Assembly (NCBI GenBank): GCA_910586535.1
Contig: CAJUHS010000002.1
Span: 167,790-231,789 of the forward strand
Direction of reading: 5' to 3'
DNA length: 64,000 nt
DNA from: an uncultured Oscillospiraceae bacterium
GTDB lineage: Bacteria > Bacillota > Clostridia > Oscillospirales > Ruminococcaceae
Position 1 is the first letter of the stretch. Each line of letters starts with the position of its first letter. The translations under genes and the position numbers were made by a program. This document shows positions 1 through 64,000 of this stretch, piece by piece. Below the pieces are notes generated by a model. The model worked only from the letters and a program-made list of their open reading frames with translations. It was not told the DNA's origin and ran no database searches.

Positions 1-1029
1 AGCGTCGTTTTCTCCGCACATAAGATAAAGAAGTCTTTCAAGGTTACTGGAAATAAGAATATCCATAGATGGAGAAATAGTTGTGATGAACTCGCGGTTT
101 CTATCATACACGCCGTTAGCAATGAAGTCTGTCAAAACCTTATTTGAGTTAGAAGCACAGATCAGCTTGTTCACAGGCAGACCCATATGCTTTGCATAGT
201 ACGCCGCAAGGATATTTCCGAAGTTTCCCGTAGGAACAACAATATTTATCTTGTCTCCCGCCTTTAGCTCCTCATCCTTGACAAGGGTCGCATAAGCGGA
301 AATGTAGTAAATTATCTGCGGAGCAAGACGTCCCCAGTTAATGGAATTTGCGCTGGAGAACATCATTTTGTTTGCTTCAAGCTTAGACTTAATAGTATCG
401 TTAGTAAAGATAGACTTAACGCCGTTCTGACAGTCGTCAAAATTGCCGTTGATACCGCATACGGCAACGTTTCCTCCGTCCTGTGTGGTCATTTGGCGCT
501 TTTGCATGGGACTTACGCCGTCTTCGGGATAGAACACCATTATCTGAGTGCCGGGAACGTCCGCAAAACCCTCCAGAGCAGCCTTTCCTGTATCTCCTGA
601 CGTTGCCACCAGAATAACGATCTTCTTGTCAATATTGATTTTTTTGGCGGAAGTTGTAAGCAGGTACGGTAGTATCTGCAGCGCCATATCCTTAAATGCA
701 CAGGTGGGACCGTGCCAAAGCTCGAGAATATAAGTTCCGTCAAAAAGATGTGATATTTCGGAAATATTTTCCGTCGCAAATTTTTTGTCGTTATAGGCGT
801 TATCTGTGCAGTATCTTATCTCTGTCTCTGTAAAATCGGTAAGATATTTTGCGAAGATATAAGCCGCCCTTTCTGAATAGCTCATATCCCCCAGCCTGAC
901 TATCTCGTCCATAGATATTTCGGGTATTTCGGAAGGAACGAAAAGTCCTCCATCAGAGGAAATTCCCTGTACGATAGCCTCGGCGGAACTTTTATTCACG
1001 CCGCTGTCTCTTGTGCTTTTGTAGTACAT
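1..1029 (-). CDS. thrC: Threonine synthase, N-terminal portion. The gene runs off the window start and its C-terminus lies outside.
   Basis: Reverse translation begins MYYKSTRDSGVNKSSAEAIVQGISSDGGLFVP...; typical PLP-dependent ThrC N-terminus. Start ATG at 1029 is preceded by AAAGGA. Confidence 0.85.
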   Translation of the reverse strand, partial: MYYKSTRDSGVNKSSAEAIVQGISSDGGLFVPSEIPEISMDEIVRLGDMSYSERAAYIFAKYLTDFTETEIRYCTDNAYNDKKFATENISEISHLFDGTYILELWHGPTCAFKDMALQILPYLLTTSAKKINIDKKIVILVATSGDTGKAALEGFADVPGTQIMVFYPEDGVSPMQKRQMTTQDGGNVAVCGINGNFDDCQNGVKSIFTNDTIKSKLEANKMMFSSANSINWGRLAPQIIYYISAYATLVKDEELKAGDKINIVVPTGNFGNILAAYYAKHMGLPVNKLICASNSNKVLTDFIANGVYDRNREFITTISPSMDILISSNLERLLYLMCGENDA

Positions 1030-1058
1030 AGCCAACATTCCTTTACAAAAATTTACAT

Positions 1059-1421
1059 TTATCTGCTCGCGTCAAAAGCGTTTTCAATATATTGAAATCC
1101 GACGACCTTTCTGTCCGCAGCCGTTACCCACACCACGTCGAAACGCGGCTGAAAATCATGGGGAAAACGCCGTGAATACTCCTCGGAAGTCCTTATTATC
1201 ATTTTTTTCTTAGCTGCTGTAACAGCTTCAAGACCGTTTACCATTGGTTCGGGAGTACGGGTCTTGACCTCAACAAAAGCAATAACGCCGTCCTTTTCGG
1301 CAATAATATCCAGTTCTCCGCCTTTGATACGGTAGTTGCGTTTCAGTATCTTATAGCCCTTTTTTTCAAGATAGTATGCAGCAGCATTTTCGCCGAACCG
1401 GCCAAGCTCCTGTCTATCCAT
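1059..1421 (-). CDS. YraN/UPF0102 family endonuclease
   Basis: 120 aa, GRFGENAAAYYLEKKGYKIL...GELDIIA...FVEVKTR motif set typical of the UPF0102 (YraN) family; conserved position upstream of rnhB. Confidence 0.75.
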   Translation of the reverse strand: MDRQELGRFGENAAAYYLEKKGYKILKRNYRIKGGELDIIAEKDGVIAFVEVKTRTPEPMVNGLEAVTAAKKKMIIRTSEEYSRRFPHDFQPRFDVVWVTAADRKVVGFQYIENAFDASR

Positions 1422-2016
1422 TTTTCAGCAGCTTCTTTAAGAACGACATTCTGTGCACAGGAGAAGGACCGTACTTCAGTATCATTTCGTTATGCAGCTT
1501 TGTTCCGTAGCCCTTGTGCTTTTCAAACTGGTACTGCGGGTACTCCTCTGCAAGCTTTTTCATATATCTGTCACGACTGACCTTTGCCAGTACCGAAGCT
1601 GCTGCAATGCAGGCTGACAAGCCGTCCCCCTTTACAACTGTTTTGGCGGGACATACCAAGTTCGGCAGACTGTTTCCGTCTATTATCGCCATATCGGGTA
1701 CTATGCCCAACCCCTCCACAGCTCTTTTCATTGCAAGCATAGTAGCCTGCAAAATATTCAGACTCTCGATCTCCTCCACAGTCGCCGCCGCAACGCAGTA
1801 AGCCGTTGCCTTTTTGGTTATCTCGTCAAATAAAGTCTCCCGCTTTTTCTCGGAAAGCTTTTTGCTGTCATTAAGACCGCCTATGGAGACGTTCTCGTCA
1901 AAAATAACAGCGGCGGCGTAAACGTCCCCCGCCAAGGGACCACGCCCCGCCTCGTCCACCCCGCAGAGTACGGGAGCATCGTTTCTGACAGAACTGTCAT
2001 ATTCAAAAAGAATCAC
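1414..2016 (-). CDS. rnhB: Ribonuclease HII
   Basis: 200 aa; GVDEAGRGPLAGDV catalytic motif at the N-terminus and overall RNase HII length. Confidence 0.9.
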   Translation of the reverse strand: MILFEYDSSVRNDAPVLCGVDEAGRGPLAGDVYAAAVIFDENVSIGGLNDSKKLSEKKRETLFDEITKKATAYCVAAATVEEIESLNILQATMLAMKRAVEGLGIVPDMAIIDGNSLPNLVCPAKTVVKGDGLSACIAAASVLAKVSRDRYMKKLAEEYPQYQFEKHKGYGTKLHNEMILKYGPSPVHRMSFLKKLLKNG

Positions 2017-2028
2017 ATTTTCACAACC

Positions 2029-2889
2029 TTACGCCGGAAGCTCAAGAGTTATCCTCCCCAGCTTTCCTCCCCTAAATTCGTTAAGAACCGTTATCGCCGC
2101 CCGTTCGGTGTTTATCTCCCCGCCGCTTACAAGCATTCCGCGGGCTTTTCCAACCTTTTTTAGCAGCTCATATCCGTCCTCGTCTTTTTCCGTTTGTATC
2201 TTGTATCTTTCAGTAAGCTCCTCCCTGTACATATCATTAAGAATGTACAGCAAACGGCAGGCAAGAGTTTCCACATCCACAACATCATCCTTTACCGCAC
2301 CTGTAAAAGCAAGCCTTTCTCCAACGGACATATCCTCAAACTTTGGCCACAGTACTCCAGGCATATCCAGAAGCTCCATGTCGTCTGAAAGCTTAACCCA
2401 CTGCTTGGTTCTGGTAACTCCTGGACGATCTTCAACCTTTGCTTTTTTCTGTCCAGCAAGACGATTTATAAATGAAGATTTTCCCACGTTTGGTATGCCT
2501 ACCACCATTAGGTGAAGTACGCGCCCCTCCATGCCTCTGGCTTTGTTTTTTTCAATAAGTGAAGCCAACGCCGACTTTACCGCAGTAGCAAATTTGTTCA
2601 GACCCTTGCCGCTCCTACAGTCCGCAGCAATGACCGCCAATCCTTGCGCACGGTAATGCTCCAGCCACTTTTGTGTAGCTGCTTCATCGGCAGTATCACA
2701 TTTGTTCAGCACAACTATTCTTGGCTTGCCCTCGATAAGCGACTGCAAATCTGGATTTCTGCTTGATTCTGGTATACGGGCGTCAAGTATTTCTACCACA
2801 GCGTCCACCAAAGGCAGAGAAGCCTTTATCATACGCTTGGTTTTGGTCATATGCCCCGGAAACCACTGTATGGACGGTATCTCAGTCAT
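2029..2889 (-). CDS. rbgA: Ribosome biogenesis GTPase A (YlqF/RbgA)
   Basis: IQWFPGHMTKTKR N-terminus, circularly permuted GTPase motifs (NKCD...GIPNVGKSSFIN...DRPGVTR). GGAGGTG RBS 7 nt before the ATG at 2889; the longer ORF-track start is unlikely. Confidence 0.9.
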   Translation of the reverse strand: MTEIPSIQWFPGHMTKTKRMIKASLPLVDAVVEILDARIPESSRNPDLQSLIEGKPRIVVLNKCDTADEAATQKWLEHYRAQGLAVIAADCRSGKGLNKFATAVKSALASLIEKNKARGMEGRVLHLMVVGIPNVGKSSFINRLAGQKKAKVEDRPGVTRTKQWVKLSDDMELLDMPGVLWPKFEDMSVGERLAFTGAVKDDVVDVETLACRLLYILNDMYREELTERYKIQTEKDEDGYELLKKVGKARGMLVSGGEINTERAAITVLNEFRGGKLGRITLELPA

Positions 2890-3484
2890 TAGCACCTCCG
2901 AAGCGGTCGGGATCGCCGATAGCGTTGAACGGGAATATTCTGAAAATGACTTTACCCAGAATATCCTCCTCATTTACAAAACCTACCCATTCGCTTCTGC
3001 TGTCGGTTGAATTCATTCTGTTGTCGCCCATAACGAAAACGCAGTCCTCTGGAACGGTCACGGGATAATCATGATAGCCCTCGTCCTCTTTTGTAAGTTC
3101 AAGAATATACGGCTCGTCAAGGACTGTCCCGTCAACCTTAACAGCTCCCGCATCGGGATCGACCTCGACAGTCTGACCCTCAACCGCGATCACACGCTTA
3201 ACAATAGCCTTGCCTAGTTTTTCGCTGTTAACTATTACAATATCTCCCGCCGCAGGCTCGTAAAACAGGTGCGAAACAATAAGCCTGTCTCCCTCGGTAA
3301 GGGTAGGCTGCATGGACGCTCCGTCAACGTTTGCCACACGAAGAAGAAACGTAAATATAATAATTACCGCAAAAAAAGCCCCTATAATGGTTTCAACCCA
3401 GTCGATGAACTCCTCGGCGGCGGTGACTTCTTTTTTCTTGCCAGCATCGTCAAGGGCTTCGTAATTAAGCTCATATCCTGCCAT
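2882..3484 (-). CDS. lepB: Signal peptidase I
   Basis: TM segment followed by GASMQPTL (Ser box) and GDNRMNSTDSR box; GGAGGA RBS before the internal ATG (MAGYELNY). Confidence 0.85.
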   Translation of the reverse strand: MAGYELNYEALDDAGKKKEVTAAEEFIDWVETIIGAFFAVIIIFTFLLRVANVDGASMQPTLTEGDRLIVSHLFYEPAAGDIVIVNSEKLGKAIVKRVIAVEGQTVEVDPDAGAVKVDGTVLDEPYILELTKEDEGYHDYPVTVPEDCVFVMGDNRMNSTDSRSEWVGFVNEEDILGKVIFRIFPFNAIGDPDRFGGAND

Positions 3485-3670
3485 AACAATGATCCTCCGA
3501 TCCTCCCGCGAAATTTTCATATTATACTGATTCCCGATCAAAAAGTATGCAAAAAATCAATCAAAAGTTTGCGTGTATGATTTTTATAAAGAATTTTTCC
3601 GTACTTTCATCGCGAATAAGTATTAAAATATAGCAAAAAAGGGACGCACAGTCCCTTTTCACAACCGCAG

Positions 3671-4015
3671 TCAGCGAATCTGTTCTTTAACCTTAGCAGC
3701 CTTGCCGACTCTGTCGCGGAGATAATAAAGCTTGCTGCGGCGAACCTTACCGCTTCTTACAAGCTCAACCTTGTCGACAACCGGCGAATGAACGGGGAAC
3801 ACTCTTTCAATACCGCAGCCATGCGCAACGCGCCTTACTGTAAATGTCTCGTTGATTCCTCCGTGCTTCTTGGCGATAACCGTACCCTCAAAAACCTGAA
3901 TTCTGTACTTCTCGCCTTCCTTGATCTTAACGTGAACCTTAACTGTGTCGCCCACGTTTACAACGGGAGCGTTCTCTTTAAGGCTGCTGCCGCTGATAAG
4001 CTTCAGTGCGTCCAT
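3671..4015 (-). CDS. rplS: 50S ribosomal protein L19
   Basis: 114 aa with strong L19 identity (…[28 protein letters not shown]…RRSKLYYLR). Confidence 0.95.
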
Positions 4016-4178
4016 GATATTTCCTCCTAAATTTTAAGACATTCTTACCTTTCGCAAGCAGCCGCTCCAAGGCGGCATAAGGCAGCGGACTGTCCTTTTA
4101 ATGTCTGCCGCGGCTGAAAACCGCTAACGGCAGGGCATTAATCTCGTCCGACTATAATTCGGGCGGATTTTTAAATGC
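4016..4178 (-). promoter_or_regulatory. Structured, GC-rich 5' leader of rplS, approximately 163 nt. Possible ribosomal-protein (L19) autoregulatory leader.
   Basis: TTGCAA-17-TAATAT promoter at 4185-4213 (minus), followed by a leader with several GC-rich inverted repeats (CTGCCG...CGGCAG; GGACAGTCCGCTGCC…). That is unusually long and structured for a ribosomal protein gene. Confidence 0.35.
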
Positions 4179-4245
4179 TATATAATATTATCACATTTTT
4201 TCACGAATTGCAAGTATTTTCTTACAAAAAAAGCTAAAATGTCAC

Positions 4246-4962
4246 TTACTTAAAATCCCGACCGTCAGCACACAATATTTTTGTGCGTTCTGCACAAATT
4301 TTTGTAAATTTAATTTTGCTGTAGTCTGCAAATGCTTCTGTAAAAACACCTGCGTTTATATTTATTTTCAGACCTGCCGGAAGTCTTACAAACAAACGCA
4401 GAGCTTCTCCGGACGACTCCGCAGATATTATGTTAATGTGCGGCTTTATGTCGGTTTTTACCGTACCCTTGCTTTTAGAACGTTTATCAACTTCAATCTT
4501 ATCCTCCGAAAGCATTTTTTCAAGAATAGACAGCATTTCCTTTGATCCTACGCCGCTGTAAAAATCTATTTTATAATCTGCAAAACCAACATCTTTGTTT
4601 TCGTACACAGGCTCAAAAATATCCAAAATCCTTAGACCCTCGGGCATTTTTTTATTGAGACTGTCCCGAAGCGTTTCAAAATCAGCGGACTCGGTGACGG
4701 AAAAATCCATATACTCCGACCTGCCCGTTACTCCAAGAGAAAGAGCCAAAGGAAAATTAAGGTAAATATGCGGATTGAAGCCCTCTGTGTACCAAACGGG
4801 GATACTGGAACGCTTCAAAGCCCGCTGCATAGTCCTCATAAGATCCAAGTGAGAGATAAAAACGGCTCGCCCGCTTTTTTCAAACCTCGCTCTGAGATTT
4901 AGTTTTTCCAAAGCACGCACCTCCGATACCCTTTGATACTCCGCAGCCGAAACAATTTTCAC
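4246..4962 (-). CDS. TIGR03936/DUF2344 family radical-SAM-associated protein
   Basis: 238 aa; RARFEKSGRAVFISHLDLMRTMQRALKRSSIPVWYTEGFNPH motif block characteristic of the DUF2344 partner of TIGR03960 radical SAM proteins. Overlaps the upstream gene by 83 nt in another frame. Confidence 0.7.
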   Translation of the reverse strand: MKIVSAAEYQRVSEVRALEKLNLRARFEKSGRAVFISHLDLMRTMQRALKRSSIPVWYTEGFNPHIYLNFPLALSLGVTGRSEYMDFSVTESADFETLRDSLNKKMPEGLRILDIFEPVYENKDVGFADYKIDFYSGVGSKEMLSILEKMLSEDKIEVDKRSKSKGTVKTDIKPHINIISAESSGEALRLFVRLPAGLKININAGVFTEAFADYSKIKFTKICAERTKILCADGRDFK

Positions 4963-6751
4963 GGCAGTTTGGGGTAGTTTTTCCCTCGCGAGCCTTTTGA
5001 TTTTCTCTTACCAAAAATTCTTTCGAAACAAGATAATCCAAATGCTGCCAAGGCATTATTTCATCGTAGGGACGCGCCCTGTGCGCATAAAAGTCAACGT
5101 CAACTCCCGTTTTCTCAAAAACTTTTTGCCACAGATCGTACCGATAAAGCTCGTCCCAGCTGTCGAATTTGCAGCCAAGCTTCCACGCCTCATATATAGT
5201 ATCGCAGAGTCGTCTGTCCCCTTTTGCAAGCACAGCCTCAAGTATGCTGACCTGATATTTGTGCCAGCTTACATTTATACGCTTGCGGGAACGTACGGAA
5301 TCCAGCAAAACCTTTTGCTTGTGCTTTATTTCCTCCTCGGATGCCTGAGGTTCAAACTCAAACGGCGTAAACGGCTTTGGCACAAACGTCGCGCAGCTTA
5401 TTGATATCTTGATGTGCTTTCCGCGGGGACGGTTTGGGTTGCTATAGTAAAGATCAACGATCTTTTCCGCAAGCTCGGCAATGCCTCGGATATCGTCATC
5501 GGTCTCGGTGGGAAGACCAAGCATAAAGTAGAGCTTTACCGAAGTATAGCTGCCCTCAAAAAAGGCAAGCCTGCACGCGCGCATTATTTCATCTTCGGTT
5601 ATGTTTTTGTTGATAACATCCCGAAGACGCTGGGTACCGGCTTCCGGAGCAAATGTCAGACCGCTTTTCCGCACCTTTTGTATCTGTTCCATAAGCTCGC
5701 CGCTAAACTTGTCTATACGCATTGATGGGAGGGACAGATTAACATTCTCCTTTTCGGTGTACTCAGCCACCTGAGTAAGAGTATCGTTTATATCCGACAG
5801 ATCGCTGGTACTGAGAGAGGACAAGGATACCTCCTCGTAGCCCGTGGATTCGCACAGGCACTTAGTTTGTTTCACTATGGTATCCGAGCTTTTCTCCCTG
5901 AACGGACGATATATGAATCCCGCCTGACAAAAACGGCAGCCTCTTATACAGCCTCTCAGTACCTCCACAACCGCTCTGTCGTGAACTATTTCGCAGTACG
6001 GAACAACAAATGATTCCGGATAAAAAACCTCGTCAAGGTCTTTAATGATACGCTTTCTAACAATGAGCGGTGCATTGGGATTATTGGAAACCACGCCCTT
6101 AACCGTACCGTCATTATTATAATAAACATCGTAAAAGGACGGCACATAAATTCCCTCGATACCCGAAGCAGCTTCAAGAAACTCCTTTTTGGAACAACCT
6201 CTCTTCTTCATATCGGCATAAAGATCCATAAGCTCAAGGTTGACTTCTTCACCTTCGCCTATTATAAACAGGTCTATGAAATCCGTCAGCGGCTCTGGAT
6301 TGCACACACAGGGTCCTCCGGCAACAACTATAGGCATATCATCTGTACGTTCTTCAGCCTTTACAGGCAGTCCGGCAAGGTCAAGCATATTTAAAATATT
6401 TGTATAACACAACTCATACTGTATTGTAAAGCCTATAAAGTCAAACTCCTTTACAGGATCGAGACTTTCCAGCGCATATAGCGGAATATCGTTTTCACGC
6501 ATGAGCTGTTCAAAATCCACCCAAGGCGCGAATACGCGCTCGCACCAGAAGTTCTTCCGCTTATTTTTCAGCGAATATAAAATTTTCATTCCAAGGTGAG
6601 ACATTCCCACATCATATGAATCAGGAAAACAAAATGCAAACCGTACGTCCACTTTGCTTTTATCCTTTACCACGCTGTTAAGCTCCCCGCCAATATAACG
6701 CGACGGCGACTTGACTTTCAGAAGCAAAGCTTCTATCCGATCCTTTAACAT
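4880..6751 (-). CDS. B12-binding-domain radical SAM protein, TIGR03960-like
   Basis: 623 aa; CRFCQAG-type radical SAM cysteine motif (GCIRGCRFCQAGFIYRP), B12-binding-like N-terminal region, Cys-rich C-terminus. Confidence 0.8.
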   Translation of the reverse strand: MLKDRIEALLLKVKSPSRYIGGELNSVVKDKSKVDVRFAFCFPDSYDVGMSHLGMKILYSLKNKRKNFWCERVFAPWVDFEQLMRENDIPLYALESLDPVKEFDFIGFTIQYELCYTNILNMLDLAGLPVKAEERTDDMPIVVAGGPCVCNPEPLTDFIDLFIIGEGEEVNLELMDLYADMKKRGCSKKEFLEAASGIEGIYVPSFYDVYYNNDGTVKGVVSNNPNAPLIVRKRIIKDLDEVFYPESFVVPYCEIVHDRAVVEVLRGCIRGCRFCQAGFIYRPFREKSSDTIVKQTKCLCESTGYEEVSLSSLSTSDLSDINDTLTQVAEYTEKENVNLSLPSMRIDKFSGELMEQIQKVRKSGLTFAPEAGTQRLRDVINKNITEDEIMRACRLAFFEGSYTSVKLYFMLGLPTETDDDIRGIAELAEKIVDLYYSNPNRPRGKHIKISISCATFVPKPFTPFEFEPQASEEEIKHKQKVLLDSVRSRKRINVSWHKYQVSILEAVLAKGDRRLCDTIYEAWKLGCKFDSWDELYRYDLWQKVFEKTGVDVDFYAHRARPYDEIMPWQHLDYLVSKEFLVRENQKAREGKTTPNCRENCFGCGVSKGIGGACFGKTKSQSEV

Positions 6752-6777
6752 ATTTTAACAATCCTTTCACTGCGTCA

Positions 6778-7368
6778 TCAACAAGCAGCCGCCGATACAA
6801 GCAGACAGCATAAAGTAAGATACAGCGTAAAATTTCCTTTTCCAAGAGCAGCAAACACTATAAGGATAACAGCTATCAAGATAATATTCAGCCACTTAAG
6901 ATAACGTTCCAAACGGCAGGACAAAGCAAATCCGCAAAAACTGCGAATAAAAAGCGTAAGTATTTTTCCCCCGTCCAAGTAACCCAGCGGAAGCAAATTA
7001 AACGCACCTATTATAGAATTTACCGCTGAAAATATTCTGACAGCGTGGTTTTCCGAAAAAGACAGCAATACTGCCGCAAGGAAATTAGCCGCACTTCCTG
7101 CCAGGAAAATCCAAAGCTGCGCCCAAAATCCTGTAAAGTCAAGTTGCTTGTCAGCCGTAAGCTTAATGCCTGCACCATAAAATACCAGCCTTTTTACGGG
7201 AATGCCGCAAATACGCATAACAGTAAAATGTCCCAATTCATGCCAAAGGCAAGAGGCAAGTCCGAAAAGCGCATAACGGTTATTGCCGATCAGCATGAGC
7301 AGCGAAACTGAGGCAAAAAAGCTGAAATCAAACGCTGCGGTAAAGCTTTTAAACCGAAGCTCAAACAT
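6778..7368 (-). CDS. Small site-2-protease-like (peptidase M50 family) membrane metalloprotease
   Basis: 196 aa polytopic membrane protein with HELGH zinc motif and downstream NLLPLGYLDGG (S2P LDG motif). Confidence 0.55.
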   Translation of the reverse strand: MFELRFKSFTAAFDFSFFASVSLLMLIGNNRYALFGLASCLWHELGHFTVMRICGIPVKRLVFYGAGIKLTADKQLDFTGFWAQLWIFLAGSAANFLAAVLLSFSENHAVRIFSAVNSIIGAFNLLPLGYLDGGKILTLFIRSFCGFALSCRLERYLKWLNIILIAVILIVFAALGKGNFTLYLTLCCLLVSAAAC

Positions 7369-7684
7369 TGTCTATCGGAGCCGTGCCGAGAAAATCAACG
7401 ATTGCAGCAAAAACATCGACTACGGTACTGTCGGAATTGAGTTTGCTTTCGTACAGTTCAAAAATATCCGCCGCAAGACCTCCGTTTAAAATGTTGGCGG
7501 CTATGAATCCAAGCACAAGAAGTATGCATAGTATAGCCTGAAAAGTAATTGTATCCCCAAATGACACGGTCTTTCTGCTATACGGCTCAACGCATACTTG
7601 TTCGTCCGATTTTGTTTGTTCTTCCAATCTTTCTAATGATTCTTCAACGCGTAAAGCTTCACAGCTTGTCACATTTTCCTGCAT
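7361..7684 (-). CDS. Hypothetical small membrane protein
   Basis: 107 aa, acidic N-terminus plus one hydrophobic segment; overlaps the start of the M50 gene by 8 nt (operon). Confidence 0.4.
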   Translation of the reverse strand: MQENVTSCEALRVEESLERLEEQTKSDEQVCVEPYSRKTVSFGDTITFQAILCILLVLGFIAANILNGGLAADIFELYESKLNSDSTVVDVFAAIVDFLGTAPIDNV

Positions 7685-7766
7685 ATCAACATCTCCTTTT
7701 TACCATTAATATTGGCAAAGAAAACATTTTATGCACGACACAGATGTAAAGTATTTTAATTTTACA

Positions 7767-8978
7767 CTACTTTTTTATTCTAATTATTGAGTTTGGCGGA
7801 TACTCCTTTTCACATGATATAATAAGCTTCATCATAGCATGATTAGCACTTTCAATCGGTTCTTCATTTCCGTTTAAAAGTTCGCTGACCTTTAACGTGC
7901 CAAATTTTTTACCAGGAACTAGAATCTCCACTTCGTCTCCTTTGCAGAATTTATTTCTCTGGGTGCAGTAAATGCGCCCGCCTTTGCACTCATCAACAAC
8001 CGCAGCAACATCATATTCACGTATATATCCGCTGTTTGGATAGTACTGACAGTCCTTTGGATGTCCGAAAAAAAATCCGGTACAGTATGGTCTGTGACTG
8101 ACTTTAAATACTTCTTCCCTGACCCACCCGGGAAGTTCTGCACCTTGCTTCAGAACATCAACTGCCATTCTATAAGCGTTTGTAATTACCGAAACATAGT
8201 ACGAAGACTTTGCCCGTCCCTCAATTTTAAAGCTTGTAACTCCCGCTTCAGCAACTTTAGCAAGATGGTCTATCATGCACAAGTCTTTGGCATTGAGAAT
8301 GTAGGTACCGTCGGTGTCCTCAGCAATCGGATAGTACTCACCTTTTCTGGTTTCCTCCATCAGACTGTAACTCCAGCGGCAGGGCTGAGCGCATTCACCG
8401 CGGTTGGCGTCACGATTCACAAGATACTGGGATAATAAGCACCGTCCCGAAAAGGACACACACATTGCTCCGTGCACAAAAGCTTCAATATCCAGATCAG
8501 CAGGTGTTTTCGCTCTTATTTCGGCAATTTCTTCCAAGGATAGTTCTCTCGCAACAACAACTCGCTTCACGCCCATATTATAAAGCTCGCGTGCTGTAAC
8601 ATAATTTACGATTCCCGTTTGTGTGGACATATGCACTTCCATATCTGGACAGTATTCCTTCACAAGTGACAGCAAACCCAAATCGGCAACAATAACAGCG
8701 TCCACACTGCAGTCGTTTGCTTCCTCCATAAACTGCCTAAAATAAGGTATCTCGTTGTTTCGCGGCAGCGTATTGCAGGTCAGGTAGACATTAACGCCTT
8801 TTGAGTGAGCAAGTCCGACCGCCGCTTTTAAAGAATCATAAGTAAAATTTTCGGGACCTGCACGCATACCGAAGCTTTGTCCGCCCAAATAAACGGCGTC
8901 CGCTCCGTAATCCACCGCAGACCGCAAGCTTTCAAAGCTTCCTGCGGGAGACAGAACCTCAAGATTATCTAAATTCAT
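7767..8978 (-). CDS. Peptidase U32 family protein
   Basis: 403 aa; MNLDNLEVLSPAGSFESLRSAVDYGADAVYLGG N-terminus and conserved Cys cluster typical of U32 (collagenase-like / RlhA-type) proteins. Confidence 0.85.
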   Translation of the reverse strand: MNLDNLEVLSPAGSFESLRSAVDYGADAVYLGGQSFGMRAGPENFTYDSLKAAVGLAHSKGVNVYLTCNTLPRNNEIPYFRQFMEEANDCSVDAVIVADLGLLSLVKEYCPDMEVHMSTQTGIVNYVTARELYNMGVKRVVVARELSLEEIAEIRAKTPADLDIEAFVHGAMCVSFSGRCLLSQYLVNRDANRGECAQPCRWSYSLMEETRKGEYYPIAEDTDGTYILNAKDLCMIDHLAKVAEAGVTSFKIEGRAKSSYYVSVITNAYRMAVDVLKQGAELPGWVREEVFKVSHRPYCTGFFFGHPKDCQYYPNSGYIREYDVAAVVDECKGGRIYCTQRNKFCKGDEVEILVPGKKFGTLKVSELLNGNEEPIESANHAMMKLIISCEKEYPPNSIIRIKK

Positions 8979-8989
8979 AGCTCCTCCGT

Positions 8990-10339
8990 TCAGACAAGTC
9001 CTGCTTCTATCAGATTCTGATTATGCTCGTCCAGAGTTTCGGCGTAGAAAAATTCTCCAGTTTCCAGATTTGAGCAAAAATAGAAATAGTCTGTTTCAGC
9101 AGGATAAAGCACTGCATTTATCGCATCCAGTCCCGGGTTGCAGATAGGCCCAGGAGGAAGACCCGCCCCTTGGTATGTATCATAAGCCTTGAACATTGCC
9201 TCTGATTTGAACTCAATATTAGGTTTAATGACTTCCTCAACATAATTCGTAGTCGGGTCGGACTGTAGCAGCGGATACTCGTCTGGATTGTTCAGACGGT
9301 TAAAAAATACCGAGGCTACCATTTTCATATTCTTTGTATCCGGAGCTTCTGCCTGAATTACGGAGGCAAGCGTAAGAACATCCTCAAGCTCCATATCAAG
9401 GTCTTTCATTCGTCCGTATAGGTCGGGAGTTACCCTTGCGTCAAAGTTTTTGTAAATTTTTTTAGCAACGACCCGCGGATCCTCTTCGACATAGAATTGA
9501 TAGGTATCGGGGAAAAAGTACCCCTCCATTTTGTAAAATTTCAATGAACTTATTCTGACTTTTTCTTCAAAATCAAATCCAAAGTCTCCTGCATTAAATA
9601 CTTTTATAAACTCATCTGCGCTGCACACATTCTTTTCTTCCAGCCTTTGGGCAGCTTCAAGAAGCGTTATTCCCTCGGGAAAGATAACATCAGCTGTCTC
9701 ACGCTGATTTTCTGATTCAGCCTGCAATTCCTCAATAAGCGTATTATAATCCATTTTAGGTGACAATGTATGAGTTCCCGCTATGTAAGTTCCGTCTGCA
9801 CCCTTGAATTTTGAGAAAAGCCTGAACAGCTTAGGGTCGGAAATTATACCCTCGCTGTAAAGCTGCTCTGCAATATCAATCGTGCTTGAATTCATCGGTA
9901 TATCAACTACAAGCTCAATATCAGACTTGCCGATAGCCAAAAATTCCTTGGAGCATTTTAATATAAACACCGCAGCGAGTATAGACACGGAAATTATAAC
10001 AACGCTGAAAATAAGTCCAAAAATAATGTGACCATGACCGCGCTTTTTCTTTTTCAGCTTTTGGGGTACTTCCTCATAGTCTTCATCTTCTTCCCCGTCA
10101 AACTCTTCATAATCATGTTCCGCAGTATTTTCAGCATGTTCGTCCGAAGGCTCATTAGCGTCAGTAGGCTCCTCCGCATCTCCAGCGGCTTCAGTATCAG
10201 AATCCTCTAAAGTATCTTCGCCGTTTTCATTCGGTTCTTCAACATCGGATGAAGCCGCTTCCTCTGGCACGCTGTTCAGTATATTTTCAAGGAGAACGCT
10301 TTTTTCGCTTCGCTCCAACTCTTTCTGTTCCATCTGCAC
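8990..10339 (-). CDS. mltG: Endolytic murein transglycosylase MltG (YceG-like) with a long acidic N-terminal extension
   Basis: 449 aa; single TM, then YceG-like domain (…YFYFCSN…TGEFFYAETLDEHNQN). The first ~95 aa are extremely D/E-rich. Confidence 0.85.
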   Translation of the reverse strand: MQMEQKELERSEKSVLLENILNSVPEEAASSDVEEPNENGEDTLEDSDTEAAGDAEEPTDANEPSDEHAENTAEHDYEEFDGEEDEDYEEVPQKLKKKKRGHGHIIFGLIFSVVIISVSILAAVFILKCSKEFLAIGKSDIELVVDIPMNSSTIDIAEQLYSEGIISDPKLFRLFSKFKGADGTYIAGTHTLSPKMDYNTLIEELQAESENQRETADVIFPEGITLLEAAQRLEEKNVCSADEFIKVFNAGDFGFDFEEKVRISSLKFYKMEGYFFPDTYQFYVEEDPRVVAKKIYKNFDARVTPDLYGRMKDLDMELEDVLTLASVIQAEAPDTKNMKMVASVFFNRLNNPDEYPLLQSDPTTNYVEEVIKPNIEFKSEAMFKAYDTYQGAGLPPGPICNPGLDAINAVLYPAETDYFYFCSNLETGEFFYAETLDEHNQNLIEAGLV

Positions 10340-10946
10340 CGTTTTCCTTTCCGCATTTTTTTATATATTTTTCGGTAACAATGGTATCGACCGCAACATC
10401 AAACCGCCCGTGGATAAGCTCGGTCACAGTACAGCAGCAATAGCCTATCCCTACGAGAAACATATTCGAATGAGCCGATAAAAACCGGTCGTAATATCCC
10501 TTTCCGTACCCCAGACGGTATCCGTATCTGTCGTACACAAGTGCGGGAACTATACAAAAAGCTCCTTTGAAATCGGTAAGCTTCATGCATTTTTTCGGTA
10601 TAGGTTCAAGAACCGAAAAAGAACCGTGCTCCAAATCACGCAATGAATTTATAATATAGAATACCATATCCCGCGTATTCGGTACACATCTTGGGACAGC
10701 AACGGTTTTCCCGTCTCCGAGTGCGTGTTTTATAAACCTTATCGTATCCACCTCTATATCCGTGGAAACGTATGTTAGCACTGTCTTTGCCGCCTTATAG
10801 GAATCCAGTCCGATAAGCTTTGAAAAAATTTTTTCATCACGGAGCTTTTTCAAATTGCCAGGCATTTCACGGCGAATACGCTTATAGTTATTCCGAAGCT
10901 CGGTTTTATGCTCCCTTATATCGAAACCGGTCAGCTTCTGTACCAT
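10287..10946 (-). CDS. 5-formyltetrahydrofolate cyclo-ligase
   Basis: 219 aa; GYGKGYYDR motif and overall MTHFS layout. Confidence 0.75.
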   Translation of the reverse strand: MVQKLTGFDIREHKTELRNNYKRIRREMPGNLKKLRDEKIFSKLIGLDSYKAAKTVLTYVSTDIEVDTIRFIKHALGDGKTVAVPRCVPNTRDMVFYIINSLRDLEHGSFSVLEPIPKKCMKLTDFKGAFCIVPALVYDRYGYRLGYGKGYYDRFLSAHSNMFLVGIGYCCCTVTELIHGRFDVAVDTIVTEKYIKKCGKENGADGTERVGAKRKKRSP

Positions 10947-11479
10947 AAAATCGCTTCTCCGACTTTTTTGCTTTGCTCGGCGGAAGCGAAAACCTCCGCA
11001 AGCTTCAGCCCAAAATCCACCGCCGTACCTGCCCCGCGGGAGGTAATAATATTTCCGTCGAGTACAACAGGCTCGTCTGATACATTTGCTCCCTCAAGCT
11101 GAGACTCAAAACCTGCAAAGCATACAGCATTTCTTCCTTTGAGAATCCCTTTGTGTCCCAGTATCGACGGAGCAGCGCATATAGCTCCAATGTAAAGATT
11201 ATTAGCTATACAGTAATCGATAGCTTTCTGAACGGTTTCCGACTTTTCAAGATTGAGCGTACCGGGCATACCTCCGGGAAGAATTATTCCCTCCAGTTTT
11301 TCATCAAGACTAATAAGCTTGTCCTCTGTATCGGCAATAATAGTTATCCCGTGAGAGCTTGTTACAGCACTTCCGCCAACACCAACGGCAACGACCTCCT
11401 TGCCGCACCTGCGGAGAATGTCGATAGGTGTGACAGCCTCTGTTTCCTCAAAGCCGTTTGCAAGAAAAATGTAGATCAT
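10931..11479 (-). CDS. DJ-1/PfpI family protein
   Basis: MIYIFLANGFEETEAV… with nucleophile-elbow Cys (GAICAAP); GGGAGGA RBS before the internal ATG. Confidence 0.85.
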   Translation of the reverse strand: MIYIFLANGFEETEAVTPIDILRRCGKEVVAVGVGGSAVTSSHGITIIADTEDKLISLDEKLEGIILPGGMPGTLNLEKSETVQKAIDYCIANNLYIGAICAAPSILGHKGILKGRNAVCFAGFESQLEGANVSDEPVVLDGNIITSRGAGTAVDFGLKLAEVFASAEQSKKVGEAILWYRS

Positions 11480-11498
11480 TCCGATTCCTCCCAAAAGT

Positions 11499-12380
11499 TT
11501 ATTTGAATGTGACCTTGTTTTTATGAAGCATTATCACAGGGTAATAGGAACGCTTTGACCTGCGCAGTCCTTCCAGACCCAAATCCTCTTCTCGGTTGAT
11601 GTAGCTGTATCCAACAGTCGCAGACTTTGCAAACTCATTATTTATGGCGGCATATGCACCCTGTATATCCGAGTTCGCCTTTTCAATGTGAATATCAAAT
11701 GTGTCTGAATTTATGCCGTCTCCGATTGTAAAGCCCTGAACCTTGTTGTCCACACGGATAACTCCGCCCTTTAATTCCAGTTCACCAAAATAGTTCATAA
11801 AAGTATTTATAGCATACTGCTCCGCAACGCTGGATTCGTCATCGTATGATTGATTCAGATTGTAACTATTTACAGCAAATTCAATACACTCGTCGAAATC
11901 CTTTTCAGTCAGAATAGAATATTCCCAATTGTTTTCGTAGAATCTTGCTATGTGATTCCTTTTTTTGTGGTATTTCTTGCCGGAAAGCGTCCTGAGCTTT
12001 TCCGCGTCATAAATATAGTCGCAGTCAGATTCATCACAGGAAACGCTGTACTGTCCCTCGAAAAGTTCCTCAAAAAGACATAAGTTTTCATCTGTAACCG
12101 AACTTACCGTCAGAGGATTTCCAGTTTCCTCCGCTTCCCTTTTTAAGGTAAGGAACAGATCCTTATAGTCTCCGATCCCTGCGGGAAAAGTAAAACTCAT
12201 ACCGTATTTCATGGAGCGGGAAATATAGAAATCCTTATATCTGCATATAGCAGTATCGTATAGCCTGTGCCATGCAAAATTATTTGAAAAATTGTACTCG
12301 CAGCCTCTGAAGTCCGATTTTTTCAATAGATCGGTTATCCAAGGCCTGTCGGAAAGCTCAATAACCTTAAAATCCAACAT
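11499..12380 (-). CDS. Hypothetical protein, possibly DUF2156 (MprF C-terminal-like, GNAT fold)
   Basis: 293 aa soluble protein; weak resemblance to DUF2156 family. No firm motif. Confidence 0.45.
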   Translation of the reverse strand: MLDFKVIELSDRPWITDLLKKSDFRGCEYNFSNNFAWHRLYDTAICRYKDFYISRSMKYGMSFTFPAGIGDYKDLFLTLKREAEETGNPLTVSSVTDENLCLFEELFEGQYSVSCDESDCDYIYDAEKLRTLSGKKYHKKRNHIARFYENNWEYSILTEKDFDECIEFAVNSYNLNQSYDDESSVAEQYAINTFMNYFGELELKGGVIRVDNKVQGFTIGDGINSDTFDIHIEKANSDIQGAYAAINNEFAKSATVGYSYINREEDLGLEGLRRSKRSYYPVIMLHKNKVTFK

Positions 12381-12383
12381 ATA

Positions 12384-13043
12384 CTATAAAACCTCTTTTA
12401 TCAACTGTATAAGTCTGCCGCTTATATCACCTATCGGCAAGACTCTGTCCTCTGCGCTGCAAGGAACTATTTTCCATCCGAGCCTTTCGGCAGCATACAG
12501 CGCAGAACGTCTGCAAAGCTTCAGATACTCAACATTTGCCTCATGGATATCCTTTCTCTTTTCGTCTCCGTTATACCGTCCCGTAATAAGCCTTTGAGAA
12601 ATTTCCACAGGCATATCCAGAAAAATAACAAGATTTGGTTCTGGAAGCGCCAGTTTGGCGTACTCATAGTCTGCAAGCCATTCGAGGTAACTGTCCCACT
12701 CGCTTTCGGGAAGTTTTCCCATTTGATGTATTGCATTTGATGTAACATATCGGCTCGCCAATATCAGTTCTCCGCCAAGATAATTTTTTTCCCAAAACAT
12801 TTTATAACTTGCATAACGGTCTGCCGCATAAAAGCTTGAAGCGGCATAAGCGTTTACTTCCGCTGCATTAGCAGAAATCTCGCCGTTCAGATACATCCTT
12901 ACCAACGTCGAGGACGGCTGATCATAATCGGGAAAGCTTATTGCCTTTACAGCAGTATCAACCGCAAGTTTTTCCCTTAGAATTTCAAACTGCGTAGTCT
13001 TTCCGCTGCCGTCAAGACCGTCTATAACAACCAATTTTCCCAT
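12384..13043 (-). CDS. tmk: Thymidylate kinase-like P-loop kinase
   Basis: MGKLVVIDGLDGSGKTTQ P-loop identical to the dTMP kinase signature. The ATG at 13043 is taken as the start because the kinase N-terminus (MGKLVVIDG…) begins there; the 25 upstream codons of the longer ORF have no counterpart in Tmk-like proteins. Confidence 0.75.
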   Translation of the reverse strand: MGKLVVIDGLDGSGKTTQFEILREKLAVDTAVKAISFPDYDQPSSTLVRMYLNGEISANAAEVNAYAASSFYAADRYASYKMFWEKNYLGGELILASRYVTSNAIHQMGKLPESEWDSYLEWLADYEYAKLALPEPNLVIFLDMPVEISQRLITGRYNGDEKRKDIHEANVEYLKLCRRSALYAAERLGWKIVPCSAEDRVLPIGDISGRLIQLIKEVL

Positions 13044-13118
13044 GCAAAACCGTCTCCCAAATCGTATTATATTCATTATACCATTAAAAAAGAAATTCGT
13101 CAATATAAAGAACTGCAT

Positions 13119-13155
13119 TTAAAAAGTCCCGGAGAGGTTTTCCAGCTCCGGGACA
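13119..13155 (-). terminator. Rho-independent terminator downstream of the THUMP methyltransferase gene
   Basis: GTCCCGGAG…CTCCGGGAC 9-bp stem followed by a U-run on the minus strand. Confidence 0.55.
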
Positions 13156-13174
13156 GTCAGCAAATCTGTCAAGT

Positions 13175-14290
13175 CTATTTAAAATACATATAAAGCTGAC
13201 ATTTCAGCATTCCGTTATAGAGCTTTCTGCGCTTATCGGCGGTTTTCCCGAACAGCTTTTCAAACTCCTCGTGCGGAGAGATAACAAAGCAAGGGTGTTC
13301 CCTGTCGGCAGTAAAACGCTGTCCCATTATACTGTAAAGCTTTTCTGCTTCTCTTATCTCCAGCAGTCGCTCACCGTAGGGAGGATTGCAGATAGTCACC
13401 GTATTGGAAATATTTTCATAACTTTTTATATCCGCCTGTTTGATCTCCACCCGCTTCTGGATACCTGCCTTTCGGCAGTTTTCCTGAGTAAGAGCCACGC
13501 ACTCCGGGTCTATATCATAACCGTAGGCAAAAAAGTCTGTATCTTTTCTTATAGCTTCAAGGGCAGCTTTTCGTTCAGTCTCCCAAAGATTTTGCGGGAT
13601 AATACTCCAGTTATCGGAAGCAAAACGCCGTTTTAGTCCCGGAGCAATATTCAAAGCCTTATAGGCAGCTTCAATAAGGATAGTTCCGCTTCCGCAGAAC
13701 GGATCGCATACAACGCTGTCGCCCCGAATATGGGCAAGATCAACTATTCCCGCCGCAAGAGTCTCCTTTATAGGCGCGGCATTTGAATTTCTGCGGTATC
13801 CGCGCTTGTGAAGCCCCTCGCCGGTACTGTCCAGAAAAATCGAAACATGATTTTTAAGTATGCTGAACCTTACTTGGTACAGCGCACCCGTTTCTTCAAA
13901 ATAGCTTATACCATAATTGTTTTTCAGCCGTTCCACGGCGGCTTTTTTTATTATGGACTGACAGTCGGGAACGCTGTGCAGCTCGGAATTAAGTGAATAC
14001 CCCTTTACAGGAAACCTGTCATCCGCACCGATAAAGTCCTCAAAAGGCGCATTTTTCGTGCCCTGAAAGAGCTCCTCGAAGCTATAGGCGTCAAATTCCG
14101 CAAGCTGTACCAGAACACGCTCCGCAGTACTCAGCCAAAGATTAGCTTTAATAAGCGTACCTAAATCACCAGAAAAAGCAACCCTGCCGTCCGACACGGA
14201 AATATCCTGCCCTCCGATTCTTGTTATCTCAAATTTCAGCGTGCTTTCAAGTCCGAAGTGACACGGACAAACCATTCTTATCAAATTCAT
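13175..14290 (-). CDS. THUMP-domain class I SAM-dependent RNA methyltransferase (RlmL/YpsC-like)
   Basis: N-terminal THUMP-like region and CNPPYG catalytic motif (N6-A/m2G methyltransferase type). Confidence 0.8.
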   Translation of the reverse strand: MNLIRMVCPCHFGLESTLKFEITRIGGQDISVSDGRVAFSGDLGTLIKANLWLSTAERVLVQLAEFDAYSFEELFQGTKNAPFEDFIGADDRFPVKGYSLNSELHSVPDCQSIIKKAAVERLKNNYGISYFEETGALYQVRFSILKNHVSIFLDSTGEGLHKRGYRRNSNAAPIKETLAAGIVDLAHIRGDSVVCDPFCGSGTILIEAAYKALNIAPGLKRRFASDNWSIIPQNLWETERKAALEAIRKDTDFFAYGYDIDPECVALTQENCRKAGIQKRVEIKQADIKSYENISNTVTICNPPYGERLLEIREAEKLYSIMGQRFTADREHPCFVISPHEEFEKLFGKTADKRRKLYNGMLKCQLYMYFK

Positions 14291-16509
14291 CAGGACTGCC
14301 CCTCGTCTTTCTTTTTGGCGCTGTGGTCTGCGGTACACATTTCAGGAACAAAGGTCTTTTTATAATATCCGACCGAGCCCGTTGGACACTTTGCGCCCGC
14401 AAGCTTTCCTGTTTCAGCGCAATAGTAAAGCTCCTGAACCTCGTTGTTTACAGGGAAAGATTTCCCATCTTCCGCTTCGGCAATTTCACCAAAAACATTT
14501 TTCCACACCTGCGGTGAGCTATAATAAGTTCCTGTGGGTATCTGCTTCGGGGTAAGATAGCCGTACCATATGCCGCTGACATAGTCGGGAGTACAGCCAA
14601 CAAACGACAGATCGTGCCAATCCTGAGACGTACCGGTCTTTCCGACAAGCGGCGTATTGACAAGCTTTGCGGCACGTCCGGTTCCGTTAGGACCCTCAAT
14701 TACCGTCTGCATAAGCTTGTTCATTATATAGGCTGTATCACTGCTTATTGCCTGGATAGGCATATATTTATGCTGCAAAACAACCTTACCTGTTCCGTCA
14801 ACGACCTGCGTGTATGACGTTGGCTTGTAGTATTTTCCGCCGTTTCCAAATGCCTGATACGCCGCAACAAGCTCTTTAAGGGTAAGCCCTTCCGTAAGAG
14901 CTCCTACCGAAAGCGGTGCAATATCCGCGTCAGCAGCTGTAAGTGTAGTGACCTGGAAACGGTTTTGCAGAAATTCAAACACTTCCTGCGGAGTCTCCTG
15001 CTCAATAAGCTGAGCTGGAACAGTATTCAGCGAACGCTGCAGTGCCTGGAACGTAAAGTATCCTCCGTAATCCCATGTTTTGGAATTATAGTTATAAGGC
15101 CACTTACGAGGCAGACCCGTTTCCTCGTCTATAATTTCGGTATCCAGAGGCTTATTGGTAAATACGGTCGACCATGTGAAAAAGTCGTACTCAAGACCAT
15201 ATCCGTAAGAGGTTATCGGTTTTATACAGGAACCGGGAGAACGCTTCGACCTTGTTGCGTTGTTCCAGATATTGGAGCCAGCTTTCTCTCCGATCGCGCC
15301 AACGACAGCCTTGATATTTCCTGTATAGTCCATGCAGATAAACGCAGACTCGGGCGGGTCAGCAAGAACAGTATCCGAGAATGTACTATAATCCTTATAC
15401 TTAGCTTCGACAGCCTTCTGCATATCCAGATCCACGGTAGTATATACCTTATAGCCACCGTTATAGAGCTTGTCGCTTGCCTCGTCCTGCTCAATTCCGT
15501 AAAGCTCCTGAAAATCGGTTATTACATCATAGATAACCATATCCACAAACCAGTCCTGAATACCGTTGCCGTTTTCTTCGGATTCGTCCTTGGCATTCGG
15601 ATCGCGGAATACTATTTTCTCCTCACAGGCAGCCTCGTACTCTCTCTGAGAAATACAAGCGTTTTTATACATAAGCCACAAAACGGTCTGCTGACGTTCC
15701 AGATTCCATTCAAGACCTGATTTGAATTCGCCTGTTTCTTCGTCCTCCTTACCCTTTGCAAAGGGATTGTAGTGTACCGGGTTTTTGGGTATGGCTGCAA
15801 GGCATGCACCCTCTGCAATGGTAAGCTCAGAAACGTCCTTGCCGAAATATTTCAGCGACGCCGCCTGTATTCCCGCTGTGCTTCCTCCGAAACCTATATA
15901 GTTTAAGTATGCTTCGAGGATATCTGTTTTTGTGCAGTACTTTTCTAGCTGCGCCGCACGAAATATCTCACGCATTTTTCTGTCCCAGTTTGCGTCGTCG
16001 TCGCCGGTAACGTTTTTGACAAGCTGCTGAGTAATAGTCGAACCGCCCTGTCTGCCTCCCAGAAAGTGCAGTATCTCATTAAGAAAAGCAGTAAAGGTAC
16101 GCTTCCAGTCAACGCCTGCGTGCTCGTAGAAACGCTCGTCCTCGGTGTAAACAAAAGCGTCCTGAACGTGCTGGGGAATCTTGTCAATAGTAACGGGAAT
16201 CCTATCGGCGTTTCTGCTTATGCTTGCAAGCTCTACAAGAGAGTCGTTTTTATCATAAGCGTAAATAAACGTCGTATAGTCAAGGTCGAGATCGGAAAGT
16301 GAAATGTCGACCTGATCCTGATCAACGAACTGAAGCACATAAACCGTAAGCGCCGCAGCAATTATCGAACCTGTTATTATAACTATCAGCACAAGCGAAA
16401 GTATAGTAGTGCCTATGACCGCAAGCGTCCTTTTAATGGGATTGACCTTGCGCTTCTTCTTTTTCTTGCGAACCCTTGTTTCCTCGGGATTATTTTCTTT
16501 ATAAGCCAT
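14290..16509 (-). CDS. Class A penicillin-binding protein (PBP1A, bifunctional transglycosylase/transpeptidase)
   Basis: 739 aa; basic N-terminus plus TM; GT51 motifs (EDERFYEHAGVD, RQGGSTITQQL); transpeptidase region (…KTGTS…). Confidence 0.9.
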   Translation of the reverse strand: MAYKENNPEETRVRKKKKKRKVNPIKRTLAVIGTTILSLVLIVIITGSIIAAALTVYVLQFVDQDQVDISLSDLDLDYTTFIYAYDKNDSLVELASISRNADRIPVTIDKIPQHVQDAFVYTEDERFYEHAGVDWKRTFTAFLNEILHFLGGRQGGSTITQQLVKNVTGDDDANWDRKMREIFRAAQLEKYCTKTDILEAYLNYIGFGGSTAGIQAASLKYFGKDVSELTIAEGACLAAIPKNPVHYNPFAKGKEDEETGEFKSGLEWNLERQQTVLWLMYKNACISQREYEAACEEKIVFRDPNAKDESEENGNGIQDWFVDMVIYDVITDFQELYGIEQDEASDKLYNGGYKVYTTVDLDMQKAVEAKYKDYSTFSDTVLADPPESAFICMDYTGNIKAVVGAIGEKAGSNIWNNATRSKRSPGSCIKPITSYGYGLEYDFFTWSTVFTNKPLDTEIIDEETGLPRKWPYNYNSKTWDYGGYFTFQALQRSLNTVPAQLIEQETPQEVFEFLQNRFQVTTLTAADADIAPLSVGALTEGLTLKELVAAYQAFGNGGKYYKPTSYTQVVDGTGKVVLQHKYMPIQAISSDTAYIMNKLMQTVIEGPNGTGRAAKLVNTPLVGKTGTSQDWHDLSFVGCTPDYVSGIWYGYLTPKQIPTGTYYSSPQVWKNVFGEIAEAEDGKSFPVNNEVQELYYCAETGKLAGAKCPTGSVGYYKKTFVPEMCTADHSAKKKDEGQS

Positions 16510-16649
16510 GCTCTTCCTCCTAAGGCTGTATTTCTCTGCAAGTATATCACATATTCCCCAAGTTGTTAAGTCAAAAAAGTAAATTGTAATATTTTAAGGA
16601 AAATTGTAAACGTTCCGACACGCAAATGTTACCGTACTCGTCAAGCATA

Positions 16650-17876
16650 TCAGCCAAGAATAATATAGGAAGTAAAGCCCAGATCCATAAACGCGGATAT
16701 AGTTTCACTGAAATCAGCCTGTGAAAAATCGGTCTGCCTCAGAGCGGGAACAATCGTTATTTCATCACCCGCAAGACGCTTTATTTCGGTAAATACCGTC
16801 CTTGCCCTGTCGTATGCCATAAGCTCCGAAAGCGCGATCTCCTCGCCGTTTATCAGAGCGGTATTCTCCAGCCCGTTCGGGAAATACTCAACGGAAACTG
16901 TTTTGACCGTAAGCTCCGCAGGCTTGAACAGATCGGACTTCCCGCCGATGATCTCTCCCGCCGAAGCCATTACCATTACTGAAGAGCCGTTTGCCTCAGC
17001 CGCCTTTGCAGAAATATCTGCAATGCTTATAAGAGTCTTATACTTTGACGGGTCTTTAACTATTGCCCCCACATAATTAAGGTCTGAACTGCGGAAAGGC
17101 GGGAAAACAATACCGTCAAAAATAACATAGTCAAAGCCCGCGCTCGAAACCTCGTTTGCAAGGTATGCCGCATAGCTCTGGGTATCAGTGTCAAAAGGAG
17201 ACAGCCATGGCTTTCCTCCGTTTGCAGCCGAGTCGTCAAGCCATGTAGAGGTGCTTCCCTCAAAACGGTACGCGCCTGTTTTGTACTCTCCGTACCAGTT
17301 ATGATCCTCAAGAAGATTGATCTTTGCAATAGGAGTAAATCCCGCATTTTTTATCATAGACGATATCTGTCCGGCATACATACCTCCGGCAACAGCGCCG
17401 TCAGCGCTCAAAGCCATTTGTGAACTCGTTTTATAGTATATCTTTCCGCCCTCTGCTTTCATCGTAACGACTACAGCAGTATAGCCGCTTCCTTTTGCGC
17501 TTTCAAGAGCGTTTCTCAGCTCAGCGTCCGAAACGAGAGCTGTTTCAGGAAGCTGGTACGCAGAAAAATCAAGCTTACTGTTTTCGACGCTATCCTCGGA
17601 GACGTATGTCGACTCCTCGGGAACGTCTTCAGTCTCACCGACGGTACTGTCCGTATCGTCGGGCATAACGGGAGGAGTCCACGGTACCGTCTCCTCTGCG
17701 GAGTACTTACCGCTTCTTTCCGAAAAATACTTATATATAGGCTTTCCGACGCTGTATCCGACAAAAACCAGCGCCGCCAGAATTATTATCATAAACAAAG
17801 CCTTAAAAAATTTCTGAGTTCTTCTTTTTCGGTTGCCTGCGCGAGTACGGTAAATTTTTCTGCCGCGGCGTTCCAT
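16650..17876 (-). CDS. Membrane-anchored hypothetical protein, possibly a DUF4015-like TIM-barrel hydrolase-like fold
   Basis: 408 aa; basic cytoplasmic N-terminus, one TM, large extracytoplasmic domain. Last gene of the rnfDEA-like operon. Confidence 0.4.
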   Translation of the reverse strand: MERRGRKIYRTRAGNRKRRTQKFFKALFMIIILAALVFVGYSVGKPIYKYFSERSGKYSAEETVPWTPPVMPDDTDSTVGETEDVPEESTYVSEDSVENSKLDFSAYQLPETALVSDAELRNALESAKGSGYTAVVVTMKAEGGKIYYKTSSQMALSADGAVAGGMYAGQISSMIKNAGFTPIAKINLLEDHNWYGEYKTGAYRFEGSTSTWLDDSAANGGKPWLSPFDTDTQSYAAYLANEVSSAGFDYVIFDGIVFPPFRSSDLNYVGAIVKDPSKYKTLISIADISAKAAEANGSSVMVMASAGEIIGGKSDLFKPAELTVKTVSVEYFPNGLENTALINGEEIALSELMAYDRARTVFTEIKRLAGDEITIVPALRQTDFSQADFSETISAFMDLGFTSYIILG

Positions 17877-17898
17877 TGCCTATCATCCCTTCAACCTT

Positions 17899-18492
17899 TT
17901 AAAATTTTAATGTATAACCCGAAAGTCCCCAAAAAGCCATGCTTAATATACCTATATAGACCAGAAGCAGCGGATAACCCCTGAACGAATACGGCGCTTT
18001 CTCAGAATAAAGACGGTCGTAAACTATCGCCGTAAGGTACACCGCCAGTACAAAACCCAATCCCATGCCAATACCGTGTATAAAATATTCACCGAGGGTA
18101 TTGCAGCGTTCCGAGATAAGGAACAGCGAGCCAAGCACAGCACAGTTGAACGCGGAAATGTGTATATATTTTTTCATTCTGCCGAACATTGCCGGAGCAA
18201 ATCTCCACATACACAGCAATGTCAGGATATACACCGCGCCGAGAATTATTATATACACAAGAGGCGTATAAATATAGCTTTTTTCGTCGAAACTCAGCGC
18301 TTGATTGATAAAATATGTCAGTACGCTCATCAGTGCGGTTATATAGGTCACGCTCAAACCGAATCCAAGCAAGTTTTTACGGCTTCTTGAAACAATTATC
18401 AGCGTACTCGTACCGAGCGCTCCCGAAAATATTATGTTTTCGGCAAATACTGCTGTAAAAGCGGTAAGTATTATATTTTTCAGCATATCCAA
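17899..18492 (-). CDS. RnfA/NqrE-family membrane subunit
   Basis: 197 aa, 6 predicted TM, RnfA/RnfE superfamily pattern; 13-nt gap to the upstream gene. Confidence 0.65.
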   Translation of the reverse strand: MDMLKNIILTAFTAVFAENIIFSGALGTSTLIIVSRSRKNLLGFGLSVTYITALMSVLTYFINQALSFDEKSYIYTPLVYIIILGAVYILTLLCMWRFAPAMFGRMKKYIHISAFNCAVLGSLFLISERCNTLGEYFIHGIGMGLGFVLAVYLTAIVYDRLYSEKAPYSFRGYPLLLVYIGILSMAFWGLSGYTLKF

Positions 18493-18505
18493 TCAAACCG
18501 CCTTC

Positions 18506-19135
18506 CTACTTCTGAACCCGCTTTATCAGCAGGAGAATACTTCTGAACAGCGCCGCAAAAAGCCCCAGCAAAATAAATCCGCCGAAAGGATGTTCAAATA
18601 CCCTGAAGGACGAGGGCATACCGGTAATTTTCCCGCCTATCGTACCTGAAGCAAGTATCTCACGCACAGCTGAGAAGATCAAAACGGCAGCGTCGTAGCC
18701 GATTATACAGAATATTATGTCAAGAATCATTTTACCTTTTGTTTCCAGAAAAAATATTGACTCCGACCGTGTAACTATAAAGCTGTTCGTTATAAACAGA
18801 GGAAAAAATATCCCTATGGCTTCAACGCCCTCAGGCATGAGGTATTCCAGCAGCATGACCGATGGAACATAAACTACAGCGCCTATAAGCGTATAAAGGA
18901 TAATTCTTATAGTATAGACAATACTTTTCGGCACAAAGGACGATATCAAAAGAGTAAAAAAAGTTATCAGTGAAAACGCAGCAACCAGCATTACCGCGTC
19001 ATTGAAATTATTTGCCAGCACGATAACAGGTGCGATCACCATTCCGCTTACAAGGATCGGATTTTTGTTAATCAGCCCGTTCTTAATAATTTTTTTGAAA
19101 CTGTTATTATTGTCGTTACCGTTACTCACAATCAA
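18506..19135 (-). CDS. RnfE/NqrD-family membrane subunit
   Basis: 209 aa; KNGLINKNPILVSGMVIAPV resembles RnfE N-terminus (KKGLIKENPVFVQVLGMCP). 4-nt overlap with the upstream gene. Confidence 0.7.
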   Translation of the reverse strand: MIVSNGNDNNNSFKKIIKNGLINKNPILVSGMVIAPVIVLANNFNDAVMLVAAFSLITFFTLLISSFVPKSIVYTIRIILYTLIGAVVYVPSVMLLEYLMPEGVEAIGIFFPLFITNSFIVTRSESIFFLETKGKMILDIIFCIIGYDAAVLIFSAVREILASGTIGGKITGMPSSFRVFEHPFGGFILLGLFAALFRSILLLIKRVQK

Positions 19136-20157
19136 CTCTCCCGTTTATCGTCATTATCAAGCATTTCCAAGGTTTCGCTGATGCTTCCCAAAAGATTGTT
19201 TTTGATTTTTTTTCTGTGTTTTCCGTATCTGCGCTTTTTGAGCATATCCGCAAATGAAAGCGCGCGCCTGTCAAGTTCTATACCTATCGGTGACGACACT
19301 ATAGACGCGTAAACTATAGCGTTTTCCGTACCCGAATACTGGCAGAACATTATCATGCAAACGCTTACCGTAAGTCCGTACAAAAACCGGGAACTTGCAG
19401 TTTTCGGTATTACACTGTAGTCGCAGGAAAGAAATATCATGCCGAAAAGCGTCATTCCTCCCGCAAAAAAGTACAGGACAGACATCGGGTTGAAATTATA
19501 GCGTATGAACGCATACAGCCCCATGACCGCAAGCTCCGTAAAAAAAGCTATAGCGGAAATTGAACGGCGCATCATCAGAAATACTGCCGTCACAGCCAGC
19601 AGAACAATAAAGCCTGTCCCCATTGGGCCGGTAAATCTTCCAACAAGAACGTCTATAAGAGAAACCGACGACGTTCCGGTAAGAATAAAAGTTTTTGTCA
19701 TAGACTGGCTCAGAATATCCGACGGTACAACCGACGACATTGGTATATCGGTCAATATCCTCGGATATGTAAGCATATTCTCCGGAAAACAAAGGGAAGC
19801 AAACAGAAAGCCCACCGCAGCAGGATTAAATATTTCGCAGCCGTGACCTCCGAACGCGTGCTTGGCAGCCACAGCTGCAAAAATCGCAGCAGCAGCCGCT
19901 TCAAGATACGGTACAGATGCCGACATCATCAGTCCCAGCGTAAGACCGGTAATCAGCGCTGACAAATCCTTTCTGTCATGCTCTTTTTTCCTTAGCCTGA
20001 GACAAATAAGATCAGCCGCTACGCTTACAAGCACCGTTACTGCGATCACAACTACCGCTCTGAAACCATAATAGTACACCGATACTATAGCAGCTATCAG
20101 CAGTACGATAAGCATATCAGTCATTATATTAAATTCGGGTTTTCTTTTCAGCTCCAT
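19132..20157 (-). CDS. RnfD/NqrB-family membrane subunit. The C-terminal FMN-attachment motif was not seen.
   Basis: 341 aa; DLSALITG and HAFGGHGCEIFNPAAVGFLFASLCFP match the RnfD GGxGxNxFNPA signature. I could not find the SGAT-like flavinylation motif. Confidence 0.75.
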   Translation of the reverse strand: MELKRKPEFNIMTDMLIVLLIAAIVSVYYYGFRAVVVIAVTVLVSVAADLICLRLRKKEHDRKDLSALITGLTLGLMMSASVPYLEAAAAAIFAAVAAKHAFGGHGCEIFNPAAVGFLFASLCFPENMLTYPRILTDIPMSSVVPSDILSQSMTKTFILTGTSSVSLIDVLVGRFTGPMGTGFIVLLAVTAVFLMMRRSISAIAFFTELAVMGLYAFIRYNFNPMSVLYFFAGGMTLFGMIFLSCDYSVIPKTASSRFLYGLTVSVCMIMFCQYSGTENAIVYASIVSSPIGIELDRRALSFADMLKKRRYGKHRKKIKNNLLGSISETLEMLDNDDKRES

Positions 20158-20195
20158 AAAGTCAAGAAGCTCCTCGTTCGTAATTTTATGTAATT

Positions 20196-20837
20196 TCAGT
20201 ACAGCAGACTTTTTACAGCAGCCGCCATATCCAGAGCCTTAAACAGATACGAACCTGCGACAAGTATATCCGCGCCTGAATTTTTCACAAGCTCCGCAGT
20301 ACTTCCGTTTATCCCTCCGTCGACTTCTATGGGAACCGCCCTGCCGCCGATAAGCTTTCGGGCTTCCTCTATCTTCGCTGGCATATTTGGCATAAAGCCC
20401 TGCCCCCCGAAGCCCGGCTCTACCGTCATTACCAAAAGCATATCTATTACGTCGATATACTTTTCCGCCGCAGATACAGGAGTTTTCGGCTTTATTGCAA
20501 GTCCTGCCTTTTTCCCTAAAGAATGTATTTTCTCAATTGTTTCGGCAGTATCCGATCCGGACTCGAGATGAACTGTTATGATATCCGCACCTTTTTCGGC
20601 AAATCTTTCAACGTACCTTAATGGATCTGTTATCATAAGATGAACGTCCAGTCCGGCTTTTGCCGCGTCTGCAACCGCTTTCAGAACCGGCAGACCATAG
20701 CTTATATTTGGTACGAAAACGCCGTCCATAACATCAAAATGAATATAGCGGCAGCCCGCGTCCTCAGCTCTTTTTATCTCGCTTCCAAGGTTTAGAAAAT
20801 CGGCGCTTAAAATAGAAGCCGATACAATTTTTTCCAC
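20196..20837 (-). CDS. rpe: Ribulose-phosphate 3-epimerase (GTG start)
   Basis: …IVSASILSADFLNLG…HFDVMDG… signature; GGAGGG RBS 7 nt before the GTG at 20837. Confidence 0.9.
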   Translation of the reverse strand: MEKIVSASILSADFLNLGSEIKRAEDAGCRYIHFDVMDGVFVPNISYGLPVLKAVADAAKAGLDVHLMITDPLRYVERFAEKGADIITVHLESGSDTAETIEKIHSLGKKAGLAIKPKTPVSAAEKYIDVIDMLLVMTVEPGFGGQGFMPNMPAKIEEARKLIGGRAVPIEVDGGINGSTAELVKNSGADILVAGSYLFKALDMAAAVKSLLY

Positions 20838-21197
20838 AGGATGACCCTCCAAAATGAGCGTGTGTAATTGAAGTTCCCGAATCCCTGTCAAATTACATAC
20901 GAAAGGTTAAGAAACAACCGCGTATGACAAAACTTTTACGTAAATTTCGACAGTATACCAGTATAAAAACTACACCTCATTATATTATATTATATTTTCC
21001 GAAAAAAATCAAGGTCAAATGCCAAAAAATTGACATTTGACCAAAATCTATAATATACGGACACATCAAGGTACGCTTTTACGCCGAAGCTCCCCTACGG
21101 GTATGCGTCTGCTTCCGATTGGATACCGCGCATACCACTTCAGCCGCATAAACCGTTATTGCCCGTTAATTCAGTTTATGCGGTTTTGTAAAATCGG

Positions 21198-22349
21198 TTA
21201 ATCGTAGGCAAGCTTTCGCAGGTCTGTGTCCGATATAAATGACGAAGCATTATAAAGGAAAAGCACCTGATCGTAATCCTCGGGATTCAGAAGCTGCTTA
21301 TAGGATATCTGAATATATCTCAGGTCAATAAGCGTGATCTCCGAGTAGTGCTCGGTCAAAAACGGAGCGTAACAGTGCGCGTAGGAATCCTTTATAACCA
21401 GCAGCTTTCCGCCCTCGTTACCCGACTTTATTGTAACTATCGGCGCGTTTGTTCCAAGAAATGCAGCATATTTATCCTTTACGCTAAGATAATCACGGAA
21501 ATACATACTGTCATATAGCTGCGGCTCTTCTCCGTACATGGTTGTAACGGCTACCTCACGAACATTTTCTCCGGCAGTCGGGTGCCAGATATCAATGGTA
21601 TCATTTTCCACCTTATCATACAACGCTTTAGAATAAAACGTTCCCTGAAATTCGTCTGATGCGTGTTCTATATCGTATTTATCCTCGGACAGCGGAGTAT
21701 AGCCCATTTTCTTTCCTGCTGCAGCGTAAGCAAGGTATGCGCCGCGTGTCGTCCAGTGGTGATCGGTGCGATAATAGATATACTGATACTTATTTGACTC
21801 CATAACAGGATAAACATCAAGAGTGGTGATACCCTTGCCGAAGCTTCGGTAAACATAGTTTATAACGTCCCTTTGGTTAGGATTCGGAGCATTTTTGGAC
21901 AGCTCGTCGGCGTAAATTTCCGCAGACGTGGGTACTATCATAAAAAACACGGGAACGTCGTTTTCTGAAGCAAATTTATTTACCGCATTAACGCTTTTAT
22001 CAATGGAATTGTAATCTGGTTCGGCTATGTGTTCCACAAGACGGTTCTTTAAAATATAGATCCCATTGCGCTCACGCTTTCCCAAAGACGTTTCAAGCAC
22101 GGTCTTGGACCTTATCCAGCTTGTCCGCCCGACAAAATGGTCTGAAATATATGTCTCCAGATCGTTCATATATTTTCTGTTAAACACGGTTTTCGCAGAT
22201 ATGCTCGGCATTTTCTGCAAAGGCTTGTTCTCCATTTCGGAACGCTCCTTCTTCGGCAGTAAAGTCGTCGCCACGGGAAGCGTTATCAATAAGGAAAAAA
22301 ATACTACACAGTTTATTAAACTTGAAATATTAAGCTTAAGCTTTTTCAT
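21198..22349 (-). CDS. DHHW family protein (AlgX/AlgJ-like periplasmic O-acyltransferase partner)
   Basis: 383 aa, signal/anchor N-terminus, YYRTDHHWT motif that defines the DHHW family; directly downstream of the MBOAT gene. Confidence 0.75.
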   Translation of the reverse strand: MKKLKLNISSLINCVVFFSLLITLPVATTLLPKKERSEMENKPLQKMPSISAKTVFNRKYMNDLETYISDHFVGRTSWIRSKTVLETSLGKRERNGIYILKNRLVEHIAEPDYNSIDKSVNAVNKFASENDVPVFFMIVPTSAEIYADELSKNAPNPNQRDVINYVYRSFGKGITTLDVYPVMESNKYQYIYYRTDHHWTTRGAYLAYAAAGKKMGYTPLSEDKYDIEHASDEFQGTFYSKALYDKVENDTIDIWHPTAGENVREVAVTTMYGEEPQLYDSMYFRDYLSVKDKYAAFLGTNAPIVTIKSGNEGGKLLVIKDSYAHCYAPFLTEHYSEITLIDLRYIQISYKQLLNPEDYDQVLFLYNASSFISDTDLRKLAYD

Positions 22350-22373
22350 CGGTTTATCCTTTCTGTCCGTACA

Positions 22374-23873
22374 TTAAAATCTGAAGTACAGGAACGGATT
22401 ATAGGTGGCGTCCACAAGGTAAGAGGTACACAAAAGCAACACGGCTGCCGTCACTGCGGGAGTTACGCCAGCATAAAGCTTGCCTTTTTTCTTTTTGAAA
22501 GCCGCCGCAAGCTTTCCGAACAGGTCGGTGGAAGCAAATATGCACAGCAGGAAAATAACAATATTTGAAGCCATATAGTACGCTGCCGTACTGTCCCCAA
22601 GACCGTTTCCGCCGAACATTGCTTTAAAGAACTGTCCTGCATCGGAAAGAGTGTTCGTATCGAAAAGCACCCAGCCAAACACAACAATAAGAAATGTGTA
22701 AAGTCCGCTGACAACTGAGGGAAGCTTTTTAAGCACGTTTCCCCAGCCGAGGCGCTCAATAACGATAAGCACACCGAAATAGAGCCCCCACAGGATAAAG
22801 TTCCAGCTTGCACCGTGCCACAGACCAGTAAGTCCCCACACGATAAGAAGATTGCGGATAGTTTTGCCATGACCCTTTCTATTGCCGCCCAATGGAATGT
22901 AGACGTACTCCCTGAACCATGTGCCCAGCGTAATATGCCATCTGCGCCAGAACTCGCTTACACTACGGGACAGATACGGGTGATCGAAGTTTTTAGGAAA
23001 ATTGAAACCGAGCATTTTACCCAGTCCAACCGCCATGTCGGAGTACCCCGAAAAGTCAAAATATATCTGGAAAGTAAATGCCAGTATGCCTATCCAAGCG
23101 GTCGCCGCGCTTATTTCCCTATAATCCATGGCTTTTATCTGAGTCCAGATAATGCCGATATTGTTGGCAAGAAGTACCTTTTTTGCAAGTCCCTTGACAA
23201 AAAAACAAATGCCCTCGCTTATTTTGTTAATGTTTACAGTCCGCTCGTCAAGCTCGGCGGCAACGTCCTCATAGCGGACGATAGGTCCCGCAACTATCTG
23301 GGGAAAAAGCGTTACATACGAAGTAAAGCCTATAAAGCTTTTCTGCACCTTGATATTACGCAGGTACAGGTCTATCGTATAGGACATTGACTGAAAGGTA
23401 TAAAACGATATGCCGATAGGCAAAGCCACGCGGCTTTCACTCAGACCGAAATTGTACACATCGTTTATTGCACGGTTTGCAAGTATCACGGGATTGGTTA
23501 TATCAGAGCGGAAAATGACGTTCACAGTGTCTATAATAAAGTCGCTGTACTTAAATACCGCCAGCAGACCAACGTTCATGCATACTGACACAATAAGGCA
23601 AAGTCTGCGCTTGGCGGGACTGTCGTCATATTTTGCCATAAACCGTCCAGCGGTATAGTCTATCAGCGTGGAGAACAGCATTAAAATCACATAAAAGGGT
23701 TCTCCCCAGGCGTAAAAGAAAAATCCCGACAAAAGTATCAGAAGATTTCTGGCGGGAATAACCAAATGCCTGTCACCGCCCAGCGGAACGGTTATCCTGT
23801 TTGGCAGAAAAATATACACTATCAATACCACAGGCAAAAAATAATATAAAAATGTAAGACTTGAAAATACCAT
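22374..23873 (-). CDS. MBOAT family membrane-bound O-acyltransferase (AlgI/DltB/PatA-like)
   Basis: 499 aa polytopic; conserved FWRRWHITLGTWFREYVYIPLGG His-containing MBOAT motif. Confidence 0.85.
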   Translation of the reverse strand: MVFSSLTFLYYFLPVVLIVYIFLPNRITVPLGGDRHLVIPARNLLILLSGFFFYAWGEPFYVILMLFSTLIDYTAGRFMAKYDDSPAKRRLCLIVSVCMNVGLLAVFKYSDFIIDTVNVIFRSDITNPVILANRAINDVYNFGLSESRVALPIGISFYTFQSMSYTIDLYLRNIKVQKSFIGFTSYVTLFPQIVAGPIVRYEDVAAELDERTVNINKISEGICFFVKGLAKKVLLANNIGIIWTQIKAMDYREISAATAWIGILAFTFQIYFDFSGYSDMAVGLGKMLGFNFPKNFDHPYLSRSVSEFWRRWHITLGTWFREYVYIPLGGNRKGHGKTIRNLLIVWGLTGLWHGASWNFILWGLYFGVLIVIERLGWGNVLKKLPSVVSGLYTFLIVVFGWVLFDTNTLSDAGQFFKAMFGGNGLGDSTAAYYMASNIVIFLLCIFASTDLFGKLAAAFKKKKGKLYAGVTPAVTAAVLLLCTSYLVDATYNPFLYFRF

Positions 23874-23875
23874 TT

Positions 23876-24484
23876 TTAGGAATGCTCCTCCCTGCTGTTT
23901 ATTTTTTCGGCAAGCTTAAAAAACTCCTGCCTGCCCATCATTGTATTAAGTATAGAAACCATCCCCGAAGCTGTCAGAAGCTCCGGAAGCTTCAGTTCCG
24001 CAAGAAACTTTTTTCTCATTTCCGAGGAATTTTTCCCGCCGCTCAGACCGCATTCATACAAATCGAGCTTGGTTATCGGTTCACATACGGACTGTTCACC
24101 GTTCTCCTCGGCAATAACCCCGGCCTTTCGGAAAGCTTCAAGAAGCACAGCTTTTTCCATACCCTCAACGCCAAGCTTTCCCTCTTTTGAGGGAACGGTC
24201 TTGCGCTTTTCCTTTCCAAAAATATCGGGAACGTAGACGTTCAGTATCTCTCCATTTCCGACTGCGCCTTTGAGAAAAGACCGTATTTTAAAGCCCGCAG
24301 CATCCGAATCGGTAAGAATTATTATTCCCGAAGTTTCCGCAAAATATCTTATAAGTTCAAGAGTTTCTCTGTTTTTGAACACATTGAAGCCGTTTGTGGG
24401 TATTATCACTCCGTCTATCACCGATGAAAGCTTTATTTTGTCGTACTTACCTTCGACTATAACCGCTTGTTTTACGCAAAGCAT
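23876..24484 (-). CDS. Toprim-domain protein, RNase M5-like (DUF4093)
   Basis: 202 aa; AVIVEGKYD…TNG…IILTDSDAAG pattern equals the Toprim core of RNase M5. Confidence 0.6.
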   Translation of the reverse strand: MLCVKQAVIVEGKYDKIKLSSVIDGVIIPTNGFNVFKNRETLELIRYFAETSGIIILTDSDAAGFKIRSFLKGAVGNGEILNVYVPDIFGKEKRKTVPSKEGKLGVEGMEKAVLLEAFRKAGVIAEENGEQSVCEPITKLDLYECGLSGGKNSSEMRKKFLAELKLPELLTASGMVSILNTMMGRQEFFKLAEKINSREEHS

Positions 24485-24506
24485 ATTTGTCTTTACACGC
24501 CTTTCC

Positions 24507-25556
24507 TTAGTTCCTGAATTTCAGCATTCTGACTATTGCTTCCTCAAGCAGTATCATCGGGTCAGTTTTCATGGACTTCATGGCGATATCGGTTTCCGCA
24601 AGGACTCTTACGCACATTCTCAAGTGCGGCATGGATAGCTTCTGAACGTCCCGAAAAGCGTTGTCCACACGGAATCCCATATTTTTCGGATAGCCGAAAT
24701 CCTCCTTAACGTCAGCGGCAGTCTTACGACAGGATATCGCCGCTCTTGCACGGTAAAGGTCAAGCATATTTCCGGTTATGGAATATAAAATAATTATTGA
24801 CTCCGTTTTTTCCTGAGCAAGGTCGCCGAACAAACGCATTGCGGCTTTAGCGTCCATGCGGGTTATGGCGCGGGCAAGATCGAACGTTGTGGTCTCTATC
24901 TGCCTTGGGGACAGCGCCTTTATCATATCAACAGTTATCTCATTTCCCGATGCATATGCGGTGAGCTTTTCTATCTCGTTTTCGATCATCAGAGTATTGC
25001 AGGAGCACTGCTCCGCCAGAAAAGCAGCTGCGTCACGGGAAATACCGCAGCCCTCCTTGGAAACTCCCGCCATTATCTCCTTAGTGAGAACGGCAGGGGT
25101 TTTCAAAGCAAAGTTGCAGACTCCCCCGTTTTTTCCCGCAGCGTCCATAAGCTTTTTATTTTTTGCCGTGGGAAACTTTTTTCCGTCTGTAACATCTACC
25201 GAAGTGTAGTAAAATATCAGAACTGTGGTTTCGGGAAGATCGGCTGTTATATCTGTAATACGCTTCAGAATATCTGCGGACAGTCCCTCCGCGTTCATGT
25301 CGCAGACCGTACAGCATACGTATTCCGCAAAAACAGGAAGAGCCTCACAGGCGTCGGAAAATTCGTCGATATCAAAATTTTTTCCGTCAAAAGCATGAAG
25401 ATTGTAGGTCTCTTCCTCTTTTTTGACAGCTTTTGAAACTATAGCCTTGGTATACTTTTCCACTGCGGCAATGTCCCTGCCGTAAAAATAATATACTTTC
25501 GCAAAGCTTTTATTTTTTATTGCAAGCTTAAGATCGCTTTCCGTTACAACAGCCAT
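24507..25556 (-). CDS. holA: DNA polymerase III delta subunit
   Basis: 349 aa, …VYYFYG…LPVFAEYV…; HolA length and layout; conserved position next to comEC. Confidence 0.85.
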   Translation of the reverse strand: MAVVTESDLKLAIKNKSFAKVYYFYGRDIAAVEKYTKAIVSKAVKKEEETYNLHAFDGKNFDIDEFSDACEALPVFAEYVCCTVCDMNAEGLSADILKRITDITADLPETTVLIFYYTSVDVTDGKKFPTAKNKKLMDAAGKNGGVCNFALKTPAVLTKEIMAGVSKEGCGISRDAAAFLAEQCSCNTLMIENEIEKLTAYASGNEITVDMIKALSPRQIETTTFDLARAITRMDAKAAMRLFGDLAQEKTESIIILYSITGNMLDLYRARAAISCRKTAADVKEDFGYPKNMGFRVDNAFRDVQKLSMPHLRMCVRVLAETDIAMKSMKTDPMILLEEAIVRMLKFRN

Positions 25557-25569
25557 ACCGCAGCTCCTT

Positions 25570-27690
25570 TCACTTTATTTCCTCGGAATATACAGCTCCA
25601 TCCGAATCTATGATAAATTTTACATTTTTTCCAATATAGACTTTTGTGTCGCTTTTGGCAGTAACCTCTGCATTTTCGTCCATTGCGGCTATAACTTCCG
25701 CGTCAGCGTCGGCTTCTGCAGATTTTCCGCTGTATCGTACTGCCGCGCTGTAAGCAATATCCGGAACGGTATCAGTATTTGAACCGTACATTATTATGTT
25801 CTCTCCGTAACAATTTACTGCTACCACACCGTTTTGAAAAAAATTAATACTGCATTCTCCTATCTCAACGCAACCGCCGTCTTTTGAATAGCTCTCAGTA
25901 TGAAATGAAGAATACCCGTCCGCCAAATACATATCTTCATCGGGAACAAGAACGGTATCCGTATCAAAAAGCTCCAGACTGTTTGAATACACAGGCAGAG
26001 ACGTATTTACATCTGCATTTAAAATAACCGCTTCAAGGTGATATATCCCGTTTCTGTTAAGATATTTCACGACCGAACCGGAAGCTTCTCCTCCCTTTTT
26101 AAGGTCTACCACGCAAGCTGAACGCTTGCCGTGTATCACCGCGGTAACAGCGCTTCCCTCTCTAAACACGGCAACAGTTATGTTTCCGTTTGGTGCGTAC
26201 TTATACGCACAGGAAAGTATCATTGCCAGCACAAGCGAAGCAGAGGAAAGAAATATCCCGCGCTTTCTTTTTCCGAATACCAAAAGAAGCAGTACAGCGG
26301 ATACAACGGCAATAATATTAACGGTAAGCACAAAATCGCTTCCGAGCGGTATATAGGAGAATCTCAGCTGCCCGATAAATTCGGAAATAATCATTACCGT
26401 ACGGCAGCATAATTCACAAATTTTAAGCACAGGAACTGCAGTAAACTCAAGACCTCCCGTAAGCATAACCACAACTCCGCCAACAAGAATTACCGTGCAT
26501 ATTGGAAGAAGTATTAGATTGGATATCGGAGAGACAGCTGAAACTTCGTCGAAAAACAGCAGCGTAACAGGAAAAACTATTACCATAACGCATACCGAAG
26601 CAATGAACGGCTTTGCAATGCCGCCAAGCTTTCGCTTCTTTTCAATTTCCGCAGTAATAACCGGCGCGGCAACTCCTATGCCAAAAACTCCTGCAACAGA
26701 CAAAAGGAACGAAGCATCCCGAACTGCAAAGGGCGATGCGGCAGTCAGCAAAATGACCGCGATACCGAGCGAATTAAAGGTATCGGCACACCTCCTGAAA
26801 AGCCCTGCCCCGTAAACAAGAGCAATCATAATTGCCGCGCGTATTACAGAATTTGACATTCCTGCAAGCATAACAAAGCATACCACGGGTACCATAAGAA
26901 GTCCGAACCGAAAATATCTGCTGATCGGAAGACGAGATATCACAAGCCAGAAAAACGAGCATACCACCGACAGGTGAACGCCCGATACAGCCATGATATG
27001 ACCTATTCCCGCTCGGTACATAAGAATCTTTTCGCTGCTGTCTATAGCGGACTTATCTCCGAAAAGCATTGCAGACATCACCGCAGCGCAGTCACCGTCC
27101 ATTTTGTCGTTAATAACATCCAAAATATGCAGACGATAGCTGTCGATCAGCCGCTTAAACGAAAATTTCGTATGAGTGAAGTTAAAATGGGACACCTTGT
27201 CTATCCGCAGATAGATACCCTTCGCCTTATAGTAGGACTTCGCTGGAAATTTATAGCTGTCTTTTAATTCGGCGGCTTTTCCGATTACTCTTACTTCGTC
27301 GCCTATCTCAGCGTTGGAGCTGTCAGTGAAAAACGAAACCTCAGCTGCCGCGTCCCCGTTTATAATTCCTTTTACGGTATAAAGCGTTTTATCACCGCTG
27401 TACTCGCTGCAGTCCAGTACTTTTCCAACGACCTCAACGTCGCAGCCGTTGTACTTGATAATATTATCATACACCAATACATCGTACGCACTGTAAAGAA
27501 ACATTCCTGCCGCTGCACTGAAAAAACAGACAGCGATTTTTATATATTTTCCCTTGTAAACAGCAATGGCAGAAACCGCGGTTAACACAAATACCGCGGC
27601 AGCCGCCAAGTTAAACCCGCGGCTGAGAAAGGACGCAGAAAACAGACCGGCAAGATAAAACGTACCAATATAAGCCATTTTACGCTTCAT
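25570..27690 (-). CDS. comEC: ComEC/Rec2 family DNA internalization protein. The C-terminal metallo-beta-lactamase motif appears degenerate.
   Basis: 706 aa; N-terminal DUF4131-like TM region, central competence channel domain, C-terminal region where the THPHADH motif is replaced by ...AVILNADVNTS. Confidence 0.8.
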   Translation of the reverse strand: MKRKMAYIGTFYLAGLFSASFLSRGFNLAAAAVFVLTAVSAIAVYKGKYIKIAVCFFSAAAGMFLYSAYDVLVYDNIIKYNGCDVEVVGKVLDCSEYSGDKTLYTVKGIINGDAAAEVSFFTDSSNAEIGDEVRVIGKAAELKDSYKFPAKSYYKAKGIYLRIDKVSHFNFTHTKFSFKRLIDSYRLHILDVINDKMDGDCAAVMSAMLFGDKSAIDSSEKILMYRAGIGHIMAVSGVHLSVVCSFFWLVISRLPISRYFRFGLLMVPVVCFVMLAGMSNSVIRAAIMIALVYGAGLFRRCADTFNSLGIAVILLTAASPFAVRDASFLLSVAGVFGIGVAAPVITAEIEKKRKLGGIAKPFIASVCVMVIVFPVTLLFFDEVSAVSPISNLILLPICTVILVGGVVVMLTGGLEFTAVPVLKICELCCRTVMIISEFIGQLRFSYIPLGSDFVLTVNIIAVVSAVLLLLVFGKRKRGIFLSSASLVLAMILSCAYKYAPNGNITVAVFREGSAVTAVIHGKRSACVVDLKKGGEASGSVVKYLNRNGIYHLEAVILNADVNTSLPVYSNSLELFDTDTVLVPDEDMYLADGYSSFHTESYSKDGGCVEIGECSINFFQNGVVAVNCYGENIIMYGSNTDTVPDIAYSAAVRYSGKSAEADADAEVIAAMDENAEVTAKSDTKVYIGKNVKFIIDSDGAVYSEEIK

Positions 27691-27719
27691 CAGAGGTCAG
27701 TCCTTTCAGTCAGCCAAAA

Positions 27720-28064
27720 TTATCCCATTGTAACGTCAAGCTTTCTGCCGCCCAGAATGTGAAAATGCAAATGCTTAACGCTTTGACAGCCATTTTCACC
27801 GCAATTCGTAACAATTCGGAAACCATCTTCGGCAATTCCCTGTTCTTTTGCGATCTTTGCCGCCGCTTCAAATATTTTGGACACAACTGCTGAATTTTCC
27901 GAAGTTATCTCGTTTGCTCCCGAAATATGATTTTTCGGAACGACAAGAATGTGCACCGGAGCAAGAGGATTGATGTCCTTGAAAGCGTAGACATACTCGT
28001 CCTCGTATACTTTAGTACTCGGGATCTCTCTCGCGATTATTTTACAAAAAAGACAATCTTCCAT
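27720..28064 (-). CDS. HIT family (histidine triad) protein
   Basis: 114 aa; HLHFHILGG histidine triad. Confidence 0.85.
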   Translation of the reverse strand: MEDCLFCKIIAREIPSTKVYEDEYVYAFKDINPLAPVHILVVPKNHISGANEITSENSAVVSKIFEAAAKIAKEQGIAEDGFRIVTNCGENGCQSVKHLHFHILGGRKLDVTMG

Positions 28065-28082
28065 TGCGGTTCTCCTTACTTA

Positions 28083-30701
28083 TCACTTTACAAATTCGGA
28101 AACTATATCCCCAGCTGCCGCGATTGCTTCCTTTACCTTTGAAGTGTCTCCGATACCTGCCATTGCGCTGTCGGGACGCCCGCCTCCCTTTCCGCCTGTA
28201 ATGGCTGACACCTTGCGTACTATATTTCCGGCGTGAGCGCCTGCCGCTGCAGCTTCTTTACCGCACACGCAAACTATAGAACTGTCGCCCGCAATAACCG
28301 CCACCATGTCGGGAGCCTTATCTTTTATGCTGTCACCCAGTGTTCTGAGAATGTCAGCCTTTGCACCCGCGATCTCAGCGGCAATAACACGAATAGAACC
28401 AACAGAGACCGCTCCCTCAAACAAGGAATCAAGCTGTGTGGAAGCAAGCTTTCCTTTAAGCTCGGAAACTTCCTTTTCAAGAGCTTTAAGCTCTCCCGCT
28501 GCGGCTGTGCACCGCGCTATAAGCTCTGAAGCATTGGAAGCTTTGATAGCATGAGCGGCTTCGGTAAGCGTATTTTTATAGTCGTCTATCAAAGCAAGAA
28601 CTCCAGTACCCGTTACTGCTTCTATACGTCTTACGCCGGCAGCAACAGAATTTTCGGAAATTATCCTGAACAATCCAAGCTTTGAGGTATTGTCAACGTG
28701 CGTACCGCCGCAGAACTCTATTGAAGTATCTTCAACATTTACAACACGGACGATATCACCGTATTTTTCGCCGAACAGAGCCATTGCTCCCAGCTTTCTT
28801 GCCTCATCGATAGGCATTTCCGTCATTGTTACGGGAACCGCGCCGAGAATGTCAGTATTGATGATACCCTCGATCTCTTTAAGCTCGTCGGGAGTTACAG
28901 CCTCAAAATGAGAGAAGTCAAAACGCACTCTTTCACCGTCAACAAGCTGTCCCGCCTGATGAACATGATCTCCCAGAACCTTTCTCAGAGCCGCCTGAAG
29001 CAGATGCGCCGCCGTATGGTTGCGCATAATGGAAGACCTGCGTTTTTTGTCAACAGAAGCCGTTACCTTATCGCCCACGGAAACCGCTCCCTGTGCAACG
29101 CCCATATGAAGAAAATGTCCGCTGTGTATCTTCTTTGTATCGGACACCTCAAACGCTGTCATGGCGCCGCTGATAACGCCGGTATCGCCTACCTGTCCGC
29201 CGCTTTCCGCATAGAAAGGAGTTTTGTCAAGGACTATAACAGCTTCATCGCCGTCGTTTGCGGTCTCAACGCTTTCGCCGTCCACAAATATCGCAAGCAC
29301 CTCAGCCTGTTCTTCCATTGAACCGTAGCCTGTAAATTCCGTAGCTTTACACTCAACAGCAAGAGTTCCGTCCTCCCATGACGAACCTGATTTCGCATTG
29401 TGGTCATCGCGGGCTTTTTTCTTCTGTTCATTGAGACATTCGGTGTATCCAGCCTCGTCCACAGTAAGACCCTTTTCCTCGGCAATTTCAATGGTAAGGT
29501 CTATAGGGAAACCGTATGTGTCGCTTAGCAAAAATGCGTCCGCACCGCCAAGAACAGTCTTTCCGGACGCGATAACCGCGTCAATTTTCTCGGTAAGAAT
29601 CTCCATACCCTTGTCAATTGTTTTTGCAAAGGTTTCCTCTTCGCTTTTTATAAGCTTTTTAATGTAAGCCTTGCGCTCCTCAAGTTCCGGATAAGCGCAG
29701 GCATTCTCAGCGATAACGGTATCAACTACCTCATAAAGGAAAGGTCTTGTTATACCTAAAAGTCTGCCGTGACGTGCAGCACGTCTCAAAAGACGGCGCA
29801 GAACATATCCCCTGCCGTTATTGGACGGAGTTACGCCGTCCCCGACCATAAACGTCGTGGAACGGATATGGTCGGTAATAACACGGAGAGAAACGTCCTT
29901 TTTCTCATCTTTTTTATAATCAACACCGGCGATCCTGCTGATGTGCTTCATGATATTCTGAACGGTGTCCACCTCGAAAAGGTTGTCAACGCCCTGCATA
30001 GCACAGGCAAGTCTTTCCAGTCCCATACCCGTATCAATATTTTTATGAGCCATTTCGGTATAATTACCGTTTCCGTCGCTGTCGAACTGAGAGAAAACAA
30101 GATTCCAAATCTCGATAATACGGTCACAGTCGCTGGCTTGTTCAAAGCTTTCAAAAGGACCGTAGCTTTCTCCCCTGTCAAAATGTATTTCGGAACAAGG
30201 TCCGCAGGGTCCGCTGCCGTGTTCCCAGAAATTGTCAGCTTTGCCAAGACGCTTTATGCGCTCCTTGGGTATGCCTATATCGTTCATCCAAATCTGCTCG
30301 GCCTCGTCGTCACTTTCAAAAACGGTGATCCAAAGCCTGTCTGCCGGAATAGCCAATACACCTGTCAAAAATTCCCACGCCCAGGCAATAGCTTCCTTTT
30401 TAAAATAGTCCCCGAAAGAGAAATTGCCAAGCATTTCAAAATAAGTTCCGTGGCGGGCGGTCTTTCCCACTCGTTCAATATCGGGAGTGCGGATACACTT
30501 CTGGCAAGTAGTGACCCTTACGTTAGGCGGAGTTTCCTGCCCGAGGAAAAACTTTTTAAGCGGAGCCATACCGCTGTTTATAAGCAGGAGGCTGTTATCG
30601 CCGTGAGGGATAAGCGAAGCGCTCGCCATTCTTGTATGATTTTTGCTTTCAAAAAAAGAAAGATATTTTTCTCTAAGGTCATTCAAGCCTGTCCATTCCA
30701 T
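28083..30701 (-). CDS. alaS: Alanine--tRNA ligase
   Basis: 872 aa; class II aaRS N-terminus, editing domain HxxxH/CxxxH motifs, C-terminal DHHA1-like region. TTGACA-17-TAAAAT promoter about 55 nt upstream. Confidence 0.95.
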   Translation of the reverse strand: MEWTGLNDLREKYLSFFESKNHTRMASASLIPHGDNSLLLINSGMAPLKKFFLGQETPPNVRVTTCQKCIRTPDIERVGKTARHGTYFEMLGNFSFGDYFKKEAIAWAWEFLTGVLAIPADRLWITVFESDDEAEQIWMNDIGIPKERIKRLGKADNFWEHGSGPCGPCSEIHFDRGESYGPFESFEQASDCDRIIEIWNLVFSQFDSDGNGNYTEMAHKNIDTGMGLERLACAMQGVDNLFEVDTVQNIMKHISRIAGVDYKKDEKKDVSLRVITDHIRSTTFMVGDGVTPSNNGRGYVLRRLLRRAARHGRLLGITRPFLYEVVDTVIAENACAYPELEERKAYIKKLIKSEEETFAKTIDKGMEILTEKIDAVIASGKTVLGGADAFLLSDTYGFPIDLTIEIAEEKGLTVDEAGYTECLNEQKKKARDDHNAKSGSSWEDGTLAVECKATEFTGYGSMEEQAEVLAIFVDGESVETANDGDEAVIVLDKTPFYAESGGQVGDTGVISGAMTAFEVSDTKKIHSGHFLHMGVAQGAVSVGDKVTASVDKKRRSSIMRNHTAAHLLQAALRKVLGDHVHQAGQLVDGERVRFDFSHFEAVTPDELKEIEGIINTDILGAVPVTMTEMPIDEARKLGAMALFGEKYGDIVRVVNVEDTSIEFCGGTHVDNTSKLGLFRIISENSVAAGVRRIEAVTGTGVLALIDDYKNTLTEAAHAIKASNASELIARCTAAAGELKALEKEVSELKGKLASTQLDSLFEGAVSVGSIRVIAAEIAGAKADILRTLGDSIKDKAPDMVAVIAGDSSIVCVCGKEAAAAGAHAGNIVRKVSAITGGKGGGRPDSAMAGIGDTSKVKEAIAAAGDIVSEFVK

Positions 30702-30842
30702 ATATAAGCTTCCTTTCGGTACACATAATTTAACCTGATTATTTTACCATATAAGACATATTTTGTCAAGTGCAGAATTATTATATACATATGAATATTT
30801 TTCTATGAGAAGCGCACGCCGGTTCTTATGTTACGGCAAATC

Positions 30843-30885
30843 AAATCCTCCCGTTCAAACGCCAAAAACAATTGAACGGGAGGAT
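30843..30885 (-). terminator. 15-bp perfect-stem hairpin terminator after the flotillin operon (possibly bidirectional)
   Basis: AATCCTCCCGTTCAA…TTGAACGGGAGGATT stem, U-rich tail on the minus strand; lies between the small ORF stop (30907) and the alaS promoter. Confidence 0.6.
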
Positions 30886-30906
30886 TTTAAAATGTACGCA
30901 TGTGCT

Positions 30907-31173
30907 TTAACGGACAATCTTAAATATTGCTGGATCCCCGAAGCGGTATTCTATAGAAACGTTACTCCCCATTTCGGGAATATTCCCATACCATTTTTTC
31001 CAGTCCCACAAACTAGTCCACTTCTCGTATTCAGTACCGTCTGCGGAATACCTTACTTTAACCCTGTAGGGAAAGAACGCTCCGTCAAGCGCGTACTTTC
31101 GCACAGGCTTGGTATTGATCTTAACCCACCAAATCTTTTTAAGCTCTGTAACCGTTCCCGTGGTTTTTACCAT
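30907..31173 (-). CDS. Trp-rich small protein (88 aa), translationally coupled to flotillin
   Basis: GTGAGGTGA RBS overlapping the flotillin stop codon, ATG 11 nt downstream; 8 Trp in 88 aa; no recognised domain. Confidence 0.5.
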   Translation of the reverse strand: MVKTTGTVTELKKIWWVKINTKPVRKYALDGAFFPYRVKVRYSADGTEYEKWTSLWDWKKWYGNIPEMGSNVSIEYRFGDPAIFKIVR

Positions 31174-31184
31174 AAGCAGTCACC

Positions 31185-32816
31185 TCACTGACTTTTGCCC
31201 TCGCCTGTTTCGCTTAAAACTGTCTGTGCTTCATGCTTTTCTTCCGATTCCACTATTTCGGACAGATCCTTTCCCAGAAGCGCGGGAAGCTCCATTCCCG
31301 CCTGCTTGAACACCTCGTTCAGAGGAGGAACAGCTTTCATCATGCCGGAGATAAAATCGGCTGTAGCCGTGTTTCCGTCTCCGCTCTTGCCTCCGTCCCA
31401 AACGGTAACCTTGTCGATCTTGATGTTCTTGACAGCCTCGACCTGAATGCGCATAAGCTCCTCAAGCTTGTCGGCAACAAGCATTTTTACTGCGGAATCC
31501 GCGTCTCCCGCAGCTTCAATAAGAGTACGCATACCCTCCGCCTGCTTCTGAAGTATCTCCTGTGCGCCGCGGGCTTCGGCTTCCATTTTTGCGTATAAAG
31601 CGTCCGCTTCGCCTCGAGCCTTGCGGCGAAGAACCTCCGCCTCTGCCTCTGCGGCGATCTCGGCTTTTTGTTTTTCGATCTGAGCCTTAACGATTACGTC
31701 AGCCTTTTGCGTAGCCATCTCAAGTTCCGCACGTTTATTTTCCGCGTCCTGCTGAGCCTGATACGCTTCTTCCTTAGCCTTGGCAGCCTGAACAGCCTCG
31801 GCGGTAATGGCTATCTTCAATGCCTCAGCTTCTTTTTCACGGCGGTTCGCTTCGGACTGTGCAACGGATACCTTGGCATTATTTTCGCCCTCGATAGCGG
31901 CGGCATTAGCAGCAGCAACCTGAATACGCTGTTCCTTCAAAGCGTTAGCCTGACCTATCTCACCGTCTCTGCTCGTCTGAGCCACAGCTATCTTTGCATC
32001 GTTTGTAGCTTTGGCTTCAGCCTCAGCTTCTTTCTGACGGCGTACCGATTCGGATTGAGCAACGGCTATCTTGGCGTCGTTTTCACCCTCGATAGCGGCA
32101 GCGTTCGCGGCGGCTACCTGGATACGCTGATCCTTGCGGGCGTTAGCCTCGCCTATAGCACCGTCCCTGTCCTTTTCGGCAACACTTTTTTTAGCGTCGT
32201 TAATAGCCTTTGCGGCAGCTTCCTTACCAAGCGCGTCGATATAGCCCGACTCGTCGTTAATATCGGTAACGTTTACGTTGATAAGCCGCAAGCCTATCTT
32301 TTTCAGCTCAATTTCAACATTGTTGGACACTGCCACAAGGAACTTGTCACGGTCGGTATTGATCTCTTCAATCTCCATGGTAGCAATTACCAAACGCAGC
32401 TGACCGAAGATGATATCCTTTGCAAGTTCCTGTATCTCCATCATCTTAAGTCCCAGCAAACGCTCGGCTGCGTTCTGCATGATACCCGGCTCGGTAGAAA
32501 TACCTACTGTGAAACGGGATGGTACGTCCACACGGATATTCTGCTTTGAAAGAGCGTTTTTCAGGTCAACATTAATGGAAATAGGGGTAAGATCCAGGTA
32601 CTGGAAAGACTGGATTATCGGTACGATAAAAGCCGCGCCGCCGTGGATACATTTTGCGCTTTTTGCCTGACCGTTCTTATCGGTACCCACCTTACCGTAA
32701 ATTACCATGATTTTGTCCGACGGACACTTTCTGTACCGCGAAAGAATTGCCGCCGCCGCCGCGAAAATAACTACCGCAATAACGCATACAGCAATCAAGG
32801 TTTCAGGATTTCCCAT
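31185..32816 (-). CDS. Flotillin family (SPFH/band-7) protein, FloT/YuaG-like
   Basis: 543 aa; N-terminal TM, SPFH domain, long coiled-coil with internal Ala/Glu-rich repeats (…RIQVAAANAAAIEGEN[D/N]AK[I/V][A/S]VAQSE… twice). Confidence 0.9.
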   Translation of the reverse strand: MGNPETLIAVCVIAVVIFAAAAAILSRYRKCPSDKIMVIYGKVGTDKNGQAKSAKCIHGGAAFIVPIIQSFQYLDLTPISINVDLKNALSKQNIRVDVPSRFTVGISTEPGIMQNAAERLLGLKMMEIQELAKDIIFGQLRLVIATMEIEEINTDRDKFLVAVSNNVEIELKKIGLRLINVNVTDINDESGYIDALGKEAAAKAINDAKKSVAEKDRDGAIGEANARKDQRIQVAAANAAAIEGENDAKIAVAQSESVRRQKEAEAEAKATNDAKIAVAQTSRDGEIGQANALKEQRIQVAAANAAAIEGENNAKVSVAQSEANRREKEAEALKIAITAEAVQAAKAKEEAYQAQQDAENKRAELEMATQKADVIVKAQIEKQKAEIAAEAEAEVLRRKARGEADALYAKMEAEARGAQEILQKQAEGMRTLIEAAGDADSAVKMLVADKLEELMRIQVEAVKNIKIDKVTVWDGGKSGDGNTATADFISGMMKAVPPLNEVFKQAGMELPALLGKDLSEIVESEEKHEAQTVLSETGEGKSQ

Positions 32817-32970
32817 ATTTCATAACCTCCAAAATAAAATTTTATGTAAAAATAATTATGTACGCTTTTTACCTTTTCTGAAAGGCGATTTTATAAAAAA
32901 TTTATCTTCTATAACGTCGAACAGAATGCCAAATACCTCACTAAGAAATTCGATCAAAAATTCCATAAAA

Positions 32971-33651
32971 TCATGTCCTTTCAACTACTAACGTTTCTCC
33001 GTTCAGGTCGGTAACGCGAACCGCCGTACCCGTTTTTAACATTTCCCTTTCATTGGACACCGCGCTGCACTCCATAAAACGTCCCTGCAAGGTCAGCGTA
33101 ACCTTTCCCTCTCCCTCTCCGGCGGGAGGTATCGGTATGTACACCGTGGCGTTTTCGCCTATAGCATTTCTGAAATCTATAGTACCGTTCTCGGTAAGCT
33201 TTTTACTGATTTGAACAAGCTTTGCAATACCGTACATTGCAAAAAAGCCCGCCACAAGTCCAAGAGGTATAGCTCCCGCACTTGGCAGACCGCTGCTCAG
33301 CGCGGCAATTGATACCCAGCCGGATACCGCAAGAAAAGCCACTATCCCCTGCACCGTAAAGAGCTGCAATGAGGAATATGAACCGTGAACGTTCATTTCC
33401 GAACCGTCCGAAACGTCAGCGGACAGGTCTGACAAATCGATCATATCGCTGATATCTCCAGCGCCTCCAAAATCCGCTCCGCTCATGTCCCCTATATCAA
33501 TACCGCTCGTATCGCTGAGATTTACATCCGCATCCCCTCCGAAGCCGGATATTGACAATATTGTCTGCAAAAGAAGCAGAAGCGTGGACGGCACGGCAAT
33601 GCAATACAGTACCTGCACAAGCGTTGATAAGCTTTCCCACCATTCTGTCAT
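32971..33651 (-). CDS. NfeD-like (YuaF-type) membrane protein, partner of flotillin
   Basis: Membrane N-terminus, D/S/G-rich linker and C-terminal OB-fold (GKVTLTLQGRFMECSAVSNEREMLKTGTAVRVTDLNGETLVVE). AAGGGGG RBS before the internal ATG (MTEWW…). Confidence 0.75.
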   Translation of the reverse strand: MTEWWESLSTLVQVLYCIAVPSTLLLLLQTILSISGFGGDADVNLSDTSGIDIGDMSGADFGGAGDISDMIDLSDLSADVSDGSEMNVHGSYSSLQLFTVQGIVAFLAVSGWVSIAALSSGLPSAGAIPLGLVAGFFAMYGIAKLVQISKKLTENGTIDFRNAIGENATVYIPIPPAGEGEGKVTLTLQGRFMECSAVSNEREMLKTGTAVRVTDLNGETLVVERT

Positions 33652-34021
33652 ATGCTTGACCCCCTTAATGTAAATATTATTTACTATATTATAACTCCGC
33701 AGTACAGCTTTGTCAAGTAGTTTTTCAGAAAAACAAACAAAAACAACAAATAAAATACAGTAAGACACACATCAGAATACCTGAGCATTTCCAAAGCCGT
33801 CTTTTCAAGCAGTTCAGCCATGATTTTTCATCTCCCCTGCGTTTACCCTTAGTAAATTTTATTTACTTAAAGTATAACATAATGCTTCCCGTTTGTCAAT
33901 ATTTCAGGCACATATTAAATAAAAATATTTATATGCCGTACTTATTGAAGCGCCTAAGTCCGCAATTTTAAAAGTATTTCATAGCATAAGAACATATTTT
34001 GAAAATTTTTCGGTTTCCCTA

Positions 34022-34050
34022 TTGCATTTAATGAAAAAATATGCTACAAT
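34022..34050 (+). promoter_or_regulatory. Sigma-A type promoter for the XRE-family regulator gene
   Basis: TTGCAT-17 nt-TACAAT, about 40 nt upstream of the AGGAG RBS/ATG at 34091. Confidence 0.5.
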
Positions 34051-34090
34051 AATGTAAATTCAATTTACCATTCAAGAAAGGAGAAGCATT

Positions 34091-34645
34091 ATGACTCCCG
34101 AGGAACGCGGAAGACGGATTAAGGAAGCCCGTATCTCAAAGAAAATGACTCAAAGCGAGGTTGTGGGAACATTCATTACGCGGAATATGCTCAGCCAGAT
34201 CGAAAGCGGAGCTGCCGCGCCGTCGCTGAAAACTCTCGAATATCTTGCCTCTGTACTGGATATACCTATTTCAACATTGCTTCCCCAGGGAGAAAGCGAA
34301 ATGAACGGCAATCTTCTATCTGACGCCGAGCTGCTGGTAAGCTCCAAGAAACTTTACAGCGAGGGACGTTACCGCGAAGCCGCCGCCGCTCTTCAATCTG
34401 CTGACATCAGCAGCCCGCTGTATGATGAGTTAACCGCTGTCAGAGCACGCTGCTGCCTGAGTCTTGCTGAGCAGATTGCAGATGAAAATTCCCCCAAAGC
34501 CGCAGAATATGCCAAGGAAGCCTCTGCTCTTGCGGACATTGGTTTTTTTGCCGACAGCGGCGTAAAATCAAAGGCGTTACAGCTTTTAGGGGAAATTGCA
34601 GAGAAATTAAAGAAATATTATGAAGATATTATTTCGAGTATATGA
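34091..34645 (+). CDS. XRE-family helix-turn-helix transcriptional regulator with a C-terminal TPR-like domain
   Basis: RIKEARISKKMTQSEV…MLSQIESG HTH_3 signature; 184 aa. Confidence 0.8.
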   Translation: MTPEERGRRIKEARISKKMTQSEVVGTFITRNMLSQIESGAAAPSLKTLEYLASVLDIPISTLLPQGESEMNGNLLSDAELLVSSKKLYSEGRYREAAAALQSADISSPLYDELTAVRARCCLSLAEQIADENSPKAAEYAKEASALADIGFFADSGVKSKALQLLGEIAEKLKKYYEDIISSI

Positions 34646-34664
34646 TATAAAAGGGGTATTTGTT

Positions 34665-35429
34665 ATGAATAACACACCTATAGTATTTAATCCCAACGAA
34701 CCGATTGCTCACTACGAGCAGTGCGGAAAACGCTACAGAAAAGTAAAAAAAAGACTTACTTTCGGAATTATTACAACTATTCCAGCCTTTTTTCTCGGAG
34801 CTGCCTGCATTATCTATAACCCGTGGCTCATGGCTGTTTTTGCTTTCTTTGCTATGCCGTTCACACTGCTCTCTATTATAGGATGTGCGACCAGAAAATC
34901 CAAAATCTGTTTTGCAACCATTCCTATCGGCATAATACTTGCTGTTTTATCAATTATTTCGGACTCGCTGTTCGCTCCGTTCGGAGCAGCGGCTTACCTG
35001 ATTGCAGCTTATGCTGAATTTATGGCGGTTTCCGCCTCAAACGAGTTCTACAAGCTTAAAGAGCTTCCCGGATTTCCGTTTTTTGACCCGTCCATGGACG
35101 ATATTTCTTTTGCTGCAAAGGATCACTTCGGTGCAGACGAATTTATAGACGAAAGCAGCCTGTACACAGAAAAAAGGACTTACAGATTTGATCCGAGCGA
35201 ACTTGAACCGTCAAACGAAATGGAAGAAATAGTCACCGGAATTTCTCTATTAAAAGATGGTGATACTCCCCCGCAAACCGAAAAAATCCACACCGAGAAG
35301 AGCCAAACCGAGGACGTTATACAAGCAGAACTTGCTCCCGAAATATATTCCGAAAGCGCTTATGAACAGATGATTAGCGTCATGCCCGAAAAGCGGAAAG
35401 ATATTTCGGACATAGAACTTTTTGAATAA
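34665..35429 (+). CDS. Hypothetical membrane protein (4 TM) with an acidic C-terminal tail
   Basis: AAAAGGGG RBS then ATG (MNNTPIV…); hydrophobic core then D/E-rich C-terminus; no recognised domain. Confidence 0.5.
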   Translation: MNNTPIVFNPNEPIAHYEQCGKRYRKVKKRLTFGIITTIPAFFLGAACIIYNPWLMAVFAFFAMPFTLLSIIGCATRKSKICFATIPIGIILAVLSIISDSLFAPFGAAAYLIAAYAEFMAVSASNEFYKLKELPGFPFFDPSMDDISFAAKDHFGADEFIDESSLYTEKRTYRFDPSELEPSNEMEEIVTGISLLKDGDTPPQTEKIHTEKSQTEDVIQAELAPEIYSESAYEQMISVMPEKRKDISDIELFE

Positions 35430-35468
35430 AATTATGTAAAGGCCTTCGCCGGTACAGCTGTAAATCAA

Positions 35469-35519
35469 GGCGCGGCGTGTAAATCTCAAAGCATTTACAC
35501 GCCGCGCTTTCTATTTTTA
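35469..35519. terminator. Bidirectional rho-independent terminator between the convergent membrane-protein gene and glnN
   Basis: GCGCGGCGTGTAAAT…ATTTACACGCCGCGC 15-bp stem flanked by T-runs on both strands. Confidence 0.65.
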
Positions 35520-35533
35520 CCGTTTCGATGCTC

Positions 35534-37642
35534 TTATACCCTGAAAAGCAGATCAGCATAAGTCGGGAAAGGCCATACGCTTTCGGGAGCTATAGTCTCC
35601 AGTTCGTCTACAACAGCTCTCAGCGACTGCATTGCCGCAAACACCTCGTCGCGGTAGAATCTGGCGGTAGGCTCACCGTCCTCATAGTTCTTTACGTCCA
35701 ACAGCTTCGCATCAAGAGCGTCGGTAGCTTCAAGAATACTGTTTGTCAGACATGAAGCCTTGTCGGCAAGCTTCTTTTCCGCATCAAAGCTTACGCCCGC
35801 CGCTTTCTTGGAAACAATAGAATCGGAAAGGAATTTTGTGAACTCACAGCCTGCGGGAATTATCTGCTTTCTCGCCATATCCACCATTGTAAGAGCCTCG
35901 ATATTTATAATCTTGGAATAGTTATCCAGCAGTATCTCTTTTCTGGACTGTATCTCGGTCCTTGTAAGAACCTTAAATTCCTCGAAAATAGCCACGTTTT
36001 TATCATCGGTATAGTGAGGAACCGCGTCAACCGTGGAAATAAGATTTGGAAGTCCGCGCTTTTCCGCCTCTTTTACCCACGAATCGTCATAACCGTTGCC
36101 GTTGAAGATAATTCTTTTGTTCTCCTTATAAGTTTTAAGAAGAAGCTTATTCAAGTCATCTGTAAAGTTTTCCGAACCCTCAAGAGTATCGGCAAACTCT
36201 TTAAGAATGTGCGCAACAATAGTGTTGAGTATCATGTTGGTGCAGGCAATAGAGTCCGCAGAGCCCAGCGCTCTGAATTCAAATTTGTTTCCCGTAAAGG
36301 CAAAGGGAGACGTTCTGTTGCGGTCGGTGGTATCCTTGGGGAAGTTGGGAAGCGCCTCGACGCCGATAACAAATTCATTATCCTGATTCTTAGTAATCAT
36401 TTTTCCTGTTTCGAGAGCGTCAAGAATAGTCTGAAGCTCGTCGCCTAGGAAAATCGAAACTATAGCCGGAGGAGCCTCGTTTGCTCCCAATCTGTGGTCG
36501 TTGCCTGCTGATGCTACGGAAAGACGCAGCAGCTCGGAATAATTGTTTACAGCCTTGATAACAGCCACAAGGAAAGTCAGGAACTGAATGTTGTCCTTGG
36601 GGTCGTCTCCTGGATCGAGAAGGTTCTGACCGTCGTTTGTGGAAATAGACCAGTTATTGTGCTTGCCCGAACCGTTTACACCTGCATAGGGTTTTTCATG
36701 GAGCAGGCATACAAGATCGTGCTTGATAGCAGTTTTCTTCATGATCTCCATAGTAAGAGCATTCTGGTCGGCTGCAATGTTTGATGTGGTAAAAATAGGG
36801 GCCAGCTCGTGCTGAGCGGGAGCGACTTCGTTATGCTTCGTCTTTGCAAGAATACCCAGTTTCCAAAGTTCCTCGTCCAGATCCTTCATATAGGCTGAGA
36901 CTCTGTCCTTAATGTTGCCAAAATAGTGATCCTCAAGCTCCTGACCCTTTGGAGCTTTTGCTCCGAAAAGCGTTCTGCCTGTCAGCATAAGATCGCGGCG
37001 CATATCGTGCAGCTTCTTGTCAACAAGGAAGTACTCCTGCTCCGGTCCCACAGTGGTAGTAACTCTTGTTGCAGTGGTATTTCCGAAAAGTCTGAGCACC
37101 CTTATCGACTGCTCGGAAATAACGTCCATAGAACGGAGCAGCGGAGTCTTTTTATCAAGTATCTCGCCAGTGTAGGAACAGAAAGCCGTAGGTATGTAGA
37201 GAGAGCCGTCCTTTACAAAAGCGGGAGAAGTGGGGTCCCATGCGGTATAGCCTCTCGCCTCAAACGTAGCTCTCAGACCTCCCGACGGGAACGACGAGGC
37301 GTCGGGCTCGCCCTTTATAAGCTCTTTGCCCGAAAATTCCATTATTACCTTTCCGTCTTTTGTAGGAGAAATAAATGAGTCGTGTTTTTCTGCGGTAATA
37401 CCTGTCATAGGATGAAACCAGTGGGTATAGTGAGTCGCGCCCTTTTCAACCGCCCATTCTTTCATTGCGGAAGCGATGACCTCAGCAACGTCGGGGTCGA
37501 GAGCAATACCGAGCCGCTGAGTCCTGAGCAGACCCTTATAGACGTTTTTCGGAAGCCTGTTTTTCATGGTCTCCTCATTGAAAACGTTACAGGCAAAGTA
37601 ATCCTGTACGCATTTTACATTCTGATTCATAACTTCTGACAT
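35534..37642 (-). CDS. glnN: Glutamine synthetase type III
   Basis: About 700 aa with GS-III N-terminus (MSEVMNQNVKCVQDYF…); GAGGGAGG RBS before the ATG at 37642. Confidence 0.9.
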   Translation of the reverse strand: MSEVMNQNVKCVQDYFACNVFNEETMKNRLPKNVYKGLLRTQRLGIALDPDVAEVIASAMKEWAVEKGATHYTHWFHPMTGITAEKHDSFISPTKDGKVIMEFSGKELIKGEPDASSFPSGGLRATFEARGYTAWDPTSPAFVKDGSLYIPTAFCSYTGEILDKKTPLLRSMDVISEQSIRVLRLFGNTTATRVTTTVGPEQEYFLVDKKLHDMRRDLMLTGRTLFGAKAPKGQELEDHYFGNIKDRVSAYMKDLDEELWKLGILAKTKHNEVAPAQHELAPIFTTSNIAADQNALTMEIMKKTAIKHDLVCLLHEKPYAGVNGSGKHNNWSISTNDGQNLLDPGDDPKDNIQFLTFLVAVIKAVNNYSELLRLSVASAGNDHRLGANEAPPAIVSIFLGDELQTILDALETGKMITKNQDNEFVIGVEALPNFPKDTTDRNRTSPFAFTGNKFEFRALGSADSIACTNMILNTIVAHILKEFADTLEGSENFTDDLNKLLLKTYKENKRIIFNGNGYDDSWVKEAEKRGLPNLISTVDAVPHYTDDKNVAIFEEFKVLTRTEIQSRKEILLDNYSKIINIEALTMVDMARKQIIPAGCEFTKFLSDSIVSKKAAGVSFDAEKKLADKASCLTNSILEATDALDAKLLDVKNYEDGEPTARFYRDEVFAAMQSLRAVVDELETIAPESVWPFPTYADLLFRV

Positions 37643-38004
37643 AAAAATTCCTCCCTCAAATAAACAAAACGCTTTAGCACACAAGTGACCCCGTATGCTA
37701 AAGCGCCGTTGCTTTAACTATTCAATGTATATATGATACACCATCTTTTCCTTTTTGTCAATACCCTTTTTATGATTTTGCATAATTTTGAGCTTTTTCT
37801 TGCAAACTGCACTATATATTTTACAAATAAAAATATTTTTTATAGAAAATATGCAACGTTCCAATTCAAGGTATTCTTTTTAAGATGAAAACCATACATT
37901 ATATATGTTAGCTCATTTTTATGTATGTGACATTTTACAGCAATCCCATTTTGAAATGTAATCAAAAACATTACGAAATATTTTCAGAAAGCACTTGATA
38001 ATAT

Positions 38005-38031
38005 TACTATATAGTATTATACTATATAGTA
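38005..38031. promoter_or_regulatory. Two copies of a perfect 12-bp palindrome, TACTATATAGTA-TTA-TACTATATAGTA. Candidate MarR operator overlapping the RBS.
   Basis: Seen directly; each 12-mer is self-complementary; ends 4 nt before the GTG start of marR. Confidence 0.45.
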
Positions 38032-38035
38032 GGAG

Positions 38036-38482
38036 GTGGATAGTACGAAAAAAACAAACGGTGGTTTTCTCATAAGCAAGATAAAGCAGATACAGGGCAG
38101 AGTGTTTGAAAAGCTTCTTGTGGCACACGGTATCAGTGAATTCAACGGCGCACAGGGACGTATCCTTTTTGTGCTGTGGGAACAGGATTGTATCACAGTA
38201 AGCGCGCTGTCGGAAAAAACGGGACTTGCAAAAACCACACTGACGGCTATGCTTGACAGACTGGAAAAAATGGGACATATCCAAAGGACAAACGATCCCG
38301 CCGACCGCAGATCTGTGAAGATCATTCTAACGTCCAAAGCACAGGGACTGAAAGACAAGTACGACGCTGTATCGGCTGAAATGAACAAAATTTTTTACGG
38401 AGGGTTCGGCGATGAAGAGGTACTCGCTTTTGAAGCGTATCTTGGGAGAGTGCTTGAAAATCTACTCAAAAAGGAGAATTAA
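38036..38482 (+). CDS. MarR family transcriptional regulator (apparent GTG start)
   Basis: 148 aa; winged-helix MarR pattern (…GISEFNGAQGRILFVLW…DRLEKMGHIQR…DRRSVKI…). Confidence 0.85.
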   Translation: MDSTKKTNGGFLISKIKQIQGRVFEKLLVAHGISEFNGAQGRILFVLWEQDCITVSALSEKTGLAKTTLTAMLDRLEKMGHIQRTNDPADRRSVKIILTSKAQGLKDKYDAVSAEMNKIFYGGFGDEEVLAFEAYLGRVLENLLKKEN

Positions 38483-38483
38483 C

Positions 38484-38906
38484 ATGAAAAAAATTATTTC
38501 TGAAATTATTGAATTGCAAAAAAATGCGGAGTTCGCCTATGTCGGCTCGGTAAATGAGGTGGGCATCCCCCAAATAAAGTGTATGTTTGCGACTAAATGC
38601 GAAAACATGAAAACCCATTATTTTTCCACAAACACAAGCTCAAAACGTGCGGGACAGTTCCTTAAAAACCCCAAAGCCTGCGTTTATTACTGCGATGAGA
38701 CTAACTTTGCAGGCGCACTTTTTACGGGGACTATGGAGGTCTGCACCGACCATGAGACCAAGGCTATGCTTTGGCATGACGGCGATGAGAAGTACTATCC
38801 CAAGGGCGTTGACGACGAGGATTACTGCGTGTTCAAATTTACCGCCGAGACGGTGAATTACTACCACGGATTGAGCAACGTTACACTGCCGATAGACCAA
38901 TTATAA
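38484..38906 (+). CDS. Pyridoxamine 5'-phosphate oxidase-like FMN-binding family protein (general stress protein 26-like)
   Basis: AAGGAG RBS then ATG (MKKIISEIIELQ…); about 140 aa split-barrel pattern; starts 2 nt after the marR stop. Confidence 0.7.
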   Translation: MKKIISEIIELQKNAEFAYVGSVNEVGIPQIKCMFATKCENMKTHYFSTNTSSKRAGQFLKNPKACVYYCDETNFAGALFTGTMEVCTDHETKAMLWHDGDEKYYPKGVDDEDYCVFKFTAETVNYYHGLSNVTLPIDQL

Positions 38907-38913
38907 AAAACAA

Positions 38914-38950
38914 GGATAGAAACGAAACCCGTTTCTATCCTCATTTTTTA
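38914..38950. terminator. Bidirectional terminator (GGATAGAAAC stem)
   Basis: GGATAGAAACgaaacccGTTTCTATCC followed by TCATTTTTTA; A-run on the other side. Confidence 0.65.
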
Positions 38951-40087
38951 AAGTCTGCACTTGAAATCCTCATAGCCGAATTTTTTTATAGTTTTACATA
39001 TGCCGTTTTCCCCGCACCAAACAATAGCGGGCAGAGGCATACCGTTAAAGGTGTTATTTTTTACCATAGAGTAAATTGCCATATCGCAGAAAACAAGCCT
39101 ATCCCCTGCCGTAAGCGGATTGTCAAAGGAATAATCTCCGATAATGTCGCCGGCAAGACAAGTGGGGCCTCCCAAACGGTAAGTGTACGTTTTTTCACCA
39201 GGCATACCCGCACCGATAACGTTTGGACGGTATGGCATCTCCAGCACATCCGGCATATGGCAAGCCGCGGAAGTGTCCGTAATTGCAAGATTCATACCGT
39301 TTTTAAGAACGTCAAGAACTTCCGTTACCAGAAATCCCGCATTCAGAGCAACTGCTTCGCCGGGTTCAAGATAGACCGTCAAACTGTATTTTTCCTGTAC
39401 TCTTTTTACAATTTCCACAAGCTTTTCAATGTCGTAATCTTCGCGGGTAATGTGATGTCCGCCGCCGAAATTCAGCCACTTTAAGCCGTGCAGATATTTT
39501 CCGAATTTTTCTTCTACTGCGGCAACAGTACGTTCTAAAACGTCAGCGCCCTGCTCGCACATAGTATGAAAGTGCAGACCGCTTATTCCCTCCGGAAGCG
39601 TATCGGGAAACTCGGCAATAACCGTACCCAAACGGGAATTTTTAAAGCAGGGATTATAAATATCCGTCTCTATCTCGGAATATTCGGGATTCATTCTGAT
39701 ACCGACTTCAATATTCCTTCTGCTTTTCAGCACGTCCGGATAAAATTTTTCGTACTGTTCAAAGCTGTTGAAAACAATATGATCAACAATGGTAACTATT
39801 TCCTTAAAATCACTTTTCTTATATGCCGGAGCGTAGACGTGCACCTCGCCGTTCAGCATTTCCTCTTTGCCAAGCTTTGCCTCGTACAAACCGCTGGCAG
39901 TAGTCCCCGCTAAATACTCGGAAATTATCGGATAGACGCTGTACATTGAAAAAGCCTTTTGAGCAAGCAGTATCTTGCAGCCCGTCCTGTCCTGCACGGC
40001 TTTTAAGATTTCCAGATTATTCCTAAGTAAAGCTTCGTCTACAACATAGCAGGGCGTGGGTAGTAACGATATGTCAAAATTTAGCAT
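38948..40087 (-). CDS. nspC: Carboxynorspermidine/carboxyspermidine decarboxylase
   Basis: About 380 aa from MLNFDISLLPTPCYVVDE…; PLP fold-III decarboxylase motifs (…LHFHTMCEQ…, GGPTCLAGD); GAGGAG RBS before the ATG at 40087. Confidence 0.85.
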   Translation of the reverse strand: MLNFDISLLPTPCYVVDEALLRNNLEILKAVQDRTGCKILLAQKAFSMYSVYPIISEYLAGTTASGLYEAKLGKEEMLNGEVHVYAPAYKKSDFKEIVTIVDHIVFNSFEQYEKFYPDVLKSRRNIEVGIRMNPEYSEIETDIYNPCFKNSRLGTVIAEFPDTLPEGISGLHFHTMCEQGADVLERTVAAVEEKFGKYLHGLKWLNFGGGHHITREDYDIEKLVEIVKRVQEKYSLTVYLEPGEAVALNAGFLVTEVLDVLKNGMNLAITDTSAACHMPDVLEMPYRPNVIGAGMPGEKTYTYRLGGPTCLAGDIIGDYSFDNPLTAGDRLVFCDMAIYSMVKNNTFNGMPLPAIVWCGENGICKTIKKFGYEDFKCRL

Positions 40088-40547
40088 TTTGGTTCTCCTC
40101 AGAAATATTTTTTCGGTAAATACGGCTGTCTCCGCCGTAGATGTCAGCACGGCTTTCAATGTAGGTAAAGCCGTATTTTTCGTACAGTCCAATATGGTCG
40201 GTGCAGATGTATATTTGGGATATTCCCTTTTCGGAGGCAATTTCTTCGCAGCGGAATATCAGCTTTCCCACATAGTGATGTCCGCGGTATTCGGGAAATG
40301 TGTAAACAAATCCTATCCACGGAGAAAGTTTTTCATCGTCAATACAATCTCTTTCGGCGAACGTCACAAAGGAGAGCAGTCTGTCCCCCTCGGTGAGAAG
40401 CAGCAGCGTCCCCTCGCCGAGGTTCTCGTGAAAGAAGTTTTCCTCGATAAACCGCGCGAGAGTGGGTATTGCGCCCCAATCGCCCTTTTTTATCTCCGCA
40501 AGCCAATAGTCGGGCTTGTCCGATTTAAAATAATCAATTATTTCCAT
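40074..40547 (-). CDS. GNAT family N-acetyltransferase
   Basis: 157 aa; GFVYTFPEYRGHHYVGKLI acetyl-CoA binding motif A; 14-nt overlap with nspC. Confidence 0.8.
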   Translation of the reverse strand: MEIIDYFKSDKPDYWLAEIKKGDWGAIPTLARFIEENFFHENLGEGTLLLLTEGDRLLSFVTFAERDCIDDEKLSPWIGFVYTFPEYRGHHYVGKLIFRCEEIASEKGISQIYICTDHIGLYEKYGFTYIESRADIYGGDSRIYRKNISEENQNAKF

Positions 40548-40550
40548 AAG

Positions 40551-40727
40551 CTACTCCTTGTCAATAATCTCAATATTTTTAAGCTGACCCTCCAGATTGG
40601 CTTTCACACCGTCGCGGTACTCCTGCCGCAAGGCCGCCTGTTCGGCTTTTTCAGCTTCGGTAAGACCCTCCGCAGTGCGGGACTTCTTTGCCAGCTCGTT
40701 TATTCTGTCAATCTTTTTCTTATTCAT
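40551..40727 (-). CDS. DUF896/UPF0291 family small protein (YnzC-like)
   Basis: …IDRINELAKKSRTAEGLTEAEKAEQAALRQEYRDG… closely resembles B. subtilis YnzC. Confidence 0.7.
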   Translation of the reverse strand: MNKKKIDRINELAKKSRTAEGLTEAEKAEQAALRQEYRDGVKANLEGQLKNIEIIDKE

Positions 40728-41229
40728 TTCGATACTCCTTTGCAAATTCCTTTAAATACTCGTCTATCTCCTGCCGCGACTTAAAAATTATCACATTTTT
40801 ATCCTTATAGCGTTCCAGCATTTTGTATATTTCCGGCAGCTTTTCATTGGGAAAATCCACTATCCACTGTCTGAATTCTTCGTCAAATTCCTCTTCGACC
40901 CAAGGCATATCCTCCCGCTTTTTGCCGACCCTTGCCGCCGCTCCCGCCAAGCAGACTTCCAACGGAAAGTCCAGCAGAAACACCGCGTCGCAATGCTCTA
41001 AACGCGTTTCAATAGTACGCTGATAGTTGCCGTCGATTATCCACTTATCGGTACGCAAAATTTCGGACAGCCGCCTGTCAAATTCCTCCCTTTCGACAGT
41101 AGTCCTGTCGGGTCTGTGGTTGATCATATCAAGGTGGCAAAGAGGCAGACCCGTTATATCCCGCAATTGCCGTGAAAACGTGCTTTTCCCCGCCCCGGGA
41201 CTGCCAATCACAATTATTTTTCGGAACAT
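40720..41229 (-). CDS. P-loop NTPase, adenylate-kinase-like (topology modulation FlaR-like family)
   Basis: MFRKIIVIGSPGAGKSTFSRQL Walker A; about 170 aa; GGGAGGA RBS. Confidence 0.7.
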   Translation of the reverse strand: MFRKIIVIGSPGAGKSTFSRQLRDITGLPLCHLDMINHRPDRTTVEREEFDRRLSEILRTDKWIIDGNYQRTIETRLEHCDAVFLLDFPLEVCLAGAAARVGKKREDMPWVEEEFDEEFRQWIVDFPNEKLPEIYKMLERYKDKNVIIFKSRQEIDEYLKEFAKEYRNE

Positions 41230-41338
41230 ATTAATTTCCTCCCTGCACATATTTTTCCCCATTCAGATAAATATAGGCGGGAGCTCGCCAATACAAGCCT
41301 GCCCCGCCCAAGTTGTTTTATTTATGTATGCTCTATAA

Positions 41339-42538
41339 TTATTTGGAAATAAGCGCCAGCGTATCTCTTGCGATAAGCAGTTCCTCGTTGGTGGGAACTA
41401 CCCATACTTCAACCTTAGAGTCCGCCGTGGATATCTTTTTAAGCTCGCCGTGGATAGTCTTGTTGAGTTCGTTGTCGATTTTAATTCCAAAGAAATCCAT
41501 ATCAGAGCAAACGCCCTCACGTACCTCAGAAGCGTTCTCGCCAATTCCTCCTGTGAACAGAACAGCGTCAAGACCGTTCATAGCCGCAGCATAAGAGCCG
41601 ATGTACTTCTTTATCTCATACTGAAGCATTTCAGAAACAAGCTTAGCTCTCTTGTCACCGTGGGCAGCCGCGCCGGAAATATCCCTGTTGTCGGAGGAAA
41701 CGCCGGATACCCCCAAAAATCCCGACTTCTTGTTCATGTATTCGCTCATTTCCTTTGTAGTAAAGCCGTGCTTTTCAGCAACAAAGGTTACGGCGGAGGG
41801 GTCAACGCTTCCTGTTCTTGTACCCATTACAACTCCGTCAAGAGGCGTAAAGCCCATGGAAGTATCGATAGATTTTCCTCCGTCGATAGCAGTGATCGAG
41901 GAGCCGTTGCCGAGGTGACAGGAAACGATCTTCAAATCCTTTACGTCCTTGCCCATTGCATCTGCAAGAGCAGCGGAAACAAACCTGTGAGAAGTTCCGT
42001 GGAAGCCGTATTTTCTGACGTGATATTTTTCATAATCATCATAAGGAAGTCCGTACATAAACGCCTTTTCGGGCATTGTCTGGTGGAAAGCGGTATCGAA
42101 CACAACTACTTGCGGAACGTTTTCGGGGAGAACCTTTTTGCAAGCCCACAGCGCAAGAGCGTGAGGGTGGTTATGTACAGGTGCAAGATCCTGAAGATCG
42201 TCTATCTGCTGAATTACCTCATCGGTAACAAGGGTAGTCTTGTCAAAAACTTCCGCGCCCTGAACTATTCTGTGACCTACCGCGGATATTTCGTCCATAG
42301 ACTTGATAACAGAAGCCTGTCCGGTCGTAAGCACATCAACAAGCTTCTCAAAAGCTTCTGTATGAGTGGGGAAATCACAGTCCATGTCAACCGTTCTGCC
42401 GTCGAAAGTCTTATGGGCAACGTGACCTCCAATACCTATTCTGTCGCAGTTTCCCTTGGCAATAACGCTTTCGTCATCCATGTTGAGAAGCTGATATTTG
42501 AGAGAGGAGCTTCCCGCGTTTACTACAAGAATTAACAT
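41339..42538 (-). CDS. ackA: Acetate kinase
   Basis: 399 aa; MLILVVNAGSSSLKYQL N-terminus and full acetokinase layout. Confidence 0.95.
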   Translation of the reverse strand: MLILVVNAGSSSLKYQLLNMDDESVIAKGNCDRIGIGGHVAHKTFDGRTVDMDCDFPTHTEAFEKLVDVLTTGQASVIKSMDEISAVGHRIVQGAEVFDKTTLVTDEVIQQIDDLQDLAPVHNHPHALALWACKKVLPENVPQVVVFDTAFHQTMPEKAFMYGLPYDDYEKYHVRKYGFHGTSHRFVSAALADAMGKDVKDLKIVSCHLGNGSSITAIDGGKSIDTSMGFTPLDGVVMGTRTGSVDPSAVTFVAEKHGFTTKEMSEYMNKKSGFLGVSGVSSDNRDISGAAAHGDKRAKLVSEMLQYEIKKYIGSYAAAMNGLDAVLFTGGIGENASEVREGVCSDMDFFGIKIDNELNKTIHGELKKISTADSKVEVWVVPTNEELLIARDTLALISK

Positions 42539-43053
42539 AATTATCCAAACCTTTCTTTGTAAATATTCAAAAAATTACCGAAAATATTATATCACTTTCA
42601 ACAATAAAAATCAAGAGCATATTTTTAAATTCCGACAGTTTTAATCTCACCGGTTGCTTTTCCCAAGTAAGTATATCAAACCATATTTCCATATCTGCCA
42701 GCGCATACGATAAAAACCATCTTGTTTTAAAAAGTTTTTTGTTTTTTCTATTACTGCGCCGGTAAAGTTTTTCCCGTTATTAAAGCTCACCACAAAATAC
42801 CCGCTTTTTATAAAATTAGTTAATTTAATATTAACGTAAATTATAAACAATTGTAAAAAACTATTTTTCTCATACATTAAAATTGTAAAAAATTTACTTT
42901 TACTGTTACGGCAAACATTAACTTCCAGACATCTAACAAAACGATTTAATTTTTTCCTGCTTTGTAAAATAAAATACTTGCCAAATGCAAATAAATATGG
43001 TATAATAAAAACCATTAATGCGTGTTACGTAAAAAGCGGAGGAATTTAAACCA

Positions 43054-44259
43054 ATGAAAACATACGGAATCATATGTGAATACAACCCGTTTCACAACGG
43101 TCATATCTATCAGATAGAGGAGACCCGCAAGCAGGGCGCTACCCATATTGTCGCAATTATGAGCGGAAACTACGTTCAGCGCGGGGACGTTGCAATGATA
43201 GACAAGTTTGCAAGAGCGAAGACCGCCGTAGCAAACGGAGTCGATCTCGTTGTGGAAATGCCCGTAGTATACTCTCTGTCAAGCGCGAACTTTTTTGCCC
43301 GTGCGGGCGTTATGATGCTTGGTGCCCTCGGCTGTGTGGACGGTATCTCGTTCGGCAGCGAATGCGGTGACATCGAATTGCTCAAAAACGCCGCTATGGC
43401 ATCTATAAACGCCTCCAAGCCCGAAAAGATCAAGCCACTTGTTGAACAGGGCATGTCTTTCCCGCAGGCGATACAGCAGGCTATCGCTCTGGAGTACGGT
43501 CCCATAATCGCTTCCGTGTTTGATTCCCCCAATAACACGCTCGCTGTAGAATACCTCAAAGCCATAAAGCTTCTTAACCTTGAATTCGAGACCTTTACCG
43601 TAAAGCGCAAGGGGGCGGAGCATGACAGCGCCGACCCGTCGGAGGGTATTGCAAGCGCAAGCCTTATACGCAGCATGATCGAGGACGGCAAGGATATCAG
43701 TCCTTATGTTCCCAAAGAAACTGCCGAAATTGCAAGAGAATATGAAGAAAAAGAACTGCTTGCATATTTTGACAATCTTGAAAGAGAACTTCTGTATGTG
43801 CTGCGTTCAATGATACCTCCTGCCATTGCCGAATGTCCCGACGTTGACCCTGCTCTGGCAAACTTTATATTCCGTGCGGGAATAGACGCGAAATCACTTG
43901 ACCAGTTCCTTGAAATAACGGGAACAAAACGGTACACCGCGGCAAAAATAAGAAGAGTACTGCTCAACCTTTATATAGGTACAAAAGCCTCAGATCTTAT
44001 GATAATGCCTCCATACGGCCGAATACTGGCGTTCAACGACAAGGGCAGCGAGATACTGAAAGCATCCAAGGAAAAATCTGAGGAAAACAAACTTGCTATT
44101 CCTTTTGATACATCGTTAAAGGATATAATTGAACTCAAGCGTCCTCCCATAAACAGATTTGCAGATATTTCAAACAGAGCGACCAACCTTTACGGTCTTG
44201 CTTCAAGAACTATCCGCCCATGTGCCGAGGACTTTACAGCAAAGATAGAAATACAATAA
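43054..44259 (+). CDS. tmcAL: tRNA(Met) cytidine acetate ligase (TmcAL; nucleotidyltransferase UPF0348/YlbM family)
   Basis: MKTYGIICEYNPFHNGHIYQI (HxGH nucleotidyltransferase motif), about 400 aa, YlbM-like architecture. Confidence 0.85.
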   Translation: MKTYGIICEYNPFHNGHIYQIEETRKQGATHIVAIMSGNYVQRGDVAMIDKFARAKTAVANGVDLVVEMPVVYSLSSANFFARAGVMMLGALGCVDGISFGSECGDIELLKNAAMASINASKPEKIKPLVEQGMSFPQAIQQAIALEYGPIIASVFDSPNNTLAVEYLKAIKLLNLEFETFTVKRKGAEHDSADPSEGIASASLIRSMIEDGKDISPYVPKETAEIAREYEEKELLAYFDNLERELLYVLRSMIPPAIAECPDVDPALANFIFRAGIDAKSLDQFLEITGTKRYTAAKIRRVLLNLYIGTKASDLMIMPPYGRILAFNDKGSEILKASKEKSEENKLAIPFDTSLKDIIELKRPPINRFADISNRATNLYGLASRTIRPCAEDFTAKIEIQ

Positions 44260-44369
44260 TAATTTACAAATCTTGTAATTAGTTTACAATTATACTTTGT
44301 TTTGTAACTTTTCGGGCTTGTTTTTTACAATTCGTCATAAAATTGTAATATATTTCGTCAAAAAAGCTA

Positions 44370-44398
44370 TTGCCAAAACAGAAAAAATATTGTATACT
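44370..44398 (+). promoter_or_regulatory. Sigma-A type promoter for the secreted Tyr-rich protein gene
   Basis: TTGCCA-17 nt-TATACT about 80 nt upstream of the ATG at 44477. Confidence 0.45.
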
Positions 44399-44476
44399 TG
44401 TAAGTAAGCAAAATTTATTTTTCGCAATAACTGCCTTAAAAGGCATGAAAATCAATTTGCAAAGGAGATTTTTAAA

Positions 44477-46024
44477 ATGAAAAAGAAAAACCTCGGCAGG
44501 ATTGCCGCAGCAAGTTTGGCAGCTATGACGGCTGTCTCCGCATTGAGTGTTACCGCAAGCGCAATGGTAGGCAATAACGGCATTGCAAGCGGAAGTGTTT
44601 ATCAGGTAACTATTACTGAGACCGGCTCTAACGGTGTTACTTCCACTACGACTAAATATTTCAGCAGTTCCGAGCTTGCAGACATTGCTATCAGCGGACT
44701 TGGTCAAGGTGCAGATGCAAAGAAATCTGAAACAACCGTTAACGCAGCTTTTGGCAACGGTACTGTAATTTACGTTGCAGCAAACGGCGAAATCACAAAG
44801 ACCAACACTTCCGGTCAAAAGTACACAACTTCCGGTTCCTCATCTTCAAATACCCCGAATTACGGCTCAAGCTACAATTATGCTTCAAGCACAAACAATG
44901 TTTATCTGGGTGCAAACGGAAAATGGTATCCCAACCTCTCAAGCTTGTACTCCTCCGGCACTTCACTTTCCACATCGAAGCGTGTTGACGGTCTTACTTA
45001 CGGCGAAGTAAAAAATTCTACACCAGGCGGTATTGTATATTTTGACAGAGATAGCGGTACATATTCTTCAGTTCCTACAGGTGACTACGTACAGATCTTG
45101 GGTTATTCCAGCAACTATGACGACTATTATTACAATCACAGCGACTGGGCTACATATGATATATACTATGTAAACGGTGTATACTACCCCACGCTCAGTT
45201 CTGCGCTCTCCGCAGCCGGAAATGACTACAGCAAAATCAGAAGACACAGCGATACGGGTTACACAAGACCTAAGACTAACTATTTCAGCCAGACTACAGG
45301 TATGTACTATACCACATATGCAGATGCGCTCAGAGCTTCCGGAAACAACGCTTCCAGAGTTTACTCATTTAACTATTATGCCAATGATTACTATTACGGC
45401 GATATGTATGGCTATGGCTACGGAGATCCTTACTACTACTACTGGCTCAACAATCAGAAAAACAAGGATGATGACACAACAAGCTCTAAGAACGACTCCA
45501 CTACAGCTTCCATAGGTAACAGAAAGGGTTGGACAGCCGTTGCAAAATACCTTGGCTCTCTTAAGAACGGTTCAAGCGTTTCCGTAAGCATGAATTACGA
45601 AACTTCTATTCCTTCTTCTGTAACTTCTGCTATTTATGGCAAGAATATCACAGTTAAATTTGTACTCAAAAACGGTGTTGTTTTTGCTATCAACGGAAAA
45701 AATCTTTCCACAACCGCTTCGATTGACATTGATACAACTTACAACACCAATATGGTTCCGACAAAGCTTGTTAAAGCAGCTTATAAGAAGAACGATGCTG
45801 TAAGCAATGCTCAGATCACTATCAGCGGCGGATCTTTCGGCGTAGAGGCTGACGTTACAGTTAAGTTCTCCACCAAGCGTGCAGGTTGCACTGCTAAGCT
45901 GTACCGTTACAATTCCGCAAAGGAAACTCTTTCGCTCGTTGACACAGCTAAGGTTCAGAGCAACGGCAAATGTACTTTCGGCGATGTTGATAAGGGCGGT
46001 AACTTTGTAATCATACTTTGTTAA
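44477..46024 (+). CDS. Secreted low-complexity protein with signal peptide, Ser/Thr/Gly/Asn/Tyr-rich, and three internal repeats
   Basis: N-terminal signal peptide (MKKKNLGRIAAASLAAMTAVSALSVTASA); poly-Tyr cluster (YYYGDMYGYGYGDPYYYYW); three copies of G-x-YY-P/T-T-L/Y-S/A-x-A-L-S/R-A-x-G-N-D/N. No LPXTG anchor. Confidence 0.6.
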   Translation: MKKKNLGRIAAASLAAMTAVSALSVTASAMVGNNGIASGSVYQVTITETGSNGVTSTTTKYFSSSELADIAISGLGQGADAKKSETTVNAAFGNGTVIYVAANGEITKTNTSGQKYTTSGSSSSNTPNYGSSYNYASSTNNVYLGANGKWYPNLSSLYSSGTSLSTSKRVDGLTYGEVKNSTPGGIVYFDRDSGTYSSVPTGDYVQILGYSSNYDDYYYNHSDWATYDIYYVNGVYYPTLSSALSAAGNDYSKIRRHSDTGYTRPKTNYFSQTTGMYYTTYADALRASGNNASRVYSFNYYANDYYYGDMYGYGYGDPYYYYWLNNQKNKDDDTTSSKNDSTTASIGNRKGWTAVAKYLGSLKNGSSVSVSMNYETSIPSSVTSAIYGKNITVKFVLKNGVVFAINGKNLSTTASIDIDTTYNTNMVPTKLVKAAYKKNDAVSNAQITISGGSFGVEADVTVKFSTKRAGCTAKLYRYNSAKETLSLVDTAKVQSNGKCTFGDVDKGGNFVIILC

Positions 46025-46034
46025 CAAAAAGTTC

Positions 46035-46063
46035 TTGACATTAAACGCTTTTTATGGTATAAT
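46035..46063 (+). promoter_or_regulatory. Perfect consensus sigma-A promoter (TTGACA-17-TATAAT) for rpmE
   Basis: Seen directly; about 100 nt upstream of the rpmE ATG. Confidence 0.6.
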
Positions 46064-46161
46064 GTTTTACCGTAAAGTGATTAGGTAGCACTACTGTCCG
46101 ATATGTTGTGATGGGCTGCTATGCAATCATAAATATATTGGAAAGAAATGAGGTGCTGTTC

Positions 46162-46365
46162 ATGAAGCAGGGTATTCATCCCGACTATAAGGAGACTACC
46201 ATTACCTGTGCTTGCGGCAATGTTATCAAGACCCGTTCCACAAAGGAAAACATCAGAGTCGAGATTTGCTCCAAGTGTCACCCGTTCTACACCGGTAAGC
46301 AGAAGCTTGTTGACACCGGCGGACGCGTAGACAGATTCAAGAAGCGTTTTGGTATGGATAAGTGA
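46162..46365 (+). CDS. rpmE: 50S ribosomal protein L31 (zinc-ribbon type A)
   Basis: [21 protein letters not shown]…[12 protein letters not shown]; 67 aa; the longer ORF-track start is spurious. Confidence 0.9.
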
Positions 46366-46369
46366 TTCC

Positions 46370-46408
46370 GCAAGCCTGCGTAATTCTTTACGCAGGCTTG
46401 TTTTTTGG
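46370..46408 (+). terminator. Rho-independent terminator after rpmE
   Basis: GCAAGCCTGCGTAA…ACGCAGGCTTG followed by TTTTTTGG. Confidence 0.7.
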
Positions 46409-46438
46409 CTAAATGTAATTTAAGAAAGGAACATTTAT

Positions 46439-47065
46439 ATGGACAGCGATTATTCTACCGTCAGAGATTCGGCGGAAGCTTCCTTTACCGAAAAAAAATC
46501 CGAATTTATCGGACACATCAAACACGTGGAAACGGAAGATGAAGCGGTGGGCTTCATCAACGATATACGCGCAGCCAACAGAAAAGCCAGACATAATGTA
46601 TATGCTTATATCCTACGTTCAGGAAACATTTCCAGATATTCCGACGACGGCGAACCTCAGGGGACGGCGGGAGTTCCTGTGCTGGAGGTACTCCGCAAGG
46701 AAGGACTGACAGACGTTTGCTGTGTGGTCACAAGATACTTCGGAGGTATTCTGCTCGGAGGCGGAGGTCTGGTCAGAGCATATTCACACAGCGCCAAAAT
46801 TGCCGCCGACGCTGCGGAACGGTTTGTTATGTGTCTTTGCAGACCTGTAACAGTTACTGCAGACTATAATCTGTACGGAAAAATCAGCTATGTACTTCCG
46901 GAATTTGAGGTCAAGCTTCTGAATACAGACTACGCCGAAAATATCACGGTAAAAATGCTTGTCAAAAATGATTTTTGCGCTCCGCTTATCGAAAAGCTTA
47001 CCGATATTACCAATGGAAACGCCGCTATTGTGCATGGTGATGAATATTACGATAATTTTGCATGA
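46439..47065 (+). CDS. yigZ: IMPACT/YigZ family protein
   Basis: 208 aa; …KKSEFIGH…RKARHNVYAYIL…DDGEPQGTAG…GGILLGGGGLVRAY signature of the YigZ/IMPACT family. Confidence 0.85.
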   Translation: MDSDYSTVRDSAEASFTEKKSEFIGHIKHVETEDEAVGFINDIRAANRKARHNVYAYILRSGNISRYSDDGEPQGTAGVPVLEVLRKEGLTDVCCVVTRYFGGILLGGGGLVRAYSHSAKIAADAAERFVMCLCRPVTVTADYNLYGKISYVLPEFEVKLLNTDYAENITVKMLVKNDFCAPLIEKLTDITNGNAAIVHGDEYYDNFA

Positions 47066-47189
47066 TAATTTATGCACTAATACAAATTTCATATTAAAAA
47101 GAGGTTTTTTTTCCGCGAAAATTGTATATATAAGCAGATACTATATTTAAATGCGCTACTATAGCATCAGACTTCTCGGAGGTGCGGAT

Positions 47190-48182
47190 ATGACAGTACG
47201 CGAACAAACTGAAATTACAGAACTTGGCATTTTGTGCGAAGACGCCTGTACGTCAAAGGGTACGGGCAGACGCGTCCGCAGTGAATCCAAATGTCCGCTT
47301 AGAACGGAATTTCAGCGTGACAGGGACAGAATACTTCACTGCAATTCGTTCAGGAGACTGAAGCAAAAGACTCAGGTATTCCTCTCCCCAATAGGCGACC
47401 ATTACAGAACACGGCTCACACATACTCTTGAGGTGTCGCAGATCGCGCGTACTATTTCAAGGGCATTCAGGCTTAACGAGGATCTGACCGAAGCTATCGC
47501 CCTTGGACACGACTTGGGACACACTCCTTTCGGTCACTCCGGAGAGGACATTCTTAATGAGATATGCCCTTACGGCTTCAAGCACTACCTTCAAAGCGTC
47601 CGCGTGGTTGACTATATAGAAAACGACGGTGCAGGACTTAATCTTACATACGAAGTAAAAAACGGCATTGCCTGCCATACAAACAAGATTGCCGTTACAA
47701 AAGAGGGCTATATTGTGCGCCTTGCGGATAAGATAGCCTATATTAACCATGACATAGACGACTCAATACGTGCGGGAATGCTTAAAGAAGAAGACCTGCC
47801 AAAGTCAGCAACCGATATTCTTGGTAACAGCAAAAGCAAGCGTATTACAACTCTGATTACTTCTATTGTCAAAAACGGAGTAGAAAATATCCGTATGAGC
47901 GATGAAGTTAAAAAGGCTCATGACGAACTTCGGTCGTTTATGTTCGCAAATGTGTACCAAAATTCCACGGCAAAGGCTGAGGAAGCAAAAGCAAAAGCTA
48001 TGATAGAACGACTTTATATGTACTTTTTGCGGTATCCCGACAAGCTTCCCGACGAATACAAAAAAATTATGGCGAAATTTGACAAGGACAGAGCCGTGTG
48101 CGACTATATCGCCGGCATGACCGACGTTTACTCGGTCAATCTCTACAACGAACTGTTTATACCGAAAGGCTGGAAAAAATAA
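47190..48182 (+). CDS. dgt: dGTPase-like HD-domain triphosphohydrolase
   Basis: GGAGGTG RBS then ATG (MTVREQ…); HD motif (…THTLEVSQIARTI…GHDLGHTPFGH…). Confidence 0.85.
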   Translation: MTVREQTEITELGILCEDACTSKGTGRRVRSESKCPLRTEFQRDRDRILHCNSFRRLKQKTQVFLSPIGDHYRTRLTHTLEVSQIARTISRAFRLNEDLTEAIALGHDLGHTPFGHSGEDILNEICPYGFKHYLQSVRVVDYIENDGAGLNLTYEVKNGIACHTNKIAVTKEGYIVRLADKIAYINHDIDDSIRAGMLKEEDLPKSATDILGNSKSKRITTLITSIVKNGVENIRMSDEVKKAHDELRSFMFANVYQNSTAKAEEAKAKAMIERLYMYFLRYPDKLPDEYKKIMAKFDKDRAVCDYIAGMTDVYSVNLYNELFIPKGWKK

Positions 48183-49933
48183 TGGCGTTTCCCGAGCTGT
48201 TCATTCAGGAGCTCAAACAGAATAATCCTATTGACAGCGTTATGTCGTCATATGTCAGCCTTATACGCCGCGGCAGAGGCTGCGTTTGCCTATGTCCTTT
48301 TCACTCGGAAAAATCACCTTCCTGTACTGTTTTTCTTGACGCTGCCGATCCGCATTTTTACTGCTTCGGCTGCGGGGCAGGCGGGGACGTTATCACCTTT
48401 GTAATGAAAATCGAAAACCTCGGTTATGTTGAAGCTGTAAAATTCCTTGCCGACCGCGCGGGAATGACTATGCCTGAGGATTTGAAAAACGATGAAAGCT
48501 CGCGTATCAAATCACGAATTTTGGAAATAAATCGAACTGCCGCAAGATTTTTTTTCGACACCTTGACCCGATCTCCGGACGGTGAAAAAGGGCGGCGGTA
48601 TTTTGCAGAACGTCAGCTTTCCATGACCACCATTACAAAATATGGGTTGGGCTATGCTCCTAACGGCTGGAGCAATTTGTCCAATCATCTGCGTTCAAAG
48701 GGCTTTTACGACGAGGAGATTATTGCCGCTTTCCTCTGCAAACGCGGAAAAAAAGACGGTGTGTACGATGTTTTCCGGGACCGTGTTATGTTTCCAATTA
48801 TTGACTTGCGCGGAAACGTCATCGCTTTCGGAGGGCGTACTATAGACGGAGACGGTCCGAAATATGTTAACAGCTCCGACACGCCGGTATTCAAGAAAAG
48901 CCGTAATCTTTTTTCTCTTAATTTTGCAAAAAAATCGGAGGAAAAACGGCTTATCCTTGCTGAGGGTTATATGGACGTTATCGCCATAAATCAGGCTGGC
49001 TTTGAAAACGTTGTTGCAACTCTCGGTACGGCTCTCACGCAAGAACAGGCGCGGCTCATGTCCCAGTACGCAGAGGAGATAATAATTGCCTACGACTCGG
49101 ACGGAGCCGGACAGAACGCTACTCACAAGGCTATCAACCTGCTTTCCGAGGTAGGACTGCGTACCAAGATAATTAAAATGGATGGAGCCAAAGACCCTGA
49201 CGAGTACATAAAAAAATTTGGCGCACTCCGCTTCAAACAGCTTCTGGACAAATCGGGCGGCGCAATTGAGTTTGAACTTGAAAAATGCCGAGCGGGACTG
49301 GATACCGAAACTGACGAGGGCAGGATTGAGTACTTGAAGCGATGCGTAAACATTCTCGCGAACATCACCTCCCCTATTGAGCGCGAGGTCTACGCCGGCA
49401 GACTTGCGGAAGCTAACAGGGTGAACAAGGAAATGATTGTTCAACAGGTAAACGGTCTTATAAAAAAGAGACAAAATCAGTCAAAGAACAAAGAATGGAC
49501 TGAAATAAGAACGTTTCAAAAACAAATGCGTACGAATCCCGATTCCTACCGAAATCCAAAGGAATACAAAGCTGAGATCGGTATAATCGCCTATCTTGCG
49601 GCAAATCCGGACGATGCGGATTATATTTCATCAAGGATTGCTTCGGAACAATTTGCGACAGATTTCAACAAAAAAGTCTACTCCGTTATGCTGAAAAAGA
49701 TAAAAAATTCATCTTTTTCCGATATTCTTTCACTACAAAGTGAATTTAGCGCCGATGAAATGGGTAAAATAACCGAAATTGAAGTCAATAGCAAAGATGT
49801 AAATATTAATAAAACTGCTCTTGATGATTTTATTAATATTCTTATTTCATCAGCCGACAATTACGAGAGCGCAAAGGATATGTCGGATGACGAATTTTTA
49901 AAATATATTCAGAATTTAAAAAGAAAGAAGTAG
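48182..49933 (+). CDS. dnaG: DNA primase
   Basis: Start overlaps the dgt stop (TAATG); zinc-ribbon CxxH…CxxC (CLCPFHSEKSPSCTV…CFGCG), Toprim (EGYMDV…DSDGAG), C-terminal helicase-binding domain. Confidence 0.9.
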   Translation: MAFPELFIQELKQNNPIDSVMSSYVSLIRRGRGCVCLCPFHSEKSPSCTVFLDAADPHFYCFGCGAGGDVITFVMKIENLGYVEAVKFLADRAGMTMPEDLKNDESSRIKSRILEINRTAARFFFDTLTRSPDGEKGRRYFAERQLSMTTITKYGLGYAPNGWSNLSNHLRSKGFYDEEIIAAFLCKRGKKDGVYDVFRDRVMFPIIDLRGNVIAFGGRTIDGDGPKYVNSSDTPVFKKSRNLFSLNFAKKSEEKRLILAEGYMDVIAINQAGFENVVATLGTALTQEQARLMSQYAEEIIIAYDSDGAGQNATHKAINLLSEVGLRTKIIKMDGAKDPDEYIKKFGALRFKQLLDKSGGAIEFELEKCRAGLDTETDEGRIEYLKRCVNILANITSPIEREVYAGRLAEANRVNKEMIVQQVNGLIKKRQNQSKNKEWTEIRTFQKQMRTNPDSYRNPKEYKAEIGIIAYLAANPDDADYISSRIASEQFATDFNKKVYSVMLKKIKNSSFSDILSLQSEFSADEMGKITEIEVNSKDVNINKTALDDFINILISSADNYESAKDMSDDEFLKYIQNLKRKK

Positions 49934-49948
49934 GAAAGGATGACCTTT

Positions 49949-51028
49949 ATGTCAAATAACAAACGGACTATCGAAAGCCTTATGGAGCAGGGCAAGGCAA
50001 GCGGCAAGCTGTCCGCCAAGGAAATTACAGACGTGCTGGAAGAGCTTGAATACGATGTCGATCAAATGGAGGCTTTCTACGACAGCTGCTCAAATCTCAA
50101 CATCGAGGTCATTGAGGACTTCAGCATCGATACCGATCTGTCGCTCCCTCTGGACGCTACTGCGGACGATCTTGAACTTTCTCTCTCCACCGAAGGTATT
50201 GCTATTGACGACCCTGTTAAAATCTATCTGAAAGAAATTGGACGAGTTCCCCTTCTTACCGCCGAAGAGGAAATAGAGCTTGCGGAACGTATGGCTCAGG
50301 GTGATATCAAGGCAAGAAAGCGTCTTGCAGAAGCTAACCTTCGTCTCGTTGTTTCCATTGCAAAACGTTACGTAGGACGTGGTATGCAGTTCCTTGACCT
50401 TATACAGGAGGGAAACCTTGGTCTTATCAAGGCTGTTGAAAAGTTTGACCATACAAAAGGCTTTAAATTTTCCACATATGCCACATGGTGGATAAGACAA
50501 GCTATTACAAGAGCAATCGCCGATCAGGCTCGTACTATCCGTATTCCGGTGCACATGGTTGAGACCATCACAAAAGTGAAAAAAGCTTCGAGCCAGCTTC
50601 TGCACATGAACGGTCACGACCCATCCCCCGAGGAGATCGCGGAATTCACAGAAATGCCGGTGGAACGCGTCCGCGAAATAATGCGTATCGCACAGGATCC
50701 CGTTTCTCTTGAAACTCCTATCGGCGAGGAGGAGGACAGTCATCTGGGCGATTTCATTCCCGATGACGATGCGCCTGCTCCTGCAGAAGCCGCTTCTCTT
50801 ATACTGCTCAAAGAACAGCTTGGAGAAGTGCTTTCCACTCTTACCGAGCGGGAAGAAAAAGTCCTCAGGCTGCGCTTCGGTCTGGAAGACGGCAGAAGCC
50901 GTACCCTTGAGGAAGTGGGCAAAGAATTCAACGTTACACGTGAACGCATCCGCCAGATTGAGGCTAAAGCTCTCAGAAAGCTGAGACACCCCAGCAGAAG
51001 CAAAAAGGTCAAGGATTTTCTTGACTGA
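49949..51028 (+). CDS. rpoD: RNA polymerase primary sigma factor (sigma-70/SigA)
   Basis: Regions 1.2-4.2 present ([17 protein letters not shown]…, [18 protein letters not shown], …[24 protein letters not shown]…); AGGAAAGG RBS. Confidence 0.95.
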
Positions 51029-51110
51029 CAGCTGATCCGGAAGCTCGTAAAAATAAAATGAAAGGAGTAATTTCCGCCGCCTGTTTTGCTGCGGCTGAAA
51101 TAGCATTATT

Positions 51111-51512
51111 ATGCAAATCACATTGGAATCAGATTACGCTGTAAGAATAGTCAGCTGCCTTGCTGAATCAAAGCGGCGCATGGACGCAAAAACAATTTCA
51201 GAGCAAACCTGCGTAACTCTTAGATTTGCTCTTAAAATTCTGCGCAAGCTTGTGGCAAGCGGCATTATAAAATCTTTTAAGGGCACTCAGGGCGGATACG
51301 AGCTTGCTAAAACACCTCAGGAAATTTCTCTTAAGGACGTTATTGAAACCGTAGAGGGCAGATACTTCTTAAGCAAATGTCTTTCAGACAGCTATGACTG
51401 TAACCGCGGTATGTCCGGGATATGCCGCTTTCAAAAAGTGTACGATGAAATTTCCTCCGATGTGGAAAAAAAGTTGGCCTCATACACATTTGATATGTTC
51501 ATTGATACATAA
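51111..51512 (+). CDS. Rrf2 family transcriptional regulator (three-Cys, probable Fe-S type)
   Basis: 133 aa; Rrf2 HTH N-terminus and CLSDSYDCNRGMSGIC cysteine triad. Confidence 0.8.
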   Translation: MQITLESDYAVRIVSCLAESKRRMDAKTISEQTCVTLRFALKILRKLVASGIIKSFKGTQGGYELAKTPQEISLKDVIETVEGRYFLSKCLSDSYDCNRGMSGICRFQKVYDEISSDVEKKLASYTFDMFIDT

Positions 51513-51531
51513 TCCTTAAAACAAAACTAAT

Positions 51532-51573
51532 GGGATAGAAACGAAATGCTGTTTCTATCCCATTTTTGATTTT
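51532..51573. terminator. Terminator (GGGATAGAAAC stem), near-identical to the one at 38914
   Basis: GGGATAGAAACgaaatgctGTTTCTATCCC followed by ATTTTTGATTTT. Confidence 0.65.
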
Positions 51574-51577
51574 AAGA

Positions 51578-53359
51578 TCAGCCGTAATATGCGGTGATGG
51601 TAATATCGCTCTTAATATTTTCAAGGCTCTTGTCCCAACCAAGGAAACGGTTTCCGTTGCTGTCGGTTATAGGCCAGAACGGAGGCTCTGCGGTCTGTCC
51701 GTCAGGAGTTTTTACAGTATAGAACTGACCGTCTATTATAAAAGTGACAGTATGATACTCGCCTGTTGCAAATACCGCTGTGATAGTGGTATCAATTATA
51801 ATATTGTCAAGTGACTTATCCCAGCCTATAAAGCGGTTTCCATTAACATCTGTGCTGGGTATATACGGAGGAATAACAGCTCCCCCATGTTCAACCTGAA
51901 CTGGGTAAGTGTCGTTTTCCACAACAAATGTAACCGTATGAGTACTTGCCTGTTCAAGGATCGCAGAAATAACAATATCTTCAGTAATATTTATAAAATC
52001 CTTGTCCCAGCCTTTAAAGATGTAACCCTCCACATTTATAGTTGACGGCAGATTGGCAGATTTCCCGTGTTCAACCTGAATAGTATTCGACTTGTTTCCG
52101 ATCACTACCGTTACAGTATGCATGATTTCATTCGAATCGGAGGCAAATTCGTTGAACTGAGCTGTAATAATCCTATCCTCTGTAATATTGTCAAACGAAC
52201 CGTCCCAGCCGATAAATTCCAGACCTTCTATAACCGGATCTTCAGGTTTAACGGCATTTCCGCCATGGATTATTTCCTGAATAGTTTCTTCGCCGTCTAC
52301 AACAATTGTGACCGTATGGTAAACCCCGCTGTTATCCGAGGTTTCCGCAGGAACAGTTTCTGTGGCAGGTACAGTAGTAGTAACAGGCGCCGCCGTTGTT
52401 GTAACTATCGGAGCAGCTGTTGTGTATCCGGGAAGAGTTGTTTCTGTAGGAGCGGGCGCAGTTGTGACAATAGGCTCGGCAGTCTGAATGGTATCGGAGC
52501 TGTCAGTTACCGTCTCGTCCGGCTTCTGCTCAATAGGAGGCGCCGCCTCATTGTCATTGCCGTCTGCCTTTTTATCGTATGCTGCTTTTAATTCTTCTGG
52601 AGTATAGGGAAACTCTCCGCCTATAATTGCGGCAATGGTTATTAGATTTTTCAGATCGGAAGCGGAAAGCTCCTCCAAATCAAAATCCAAATTTAGCGCT
52701 TCAAAGGAAGGACCGTCTTCAGAGACTATCCGTCCCCATTTTTTAGCTATCTGAAGCTCCGCGTTATTTACAGGATTTCCGGCCGCGTCATAAAGCTGAA
52801 TACTGTTATCGCCCATAAAGGTGTACAGGTCGGTATAGGACATAAACTCGTTAGTACTGTAGGAAATTTTTGACACACTTTTATCTGTCGAGATCATAGA
52901 GTCAGCAGTCCTTATGTTTATTGAGCAGCGATCCTCGTCCGCAAAATTTCCTATTACCGAACCGCTTCTCAGAAAAAGCTCTCCGTTTTCCTTGCCGTTA
53001 AATTCTCCCGACACAACGACCTGGGAATCCGAACAGAGAACAATATAATTTTTCTCTGAATTTTTCTTTCCTTTATAGGTAAGTATGCATGAGGAATCCG
53101 CTCCGAGAGTAACAATATCACCGTTTTTAAGCATATCACCGCTTGCAGAGCTTGTTACGGAATCGGAATTTGTAACGCTTACGCTTCCCGAAGCTGACGA
53201 TATGTACAGTCCGTATGAGGAGCCTCCGCCTCCGGTTACAACAACCAGTGTAATAACTACCGCGATCAGCGCACATCCTCCGAGGATAAGCGGTATCTTA
53301 AAATTATTTATAAAGTCTTTCATAAATGTTATGCCCGATCCGGTTATAGTCCGGATCAT
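51578..53359 (-). CDS. Membrane-anchored protein with FecR-like domain, Thr/Pro-rich linker and four C-terminal Flg_new (Listeria-Bacteroides) repeats
   Basis: 593 aa; N-terminal TM; four about 60-aa repeats each containing G[W]D…F…NITED…I.A.F and a FKGW/FIGW/FLGW motif typical of Flg_new/InlB-B-repeat domains. Confidence 0.6.
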   Translation of the reverse strand: MIRTITGSGITFMKDFINNFKIPLILGGCALIAVVITLVVVTGGGGSSYGLYISSASGSVSVTNSDSVTSSASGDMLKNGDIVTLGADSSCILTYKGKKNSEKNYIVLCSDSQVVVSGEFNGKENGELFLRSGSVIGNFADEDRCSINIRTADSMISTDKSVSKISYSTNEFMSYTDLYTFMGDNSIQLYDAAGNPVNNAELQIAKKWGRIVSEDGPSFEALNLDFDLEELSASDLKNLITIAAIIGGEFPYTPEELKAAYDKKADGNDNEAAPPIEQKPDETVTDSSDTIQTAEPIVTTAPAPTETTLPGYTTAAPIVTTTAAPVTTTVPATETVPAETSDNSGVYHTVTIVVDGEETIQEIIHGGNAVKPEDPVIEGLEFIGWDGSFDNITEDRIITAQFNEFASDSNEIMHTVTVVIGNKSNTIQVEHGKSANLPSTINVEGYIFKGWDKDFINITEDIVISAILEQASTHTVTFVVENDTYPVQVEHGGAVIPPYIPSTDVNGNRFIGWDKSLDNIIIDTTITAVFATGEYHTVTFIIDGQFYTVKTPDGQTAEPPFWPITDSNGNRFLGWDKSLENIKSDITITAYYG

Positions 53360-53368
53360 CTCCTTTCA

Positions 53369-54505
53369 TTAATTTTCAGCTTCGGAAGTTCCTGCGGTAA
53401 CAGTAGACTCATCACTGAAATTATCGTCTGTCTCTGCAAACCAGTCTTCATAGCCGTCGGTGCCGGTATTGGTATTTCCTGTTATCTCCCACCATTTTAC
53501 GCCCGAGTAGGTAGTATATACATGGGTCTTCAGAGTTGTACCCAGCGTTCCGTATGACTCATCGTCCGTTTCAGTTTCCTCAATAGGCGGAGAAGTTGTC
53601 ACGACAGTAGTTTCTGTGGCAGTTACTGTAGTTGTTACAGTAGTATCGGAGGAATCATCTGTAACCGATTCGGTTGCCGTTTCCTGCTTGAGCCGTTCGT
53701 CCCTTACAATCTTATAGGCATGATTTAGTTCCTCAGGAGTAAACGCAAGCTCCTTTTCAGCGCACGCCCGTATAAGCTCTCCGAGCGTCGAATCGTTAAG
53801 GGTAAGCAGATCGAAGCTGTAATTAAGATATCCGTATTTGCACATTTCCTCCGAAGTAAGCATTTGAGCCGCAGTACGTTCAATAAGCAGCATAGGCAGT
53901 TCATAGGGCTGCTTATCTGCATCGTAAAGCTGGAGAGAGACCGTGCCGTCAAAATTTTGCACCTGAGTTATCATAACATCCTTATAACCCATATACTCCT
54001 TTACATAGTCAAATTCAGCCCGAAATGCCGTTCCCTTTACCGAAACGGAGCTGTTAGGAGTTTTAAGTGAAAACGTGGCGTTTTTCTTCAGCTTGTTGTT
54101 AAGCCGGCAAATTACCGCTCCTCTGGTCAGGTTTACGGAAATGTCGCCTTTTGAGTCAACATCGGTAAAATATATGTATACTGTGGACTCCGGTTCTATC
54201 CAGACAAATTTATCCCTGTCAACACTTATCCGCACAAAGCTGTCCTCTGCAGTAGTAATAATGTCTCCGCTTTTCAGTGCAAACTGCTTATCCGCGTTAA
54301 GCCGTCTGCTGTCGCGGGAAATAAAAGCCGTACCGCTGATATCGGTAACAATAAGCTGTCTTGCCACGTCTCCGCCAAAATACAGGCTTAAAACTATAGC
54401 TCCCGCAAGAACCATAAGTATACTTATAACGCCGATCATTATAAGCTTTAAATTTTCGGAAAGGATCTTTATCAAATCACAGCCGCCTTTCAAAACTGCA
54501 AACAT
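53369..54505 (-). CDS. Paralog of the preceding gene: membrane-anchored FecR-like domain protein with Thr-rich acidic tail, no Flg_new repeats
   Basis: 378 aa; aligned blocks with the neighbour (SLQLYDADKQPYELP vs SIQLYDAAGNPVNNAEL; FTPEELNHAYK vs YTPEELKAAYD). Confidence 0.55.
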   Translation of the reverse strand: MFAVLKGGCDLIKILSENLKLIMIGVISILMVLAGAIVLSLYFGGDVARQLIVTDISGTAFISRDSRRLNADKQFALKSGDIITTAEDSFVRISVDRDKFVWIEPESTVYIYFTDVDSKGDISVNLTRGAVICRLNNKLKKNATFSLKTPNSSVSVKGTAFRAEFDYVKEYMGYKDVMITQVQNFDGTVSLQLYDADKQPYELPMLLIERTAAQMLTSEEMCKYGYLNYSFDLLTLNDSTLGELIRACAEKELAFTPEELNHAYKIVRDERLKQETATESVTDDSSDTTVTTTVTATETTVVTTSPPIEETETDDESYGTLGTTLKTHVYTTYSGVKWWEITGNTNTGTDGYEDWFAETDDNFSDESTVTAGTSEAEN

Positions 54506-54729
54506 TTTTCTATGTCTGATATCCCGCGTAAATTTCTTCGGGTCTTAATAATCAGAATGACATACGGATAAACTTTTAACATTTTCAGCCGCACACACAA
54601 TTACACTTTATTATACCACACATCTGTTTTTTTGTCAAAGCATTTTAGAGATTTTGTCGATTTTCAGAAAACCAACACATTTGACTCGCCTAGAAAGCTT
54701 ATCGCTTAAAATTTCCGAGAAAAGAAAAA

Positions 54730-54760
54730 GGGGGCAGAGTTAGTCAAAACCCCTGTCCCC
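54730..54760 (-). terminator. Terminator of rnpB
   Basis: Minus-strand RNA GGGGACAGGGG…CUCUGCCCCC stem followed by UUUUUCUUUUCUC. Confidence 0.5.
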
Positions 54761-54764
54761 ATTA

Positions 54765-55150
54765 TGGCAAAGCTTAACGCAGTCAGCGAAAAGCTTCGGT
54801 ATTGCGACTAAGCCGATAAGCCGGGTTTTGTCGTGTGCGGAAATCTATCTGGGCGAATCGTCGCCGAAACGCTCAAGCCGTCGTTGCAATGCGTCTGCCG
54901 AGCAGACAATAACGCATTGTTCCAAAATGACGTTGCATCGGACAGGGTTTACATGGCAGCGCAGTCTCCTGCGCTCCGGTGAGCTCTTACCTCGCCTTTC
55001 CACCCTTGCCGGAAAACCGGCGGTATATCTCTGTTGCACTATCCCTAAGGTCGCCCTCGGCTGCCGTTAGCAGCTGTCCTGCTCTATGATGCCCGGACTT
55101 TCCTAACGCAGACGCGCAATGCGCATAAAGCGTTCAACCGCATAGCTTAC
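54765..55150 (-). ncRNA. rnpB: RNase P RNA (ribozyme component of RNase P), bacterial type
   Basis: The minus strand carries both universally conserved P4 blocks. The first is …GTTAGGAAAGTCCGGGCATC… (plus-strand 55085-55105 reverse-complemented). The second is …ACGACAAAACCCGGCTTATCGGC… (plus-strand 54803-54825). 5' and 3' ends can pair (GGUUGAACGC / GCGUUAAGCU, P1). TTGACA-17-TATACT promoter at 55161-55189 (minus) and a downstream terminator. No ORF of substance; about 385 nt. Confidence 0.85.
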
Positions 55151-55160
55151 TCGCATTATA

Positions 55161-55189
55161 AGTATACCACATATTTTTGCGGATGTCAA
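55161..55189 (-). promoter_or_regulatory. Sigma-A promoter of rnpB
   Basis: On the minus strand: TTGACA (55189-55184), 17-nt spacer, TATACT (55166-55161), then TATAAT-like extension. Confidence 0.5.
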
Positions 55190-55270
55190 ATACGTATAAA
55201 TATTTTAAAAAAGCAGGAATTTTTTTACCGCTTTTTGCGAAAAACTCATTCCTGCCTTTTGTTTTTAAAA

Positions 55271-56146
55271 TTATTTGAACAGATCTCCGTTTTCGACCCA
55301 CAGATCCAAAGAGCTGGGATCTCCCGCCGCAGCCGCTCTGAGGACAATGCTTGTGTCCTTCATTGGAAGTGAACTGCAATTTTTTCCCACGCTTATATCA
55401 CCGTCGGCAGTTTTAAAGCTGCCGCGCTCAAAGCTCATATGAGAAACATTGCTGTTTGCCGATTTATCCGAAATAACACTCTTCACAACGGAAGCAAGCT
55501 TCTTTGACGGGAAACCATACTGTGATTTAGCATTGAACCGCAAATTAGACAACTCGCTTGCAACAGCGTCTCTCATCTTTCTGTTCATGCCCATAATATT
55601 TCCTCTTCTGTCCACAGAAAGCTCGGAAATATCCTGTCCGAAGCACTTTTCCAAAGCTTCTGCAACAACGGAATAATAAGCCTCGGTCATTTTGCCGTTT
55701 AGTATTTTAGAAGCGTTCGCAATACTGTCAATATCTACCTTTTTCATTGATTTGTTCAAAGCGTTCTGAACTCCGCTGAGATACTTTTCGTCGGAAATTT
55801 CCGTTATTTTCGCTTCGCCGCTGTTTACGTCATAATCAAACTTAAAACTGATATTTTCAGGTACGCCCTCGTCAGAAAGATTTTTCTTCATAGCATCGTC
55901 AAAATTTCCGCAGGACTTTGAAAGAGTCAGCATAGACTTAGCCGCCTTTACACGGTAATCGCCAAGACTTGCGGAAGTACCGAGTTCTTTCAGCGAATCG
56001 CTTGTAATGTTTGAGAAACGATCATATTTAAAGCCGCTGTTGTTCTTAACACCCGACGTCTGCTTAAGCGTTTTGCGGGAAGAACGATTTGCTGACAGTC
56101 CCAGCGCACTGATACGGCGGCGCATACCGCTAATATTCTTTAACAT
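55271..56146 (-). CDS. Hypothetical soluble protein (about 290 aa), third gene of the DUF1538/P-II operon
   Basis: AAAAGGGG RBS before the ATG at 56146 (MLKNISGMRRR…); Ser/Lys-rich, no recognisable domain or TM. Confidence 0.45.
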   Translation of the reverse strand: MLKNISGMRRRISALGLSANRSSRKTLKQTSGVKNNSGFKYDRFSNITSDSLKELGTSASLGDYRVKAAKSMLTLSKSCGNFDDAMKKNLSDEGVPENISFKFDYDVNSGEAKITEISDEKYLSGVQNALNKSMKKVDIDSIANASKILNGKMTEAYYSVVAEALEKCFGQDISELSVDRRGNIMGMNRKMRDAVASELSNLRFNAKSQYGFPSKKLASVVKSVISDKSANSNVSHMSFERGSFKTADGDISVGKNCSSLPMKDTSIVLRAAAAGDPSSLDLWVENGDLFK

Positions 56147-56240
56147 ATAAAAAGACCCCTTTTCGTCATATATAATATATATCGGCACAAATTCAAAAAA
56201 CTTTAGGAAAAATAACTACTTTTCCTAAAGTTTTTTGAAA

Positions 56241-56921
56241 CTATTTTACAATATCTTCTATTCTGACGCTTGTTCCCGCAAGGCCAAGCGCACTGTCAAC
56301 CGGGAGCGAGAAGCATATTCCGCGGCTTTCGGTTAGGATTCCAGCCGCGTCAAGGATATTCTGCATGACCCTTTCCCTGTCTTCCCTGCCGACAACAATG
56401 AGTACTACGTCCTTTTCAGGCTGAATTGATATGCCCAGAAATTTTGCCGCTTCTTCGCCGCCAAGTCCCAGACCGTGCAAAAGTGTTCCTCCGCGTGCCC
56501 CTGCCGCTTTGGAAGCCTCTTTGACAGCCTCAAATCCGCCTCGGTTCACAATAGTTATTATCATTTCGTATTTGGCTTCGGACATTTCGTTATCTCCCTC
56601 CGTTTCGGGTTTAGTACCGTTTATCGCAAACGCCGTTCCTGACGCTCCGCTGATAGGTACTGTAAAGGCTATACCCCTGCCTGCCTCGCTGAGAGACAGC
56701 TTTTTATTAAATGTATCGTAAAGCTTCATCACCCGTCCGTTTGGTACAAACACCGCGGCAATAACTTTTTTGTTGTCACCGAGACCAAGATAATCGAGCA
56801 TAGCCGAGTCAGCCGAACCGTGACCGTGAAGCAGGAAACGGCACGGAAGATTCTCCCGCTCAAGAATGCTGTGTACGTCCTGCGCGCGTCTATAGTCCGC
56901 TATCAGAAACATTGCTTTCAC
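56241..56921 (-). CDS. Tandem P-II-like (GlnB superfamily fold) protein, two about 100-aa repeats
   Basis: Two halves each with a P-II-like pattern (GARGGTLLHGLGLGGEE… / …EAGRGIAFTVPI). Probable GTG start with GGAGAG RBS; located immediately downstream of the DUF1538 gene. Confidence 0.55.
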   Translation of the reverse strand: MKAMFLIADYRRAQDVHSILERENLPCRFLLHGHGSADSAMLDYLGLGDNKKVIAAVFVPNGRVMKLYDTFNKKLSLSEAGRGIAFTVPISGASGTAFAINGTKPETEGDNEMSEAKYEMIITIVNRGGFEAVKEASKAAGARGGTLLHGLGLGGEEAAKFLGISIQPEKDVVLIVVGREDRERVMQNILDAAGILTESRGICFSLPVDSALGLAGTSVRIEDIVK

Positions 56922-57003
56922 TTTCCGGCTCTCCTTTCTCGTGCGTGGTATTTTTACTTTTAGATTAAATCCCCTAACTATCAAAATTCATTTGCATCTG
57001 TCG

Positions 57004-58575
57004 TTATTTCTGAGTACCCACATCAAGGCTCGACTTAGTATCCGTAAAAACAGCCATGTCGCAGCTCTCGTCCAAAACGATCGGGAATACCTGTCCGCTC
57101 TCGCATATACGGTCGGACCTGACAGTCTTAAACCTGCTGATAAGACCTAATATCTGGATGGTCAGCAAAGGAGTCATAGCTACCATTGCAACGATCCCGA
57201 ATGCGTCGGTGGAAATATTTCCTCCTCTGGCAGCACAGGCTCCCATAGCAAGAGGAAGCAGAAATGTGGCAGTTAATGGTCCGGAGGCAACGCCGCCGGC
57301 GTCAAACGCTACCGAAGTAAAAATAGGCGGTACAAGCAAGCTTATAATAAGAGCAAGAACATAGCCGGGTACCAAAAACCATAAAATGGATACTCCAGTG
57401 AGCACCCTAACCATGGATATACCGACCGAAGCGGCAACGCCCAGCGCAAGGCTTATCCCAAGAGAACGCCCGGAAATACGTCCTTCGGTAATTGTCTCAA
57501 CCTGCTGCTTCAGCACGTGTACCGCAGGCTCTGCCGATACGATAAAGTAGCCGATCAGCGCACCTATAGGGACAAGCAGCCAGGAGCCTCTTCCTCCCGC
57601 AAGATTTTCTCCTATGTGCTGACCGACAGGCATAAACCCCACGTTTGCCCCTGTCAGAAACAGTACCAGTCCTACATATGTGAATCCAAGTCCCACAAAA
57701 ATTTTAAGCATGGTTTTCGTGTCAAGCTTGAGAAATATTACATCAAAAACAAGAAAGAAAACCACAATAGGAATAAATGCTGAAGCCACGTCCTCTATGT
57801 AATGCGGAAAAGCCCGCAGAAATTCGCGGAAACTTTCAGAAATAATATCATAATTTTCAGGATGAGTAAGAGTCTGTTCGGCAGTTTCGGTACTGTTCAG
57901 AGCGCCAAGCAAAAGCACGGTAAGGATAGGTCCGATAGAACACATAGCAACCAGGCCGAAGCTGTCCTCCGCAGAGGTCTTATCGCCGCGGATAGATGAA
58001 AGTCCAAGACCGAGAGCCATTATGAACGGCACAGTAATAGGTCCGGTGGTAACTCCGCCCGAATCAAAGGCAGCCGGTATAAAGCTCGGAGAAATAAGCG
58101 GTGAACAGGCAAAAATAAATATCAGCGCATAAAAAGCTATGAATACCGCCGATATTTTTACCTGCATAAAAATACGCAGAAATGCAAGGGTAAGGAAAAT
58201 TCCCACGCCAACGCCCACCGACCATATCATGATCTGTGTATCGACAATGGGAGTCTGCTCCGCAAGAACCTTTAGGTCAGGCTCTGCAACGGTAACAAGC
58301 ACTCCTATCAGAAAACAAACCGGAAGGATAAAGGCAATTTTTCTGGACTTTGTAAGACGTGCTCCGATCTTTTCGCCGATAATTATCATAGACGTATCTG
58401 CTCCAAGCGTAAACATTCCAATGCCTACAATGAGCAAGATAGTTCCGACAAAAAAGGAAAAGAACATCTCGCCGCTGAGCGGAACGACCGTTACCGACAG
58501 CAAAAAAACCACAGCCGCCACGGGAAGCACAGCTCCCAAAGATTCTTTTATCTTTTCAATAAGGTTTTTCTGCAT
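57004..58575 (-). CDS. Fused double-DUF1538 integral membrane protein (putative permease)
   Basis: About 520 aa; two homologous halves, each about 6 TM with a conserved …VAEPD/SAEPA… motif (TVAEPDLKVLAEQ and IVSAEPAVHVLKQQ). GGAAAGGAG RBS before the ATG at 58575. Confidence 0.65.
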   Translation of the reverse strand: MQKNLIEKIKESLGAVLPVAAVVFLLSVTVVPLSGEMFFSFFVGTILLIVGIGMFTLGADTSMIIIGEKIGARLTKSRKIAFILPVCFLIGVLVTVAEPDLKVLAEQTPIVDTQIMIWSVGVGVGIFLTLAFLRIFMQVKISAVFIAFYALIFIFACSPLISPSFIPAAFDSGGVTTGPITVPFIMALGLGLSSIRGDKTSAEDSFGLVAMCSIGPILTVLLLGALNSTETAEQTLTHPENYDIISESFREFLRAFPHYIEDVASAFIPIVVFFLVFDVIFLKLDTKTMLKIFVGLGFTYVGLVLFLTGANVGFMPVGQHIGENLAGGRGSWLLVPIGALIGYFIVSAEPAVHVLKQQVETITEGRISGRSLGISLALGVAASVGISMVRVLTGVSILWFLVPGYVLALIISLLVPPIFTSVAFDAGGVASGPLTATFLLPLAMGACAARGGNISTDAFGIVAMVAMTPLLTIQILGLISRFKTVRSDRICESGQVFPIVLDESCDMAVFTDTKSSLDVGTQK

Positions 58576-58736
58576 AAACCGGCTCCTTTCCTCATTTATT
58601 TTACCCGTTAAATAAAAAAACGCATATATGCTGACAGGCAAAACCATAAAGGCAAGCCGCTATCCGTTGTATCCACTACCACGAAATTACTGCTTCCCTT
58701 ATGAAAAAGTTACTGTCGGCATAAAGCGCAAAACTT

Positions 58737-58997
58737 TTATCTGTGCGGTCTCGAACTTACCGTGGTGATCGCTTTTGTTACAGCTACGTCAATATCTATA
58801 GTGTTCTGATATTTGGTAGTATCCAGTCTGCTGAACAGCTCTCCTTTGTGGGAATTTACATACTTGGGCTTAAGAGCGTTAAGAGCCAGCGCCATCATAT
58901 CGTCCATGCATTTATCGCATTTGCAGCAGTCCACCTCTTGTAAAAGGAATTCAAGCCGTCCCCTTACAACACTCTCCATAACATTAACAACAGCCAT
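58737..58997 (-). CDS. ComFB family protein (small Cys-cluster protein)
   Basis: 86 aa; …EVDCCKCDKCMDDMMALALN… matches the ComFB CCxCxxC signature. Confidence 0.6.
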   Translation of the reverse strand: MAVVNVMESVVRGRLEFLLQEVDCCKCDKCMDDMMALALNALKPKYVNSHKGELFSRLDTTKYQNTIDIDVAVTKAITTVSSRPHR

Positions 58998-59045
58998 CGC
59001 AACATCAACATCCTTTCATCTATACCGTCAGAAATCCACGCTTAA

Positions 59046-60221
59046 TTAGAGCGATACATTTCTGTTTATGACCTCAATGCACATTCTTCCGTTGTGATAC
59101 GGACATTTCCACGGGTTTACCATGTTGACAGTCTGCATAGGCTTGCCGTCAAAGTCAACCTCTCCCCACCATTCCGAATTTTCACGCTTATCAGTCTGTT
59201 TAGTTTCTATCCACTCAAAAACCTTATCGGCAGCGTCAAGGAACTTTTTGTCTCCGCCCTGCTGAAACGCGTTCACAAAGCCGACCACGCTTTCCGCCTG
59301 TACCCACCAGACGCGTTTTTTGTCAACCTTGTCATTTTCACGTTCATTGTTTACCGCTCCGTTTTCAAAAGCGATATCGTATATATTTTCGGCGATACGC
59401 AGGTCAATAAACCGCCATTTCGCCATGAAACGTCTTTCCCCTATTACCTCACAGGCTCTGTCAATGAGCCATGACGCTTCGATATCGTGACCGTAGGAAT
59501 GGATATCCCCTATCTCGTTAAACTCACGGTCAAAGAACACCCGCAGGCAGTTTTTGCCTCCGTTAAAAATCTTGTCCTCGGCAATCTTTAACAGGAACAT
59601 CAGCCGTTCCTCTATATGAGCGCTCTCTCCGTTTTCACAGGCCTCAAGCAGTACTGTATAGGCTTCGATAAGGTGCAGAACAGTATTCATGGTCTTGTCA
59701 GCCATAAGACCATTCTCCGAAAGCGCGTCGTTCGGGATTATCTGCCAATCCTCAGACATAGCTTCAAGGTACGCCACATCGTCCCTGCACTTGTCCTCAA
59801 CCGTATGGAAAAGCTCCAGCGCAAGATCGAGAGCCGTTTTGTCCTTTGAGGCAAGATAATACGCCGACAAAGCATATATGGCAAACGCCTGATTGTAAGT
59901 ATGCTTCATGGTATCGATGGGCTTGCCGTCGTAAGTCATCATCCACCAAACGCCGCCGTTGACCGTATCCACGCATTTTTTCAGGAACTCATAGGCATGG
60001 CGGGCATTGTCAAGCAGATATTCGTCTCCCAGCGTTCTGTAGCATGATGAATAAAACCACAATATCCGCGACGTAAGTATCACGCCTTTGTCGGCAGTCT
60101 TATCCACATTCAGATCGTTGTCCATAAAACCGTAGAAACCGCCGTTTTCATCGTCCCGAAGTCTGTTCCAGAAAGGCAGGATACGCTCCGTAAGTTCTTT
60201 TCTGCATTTATCAGCCAGCAT
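59046..60221 (-). CDS. N-acylglucosamine 2-epimerase (AGE) family epimerase/isomerase (cellobiose/mannobiose 2-epimerase-like)
   Basis: 391 aa; (alpha/alpha)6-barrel AGE pattern (…GGFYGFMD…, …HTYNQAFAIYALSAYY…, …WWVQAE…). Confidence 0.8.
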   Translation of the reverse strand: MLADKCRKELTERILPFWNRLRDDENGGFYGFMDNDLNVDKTADKGVILTSRILWFYSSCYRTLGDEYLLDNARHAYEFLKKCVDTVNGGVWWMMTYDGKPIDTMKHTYNQAFAIYALSAYYLASKDKTALDLALELFHTVEDKCRDDVAYLEAMSEDWQIIPNDALSENGLMADKTMNTVLHLIEAYTVLLEACENGESAHIEERLMFLLKIAEDKIFNGGKNCLRVFFDREFNEIGDIHSYGHDIEASWLIDRACEVIGERRFMAKWRFIDLRIAENIYDIAFENGAVNNERENDKVDKKRVWWVQAESVVGFVNAFQQGGDKKFLDAADKVFEWIETKQTDKRENSEWWGEVDFDGKPMQTVNMVNPWKCPYHNGRMCIEVINRNVSL

Positions 60222-60253
60222 ACAAAATCTTCATCTTCCTTTTATGGTAATAT

Positions 60254-61540
60254 TTATCTTTCGCCGAACCTGTTCATTACAAGTCCCGTTATAAGTTTGG
60301 GATAAAAATAAGTGGATTTCTGCGGCATCTTCTCGCCCGCCGCGGCAACGTCCCTGATTTCGGAAACCTTTGTGGGATTCAGAATAAAGGAGCAGTCCGC
60401 ACCGTCAATATCCACCGCCCTCAGAGCCTCCTCCCGGGAACGGGTGTAGCCAAGGTTCTTCTGGTTCGCCATATTTTCCTTGTCTATTCCGAAAATTCTC
60501 TCAAGCACAAGACTGTGCAGCACCGAAACGTCCAGACCGCAGTAAGCGTCCGACATATCAGGCAGCAGCCTTTTGACAGCAGTTTCGTCCTTTAAAGTCA
60601 TAACAAAGCAATTTCCAGCGCCGACGTACATAGCAAAAGCCTTTTTACCCTCATCGTATGCCATATTAAGAGCCGCCTGCATACGACCCTCATCGGGGGC
60701 CTCAGAAACAGTAAAGTAGTTCCTGCATTCATCAATAATTTTTTCCGCGTTAAACTCTGCCAGACCGTGTACTATCCTGTGCGTGGGAAAAACAACCAAT
60801 CCATTATTTTCCATATTTACAAGCATCATCATAACGTAACCGCTTCTGTCGCCGGGAACAGCCTTTCCCGAAGCGCAAAGACTTCTGTGAAAATTCAGAG
60901 CCGTTTCATAGCGGTGATGACCGTCAGCAATGTACAGTTTTTTATCCACAAAAGCCTTAGTAAGCTTTGAAATCGTATTTTTGTCGGAAATCCTCCACAT
61001 TCTGTGGACAGTACCGTCTCCGTCGGTGACCTCCATATCAGGCGCACCATTTGAACTTCCGTCTATAATGCCGTAGACTGAATTATCCTCATCCATGTAG
61101 AGAGAATATATCTGACTGAAATTGCAGAAAGTCTCGCCCATAAGGTCGAATCTGTCCTGCTTGGCTTTTGAAAGGGTCTCCTCGTGAGGAAGAACTATTC
61201 CCTCGGAAAAATCCGTAAGCCTTACAAGGGATACAAATCCTTTCAGGGAACGCTTTGCACCATTTGCCGTAAACTGCATTTCATAGACGTAAACACCGTC
61301 CTCTCCATCGCAGGCAAGAATTTCTCCGTCAAGCCATTTATCAAGCGTGTCTCCCGCTTCTCTGTATCTTTCATCACCGCCCTTGGGCAATTCAAGACGG
61401 ATTATATTATAAGGGTTCTTTTCGATGTAACTCTCGCGCTGAGCGTCGGAAATTATATCATAGGGAGGACACACCAGCGTATTAAGCGATCCGCCGCTAT
61501 CCGTATATCTCATACCTTTGAAAGCTTTTATTTCAGCCAT
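60254..61540 (-). CDS. DUF1015 domain-containing protein
   Basis: About 430 aa from MAEIKAFKGMRY…; …LYIADGHHRYETAL… motif typical of DUF1015. Confidence 0.7.
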   Translation of the reverse strand: MAEIKAFKGMRYTDSGGSLNTLVCPPYDIISDAQRESYIEKNPYNIIRLELPKGGDERYREAGDTLDKWLDGEILACDGEDGVYVYEMQFTANGAKRSLKGFVSLVRLTDFSEGIVLPHEETLSKAKQDRFDLMGETFCNFSQIYSLYMDEDNSVYGIIDGSSNGAPDMEVTDGDGTVHRMWRISDKNTISKLTKAFVDKKLYIADGHHRYETALNFHRSLCASGKAVPGDRSGYVMMMLVNMENNGLVVFPTHRIVHGLAEFNAEKIIDECRNYFTVSEAPDEGRMQAALNMAYDEGKKAFAMYVGAGNCFVMTLKDETAVKRLLPDMSDAYCGLDVSVLHSLVLERIFGIDKENMANQKNLGYTRSREEALRAVDIDGADCSFILNPTKVSEIRDVAAAGEKMPQKSTYFYPKLITGLVMNRFGER

Positions 61541-61560
61541 TTTCGGACTCCAATCACAAA

Positions 61561-64000
61561 TTATTTCAGATCCATTCCGCAGCATTTTTTATATTTTTTG
61601 CCGCTTCCGCAGGGACAAGGGTCGTTCCTGCCGACCTTGCCCTTAACTTTTCTCGGAGAATTTGCTACAGTACCGTCTCCGCCTGTATCCTCAGGTTTCA
61701 TTACCTGTTCACGCTTTGGAGCCTGCTCGTTTGGCTTGAGCTGAATAGTAAACAGCAGACGGATAGTTTCCTCACGGATAGACTCGACCATAGCGTCGAA
61801 CATCTCAAAGCCCTCGAAACGGTACTCTACAACGGGATTTTTCTGACCGTAGGAACGCAGACCGATACCGCGCTTCAGCTCCTCCATATCGTCAATGTGA
61901 GCCATCCATTTAATATCGACGATCTTCAAAAGAATAACACGTTCAAGCTCTCTGAGTACCTCGGAACCGATTTTCTCCTCTTTCTGCTTGTAGAAATCCA
62001 AAGCTCTTCCCACAAGCTTATCCACAATATCCTTTTTAAAAGTGCTTTCAAGCTCCTCGGTGGTGTAACGGAAATCCTCGTTCACAGTAAACAGACCCAT
62101 AAATCTATCCCGCAGACCCGCAAGGTTCCAGTCGTCCTTTACACCGTCGTCCAAGAGGTACTGATCGACAGTCTCGGAAATCATGTCCTGTATCATTTTA
62201 AGAATGTACTCGTGAATGTCCTCGCCGTCAAGCACCTTAGCCCTCTGGCTGTAGATAATCTGTCTTTGAGCGGACATAACATCATCGTAGTTGAGCACGT
62301 TTTTACGTATAGCAAAGTTCCTGCCCTCTACCTTTTTCTGAGAGGACTCAATGACCTTTGTCAGCATTTTGGCTTCGATAGGCATATCCTCTTCCACCTT
62401 GAGGACTTCCATCATGCCGGTTATCCTGTCGCCGCCGAAAAGACGCATAAGATCGTCCTCAAGTGACAGGAAGAAACGGCTCTCGCCCACGTCTCCCTGA
62501 CGTCCGGAACGTCCGCGGAGCTGGTTATCGATACGCCTCGACTCGTGTCTTTCCGTACCAAGAATGAACAGACCGCCCGCTTCCTTGACCTTTTCAGCCT
62601 TTTCTTTTACCTCGGCATTATACTTTTCGTAAAGCTCGCGGTATATCTTACGGGCATTGAGAATATCCTCGTTGTCAGTCTCGGCGTAGCTTATAGCCTC
62701 GTTTATAAGGTCGTCATCCATACCCTGTTTTTTCATTTCGGCTTTCGCCATAAATTCGGCGTTACCGCCGAGAATTATGTCGGTACCGCGTCCGGCCATG
62801 TTTGTGGCAATGGTAACGGCTCCGTACTTACCTGCCTGAGCTACGATCTCGGCTTCCTTTTCATGCTGCTTCGCATTAAGAACGTTATGCTTTATGCCCT
62901 TTTTGGAAAGCATTTTAGAAAGCACTTCCGATTTTTCGATAGACACCGTTCCAACGAGTACCGGCTGACCTTTTTCATGACACTCTTCTATCTGCCGTAT
63001 AGCAGCAATAAACTTGCCGTGCTCGGTCTTGAACACAACGTCGGGGTGATCCTTACGCTGAACGGGACGGTTTGTAGGTATCTCTATAACGTCCAGCTTG
63101 TAGATCTCCTTAAACTCTTCCTCTTCGGTCATGGCGGTACCCGTCATACCGGAGAGCCTTTTATAAAGACGGAAATAGTTCTGGAACGTAATGCTCGCCA
63201 ACGTCTTGGACTCATGAGCGACCTTTACGCCCTCCTTTGCCTCTATAGCCTGGTGCAGACCGTCATTAAAGCGGCGGCCCATCATAAGACGTCCGGTAAA
63301 CTCGTCAACGATGATAACCTCGCCGTCCTTGACAACGTAGTCGATATCGTTTTTCATTACACCGTTAGCTTTGAGAGCCTGATTTACATGGTGAAGCAGA
63401 GTTGAATTGTCCGCGTCAAACAGGTTTACAACGTTAAAGTACTTCTCCGCCTTTTTAACGCCCTGTCTGGTGATAGTGGCGGTCTTGGCCTTTTCGTCGA
63501 TGATATAGTCGCTGTTCTCGGAAGCTTCCTCCTGATCCACCTTGTTGTCCATTTCAACAACGATATAGGGCTTTAAGGTCTTTGCAAACTTATCCGCGAG
63601 AGTGTAAAGCTCTGTTGACTTATCACCCTTTCCAGAAATAATAAGCGGCGTTCTCGCCTCGTCTATAAGGATAGAGTCAACCTCGTCCACAATGGCAAAG
63701 TGGTGCTCGCGCTGTACCTTGTCCTTTTTGTAGATCACCATGTTATCTCGGAGATAGTCGAAACCGAACTCATTGTTTGTACCGTAAGTTATATCGCAGT
63801 TATAGGCAGCGCGTCTCTGGTCATTATTCAGCTCGTGAAGGATACAGCCGATAGTCAGCCCGAGATAGCGGTACACCTTGCCCATTTCCTCAGACTGGAA
63901 CTTAGCCAGATAGTCGTTTACCGTAACTACGTGAACGCCCTTTCCCTCCAGAGCACAGAGATAAGACGCGCAGCAGGCAACGAGAGTTTTACCCTCGCCT
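61561..64000 (-). CDS. secA: Preprotein translocase ATPase SecA. The N-terminal ~110 aa lie beyond the window end.
   Basis: DEAD-like motor motifs (…[19 protein letters not shown]…, …GMTGTA…), C-terminal zinc finger [14 protein letters not shown]. Reading frame continues open to position 64000. Confidence 0.95.

Follow-up and report, generated by a model that had tools for sequence, protein, structure and literature searches.

Three consecutive genes on the minus strand of the 64-kb window (the whole stretch of DNA that was analysed) encode relatives of the Rnf membrane subunits RnfD, RnfE and RnfA; we call them D', E' and A', and they lie between rpe and a fourth gene, X (Table 1). Pfam matches and coordinates confirm the initial annotation in its description of the triplet as consecutive and coupled, with a 13-nt gap between E' and A' and a 4-nt overlap between D' and E' if the TTG codon is taken as the start of D'. 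An alternative GTG start lies six bases downstream of this TTG, at a better spacing to the GGGAGAG ribosome-binding site, and its use would abolish the overlap with E'. The placement of rpe upstream was likewise borne out by a TIGR01163 match, with a spacing of 38 nt between rpe and D'. Upstream of rpe, we found a terminator-like hairpin and a promoter-like site that overlap each other within positions 20989..21042, and an rpe-D'-E'-A'-X transcription unit probably starts at this predicted promoter. A scan of all frames of the window for the CxxCxxCxxxC motif and Pfam scans of its ~46 open reading frames (ORFs) returned neither the motif nor any RnfC, RnfG or RnfB, in agreement with the claimed absence of these subunits from the window.

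Table 1. Genes and predicted transcription signals of the module in the 64-kb window.
Feature	Position	Strand	Length	Description
Terminator-like hairpin	21042..21013	(-)		13-bp stem and T run; upstream of rpe
Promoter-like site TTGACC-18-TATAAT	21018..20989	(-)		Predicted by consensus scan; 11/12 hexamer matches
rpe	20891..20196	(-)		Ribulose-phosphate 3-epimerase; TIGR01163 253.7 bits, cut-off 212.6
D'	20157..19132	(-)	341 aa	RnfD/NqrB-fold membrane protein; ORF with TTG start
E'	19135..18506	(-)	209 aa	RnfE/NqrD-fold membrane protein
A'	18492..17899	(-)	197 aa	RnfA/NqrE-fold membrane protein
X	17876..16650	(-)	408 aa	Membrane-anchored DUF4015 protein; 3' of A'

All three membrane proteins exceed the Pfam gathering scores of the Rnf/Nqr families, as D' reached 173.3 bits against PF03116 (cut-off 27.7), and E' and A' reached 89.4 and 106.3 bits, respectively, against PF02508 (cut-off 23.8). 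They nevertheless reach none of the curated NCBIfam cut-offs for Rnf or Nqr: D' obtained 111.5 bits for TIGR01946 rnfD (cut-off 207) and 48 bits for the nqrB equivalog (cut-off 350), E' obtained 62.6 bits for TIGR01948 rnfE (cut-off 213) and 47.5 for nqrD (cut-off 245), and A' obtained 86.1 bits for TIGR01943 rnfA (cut-off 229) and 67.6 for nqrE (cut-off 248), with the scores of the three proteins amounting to 30-55% of the Rnf cut-offs. The best relatives of solved structure were RnfD of 7zc6 for D' (E 2.9e-22), RnfE of 9eri for E' (E 2.3e-10) and RnfA of 9eri for A' (E 1.8e-23). Superposition of the D' AlphaFold model onto RnfD gave a TM score of 0.74-0.83, with urea transporters appearing as weak fold matches that rank after RnfD and NqrB, and a profile score separates the D' family (at least 165 bits) from canonical RnfD (at most 137 bits). 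Judged by their sequences, D', E' and A' are Rnf homologues, not canonical Rnf subunits.

We found the redox-cofactor ligands of Rnf to be largely lost from this core. Upon alignment to RnfD, the covalent-FMN site of D' reads SSVVPS in place of the canonical TTATPL, and the FMN-linked threonine of the [S/T]GA[S/T] motif is not conserved across the D' family alignment and absent from all top 150 cluster representatives. The initial annotation had noted a missing C-terminal SGAT-type motif; the motif is indeed missing, but the site lies mid-protein, in an outer loop at about residue 144. The signature that had been given as GGxGxNxFNPA in fact reads GGHGCEIFNPA (GGxGxxxFNPA), with a glutamate where canonical RnfD has an asparagine. 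The canonical G-x-I-G-E-x-S is replaced by GPMGTG relative to 7zc6_D and 9eri_D, a change of GE.S to GPMG that recurs in all top 150 cluster representatives of the family. An FGGxG..FNPA core is kept in D', where a flavin might bind non-covalently, and the acidic cytoplasmic C-terminal tail is conserved (LSFA ... NETL). PF03116 is the only Pfam domain of D'. A fusion of D' to E' or A' was considered and rejected, as long homologues (up to 801 aa) carry Pfam-less tails that lack similarity to E or A.

In Rnf, four cysteines, two in RnfA and two in RnfE, ligate an intramembrane [2Fe-2S] cluster (PMC12174285). Compared with 9eri_E and 7zc6_E, E' has exchanged both cysteines, one for Ala and the other for Ser (NC to NS), and across the E' family the two positions hold Ala in 58/65 and Ser in 51/65 members. 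In A', the first cysteine has become Ser while the second is retained (NCAVLG), a pattern of Ser and Cys that each holds in 55 of the 64 family members. Where NqrE has E95, A' carries Leu instead of the conserved membrane glutamate (59/64 in the family). The discontinuous-helix motifs TN-S, FN-C and LG-S/T are still conserved at the membrane centre. A core that has lost the FMN threonine, conserved membrane glutamates and all but one of the four [2Fe-2S] cysteines cannot run the canonical Rnf electron path, and the loss of the cluster cysteines from E and A removes that path whatever else the genome encodes. Compared with the Rnf complexes of C. tetanomorphum (7zc6) and A. woodii (9eri), D', E' and A' share Pfam families, fold, adjacency and translational coupling, but, whereas Rnf is an RnfCDGEAB ferredoxin:NAD+ oxidoreductase and Na+/H+ pump, the module has the order D-E-A-X with neither G nor B, and only rare, basally branching lineages still have a C-like subunit.

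The arrangement proved to be widely conserved. Among ~75 related loci, with each count covering those long enough at the given position, E' was present in 74/74, A' in 73/73, X in 69/71 and rpe upstream in 66/66, so that both the upstream rpe and the downstream 408-aa protein recur as conserved synteny. The order rpe, D', E', A', X holds down to ~25-30% identity and is also found in seven distant metagenome contigs, and all named module loci belong to Oscillospiraceae-type Clostridia. Carriers of the module include CAMUJF01, MGBC124430 (CAJUAN01), GCA_018110825.1, GCA_031550725.1 and MAGs of the genus Huintestinicola. Within 10 kb of the module, we detected no RnfC, RnfG or RnfB in the ~75 loci, except for a truncated C-like gene in two of them (L066 and L074). 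The initial annotation had offered a degenerate remnant as one option. A functionless, decaying leftover of a former rnf operon would fit the missing C, G and B subunits and the lost cofactor ligands, but the ORFs are intact in ~70 related loci, dN/dS is 0.03-0.26 for the module genes (0.03-0.16 for D', E' and A'), gene order persists to the low identities given above, and the D' family comprises hundreds of 50%-identity clusters. The module is under strong purifying selection, and the conservation data effectively refute the remnant, which we regard as almost certainly wrong.

Of the genes outside the module, rpe is the only invariant neighbour, and it is not a cell-wall gene. Metal supply to Rpe and pentose uptake were considered as reasons for this linkage, and nothing beyond the adjacency supports either. 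In many lineages, mecA is found between rpe and D' in divergent orientation. Cell-wall neighbours occur in the clade of the window, with PBP1A immediately downstream and an MBOAT and DHHW pair; the pair is found in 41/62 and PBP1A in 32/57 loci, in the nearer relatives only. A link to sporulation was rejected because the association is inconsistent, dpaAB being close to the module in two loci.

A few loci carry what appear to be relics of a redox ancestor. In L066 and L074, the truncated RnfC-like gene sits directly 5' of D' and has two intact 4Fe-4S motifs; of the L066 gene, no further copy was present among L001-L071, and L074 has one. L072 retains a DTSGAT motif. The truncated RnfC-like gene and the decayed SGAT motif indicate that the D'E'A' module descends from a true Rnf.

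These same relics could be read as signs that the module is still a redox machine, one that uses non-canonical cofactors such as a non-covalent flavin in D' and receives electrons from the C-like protein or from RnfC, RnfB and RnfG encoded at a distance. The RnfC-like protein with its intact motifs is kept in two distant lineages, in L076 a flavinylated FMN_bind plus FAD_binding_2 reductase adjoins the module, and a D-like subunit that lacks the flavinylation site also occurs in the published NQR/RNF-like system. Against a redox role, however, the family as a whole has lost three of the four cluster cysteines, with Ala at one of the positions, and does not conserve the FMN threonine; even close relatives of L072 have not kept the SGAT relic, X has neither a cysteine nor a flavinylation motif, and FMN_bind, ApbE and ferredoxin-type genes are absent from the window and from most loci. 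We therefore consider continued redox function clearly improbable. The NQR/RNF-like system, known from Actinobacteria and CPR and proposed to transfer electrons outward (Meheust et al. 2021; Huang et al. 2024), combines a D-like domain fused to a PF00175 NAD-binding domain with a flavinylated RnfG/NqrC-like partner (Meheust et al. 2021). It resembles the module as a reduced Rnf/Nqr derivative, but the module lacks the NAD-binding domain and the FMN_bind partner, keeps E and A, and occurs in Clostridia; identity with this two-subunit system is ruled out, as D' contains no PF00175 and the window no FMN_bind or ApbE. Na+-NQR was likewise rejected, since the NqrB, NqrD and NqrE equivalog scores fall below their cut-offs and NqrA, NqrC and NqrF are absent from the 64-kb window. 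Na+-NQR does offer a precedent for structural retention after the loss of redox cofactors in NqrA, its cofactor-less RnfC homologue, although NqrA is a single subunit within a working redox pump, whereas in the module a whole membrane core has lost its ligands.

The gene downstream of A', which had been taken for an unrelated membrane-anchored protein, turned out to be the conserved fourth gene of the module. X consists of a basic cytoplasmic N-terminus with the invariant residues G5, R6, Y9, R10 and K17, one transmembrane helix, a disordered acidic linker (~residues 55-100, roughly 45 residues) and an extracytoplasmic DUF4015 domain. It scores 51.3 bits against PF13200 (DUF4015; gathering score 27), with profile positions 9-161 of 313 covered, and a larger part of the profile is covered in distant orthologues, such as that of L066, which scores 78 bits over positions 3-252. 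As a sequence-profile search of the PDB gave only a marginal match to a DUF4015 structural-genomics entry (4s1a, E 0.014), a comparison of folds was needed, and this revealed a (beta/alpha)8 TIM barrel of the glycoside-hydrolase type, closest to Cwp19 and to the hydrolase domain of PgaB. E190, D191, D214, D229 and E242 are invariant, and D254, the acidic residue kept at the beta-4 end, is at least 90% conserved. X is glycoside-hydrolase-like, with hydrolase activity predicted from the fold and the acidic residues, and the literature searched contained no characterised DUF4015 member. X differs from its structural relatives in several respects: Cwp19 is a GHL10 peptidoglycan lytic transglycosylase of C. 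difficile and the PgaB/BpsB domain is a GH153 PNAG hydrolase, while X belongs to DUF4015 and shares only 10-15% sequence identity with them; its anchor is an N-terminal transmembrane helix, in place of their cell-wall-binding repeats or lipoprotein/outer-membrane context; and its gene, unlike theirs, is firmly linked to those of an Rnf-type membrane core. No such glycoside-hydrolase-like subunit is part of Rnf, but RnfG, with one N-terminal transmembrane helix and an outside domain (PMC12174285), has the same architecture as X.

The (rpe)-rnfD'-rnfE'-rnfA'-X arrangement is a previously undescribed operon family: we found no description of the D'E'A'-X module in the literature on DUF4015, on RnfD-like and Rnf-like systems, on incomplete rnf operons or on Rnf and sporulation, and a 2025 review of RNF and NQR does not mention it (PMC12174285). 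The one "Rnf-like" system that this literature yielded is the two-subunit NQR/RNF-like system, which is a different one. We hold with middling confidence that the module is a non-redox, Rnf-derived membrane complex that works with a glycan hydrolase outside the cytoplasm; we infer its biochemical role from the data above. D', E' and A' would assemble as in the Rnf membrane core, the helix and basic N-terminus of X would stand in for RnfG, the bitopic subunit that was lost, and the complex would act in cell-envelope or exopolysaccharide glycan processing without redox chemistry, with the core anchoring and positioning the tethered hydrolase and possibly moving a linked small solute or ion. The cell-wall neighbours in the clade of the window favour this reading; their restriction to nearer relatives, the invariance of rpe alone among outside neighbours and the two loci that lack X speak against it. 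The ~45-residue disordered linker counts against a tight docking of the catalytic domain on the core. Among the options originally put forward, the best fit is a membrane module working with different partners. That a redox-stripped RnfD/E/A core has been re-used as an envelope engine or transporter, with a tethered cell-wall or exopolysaccharide glycosidase in the RnfG slot, is a tentative proposal and somewhat unlikely to hold.

Another option of the initial annotation, a stand-alone ion conduit, keeps some standing but loses ground because acidic membrane residues that the canonical pumps conserve are gone. More broadly, D'E'A' could serve by itself as a channel or secondary transporter of some ion or small solute, in which case X would be just a genomic neighbour with a job of its own. 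The weak match of the D' fold to urea transporters points that way, as do the relation drawn in the review between RnfD/NqrB and Amt/UT and the symporter-like character of RnfA-E (PMC12174285), the alternating-access architecture of RnfA/E, the retained discontinuous-helix motifs, and the two loci (L069 and L076) that have D'E'A' without X, indicating that the core can exist alone. Yet X follows A' in all but these two of the 71 loci across very deep divergence, the invariant cytoplasmic motif at its N-terminus suggests a specific partner, and no solute-related neighbour is conserved at the loci, which makes a channel unrelated to X unlikely.

A further possibility is an ion-gradient-driven regulator, in which H+ or Na+ flux through D'E'A' would switch the tethered cell-wall hydrolase X on and off, by a logic analogous to that of FtsEX-controlled hydrolases or the Tol/Exb/Mot stators. 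In Rnf/Nqr cores, movement of the bitopic G/C subunits is coupled with extensive conformational change (PMC12174285), X is bitopic like these subunits and has an autolysin as its closest structural relative, and PBP1A lies immediately downstream in the clade of the window. On the other hand, the helix of X is joined to its barrel by a long disordered linker, through which force would be poorly relayed, the canonical ion-binding acidic residues are lost, and the scheme is reached purely by inference; we consider it decidedly unlikely.

The non-redox complex that we favour has consequences for annotation as well as for mechanism. PGAP and IMG label the D'/E' family "RnfABCDGE type electron transport complex subunit D/E", and where an Rnf pathway is called by tallying its subunits, many Oscillospiraceae MAGs from gut and rumen would be credited, wrongly, with conserving energy through an Rnf-type system. 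The module ties DUF4015, an uncharacterised glycoside-hydrolase-like family, to a dedicated membrane complex in abundant gut anaerobes. The family also displays a stepwise path from a redox pump to a non-redox module with intermediates still extant, namely the C-like subunit and the SGAT relic. With a D/E/A core that is cofactor-free and under strong selection, nature has in effect dissected the Rnf/Nqr membrane domain, whose ion pathway is still debated (PMC12174285). If true, the reading as an envelope machine would provide a natural "redox-free Rnf" in which the part of the core in conformational change or ion handling stands isolated, and such a redox-free Rnf would bear on whether ions take their route through RnfD or through RnfA/E.

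We found that three membrane proteins encoded by consecutive genes, D′, E′ and A′, are homologues of RnfD/NqrB, RnfE/NqrD and RnfA/NqrE, as the initial annotation had proposed. Pfam assigns D′ to PF03116 at 173.3 bits, and PF02508 covers both E′ (89.4 bits) and A′ (106.3 bits). Searches with phmmer against PDB sequences returned 7zc6_D (2.9e-22), 9eri_E (2.3e-10) and 9eri_A (1.8e-23) as the respective top matches, all clostridial Rnf subunits, followed by Azotobacter Rnf and Vibrio Nqr. The AlphaFold model of D′ (pLDDT 79.8) matched RnfD chains at TM 0.74-0.83 and NqrB at ~0.68, with urea transporters as distant further fold matches well below both. Hence, the homology is real and far beyond chance. 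The D′ and E′ genes overlap by 4 nt (TTGA) and 13 nt separate E′ from A′; the true E′ start may be a GTG two codons downstream, which is better spaced from the GGGAGAG ribosome-binding site. As a terminator-like hairpin followed by a strong promoter-like site lies upstream of rpe, the sequence suggests that rpe, D′, E′, A′ and the next gene, encoding a DUF4015 protein that we call X, form one predicted transcription unit.

The cofactor sites depart from those of Rnf and Nqr, in which a threonine of RnfD/NqrB bears covalent FMN in the electron path and four half-helices of RnfA-RnfE/NqrE-NqrD each contribute a cysteine that holds an intramembrane [2Fe-2S] cluster (PMC12174285). Upon alignment to the solved subunits, D′ showed SSVVPS opposite the canonical TTATPL, bearing out the earlier observation that the flavinylation motif is missing, as well as GPMGTG in place of G-x-I-G-E-x-S. 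E′ has MVIAP for LGMCP and NS for NC, and A′ has LGTST for LGICP and retains NCAVLG. RnfA and NqrE both conserve a membrane glutamate (E95 position), which is leucine in A′; this residue was reportedly implicated in Nqr Na+ uptake by Juarez et al. in 2009. As read from the alignments, the E′ and A′ ligand substitutions hold across the whole family: the first and second cluster cysteine positions are alanine (58/65 members) and serine (51/65) in E′, and serine and retained cysteine (55/64 each) in A′. All three proteins scored far below the NCBIfam cut-offs for rnfD (111.5 bits, cut-off 207), rnfE (62.6, cut-off 213) and rnfA (86.1, cut-off 229), lower still against the Nqr models, and the NCBIfam scan returned no model specific for any of them.

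The redox-input subunits C, G and B are likewise absent from the window, in agreement with the initial annotation: Pfam scans of ~46 ORFs found no RnfC, RnfG, RnfB, FMN_bind or ApbE, and no reading frame of the 64 kb contains a CxxCxxCxxxC ferredoxin-type motif. Judged from sequence, the module departs from Rnf/Nqr in its cofactor sites and its subunit set alike, despite its homology to their membrane cores. The Pfam scans depict a housekeeping region, with rnhB, ylqF, lepB, mltG, tmk, PBP1A, rpe, an MBOAT and DHHW pair, RNase M5, holA, comEC, alaS, glnA-III, ackA, dnaG, sigA and secA. Pairing of MBOAT with a DHHW/AlgX-like protein is typical of O-acylation of cell-wall or secreted polysaccharide; the DUF1538 gene and its neighbor form a conserved-looking pair of no assigned function.

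Features of the window and of related loci (handles L066 to L077) that bear a D′ homologue in other genomes or metagenome contigs. ORFs entered as unmatched (180-515 aa) hit no Pfam family at E <= 1e-4.
Feature	Position	Strand	Remarks
rpe	20891..20196	minus	directly before D′ in gene order
D′	20157..19132	minus	341 aa; ORF listing
E′	19135..18506	minus	209 aa; ORF listing
A′	18492..17899	minus	197 aa; ORF listing
X	17876..16650	minus	408-aa ORF directly after A′
MBOAT and DHHW/AlgX-like SGNH pair	21198-23873	minus	499 and 383 aa
DUF1538 membrane protein, then protein with weak P-II-like domain	56241-58647	minus	547 and 247 aa
Unmatched ORF	44477-46024	plus	
Unmatched ORF	34620-35429	plus	
Unmatched ORF	55271-56188	minus	
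Unmatched ORF	32971-33768	minus	
Unmatched ORF	40720-41262	minus	
Truncated RnfC-like gene	L066:8893-9945		350 aa; directly upstream of D′
Truncated RnfC-like gene	L074:5945-8017		690 aa; directly upstream of D′
D′ homologue	L072:8001-8963		DTSGAT loop
Genes after A′	L069:12385-15464		Acutalibacteraceae; 102-aa ORF, alpha-amylase-family protein (617 aa), LytR-CpsA-Psr protein; no DUF4015
FMN_bind and FAD_binding_2 protein	L076:9589-11172	minus	527 aa; convergent, just downstream of rpe-D′-E′-A′
dpaA, dpaB (dipicolinate synthase)	L076:3785-5168		few kb from module
dpaA, dpaB (dipicolinate synthase)	L077:1-1362		few kb from module
GNAT acetyltransferase gene	L072:11585-12013		3′ of DUF4015 gene
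GNAT acetyltransferase gene	L073:11297-11728		3′ of DUF4015 gene; ~29-nt overlap
GNAT acetyltransferase gene	L075:5204-5635		3′ of DUF4015 gene; ~29-nt overlap

The module belongs to a conserved family, known mostly from MAGs or unlabelled metagenome proteins. A word-indexed search returned 133 close D′ relatives, the named ones being Oscillospiraceae MAG proteins annotated "RnfABCDGE type electron transport complex subunit D", and a scan in which a single genome represented each GTDB species found 66 loci (best match 95% identical), all but one of them in Oscillospiraceae, "Ruminococcus sp.", Huintestinicola, Faeciplasma, Acutalibacteraceae, Subdoligranulum or MAGs labelled just Clostridia or Bacillota. 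The single taxonomic outlier, L008 (JAMPIC010000014.1, "Prevotella sp."), is probably mis-binned, because its D′ is 86% identical and it shares full synteny with Oscillospiraceae loci. Upon tblastn of the window proteins against 77 D′-bearing loci (a few duplicates included), with each denominator restricted to loci of sufficient length for the gene in question, we observed E′ in 74/74, A′ in 73/73, X in 69/71 and upstream rpe in 66/66, MBOAT and DHHW upstream of rpe in 41/62 and PBP1A in 32/57. Seven metagenome contigs, whose D′ homologues share only 25-30% identity with the leading sequence in A3, a diverse query alignment of the D′ family, keep the order rpe, (often divergent mecA), D′, E′, A′, DUF4015. 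In L003, L066, L069, L074, L077 and L078, rpe and D′ flank an opposite-strand gene for the adaptor protein MecA, and in L047, L052 and L064 they flank an unannotated opposite-strand ORF of similar size; the window's clade has lost mecA from this interval. Searched exhaustively against 1.84 billion cluster representatives, a D′ profile matched 5276 (410 at <=1e-30), and the best 150 of these (at least 173 bits) all lack the flavinylation motif and carry a G-P-M-G-type sequence. Solved canonical RnfD sequences reached 102-117 bits against this profile, and a further sequence set left a clear gap between D′ family members, at 165 bits or more, and canonical proteins, which carry GE.S or ATP motifs and reached 137 bits at most. 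Seven D′ homologues (P0263, P0277, P0279, P0290, P0299, P0313 and P0324; 560-801 aa) have very long C-terminal extensions, in which neither a Pfam domain nor any resemblance to E′, A′ or X was found. Pairwise dN/dS against orthologues ranged from 0.03 to 0.16 for D′, E′ and A′ and from 0.07 to 0.26 for X. Given this purifying selection, together with the conserved gene order and family, we reject the earlier suggestion that the triplet is a degenerate remnant.

Several loci retain relics of an Rnf ancestry. In two distant lineages, the RnfC-like proteins of L066 and L074 score 135-137 bits against TIGR01945 (cut-off 246) over profile positions 141-432 only; they have SLBB, a weak Complex1_51K and both 4Fe-4S motifs intact but lack the N-terminal 140 RnfC residues, and may represent evolutionary intermediates or residual electron input. 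The L074 D′ is nearly canonical (204 bits, rnfD cut-off 207), yet the threonine is already absent, as are the cluster cysteines of its E′ and A′. The L072 D′ keeps DTSGAT in the loop that corresponds to the flavinylation site of RnfD, where close relatives have SGAV, SSAV or SGST, which looks like a decaying motif. Together with the clostridial Rnf as best PDB matches, these sequence relics indicate that D′, E′ and A′ descend from a true Rnf of Bacillota. The losses would have begun with B and G and continued with C and the cofactor ligands, the DUF4015 protein being recruited in the course of these events. L069 and L076, which have D′, E′ and A′ but no X, demonstrate that the core can exist without it; the L069 E′ retains the first cluster cysteine. 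The 527-aa protein of L076 is of the extracytoplasmic flavinylated reductase type, and its position beside the module may be coincidental or reflect a link to redox function. As dpaA and dpaB lie near the module in L076 and L077, the carriers include spore formers; the related loci show no consistent association.

X is a member of Pfam DUF4015, "putative glycosyl hydrolase domain" (51.3 bits). From an alignment of 39 orthologues and an AlphaFold model (pLDDT 72.6, barrel mostly >85), it has a basic, predicted cytoplasmic N-terminus with invariant G5, R6, Y9, R10 and K17, one long membrane-spanning helix, a disordered, acidic or Thr-rich linker (~residues 55-100) and an outer (beta/alpha)8 barrel. 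Its sequence contains neither cysteine nor a flavinylation motif. X thereby shares the layout of RnfG/NqrC, one N-terminal transmembrane helix with a globular domain outside (PMC12174285), RnfG being a subunit missing from this operon. One clade carries a GNAT gene next to the DUF4015 gene (L072, L073, L075), and two of these loci, L073 and L075, also have a GHL10 (Cwp19-type) gene within a few kb.

A published "NQR/RNF-like" system of Actinobacteria and CPR differs in that one protein combines D-like and NAD-binding domains and has a flavinylated G-like partner. NqrA, a cofactor-less RnfC homologue, offers a single-subunit precedent for cofactor loss. Full-text literature searches found no published description of the D′E′A′-X proteins.

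The three core subunits co-occur under purifying selection, keep the Rnf fold and have lost its ligands, and X combines a glycoside-hydrolase-like fold with conserved linkage to them. We hypothesize that D′, E′ and A′ assemble as the Rnf membrane core does, and that X is held to them through its helix and N-terminal motif, the latter possibly contacting the D′ C-tail, which is conserved and acidic (LSFA...NETL) in the family alignment. The core could serve as a plain anchor for X, in product or ion transport, or in ion-gradient control of X. At the membrane center, polar discontinuous-helix motifs are still conserved in the family, favoring a role beyond passive anchoring. The loss of canonical acidic residues argues against an unchanged Na+ pathway, and the long flexible linker of X speaks against its catalytic domain being controlled mechanically. 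Overall, the D′E′A′-X complex would play a non-redox part in envelope-glycan processing.

What the first reader, a model, noticed from the sequence alone, without database searches (positions are those of the whole stretch)
51578..54505. Tandem paralogous membrane-anchored FecR-like proteins, one with four Flg_new repeats
Two adjacent minus-strand genes share an architecture. Each has a short cytoplasmic N-terminus, a single TM, an extracytoplasmic FecR-like beta-sandwich region (aligned blocks such as SLQLYDADKQPYELP / SIQLYDAAGNPVNNAEL), a conserved PEEL[KN]xAY segment, and a Thr/Pro/Asp-rich linker. The downstream gene additionally carries four well-conserved about 60-aa Flg_new/InlB-B-type repeats (…FxGWDxxxxNITEDxxIxAxF). 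Unlike classical FecR-type anti-sigma factors, there is no cytoplasmic anti-sigma N-domain. They sit directly downstream (convergent) of the rpoD-Rrf2 unit. This looks like a duplicated surface-exposed sensor/adhesin pair of unknown function.
Basis: partly seen in the sequence, partly recalled or inferred. Interest (0 to 1): 0.55.

Follow-up and report, generated by a model that had tools for sequence, protein, structure and literature searches.

The report
Paired membrane-anchored FecR-fold surface proteins
Two neighbouring genes of an uncultured gut Clostridia bacterium encode sister membrane-anchored surface proteins that reuse the sensor fold of iron-signalling FecR regulators but lack the part that controls a sigma factor; the pair is real and conserved, its function is untested, and it is moderately interesting.

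The parts
54610..54638 (-). Promoter-like site of the A-B operon: TTGACA, 17 nt, TATAAT, with an extended -10 TG (12/12 consensus match)
   Evidence: sequence read. The ~130-nt leader has no Rfam match and no unusual fold.
53369..54505 (-). Gene A ORF (378 aa). The likely true CDS is 53369-54475 (368 aa), starting at TTG codon 11 (MIKILSENLK...), which is preceded by AAAGGCGG
   Evidence: P0001 (368 aa, 99% id) and most orthologues start at this position
54377..54445 (-). A transmembrane helix (aa 21-43), followed by the conserved SLYFGGD
   Evidence: Kyte-Doolittle maximum 2.95; AF2 helix 8-43; conservation
53816..54355 (-). A extracytoplasmic FecR-fold beta domain (aa 51-230)
54029..54034 (-). 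A Gly158-Thr159, the position homologous to the FecR G181-T182 / FoxR G191-T192 self-cleavage site
   Evidence: translates to GT; G 34/35 and T 35/35 in the A family; register from the family HMM against E. coli FecR and from Pfam coordinates; cleavage chemistry from PMC12036975, PMC9249621, PMC11637429
53669..53794 (-). A two-helix segment (aa 238-279) that includes PEELNHAY
   Evidence: AF2 helices 238-250 and 257-279, pLDDT ~89; aligned with B
53540..53668 (-). A Thr/Glu/Asp-rich disordered stalk (aa 280-322)
   Evidence: composition; pLDDT ~30; variable length in orthologues
53432..53536 (-). A conserved C-terminal peptide TLKTHVYTTYSGVKWWEITGNTNTGTDGYEDWFAE; the WWEI core is kept in ~40%-identical A-type proteins
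   Evidence: not a Flg_new relic
51578..53359 (-). Gene B ORF (593 aa). The likely true CDS is 51578-53323 (581 aa), starting at M13 (MKDF...)
53234..53296 (-). B transmembrane helix (aa 22-42). The Cys within it is not conserved, so it is not a lipobox
52688..53212 (-). B FecR-fold beta domain (aa 50-224), missed by Pfam. The Gly-Thr position is occupied by Lys160-Ser161 ([KNDE]-S across the family, Ser 39/39)
52565..52663 (-). B two-helix segment (aa 233-265) that includes PEELKAAY
52325..52564 (-). B Thr/Ala/Pro-rich disordered stalk (aa 266-345)
51581..52324 (-). B four Flg_new / InlB-B-type repeats (aa 346-405, 412-470, 472-533, 534-593)
51529..51564 (.). Bidirectional terminator hairpin shared by gene B and the convergent Rrf2 gene

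Best explanation
SHOWN. This is a bicistronic operon with its own consensus sigma-70 promoter and a terminator. It encodes two paralogous bitopic membrane proteins. Each has a ~10-residue cytoplasmic tail, one TM helix, a membrane-proximal FecR-fold beta domain capped by two helices, a disordered Thr/Pro-rich stalk, and a distal element. In B the distal element is four beta-grasp-like InlB-B (Flg_new) repeats. In A it is a short conserved Trp/Tyr-rich peptide (...KWWEITGN...YEDWF). Neither protein has an anti-sigma domain or the FecR C-terminal domain, and no sigma factor is a recurrent neighbour. The A-then-B order is kept down to ~40% identity in unrelated genomic contexts. A retains the ancestral FecR Gly-Thr self-cleavage signature and B has lost it. 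INFERRED. Topology is N-in/C-out. The two FecR-fold modules, and possibly the conserved TM segments, associate at the outer face of the membrane. The stalks (about 45 and 80 residues) carry the distal elements through the cell wall. B's repeats bind an external ligand or partner. A acts as the partner subunit: its Gly-Thr bond may self-cleave as in FecR/FoxR, leaving the stalk held non-covalently and therefore releasable. Its WWEI tip may contact the wall, B's repeats or the same ligand. Overall I read this as a wall-spanning heteromeric cell-surface binding (adhesin-like or receptor-like) complex, not a sigma-factor switch. Confidence in the anatomy is about 0.9. Confidence in this mechanism is about 0.4.
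Against: There is no direct evidence that A and B interact; multimer modelling was not available. No ligand is known for any Flg_new repeat. The strongly conserved cytoplasmic tail and TM of A (KILSENLKL...SLYFGGD) and the invariant GT site are features more expected of a signalling device than of a passive adhesin. Single-copy relatives sit in CHASE2-cyclase clusters, which suggests an ancestral sensory role. Whether the hydrophobic segment is a stable anchor or a cleaved signal peptide was not tested; A contains an A-G-A motif inside it. Self-cleavage at GT is inferred from sequence only.
Confidence: 0.4

Rival explanations
1. The pair is an extracytoplasmic sensory accessory to a membrane signalling protein encoded elsewhere in the genome, most plausibly a CHASE2-domain nucleotide cyclase or kinase. 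The FecR-fold modules would dock on the partner's extracytoplasmic domain. Ligand binding or force on the stalks or repeats, possibly with dissociation of the self-cleaved C-terminal fragment of A, would then modulate second-messenger output.
For: In 4 of the 4 sampled Lachnospiraceae-type loci, the GT-bearing single-copy relatives lie in co-directional clusters: CHASE2+Guanylate_cyc, then AP_endonuc_2, then in some loci GAF-HD, then TM-FecR. FecR-domain/CHASE2 linkage is also reported in Burkholderia (PMC5192318) and Campylobacterota (PMC9239204). The GT site is invariant and A's TM and tail are highly conserved. Other distant relatives lie near GGDEF, MCP and PilZ genes.
Against: No CHASE2 or cyclase homologue occurs in the 64-kb window or within about 8 kb of any of ~30 A/B loci. 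No signalling gene recurs next to the pair. The pair has a consensus, constitutive-looking promoter in a housekeeping region. The rest of the host genome could not be searched.
Confidence: 0.27
2. A and B are two independent surface proteins. They are adjacent only because of an old tandem duplication and do not interact: B is an adhesin, and A is a degenerate or differently specialised copy.
For: The wider family consists mostly of single genes. The C-terminal parts of A and B differ entirely.
Against: Strict A-then-B order and tight spacing are retained down to ~40% identity across changing contexts. In the close group of representatives the features are complementary and fixed: GT with a WWEI tip in A-type proteins, and no GT with repeats in B-type proteins. 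Both genes are under clear purifying selection, with many invariant columns.
Confidence: 0.2
3. The pair are classical FecR-type anti-sigma or sigma-regulator proteins that control an ECF sigma factor by regulated proteolysis.
Against: The cytoplasmic segment is only ~10 residues and there is no DUF4880 or other anti-sigma domain. There is no FecR_C/STN-like domain. No TonB-dependent transducer is possible in a monoderm Clostridia lineage (established knowledge). The L023 sigma has its own DUF4367 partner and occurs in only 1 of ~27 loci.
Confidence: 0.03

Closest known systems
FecR / PupR / FoxR cell-surface-signalling sigma regulators (Proteobacteria) and Bacteroidales FecR-type anti-sigma factors (e.g. 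BDI_1681, PDB 4m0h)
   Different: No cytoplasmic anti-sigma domain (DUF4880). No FecR_C/STN-like C-terminal domain; two helices and a long stalk take its place. No ECF sigma or TonB-dependent transducer partner. The host is Gram-positive-type. B has lost the Gly-Thr motif.
FecR-domain proteins linked to CHASE2 sensors (Burkholderia LysM-FecR protein/COG4254 beside a CHASE2 histidine kinase; Campylobacterota CHASE2 adenylate cyclase clusters; the Clostridia clusters seen here in L034/L038/L039/L040)
   Same: FecR domain without an anti-sigma domain, located outside the cytoplasm. The Clostridia cluster members share the whole N-terminal tail-TM-FecR-helices module with A and B (E down to 1e-27 in the profile search) and keep GT.
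   Different: A and B form a tandem pair with no CHASE2, cyclase or kinase gene nearby. Their C-termini are specialised (Flg_new repeats; WWEI peptide).
Leptospiral FecR-domain surface lipoproteins/adhesins (Lsa33, LipL45, Lsa19)
   Same: FecR domain used in a surface or envelope protein with no sigma-regulatory part. These are the best NCBIfam hits of A (E=1e-10 and 7.5e-6).
   Different: Scores are far below the family cutoffs (41 against 420 bits). Those proteins are lipoproteins of a diderm, whereas A and B have an N-terminal TM helix and no lipobox. The rest of the architecture is unrelated.
Internalin-type and other Gram-positive surface proteins with InlB B-repeats (Flg_new, PF09479) or MucBP-like beta-grasp domains
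   Same: B's four repeats have the InlB B-repeat fold (2y5p, rmsd 1.8 A, 31% id) and are arranged in tandem at the distal end of a surface protein.
   Different: There is no LRR/internalin domain and no LPXTG, GW or other C-terminal wall anchor. Anchoring is by an N-terminal TM helix plus a FecR-fold module.
N-terminal retention/anchoring module of LapA-like RTX adhesins (MpIBP RI, PDB 5ix9)
   Different: The similarity is fold-level only. LapA-type modules plug an outer-membrane TolC-like pore in diderms, and no such pore exists here.

Membership tests
FecR-type anti-sigma / sigma-regulator of cell-surface signalling | N-terminal cytoplasmic sigma-binding domain of ~60-85 aa (Pfam DUF4880) | tested here: not met
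   A and B have ~10 residues (at most 20) before the TM helix and no DUF4880 hit at E<=1. E. coli FecR run in the same way gives DUF4880 at aa 15-56.
FecR-type anti-sigma / sigma-regulator of cell-surface signalling | Single TM helix with an extracytoplasmic FecR domain (PF04773) | tested here: met
FecR-type anti-sigma / sigma-regulator of cell-surface signalling | C-terminal FecR_C / STN-like domain that binds the signalling domain of a TonB-dependent transducer | tested here: not met
   Neither A nor B has a FecR_C (PF16344) hit, whereas E. coli FecR has one at aa 247-307. The AF2 models show two helices followed by disorder.
FecR-type anti-sigma / sigma-regulator of cell-surface signalling | Co-encoded ECF sigma factor and TonB-dependent transducer | tested here: not met
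   Neighbour census of 29 loci: only RpoD (6 loci) and one ECF sigma with its own DUF4367 partner (L023). Upstream in the window is rnpB.
FecR-type anti-sigma / sigma-regulator of cell-surface signalling | Self-cleavage at a conserved Gly-Thr bond in the FecR domain | not testable with these tools
   The motif is present and invariant in A (G158-T159; 34/35 and 35/35). It is absent in B ([KNDE]-S). The register agrees with FecR G181-T182. Whether cleavage happens needs a protein experiment.
Pfam Flg_new (PF09479, Listeria-Bacteroides / InlB B-repeat) | HMM score above the gathering threshold, and the beta-grasp-like fold | tested here: met
Clostridia N-terminally anchored FecR-domain family (unnamed; annotated only as 'FecR domain-containing protein') | Short tail, TM helix, FecR fold and a helical segment at the extreme N-terminus, with a variable C-terminus | tested here: met
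   The profile of the shared module finds 3100 cluster representatives (861 at E<=1e-10), nearly all matching from residue ~1 to ~250. FecR was detected in 47 of 60 sampled. Named members come from Roseburia, Agathobacter, Clostridium and Oscillospiraceae.
FecR-domain partner of a CHASE2 sensor | Adjacent CHASE2-domain cyclase or kinase gene | tested here: not met
   tblastn with CHASE2-cyclase proteins finds nothing in the window or in any A/B locus. The rest of the genome was not available.
Leptospiral Lsa33 / LipL45 lipoproteins | NCBIfam score above the cutoff, and a lipoprotein signal | tested here: not met
   41.4 bits against a cutoff of 420, and 25.2 against 350. There is no conserved lipobox Cys.
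Sortase-anchored (LPXTG) surface proteins | C-terminal LPXTG motif, hydrophobic segment and charged tail | tested here: not met
   A ends ...TAGTSEAEN and B ends ...ITITAYYG. Neither has a C-terminal hydrophobic segment.

The most novel reading that the evidence does not exclude
The FecR fold, including its Gly-Thr autoproteolytic bond, has been re-used in monoderm Clostridia as a non-covalent, releasable (force- or ligand-sensitive) tether at the base of a wall-spanning stalk, independent of sigma factors. In this clade it would work as an obligate heterodimer. The cleavable subunit is A, whose WWEI tip docks into the beta2/loop groove of the partner's InlB-B repeats. The non-cleaving, ligand-binding subunit is B. 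Ligand engagement would then detach A's C-terminal fragment, a shedding or mechanosensing logic like that of FecR's CTD release, SEA domains or GPS domains.
Probability: 0.12. Interest if true: 0.7.

Novelty: new variant of a known kind. Interest (0 to 1): 0.4.

Why it matters
FecR-fold domains are understood almost only as the periplasmic half of Gram-negative sigma-factor switches. This pair, and the roughly 3100-cluster Clostridia family it belongs to, show the same fold, often with the self-cleavage motif intact, anchored directly to the membrane of gut Firmicutes with no sigma-binding part. It carries variable surface domains, and in single-copy members it sits beside CHASE2 nucleotide cyclases. 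That gives a concrete, testable entry point to two open questions: what CHASE2 sensors detect, and what FecR domains do outside iron signalling. The A/B pair also offers a natural contrast between a GT-retaining and a GT-lost paralogue for testing what the self-cleavage is for. For gut ecology, B-type proteins are candidate adhesins or receptors of abundant uncultured Oscillospiraceae. The practical importance stays modest until a ligand or phenotype is known.

Tried and rejected
(1) ECF sigma nearby: rejected. The neighbour census of 29 loci found none recurrent.
(2) Functional link to rpoD/Rrf2 or rnpB: rejected. The flanks vary.
(3) Regulatory RNA in the 5' leader: none. The only hit in the Rfam E-value scan is the terminator hairpin matching mir-633 at 28.6 against 90 bits, and the leader's fold z-score is 0.64.
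(4) A's C-terminal peptide as a degenerate Flg_new repeat: rejected (hhalign probability about 0).
(5) B as a lipoprotein (LILGGC): rejected because the Cys is not conserved.
(6) Sequence search of the PDB with the A family: no relatives. The search with alignment A4 returned only low-complexity linker artefacts.
(7) afdb50 Foldseek: the library was unavailable.
(8) FoxR self-cleavage paper PMC4424355: not held, so the residue requirements at the GT site, such as whether Ser can replace Thr, could not be checked.
(9) Literature on Gram-positive TM-FecR proteins: nothing found.
(10) CHASE2 or cyclase gene near the pair: none.
(11) Cluster names for distant relatives were mostly absent.
Full report
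OBSERVATION. Pfam finds FecR (PF04773) in A at 34.5 bits (cutoff 24) and Flg_new (PF09479) in B at 54.6 bits (cutoff 27). B has no FecR hit. The two proteins align over about 298 residues at 25% identity, E=4e-13. Comparing the orthologue alignment of A (35 sequences) with that of B (39 sequences) gives hhalign probability 99.5%, E=2.3e-23 over 250 columns. That span covers the tail, the TM helix, the beta domain and the PEEL..AY helices. Each protein has a single hydrophobic segment (A aa 21-43, B aa 22-42). B's four ~60-aa repeats are 36-53% identical to one another, z=11-17 against shuffles.

GENE MODELS AND EXPRESSION SIGNALS. Orthologue alignments place the real starts at the TTG of codon 11 in A (MIKILSENLK..., preceded by AAAGGCGG) and at M13 in B (MKDF...). 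The cytoplasmic tails are therefore only about 10 residues. A perfect sigma-70-type promoter with an extended -10 (TTGACA, 17 nt, TGnTATAAT) lies at 54638-54610. A bidirectional terminator at 51529-51564 is shared with the convergent Rrf2 gene. The ~130-nt leader has no Rfam match and no unusual structure. Directly upstream is RNase P RNA (54801-55153, minus, 254 bits), not a regulator gene. RpoD and Rrf2 are confirmed by Pfam.

WHAT IS MISSING. When E. coli FecR is run through the same Pfam search, it shows DUF4880 (the sigma-binding N-domain, aa 15-56), FecR (110-202) and FecR_C (247-307). A and B have neither DUF4880 nor FecR_C. Neither has a C-terminal wall anchor. B's LILGGC is not a lipobox because the Cys is not conserved.

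THE PAIR IS A UNIT AND ITS NEIGHBOURHOOD IS INCIDENTAL. Close homologues of A (94 clusters, ~360-400 aa) and of B (267 clusters at E<=0.001; the best 120 are almost all ~570-615 aa) come only from uncultured Oscillospiraceae, Ruminococcus and Clostridia gut MAGs. One-genome-per-species contigs yield 26 species, from mouse, goat, deer, rabbit and termite guts. In every locus with room downstream, B follows A within ~30-150 nt. The flanks differ between loci: an HD gene and HydF in L001, SASP and ABC permeases in L003, AIM24 in L005. I clustered the four ORFs on each side in 29 loci. This shows only lineage-restricted synteny: a YiiX-like protein in 18 loci, an HD protein in 14, GH25 in 9, HydF in 8, and RpoD/Rrf2 in only 5-6. 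Apart from RpoD, sigma-70 domains appear in one locus only (L023), as an ECF sigma with its own DUF4367 partner. The FecR-type sigma-signalling reading is therefore not supported.

DIVERGENCE BETWEEN THE PARALOGUES. FecR self-cleaves between Gly181 and Thr182, and FoxR between Gly191 and Thr192, by an N-O acyl shift. The two fragments stay associated (PMC12036975, PMC9249621, PMC11637429). A family HMM aligns FecR's LTALGTEFTV with the family signature maVrGTvfrv, which corresponds to A's SVKG158T159AFR. That sequence score is weak (E=0.017 for a single comparison), but the Pfam coordinates agree. In the A family, Gly is present in 34/35 and Thr in 35/35 sequences. In the B family the same columns are [K/N/D/E] followed by an invariant Ser (39/39). 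Among 150 representatives of the wider family, 111 have GT. Within the close group, A-type proteins have GT, lack F.GW repeats and often carry a WWE[IL] tail, whereas B-type proteins have lost GT and carry 1-4 F.GW repeats. A's stalk ends in a conserved peptide (THxYTTYSGIKWWEITGNTNTGTDxYEDWF). Its WWEI core survives at the tip of much longer stalks in ~40%-identical A-type proteins, and in each case a B-type gene follows (L005, L036, L037). This peptide is not a Flg_new relic, has no Pfam match and is modelled as disordered. Its role is unexplained.

THE WIDER FAMILY. An exhaustive profile search with the shared module finds 3100 cluster representatives at E<=1e-3 and 861 at E<=1e-10. Nearly all match from about residue 1 to 250, and total lengths range from ~230 to 1200 aa. 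Of 60 distant members sampled, 47 are recognised as FecR and 8 also carry Flg_new. Named members come from Roseburia, Agathobacter, Clostridium and Oscillospiraceae, and all are annotated only as 'FecR domain-containing protein'. I found no literature on such Gram-positive proteins. These relatives are single genes. In 4 of the 4 Lachnospiraceae-type loci sampled they close a co-directional cluster that opens with a CHASE2 + class III cyclase gene and an AP_endonuc_2 gene, and two of the loci also have a GAF-HD gene (L034, L038, L039, L040). Two other relatives lie near GGDEF, MCP or PilZ genes. FecR-domain/CHASE2 linkage has been noted in Burkholderia and Campylobacterota (PMC5192318, PMC9239204). 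No CHASE2 or cyclase homologue lies in the window or within ~8 kb of any A/B pair. The rest of the host genome could not be examined.

INTERPRETATION. The anatomy is secure. For mechanism, I favour (confidence ~0.4) a heteromeric, wall-spanning surface complex. The paralogous FecR-fold modules would pair at the membrane and the Thr/Pro stalks would cross the wall. B's repeats would bind an external partner, and A would be a possibly self-cleaving partner subunit. The main rival (0.27) is a sensory accessory to an unlinked CHASE2-type signalling protein, as the ancestral gene context suggests. The next rival is two independent surface proteins (0.2). Classical anti-sigma function is effectively excluded (0.03). 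None of these can be settled without interaction data, a cleavage assay and the full genome.

NOVELTY AND SCORE. Both domains are known, and databases already label these proteins as FecR-domain and InlB-B-repeat proteins. Three things are new. One is the conserved A/B cassette with its complementary, fixed divergence: GT and a WWEI tip in one paralogue, no GT and repeats in the other. The second is the recognition of a large anti-sigma-less, N-terminally anchored FecR family in Clostridia. The third is that family's CHASE2-cyclase linkage. I rate this a new variant of a known kind, interest 0.4. The most novel reading that the evidence does not exclude is a sigma-independent, self-cleaving, releasable tether or mechanosensor. 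I give it probability 0.12, and interest 0.7 if true.

Noticed in passing
window 54801-55153 (-): RNase P RNA, bacterial class A (254 bits, full length), lies directly upstream of the A-B operon. It has its own promoter-like site at 55189-55161 (TTGACA, 17 nt, TATACT, with TG).
   Followed up: partly
L034:800-7206, L038:1-6101, L039:1-6419, L040:2395-6416: Single-copy GT-bearing relatives of the module, from Lachnospiraceae-type genomes, close a co-directional cluster. The order is CHASE2 + class III nucleotide cyclase, AP_endonuc_2, in two loci GAF-HD (HD_5), in two loci an unknown 428-465-aa protein, then TM-FecR. This looks like an uncharacterised Gram-positive version of the FecR-domain/CHASE2 linkage reported in Burkholderia and Campylobacterota.
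   Followed up: partly
window 53432-53536 (-): Conserved C-terminal peptide of A (TLKTHVYTTYSGVKWWEITGNTNTGTDGYEDWFAE). The WWEI core is retained at the tip of the stalk in ~40%-identical homologues. It has no Pfam match, is modelled as disordered and is not related to Flg_new. Its function is unexplained.
   Followed up: partly
window 53337-53357: Perfect 7-bp-stem hairpin (GATCCGG-N7-CCGGATC) between the stop codon of A and the likely start (M13) of B. It overlaps the first codons of the mechanical ORF of B and may influence translation of B.
   Followed up: no
L023:11095-12337: In this one locus only, an ECF-type sigma factor (179 aa; Sigma70_r2 and r4_2) and a DUF4367 protein lie directly downstream of gene B. 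This is a self-contained sigma/anti-sigma-like pair and is not conserved with the cassette.
   Followed up: yes
window 55271-56188 (-): A 305-aa ORF with no Pfam hit lies upstream of rnpB. Homologues occupy a similar upstream position in six other pair-carrying loci (seven including the window).
   Followed up: partly
window 56241-58647 (-): Adjacent P-II-like (247 aa) and DUF1538 membrane protein (547 aa, two DUF1538 copies) genes. This looks like a conserved two-gene unit of unknown transport or regulatory function.
   Followed up: no
window 46439-51512 (+): A housekeeping block: YigZ/UPF0029, an HD-domain dGTPase-like gene, dnaG, rpoD, then an Rrf2-family regulator. The mechanical dnaG ORF (GTG at 48098) overlaps the preceding gene by 85 nt, so its true start is probably further downstream (around MAFPELF...).
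   Followed up: no
L012:6299-7204 and homologues (18 loci): A ~270-300-aa membrane-anchored protein with no Pfam hit (by eye, a YiiX-like permuted papain fold) often lies 1-2 genes upstream of the cassette, together with an HD protein and a membrane-anchored GH25 muramidase. It is probably lineage synteny, but these are cell-wall-related neighbours.
   Followed up: partly

Follow-up and report, generated by a model that had tools for sequence, protein, structure and literature searches.

The window, a stretch of 64,000 nucleotides of DNA from an uncultured Oscillospiraceae bacterium, carries on its minus strand a gene for a DUF1538 permease, followed by a gene for a tandem PII-like protein. 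The features in and around this pair are the following:

54801..55153, minus strand: rnpB (RNase P RNA, class A; RF00010, 254 bits)
55202..55271, minus strand: terminator-like hairpin with a U-run, 3′ of the gene for the 291-aa protein (dG -23.3 kcal/mol, z -5.3)
55271..56146, minus strand: gene for a Ser/Lys-rich soluble protein of 291 aa, with no domain match
56192..56239, minus strand: hairpin with flanking A- and U-runs, directly after the stop codon of the PII gene (terminator scan and folding)
56241..56921, minus strand: gene for the tandem PII-like protein, 226 aa, GTG start
56244..56582, minus strand: C-terminal PII-like domain (residues 114-226; PF00543, 28.2 bits)
56610..56921, minus strand: N-terminal, diverged PII-like domain (residues 1-104)
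57004..58575, minus strand: gene for the single-chain DUF1538 permease, 523 aa
57007..57855, minus strand: linker and C-terminal DUF1538 half, B-type (residues 241-523; motifs TGAN, AEPAVH, AFDAGGVASGP)
57856..58575, minus strand: N-terminal DUF1538 half, A-type (residues 1-240; motifs LGAD, AEPD, AFDSGGVTTGP, RGDK)
58737..58997, minus strand: ComFB-family gene (PF10719, E 1e-23)

The original prediction had joined the permease, the PII-like protein and the 291-aa protein into one operon next to rnpB. The adjoining rnpB was found as claimed, and the 291-aa protein has the predicted size and is indeed without domains, with no match in Pfam, NCBIfam or the PDB and no meaningful match among the PHROGs. 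The operon itself was redrawn. The hairpin at 56192-56239, which lies between the PII gene and the gene for the 291-aa protein, has a stem of 22 bp with a U-run (dG -26.9 kcal/mol, z -8.4) and is a probable intrinsic, bidirectional terminator closing a two-gene operon; textbook hairpin-plus-T-run sites were seen 3′ of the PII gene in many related loci. A three-gene system with the 291-aa protein as its functional third component would agree with the common strand and close spacing in the window and with the retention of the trio in the seven closest of 80 related loci (L001-L007), but the gene is absent from the other 73, strong hairpin-plus-U-run sites flank it, its product matches only 15 clusters among 1.84 billion representative proteins, and a second, diverged copy in L001 stands away from the DUF1538-PII pair and on the opposite strand. 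The poor conservation of the third gene and the terminators on its two sides thus led to the rejection of a three-gene operon, and such a system is so improbable as to be close to refuted. Because the 291-aa gene occurs only in those seven closest relatives and has a hairpin with a U-run on either side, the conserved unit is the permease gene plus the PII gene, two genes rather than three, and the 291-aa protein is a neighbour outside this module.

The other flanking genes are neighbours as well. A promoter-like site at 55161-55189 (TTGACA-17-TATACT with a TG extension, 11/12 matches) would give rnpB a strong promoter of its own. The ComFB-family gene precedes the permease gene by 161 nt and shares its strand, and its product might bind cyclic dinucleotides; since it is upstream only in some relatives of more than 70% identity, it was rejected as a functional partner and attributed to lineage-specific synteny. 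Rfam searches for a riboswitch or other leader found none in the window at gathering scores, none over 55100-59100 at E values up to 1, and none ahead of the permease gene in a diverse set of 20 related loci, so that RNA gives no hint of the ligand.

The hard-wiring of a PII-like protein to a DUF1538 permease, as had been proposed, is supported: in 79 of 80 species-level genomes the gene for the fused permease immediately precedes the tandem PII gene on the same strand, and the sole exception is a locus cut off at a contig end. The linkage holds down to 38% PII identity and amid flanks that are otherwise unrelated, and in the related loci the two genes frequently overlap or are separated by only a few bases. 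The same arrangement was present in all three of the contexts that were looked up in Paraclostridium, Peptoclostridium and Cellulosilyticum. The pairing was recurrent in 161 species genomes with a gene for a relative of the fused form, in the best 80 of 234 matching metagenome contigs and on several plasmids; as these samples share conserved motifs with the queries, they cover two branches of the family rather than the whole of it. Both partners are tandem-domain proteins, as expected, and in the loci sampled the fusion of the permease and the duplication of the PII-like protein always occurred together. Full-text literature searches found no paper mentioning a pairing of DUF1538 with PII.

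An unfused array was also found, consisting of DUF1538-A, DUF1538-B and a single PII. It is present on Proteobacterial plasmids of Methylocystis and Chelativorans and on all four other contigs looked up (six of six contexts overall), and in 66 of 68 evaluable metagenome loci; its occurrence on plasmids and in metagenomes indicates that the DUF1538-PII pairing is old and general. In 15 of the unfused loci the neighbours include tandem Usp genes and in 7 P-type cation ATPase genes, and in four (L107-L110) a K-channel-like gene and an Na_H_Exchanger/TrkA_C gene adjoin the locus on the same strand. CitMHS/ArsB-type or SulP anion carriers adjoin some others. It had been suggested that a CBS-domain partner be sought in the gene neighbourhood; none was seen beside the 80 fused loci, whose neighbours were clustered by sequence with a few representatives scanned against Pfam, or among the unfused loci, where the recurrent neighbours were instead the tandem Usp genes, the P-type cation ATPases and other cation transporters. 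The fused loci of Clostridia had no informative neighbours.

Pfam family PF07556 (DUF1538) matches the permease twice, both times over its full length (431 bits against a gathering cut-off of 22.6 bits; E 6.6e-130), and the two halves align with each other at 31% identity over 243 aa (E 1e-29). The protein had been described as a fused double DUF1538 of 524 aa, the stop codon having been counted, with an AEP motif in both halves; both motifs are present (A97-E98-P99 in the N half, A348-E349-P350 in the C half), and E98, P99, A348, E349 and P350 are invariant in 32 homologues. The N half has 30-36% identity to the first gene of the unfused pairs, vs 24-27%, and the C half is nearer to the second gene (37-41%). 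The permease thus corresponds to the A and B subunits of the unfused pairs joined in that order, N being A and C being B.

The distribution of lysines and arginines points to opposite orientations of the halves. In the N half 11 lie on the N-terminal side and 1 on the opposite side, whereas in the C half the bias is flipped (4 vs 9), and it is also opposite between the A and B subunits of the unfused pairs. Over the 32 homologues an antiparallel 7+7 model places 21.5 K+R inside and 4.0 outside, compared with 15.8 inside and 9.6 outside in a parallel model. The N half is accordingly predicted to have seven helices with its N-terminus inside, and the C half to be inserted the other way round, and from this charge bias we infer an antiparallel topology.

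The second protein, 226 aa long like its homologues, was confirmed to contain two PII-like repeats. An AlphaFold2 model showed two beta-alpha-beta-beta-alpha-beta domains, i.e., the ferredoxin-like PII fold with a T-loop between strands 2 and 3, and the two halves were related to each other by hhalign (probability 95%, E 2.7e-8). The proposed domain searches recovered DUF1538 twice in the permease but PF00543 (P-II) in the C-terminal half alone of the PII-like protein, at 28.2 bits against a cut-off of 25; the N-terminal domain had no Pfam match. The C domain aligned with the single DUF1538-linked PIIs (hhalign probability 99.5%, E 9.6e-23, 38% identity), which identifies it as equivalent to the single PII in the unfused systems, the N domain being a diverged duplicate. 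The T-loop of the C domain (GLGLGGEEAAKFLGISIQPEKD) and its equivalent in the N domain (HGHGSADSxxLDYLGLGDNKK) are the most conserved regions of the protein, with mean conservations of 0.88 against 0.77 for the C domain as a whole and 0.75 against 0.58 for the N domain. They are modelled with low confidence, as is usual for flexible loops.

The ligand site was compared by alignment with E. coli GlnB (from NC_000913.3, whose numbering is used here). In the C domain R38 is replaced by L, Q39 by G, G87-D88 by S-R, K90 by I, R101 by G and R103 by A; only G35, G37 (not in every sequence), G89 and F92 are retained, and a lysine lies one position off K58. A canonical PII T-loop has about 20 residues with a modifiable Tyr51 or Ser49; here the loop is 6 residues shorter than that of GlnB, and the position of Tyr51 falls within the gap. 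Nucleotide sensing of the GlnK type, which the comparison with GlnK-AmtB had implied, is not supported, since the positions of R38, Q39, K90, R101 and R103 are not conserved, and for the same reason the classical ATP/ADP/2-oxoglutarate site is probably not where the signal is sensed. A search of Pfam at E values up to 0.01 returned only PF00543 and no match to the PstA/DarA model of c-di-AMP receptors, and no meaningful match was found among the PHROGs.

With the canonical ligand residues lost, the PII-like protein may be no ligand sensor at all. It could instead be a constitutive structural or assembly subunit of the transporter, or a CutA-like cytoplasmic cap that binds ions or metals, and the loss of the effector-binding residues would suit such a role, as would the packing of the two modelled domains, which matches that of the tandem ferredoxin-like subdomains of RND pumps in an alignment of 150-160 residues and is a side-by-side pseudo-dimer rather than a PII trimer. 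We nevertheless regard a signal-independent subunit as improbable: its T-loops are long, flexible and extremely conserved, as is typical of PII proteins with a regulatory role, the Pfam assignment is P-II and not CutA, and the DUF1538 pair UmpAB is functional in E. coli without a co-expressed partner.

Substrate and effector of the system had been regarded as not experimentally defined, but in the little-studied DUF1538 family Na+(Li+, K+)/H+ antiport has been published for the UmpAB pair of Halomonas zhaodongensis (PMC5484666). In that work, which used complementation of E. coli KNabc and everted vesicles, UmpAB conferred tolerance to Na+ and Li+, antiport was observed only when both subunits were expressed, and seven transmembrane segments were predicted per subunit (PMC5484666). 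Activity was obtained in a foreign host from a cloned fragment ending at umpB (PMC5484666), which fits an obligate pair whose PII partner regulates but does not catalyse. The permease resembles UmpAB in its Pfam family, in its two homologous halves (subunits in UmpAB, where both are needed) of about seven helices each, and in the gene order A-B, which matches the domain order N-C. It differs in being one polypeptide instead of two subunits and in its constant PII partner, which the UmpAB paper does not mention (PMC5484666). The NCBIfam models NF041627 (UmpA) and NF041628 (UmpB) gave the permease 142 and 130 bits, below the respective equivalog thresholds of 490 and 500 bits and about 30% of them; the unfused PII-linked pairs, at 82-135 bits, are equally distant. 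In a machine-learning study DUF1538 was listed with those Pfam families that told most about the optimal pH for growth, where it stood beside families of K+ and Na+/H+ transport (PMC13255231).

The most likely substrate, though at somewhat less than an even chance, is Na+, Li+ or K+, a monovalent cation that would be exchanged for H+; the similarity to UmpAB is far under the thresholds and the UmpAB assignment comes from a foreign host, so that the substrate could differ. Less likely is the same two-gene architecture with a substrate other than an alkali cation, such as bicarbonate, ammonium, an amine or some small anion, organic or inorganic, the PII-like protein then reporting carbon, nitrogen or energy status. 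By analogy, other transporters with dedicated PII partners carry such substrates, and both the distance from the UmpA/UmpB cut-offs and the anion carriers beside some unfused loci count in its favour. However, the sole experimental result for the family is cation/proton antiport, cation-handling genes are the most recurrent neighbours, the PII residues that carry carbon and nitrogen information (ATP, 2-oxoglutarate) are absent, and the host is a gut anaerobe with no obvious need for a carbon-concentrating mechanism.

Whichever its substrate, the pair is interpreted, with somewhat better than even confidence, as a PII-regulated two-gene transporter. The first gene would encode a single-chain version of the two-subunit DUF1538 transporter (UmpAB family), its two homologous 7-helix halves lying in opposite membrane orientations with both termini in the cytoplasm, and the ion path would probably be formed by the conserved helix-break motifs, acidic and rich in glycine, LGAD/TGAN, AEP and FD[SA]GGV..GP. 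The second would encode a dedicated cytoplasmic regulator of two PII-like domains, whose conserved T-loops may dock on the cytoplasmic face of the permease, in analogy to GlnK-AmtB and SbtB-SbtA, and open or plug it upon a small-molecule signal. Both the physical contact and the direction of regulation are read from these analogies.

Few signalling proteins are as widespread as those of the PII type, and to our knowledge the partners for which it is understood how they control a transporter are few (AmtB, SbtA and the nitrate ABC transporter). GlnK is the canonical PII that plugs the ammonium channel AmtB. As in that system, the gene for the PII fold adjoins the transporter gene, downstream of it, and the T-loop is long and conserved, but the DUF1538 family, for which we know of no solved structure, is unrelated to AmtB, and the PII-like protein is a two-domain chain and not a homotrimer of single domains, lacks counterparts of R38, Q39, K90, R101, R103 and Tyr51 and has a T-loop 6 residues shorter. 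SbtB is a PII-like carbon sensor paired with the Na+/bicarbonate transporter SbtA, for which there is a valve-plug model; here too a dedicated PII-like protein is predicted to be co-transcribed with an inverted-repeat secondary transporter, and gating from the cytoplasmic side would likely follow the same logic. In contrast to SbtB, it is tandem and has neither the R-loop nor the T-loop arginines that bind adenine nucleotides. PotN and CPII are likewise PII-like proteins encoded within transporter operons and dedicated to one transporter each, although they are nucleotide-binding single-domain trimers, and their partners are an ABC polyamine importer and inorganic-carbon pumps. A two-domain chain cannot by itself form a three-domain PII trimer, and the GlnK/SbtB geometry may therefore not apply.

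A more far-reaching version of the PII-regulated transporter, which we consider doubtful, is that of a third, undescribed class of PII-gated transport, with an antiparallel fold of 7-helix halves that has no solved relative, a signal other than ATP/2-oxoglutarate (e.g., an ion, pH or a second messenger) and, in Clostridia, a pseudo-dimeric two-domain regulator in one-to-one correspondence with the permease's two non-equivalent cytoplasmic faces. If this were true, the tandem PII of Clostridia would be the first member of the PII proteins to function other than as a trimer. Follow-up could show how UmpAB-type antiporters are regulated and what their true role in the salt and pH homeostasis of the cell is, and could bring to light a PII-like sensor with a new ligand as well as a new fold for a transporter. 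Since both partners are fused in parallel, a single-chain construct that lends itself to structural work is naturally available.

The original prediction read a permease, a P-II protein and a 291-aa protein next to rnpB as a three-gene operon for ligand-gated transport. The genes concerned lie in the window as follows:

Genes of the permease–PII region, in window positions
58737–58997, minus strand: ComFB-family gene (PF10719, E 1e-23), 161 nt upstream of the permease gene
57004–58575, minus strand: fused permease ORF, 523 aa; Pfam DUF1538 twice, E 6.6e-130
56241–56921, minus strand: tandem PII ORF, 226 aa, GTG start; Pfam P-II in the C-terminal half only
55271–56146, minus strand: 291-aa ORF, domain-less as predicted (no Pfam, NCBIfam or PDB-sequence match)
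54801–55153, minus strand: rnpB, downstream of three consecutive same-strand ORFs

A profile scan with the tandem-PII alignment, using one genome per species, gave 161 relatives, and 80 of the loci were used. The fused DUF1538 gene lies directly upstream of the tandem PII gene, on the same strand, in 79 of the 80, the sole exception being a locus that ends at a contig edge, and the spacing is usually a few bases or an overlap; a protein-level plasmid search found the fused permease in Paraclostridium and Peptoclostridium, accompanied by a PII of about 222 aa. Clustering of all flanking ORFs in the 80 loci gave no third conserved gene: upstream ComFB, epimerase-like and DUF1015 genes are limited to some relatives above about 70% identity, and the 291-aa gene occurs only in the related loci L001–L007. 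In the window, a hairpin of 22 bp plus a U-run (dG −26.9 kcal/mol, z −8.4) stands just 3′ of the PII stop codon, between the PII and 291-aa genes, the latter has a separate hairpin and U-run of its own, and the near-consensus promoter-like site belongs to rnpB itself; many related loci carry a textbook hairpin and T-run immediately 3′ of the PII gene. Together, these observations reduce the conserved unit to two genes, not three, so that of the predicted trio the permease–PII pair is conserved, and the 291-aa gene was rejected as a third member. An Rfam search of the window and 20 diverse related loci found no riboswitch upstream of the permease gene.

The same partners also occur unfused, as two DUF1538 genes (A and B) and then a single PII of 113–123 aa, in Methylocystis and Chelativorans (plasmid search), and four of four additional unfused homologues, each on a long contig, gave the order A, B, PII. 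From a metagenome scan with the Methylocystis B subunit, the best 80 of 234 matching contigs were taken, all at least 56% identical to that one subunit and thus sampling one branch of the DUF1538 family; among the 68 with enough downstream sequence, a single PII directly follows B in 66, the two exceptions having PII upstream instead in one case and no PII in the other. The predicted link between a P-II-like protein and a DUF1538 transporter was thereby borne out in both forms. Sequence comparison pairs A with the N half and B with the C half of the fused permease; within the tandem PII, it is the C-terminal domain to which the single PII corresponds (E 9.6e-23, 38% identity). Permease fusion is accompanied by PII duplication in every case seen. 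The module recurs in both family branches sampled, and the window carries its fused, single-chain version.

Departures from the A–B–PII order were noted in the metagenome loci L106 (483–779), L157 (169–465) and L126; PII lies upstream of A in two of these, and none was detected within 1.5 kb downstream in one.

The double DUF1538 permease was confirmed as described, with the AEP motif in both halves, its residues invariant among 32 homologues, and an internal alignment of 31% identity over 243 residues (E 1e-29). The AlphaFold2 model (pLDDT 80, pTM 0.80) is all-helical with the halves alike, and short broken helices fall at the FD[SA]GGV..GP motifs. Loop counts over 32 homologues place 21.5 K+R inside versus 4.0 outside if the helices are arranged 7+7 antiparallel and both termini lie inside, and 15.8 versus 9.6 in a parallel arrangement, which favours the antiparallel topology; the latter also fits the seven segments predicted per subunit for UmpAB (PMC5484666). 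The lysine/arginine bias flips between A and B in five of five unfused pairs examined.

The tandem PII protein has the length of its homologues, and Pfam recovers P-II in its C-terminal half (28.2 bits, cut-off 25) and not in its N-terminal half. The two P-II-like repeats themselves were upheld: in a profile comparison the N-terminal half comes out as a diverged duplicate of the C-terminal one (probability 95%, E 2.7e-8), and the AlphaFold2 model (pLDDT 74, pTM 0.70) contains two beta-alpha-beta-beta-alpha-beta domains, each of which matches GlnK, PII and PotN in Foldseek at a target TM of about 0.7; no PII-superfamily structure covering both domains was returned by Foldseek with this predicted model. 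The suggested check of T-loop and nucleotide-binding residues turned out negative. An alignment to E. coli GlnB (sequence from NC_000913.3) shows no conservation at R38, Q39, G87-D88, K90, R101 and R103; the T-loop is shortened by six residues and has no position equivalent to Tyr51. The T-loop regions are the best-conserved stretch of either domain in 77 sequences, with mean top-residue frequencies of 0.88 versus 0.77 for the whole C domain and 0.75 versus 0.58 for the whole N domain.

The view that nothing in this family had been characterised experimentally does not hold, as UmpA and UmpB of Halomonas zhaodongensis, the sole characterised DUF1538 proteins, jointly but not singly allow E. 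coli KNabc to tolerate NaCl, LiCl and pH 8, and they show Na+(Li+,K+)/H+ antiport (PMC5484666). As the cloned DNA extended no further than umpB (PMC5484666), UmpAB was active there without a PII partner, which fits a regulatory role for PII, a protein known to plug AmtB and SbtA in valve-like fashion (10.1101/2023.08.10.552651). The function of UmpAB is not simply transferable to the window protein, given that the fused permease scores only 142 bits against the UmpA model (cut-off 490) and 130 bits against the UmpB model (cut-off 500); the PII-linked unfused pairs are as far from both models. The unfused form has tandem Usp genes as neighbours in 15 loci, with P-type cation ATPase genes adjoining it in seven, and in a machine-learning study DUF1538 was one of the Pfam families that carry information on growth pH (PMC13255231). 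The metagenome loci L107–L110 hold a same-strand run (e.g., L109 570–5453, plus strand) of K-channel-like (Ion_trans_2), tandem Usp, A, B, PII and Na_H_Exchanger with TrkA_C domain genes, which looks like a monovalent-cation homeostasis cluster. These neighbours and the growth-pH study are contextual evidence in favour of cation handling. Most likely, the two genes would together form a PII-gated secondary ion transporter, probably of the cation/proton type; a PII-regulated two-gene transporter is moderately favoured, and cation/proton as the substrate specifically is put forward tentatively. In the full-text literature, from which most subscription journals fall outside and where absence is not proof, no paper connecting PII with DUF1538 and no tandem PII of the window type was found, and no published description of the module was found.

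The closest relative, with a PII protein 97% identical, is an uncultured Oscillospiraceae genome from mouse gut; a second copy of the 291-aa type, 33% identical, lies a few kb off there (L001 11684–12298, minus strand). The 291-aa protein is Ser/Lys-rich and soluble, and its family is tiny (15 clusters among 1.84 billion representatives). The ComFB and permease genes share a strand with no terminator-like site detected in the gap and may be co-transcribed in the window organism, a linkage limited to some of the closer relatives. Two Bacteroidota-labelled metagenome-assembled genomes, L006 (Prevotella sp.), with a neighbourhood near-identical to the window's, and L075 (Muribaculaceae), carry a Clostridia-type locus, which suggests mis-binned contigs. 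A cobalamin riboswitch just 3′ of the PII gene in the related locus L022 (7841–8025, plus strand) presumably acts on the gene that follows rather than on the module. A distant Capillibacterium genome also has rnpB beside the pair (L072 7736–8134, minus strand), there on the strand opposite to it, and this shared adjacency may be chance or old synteny. Downstream of rnpB in the window (51578–54505, minus strand) are two large proteins, one with a FecR domain and the other with Listeria-Bacteroides repeats and a Thr/Pro-rich linker, which are weakly similar to each other (25–29% identity) and are kept together with the neighbourhood in L002–L007.
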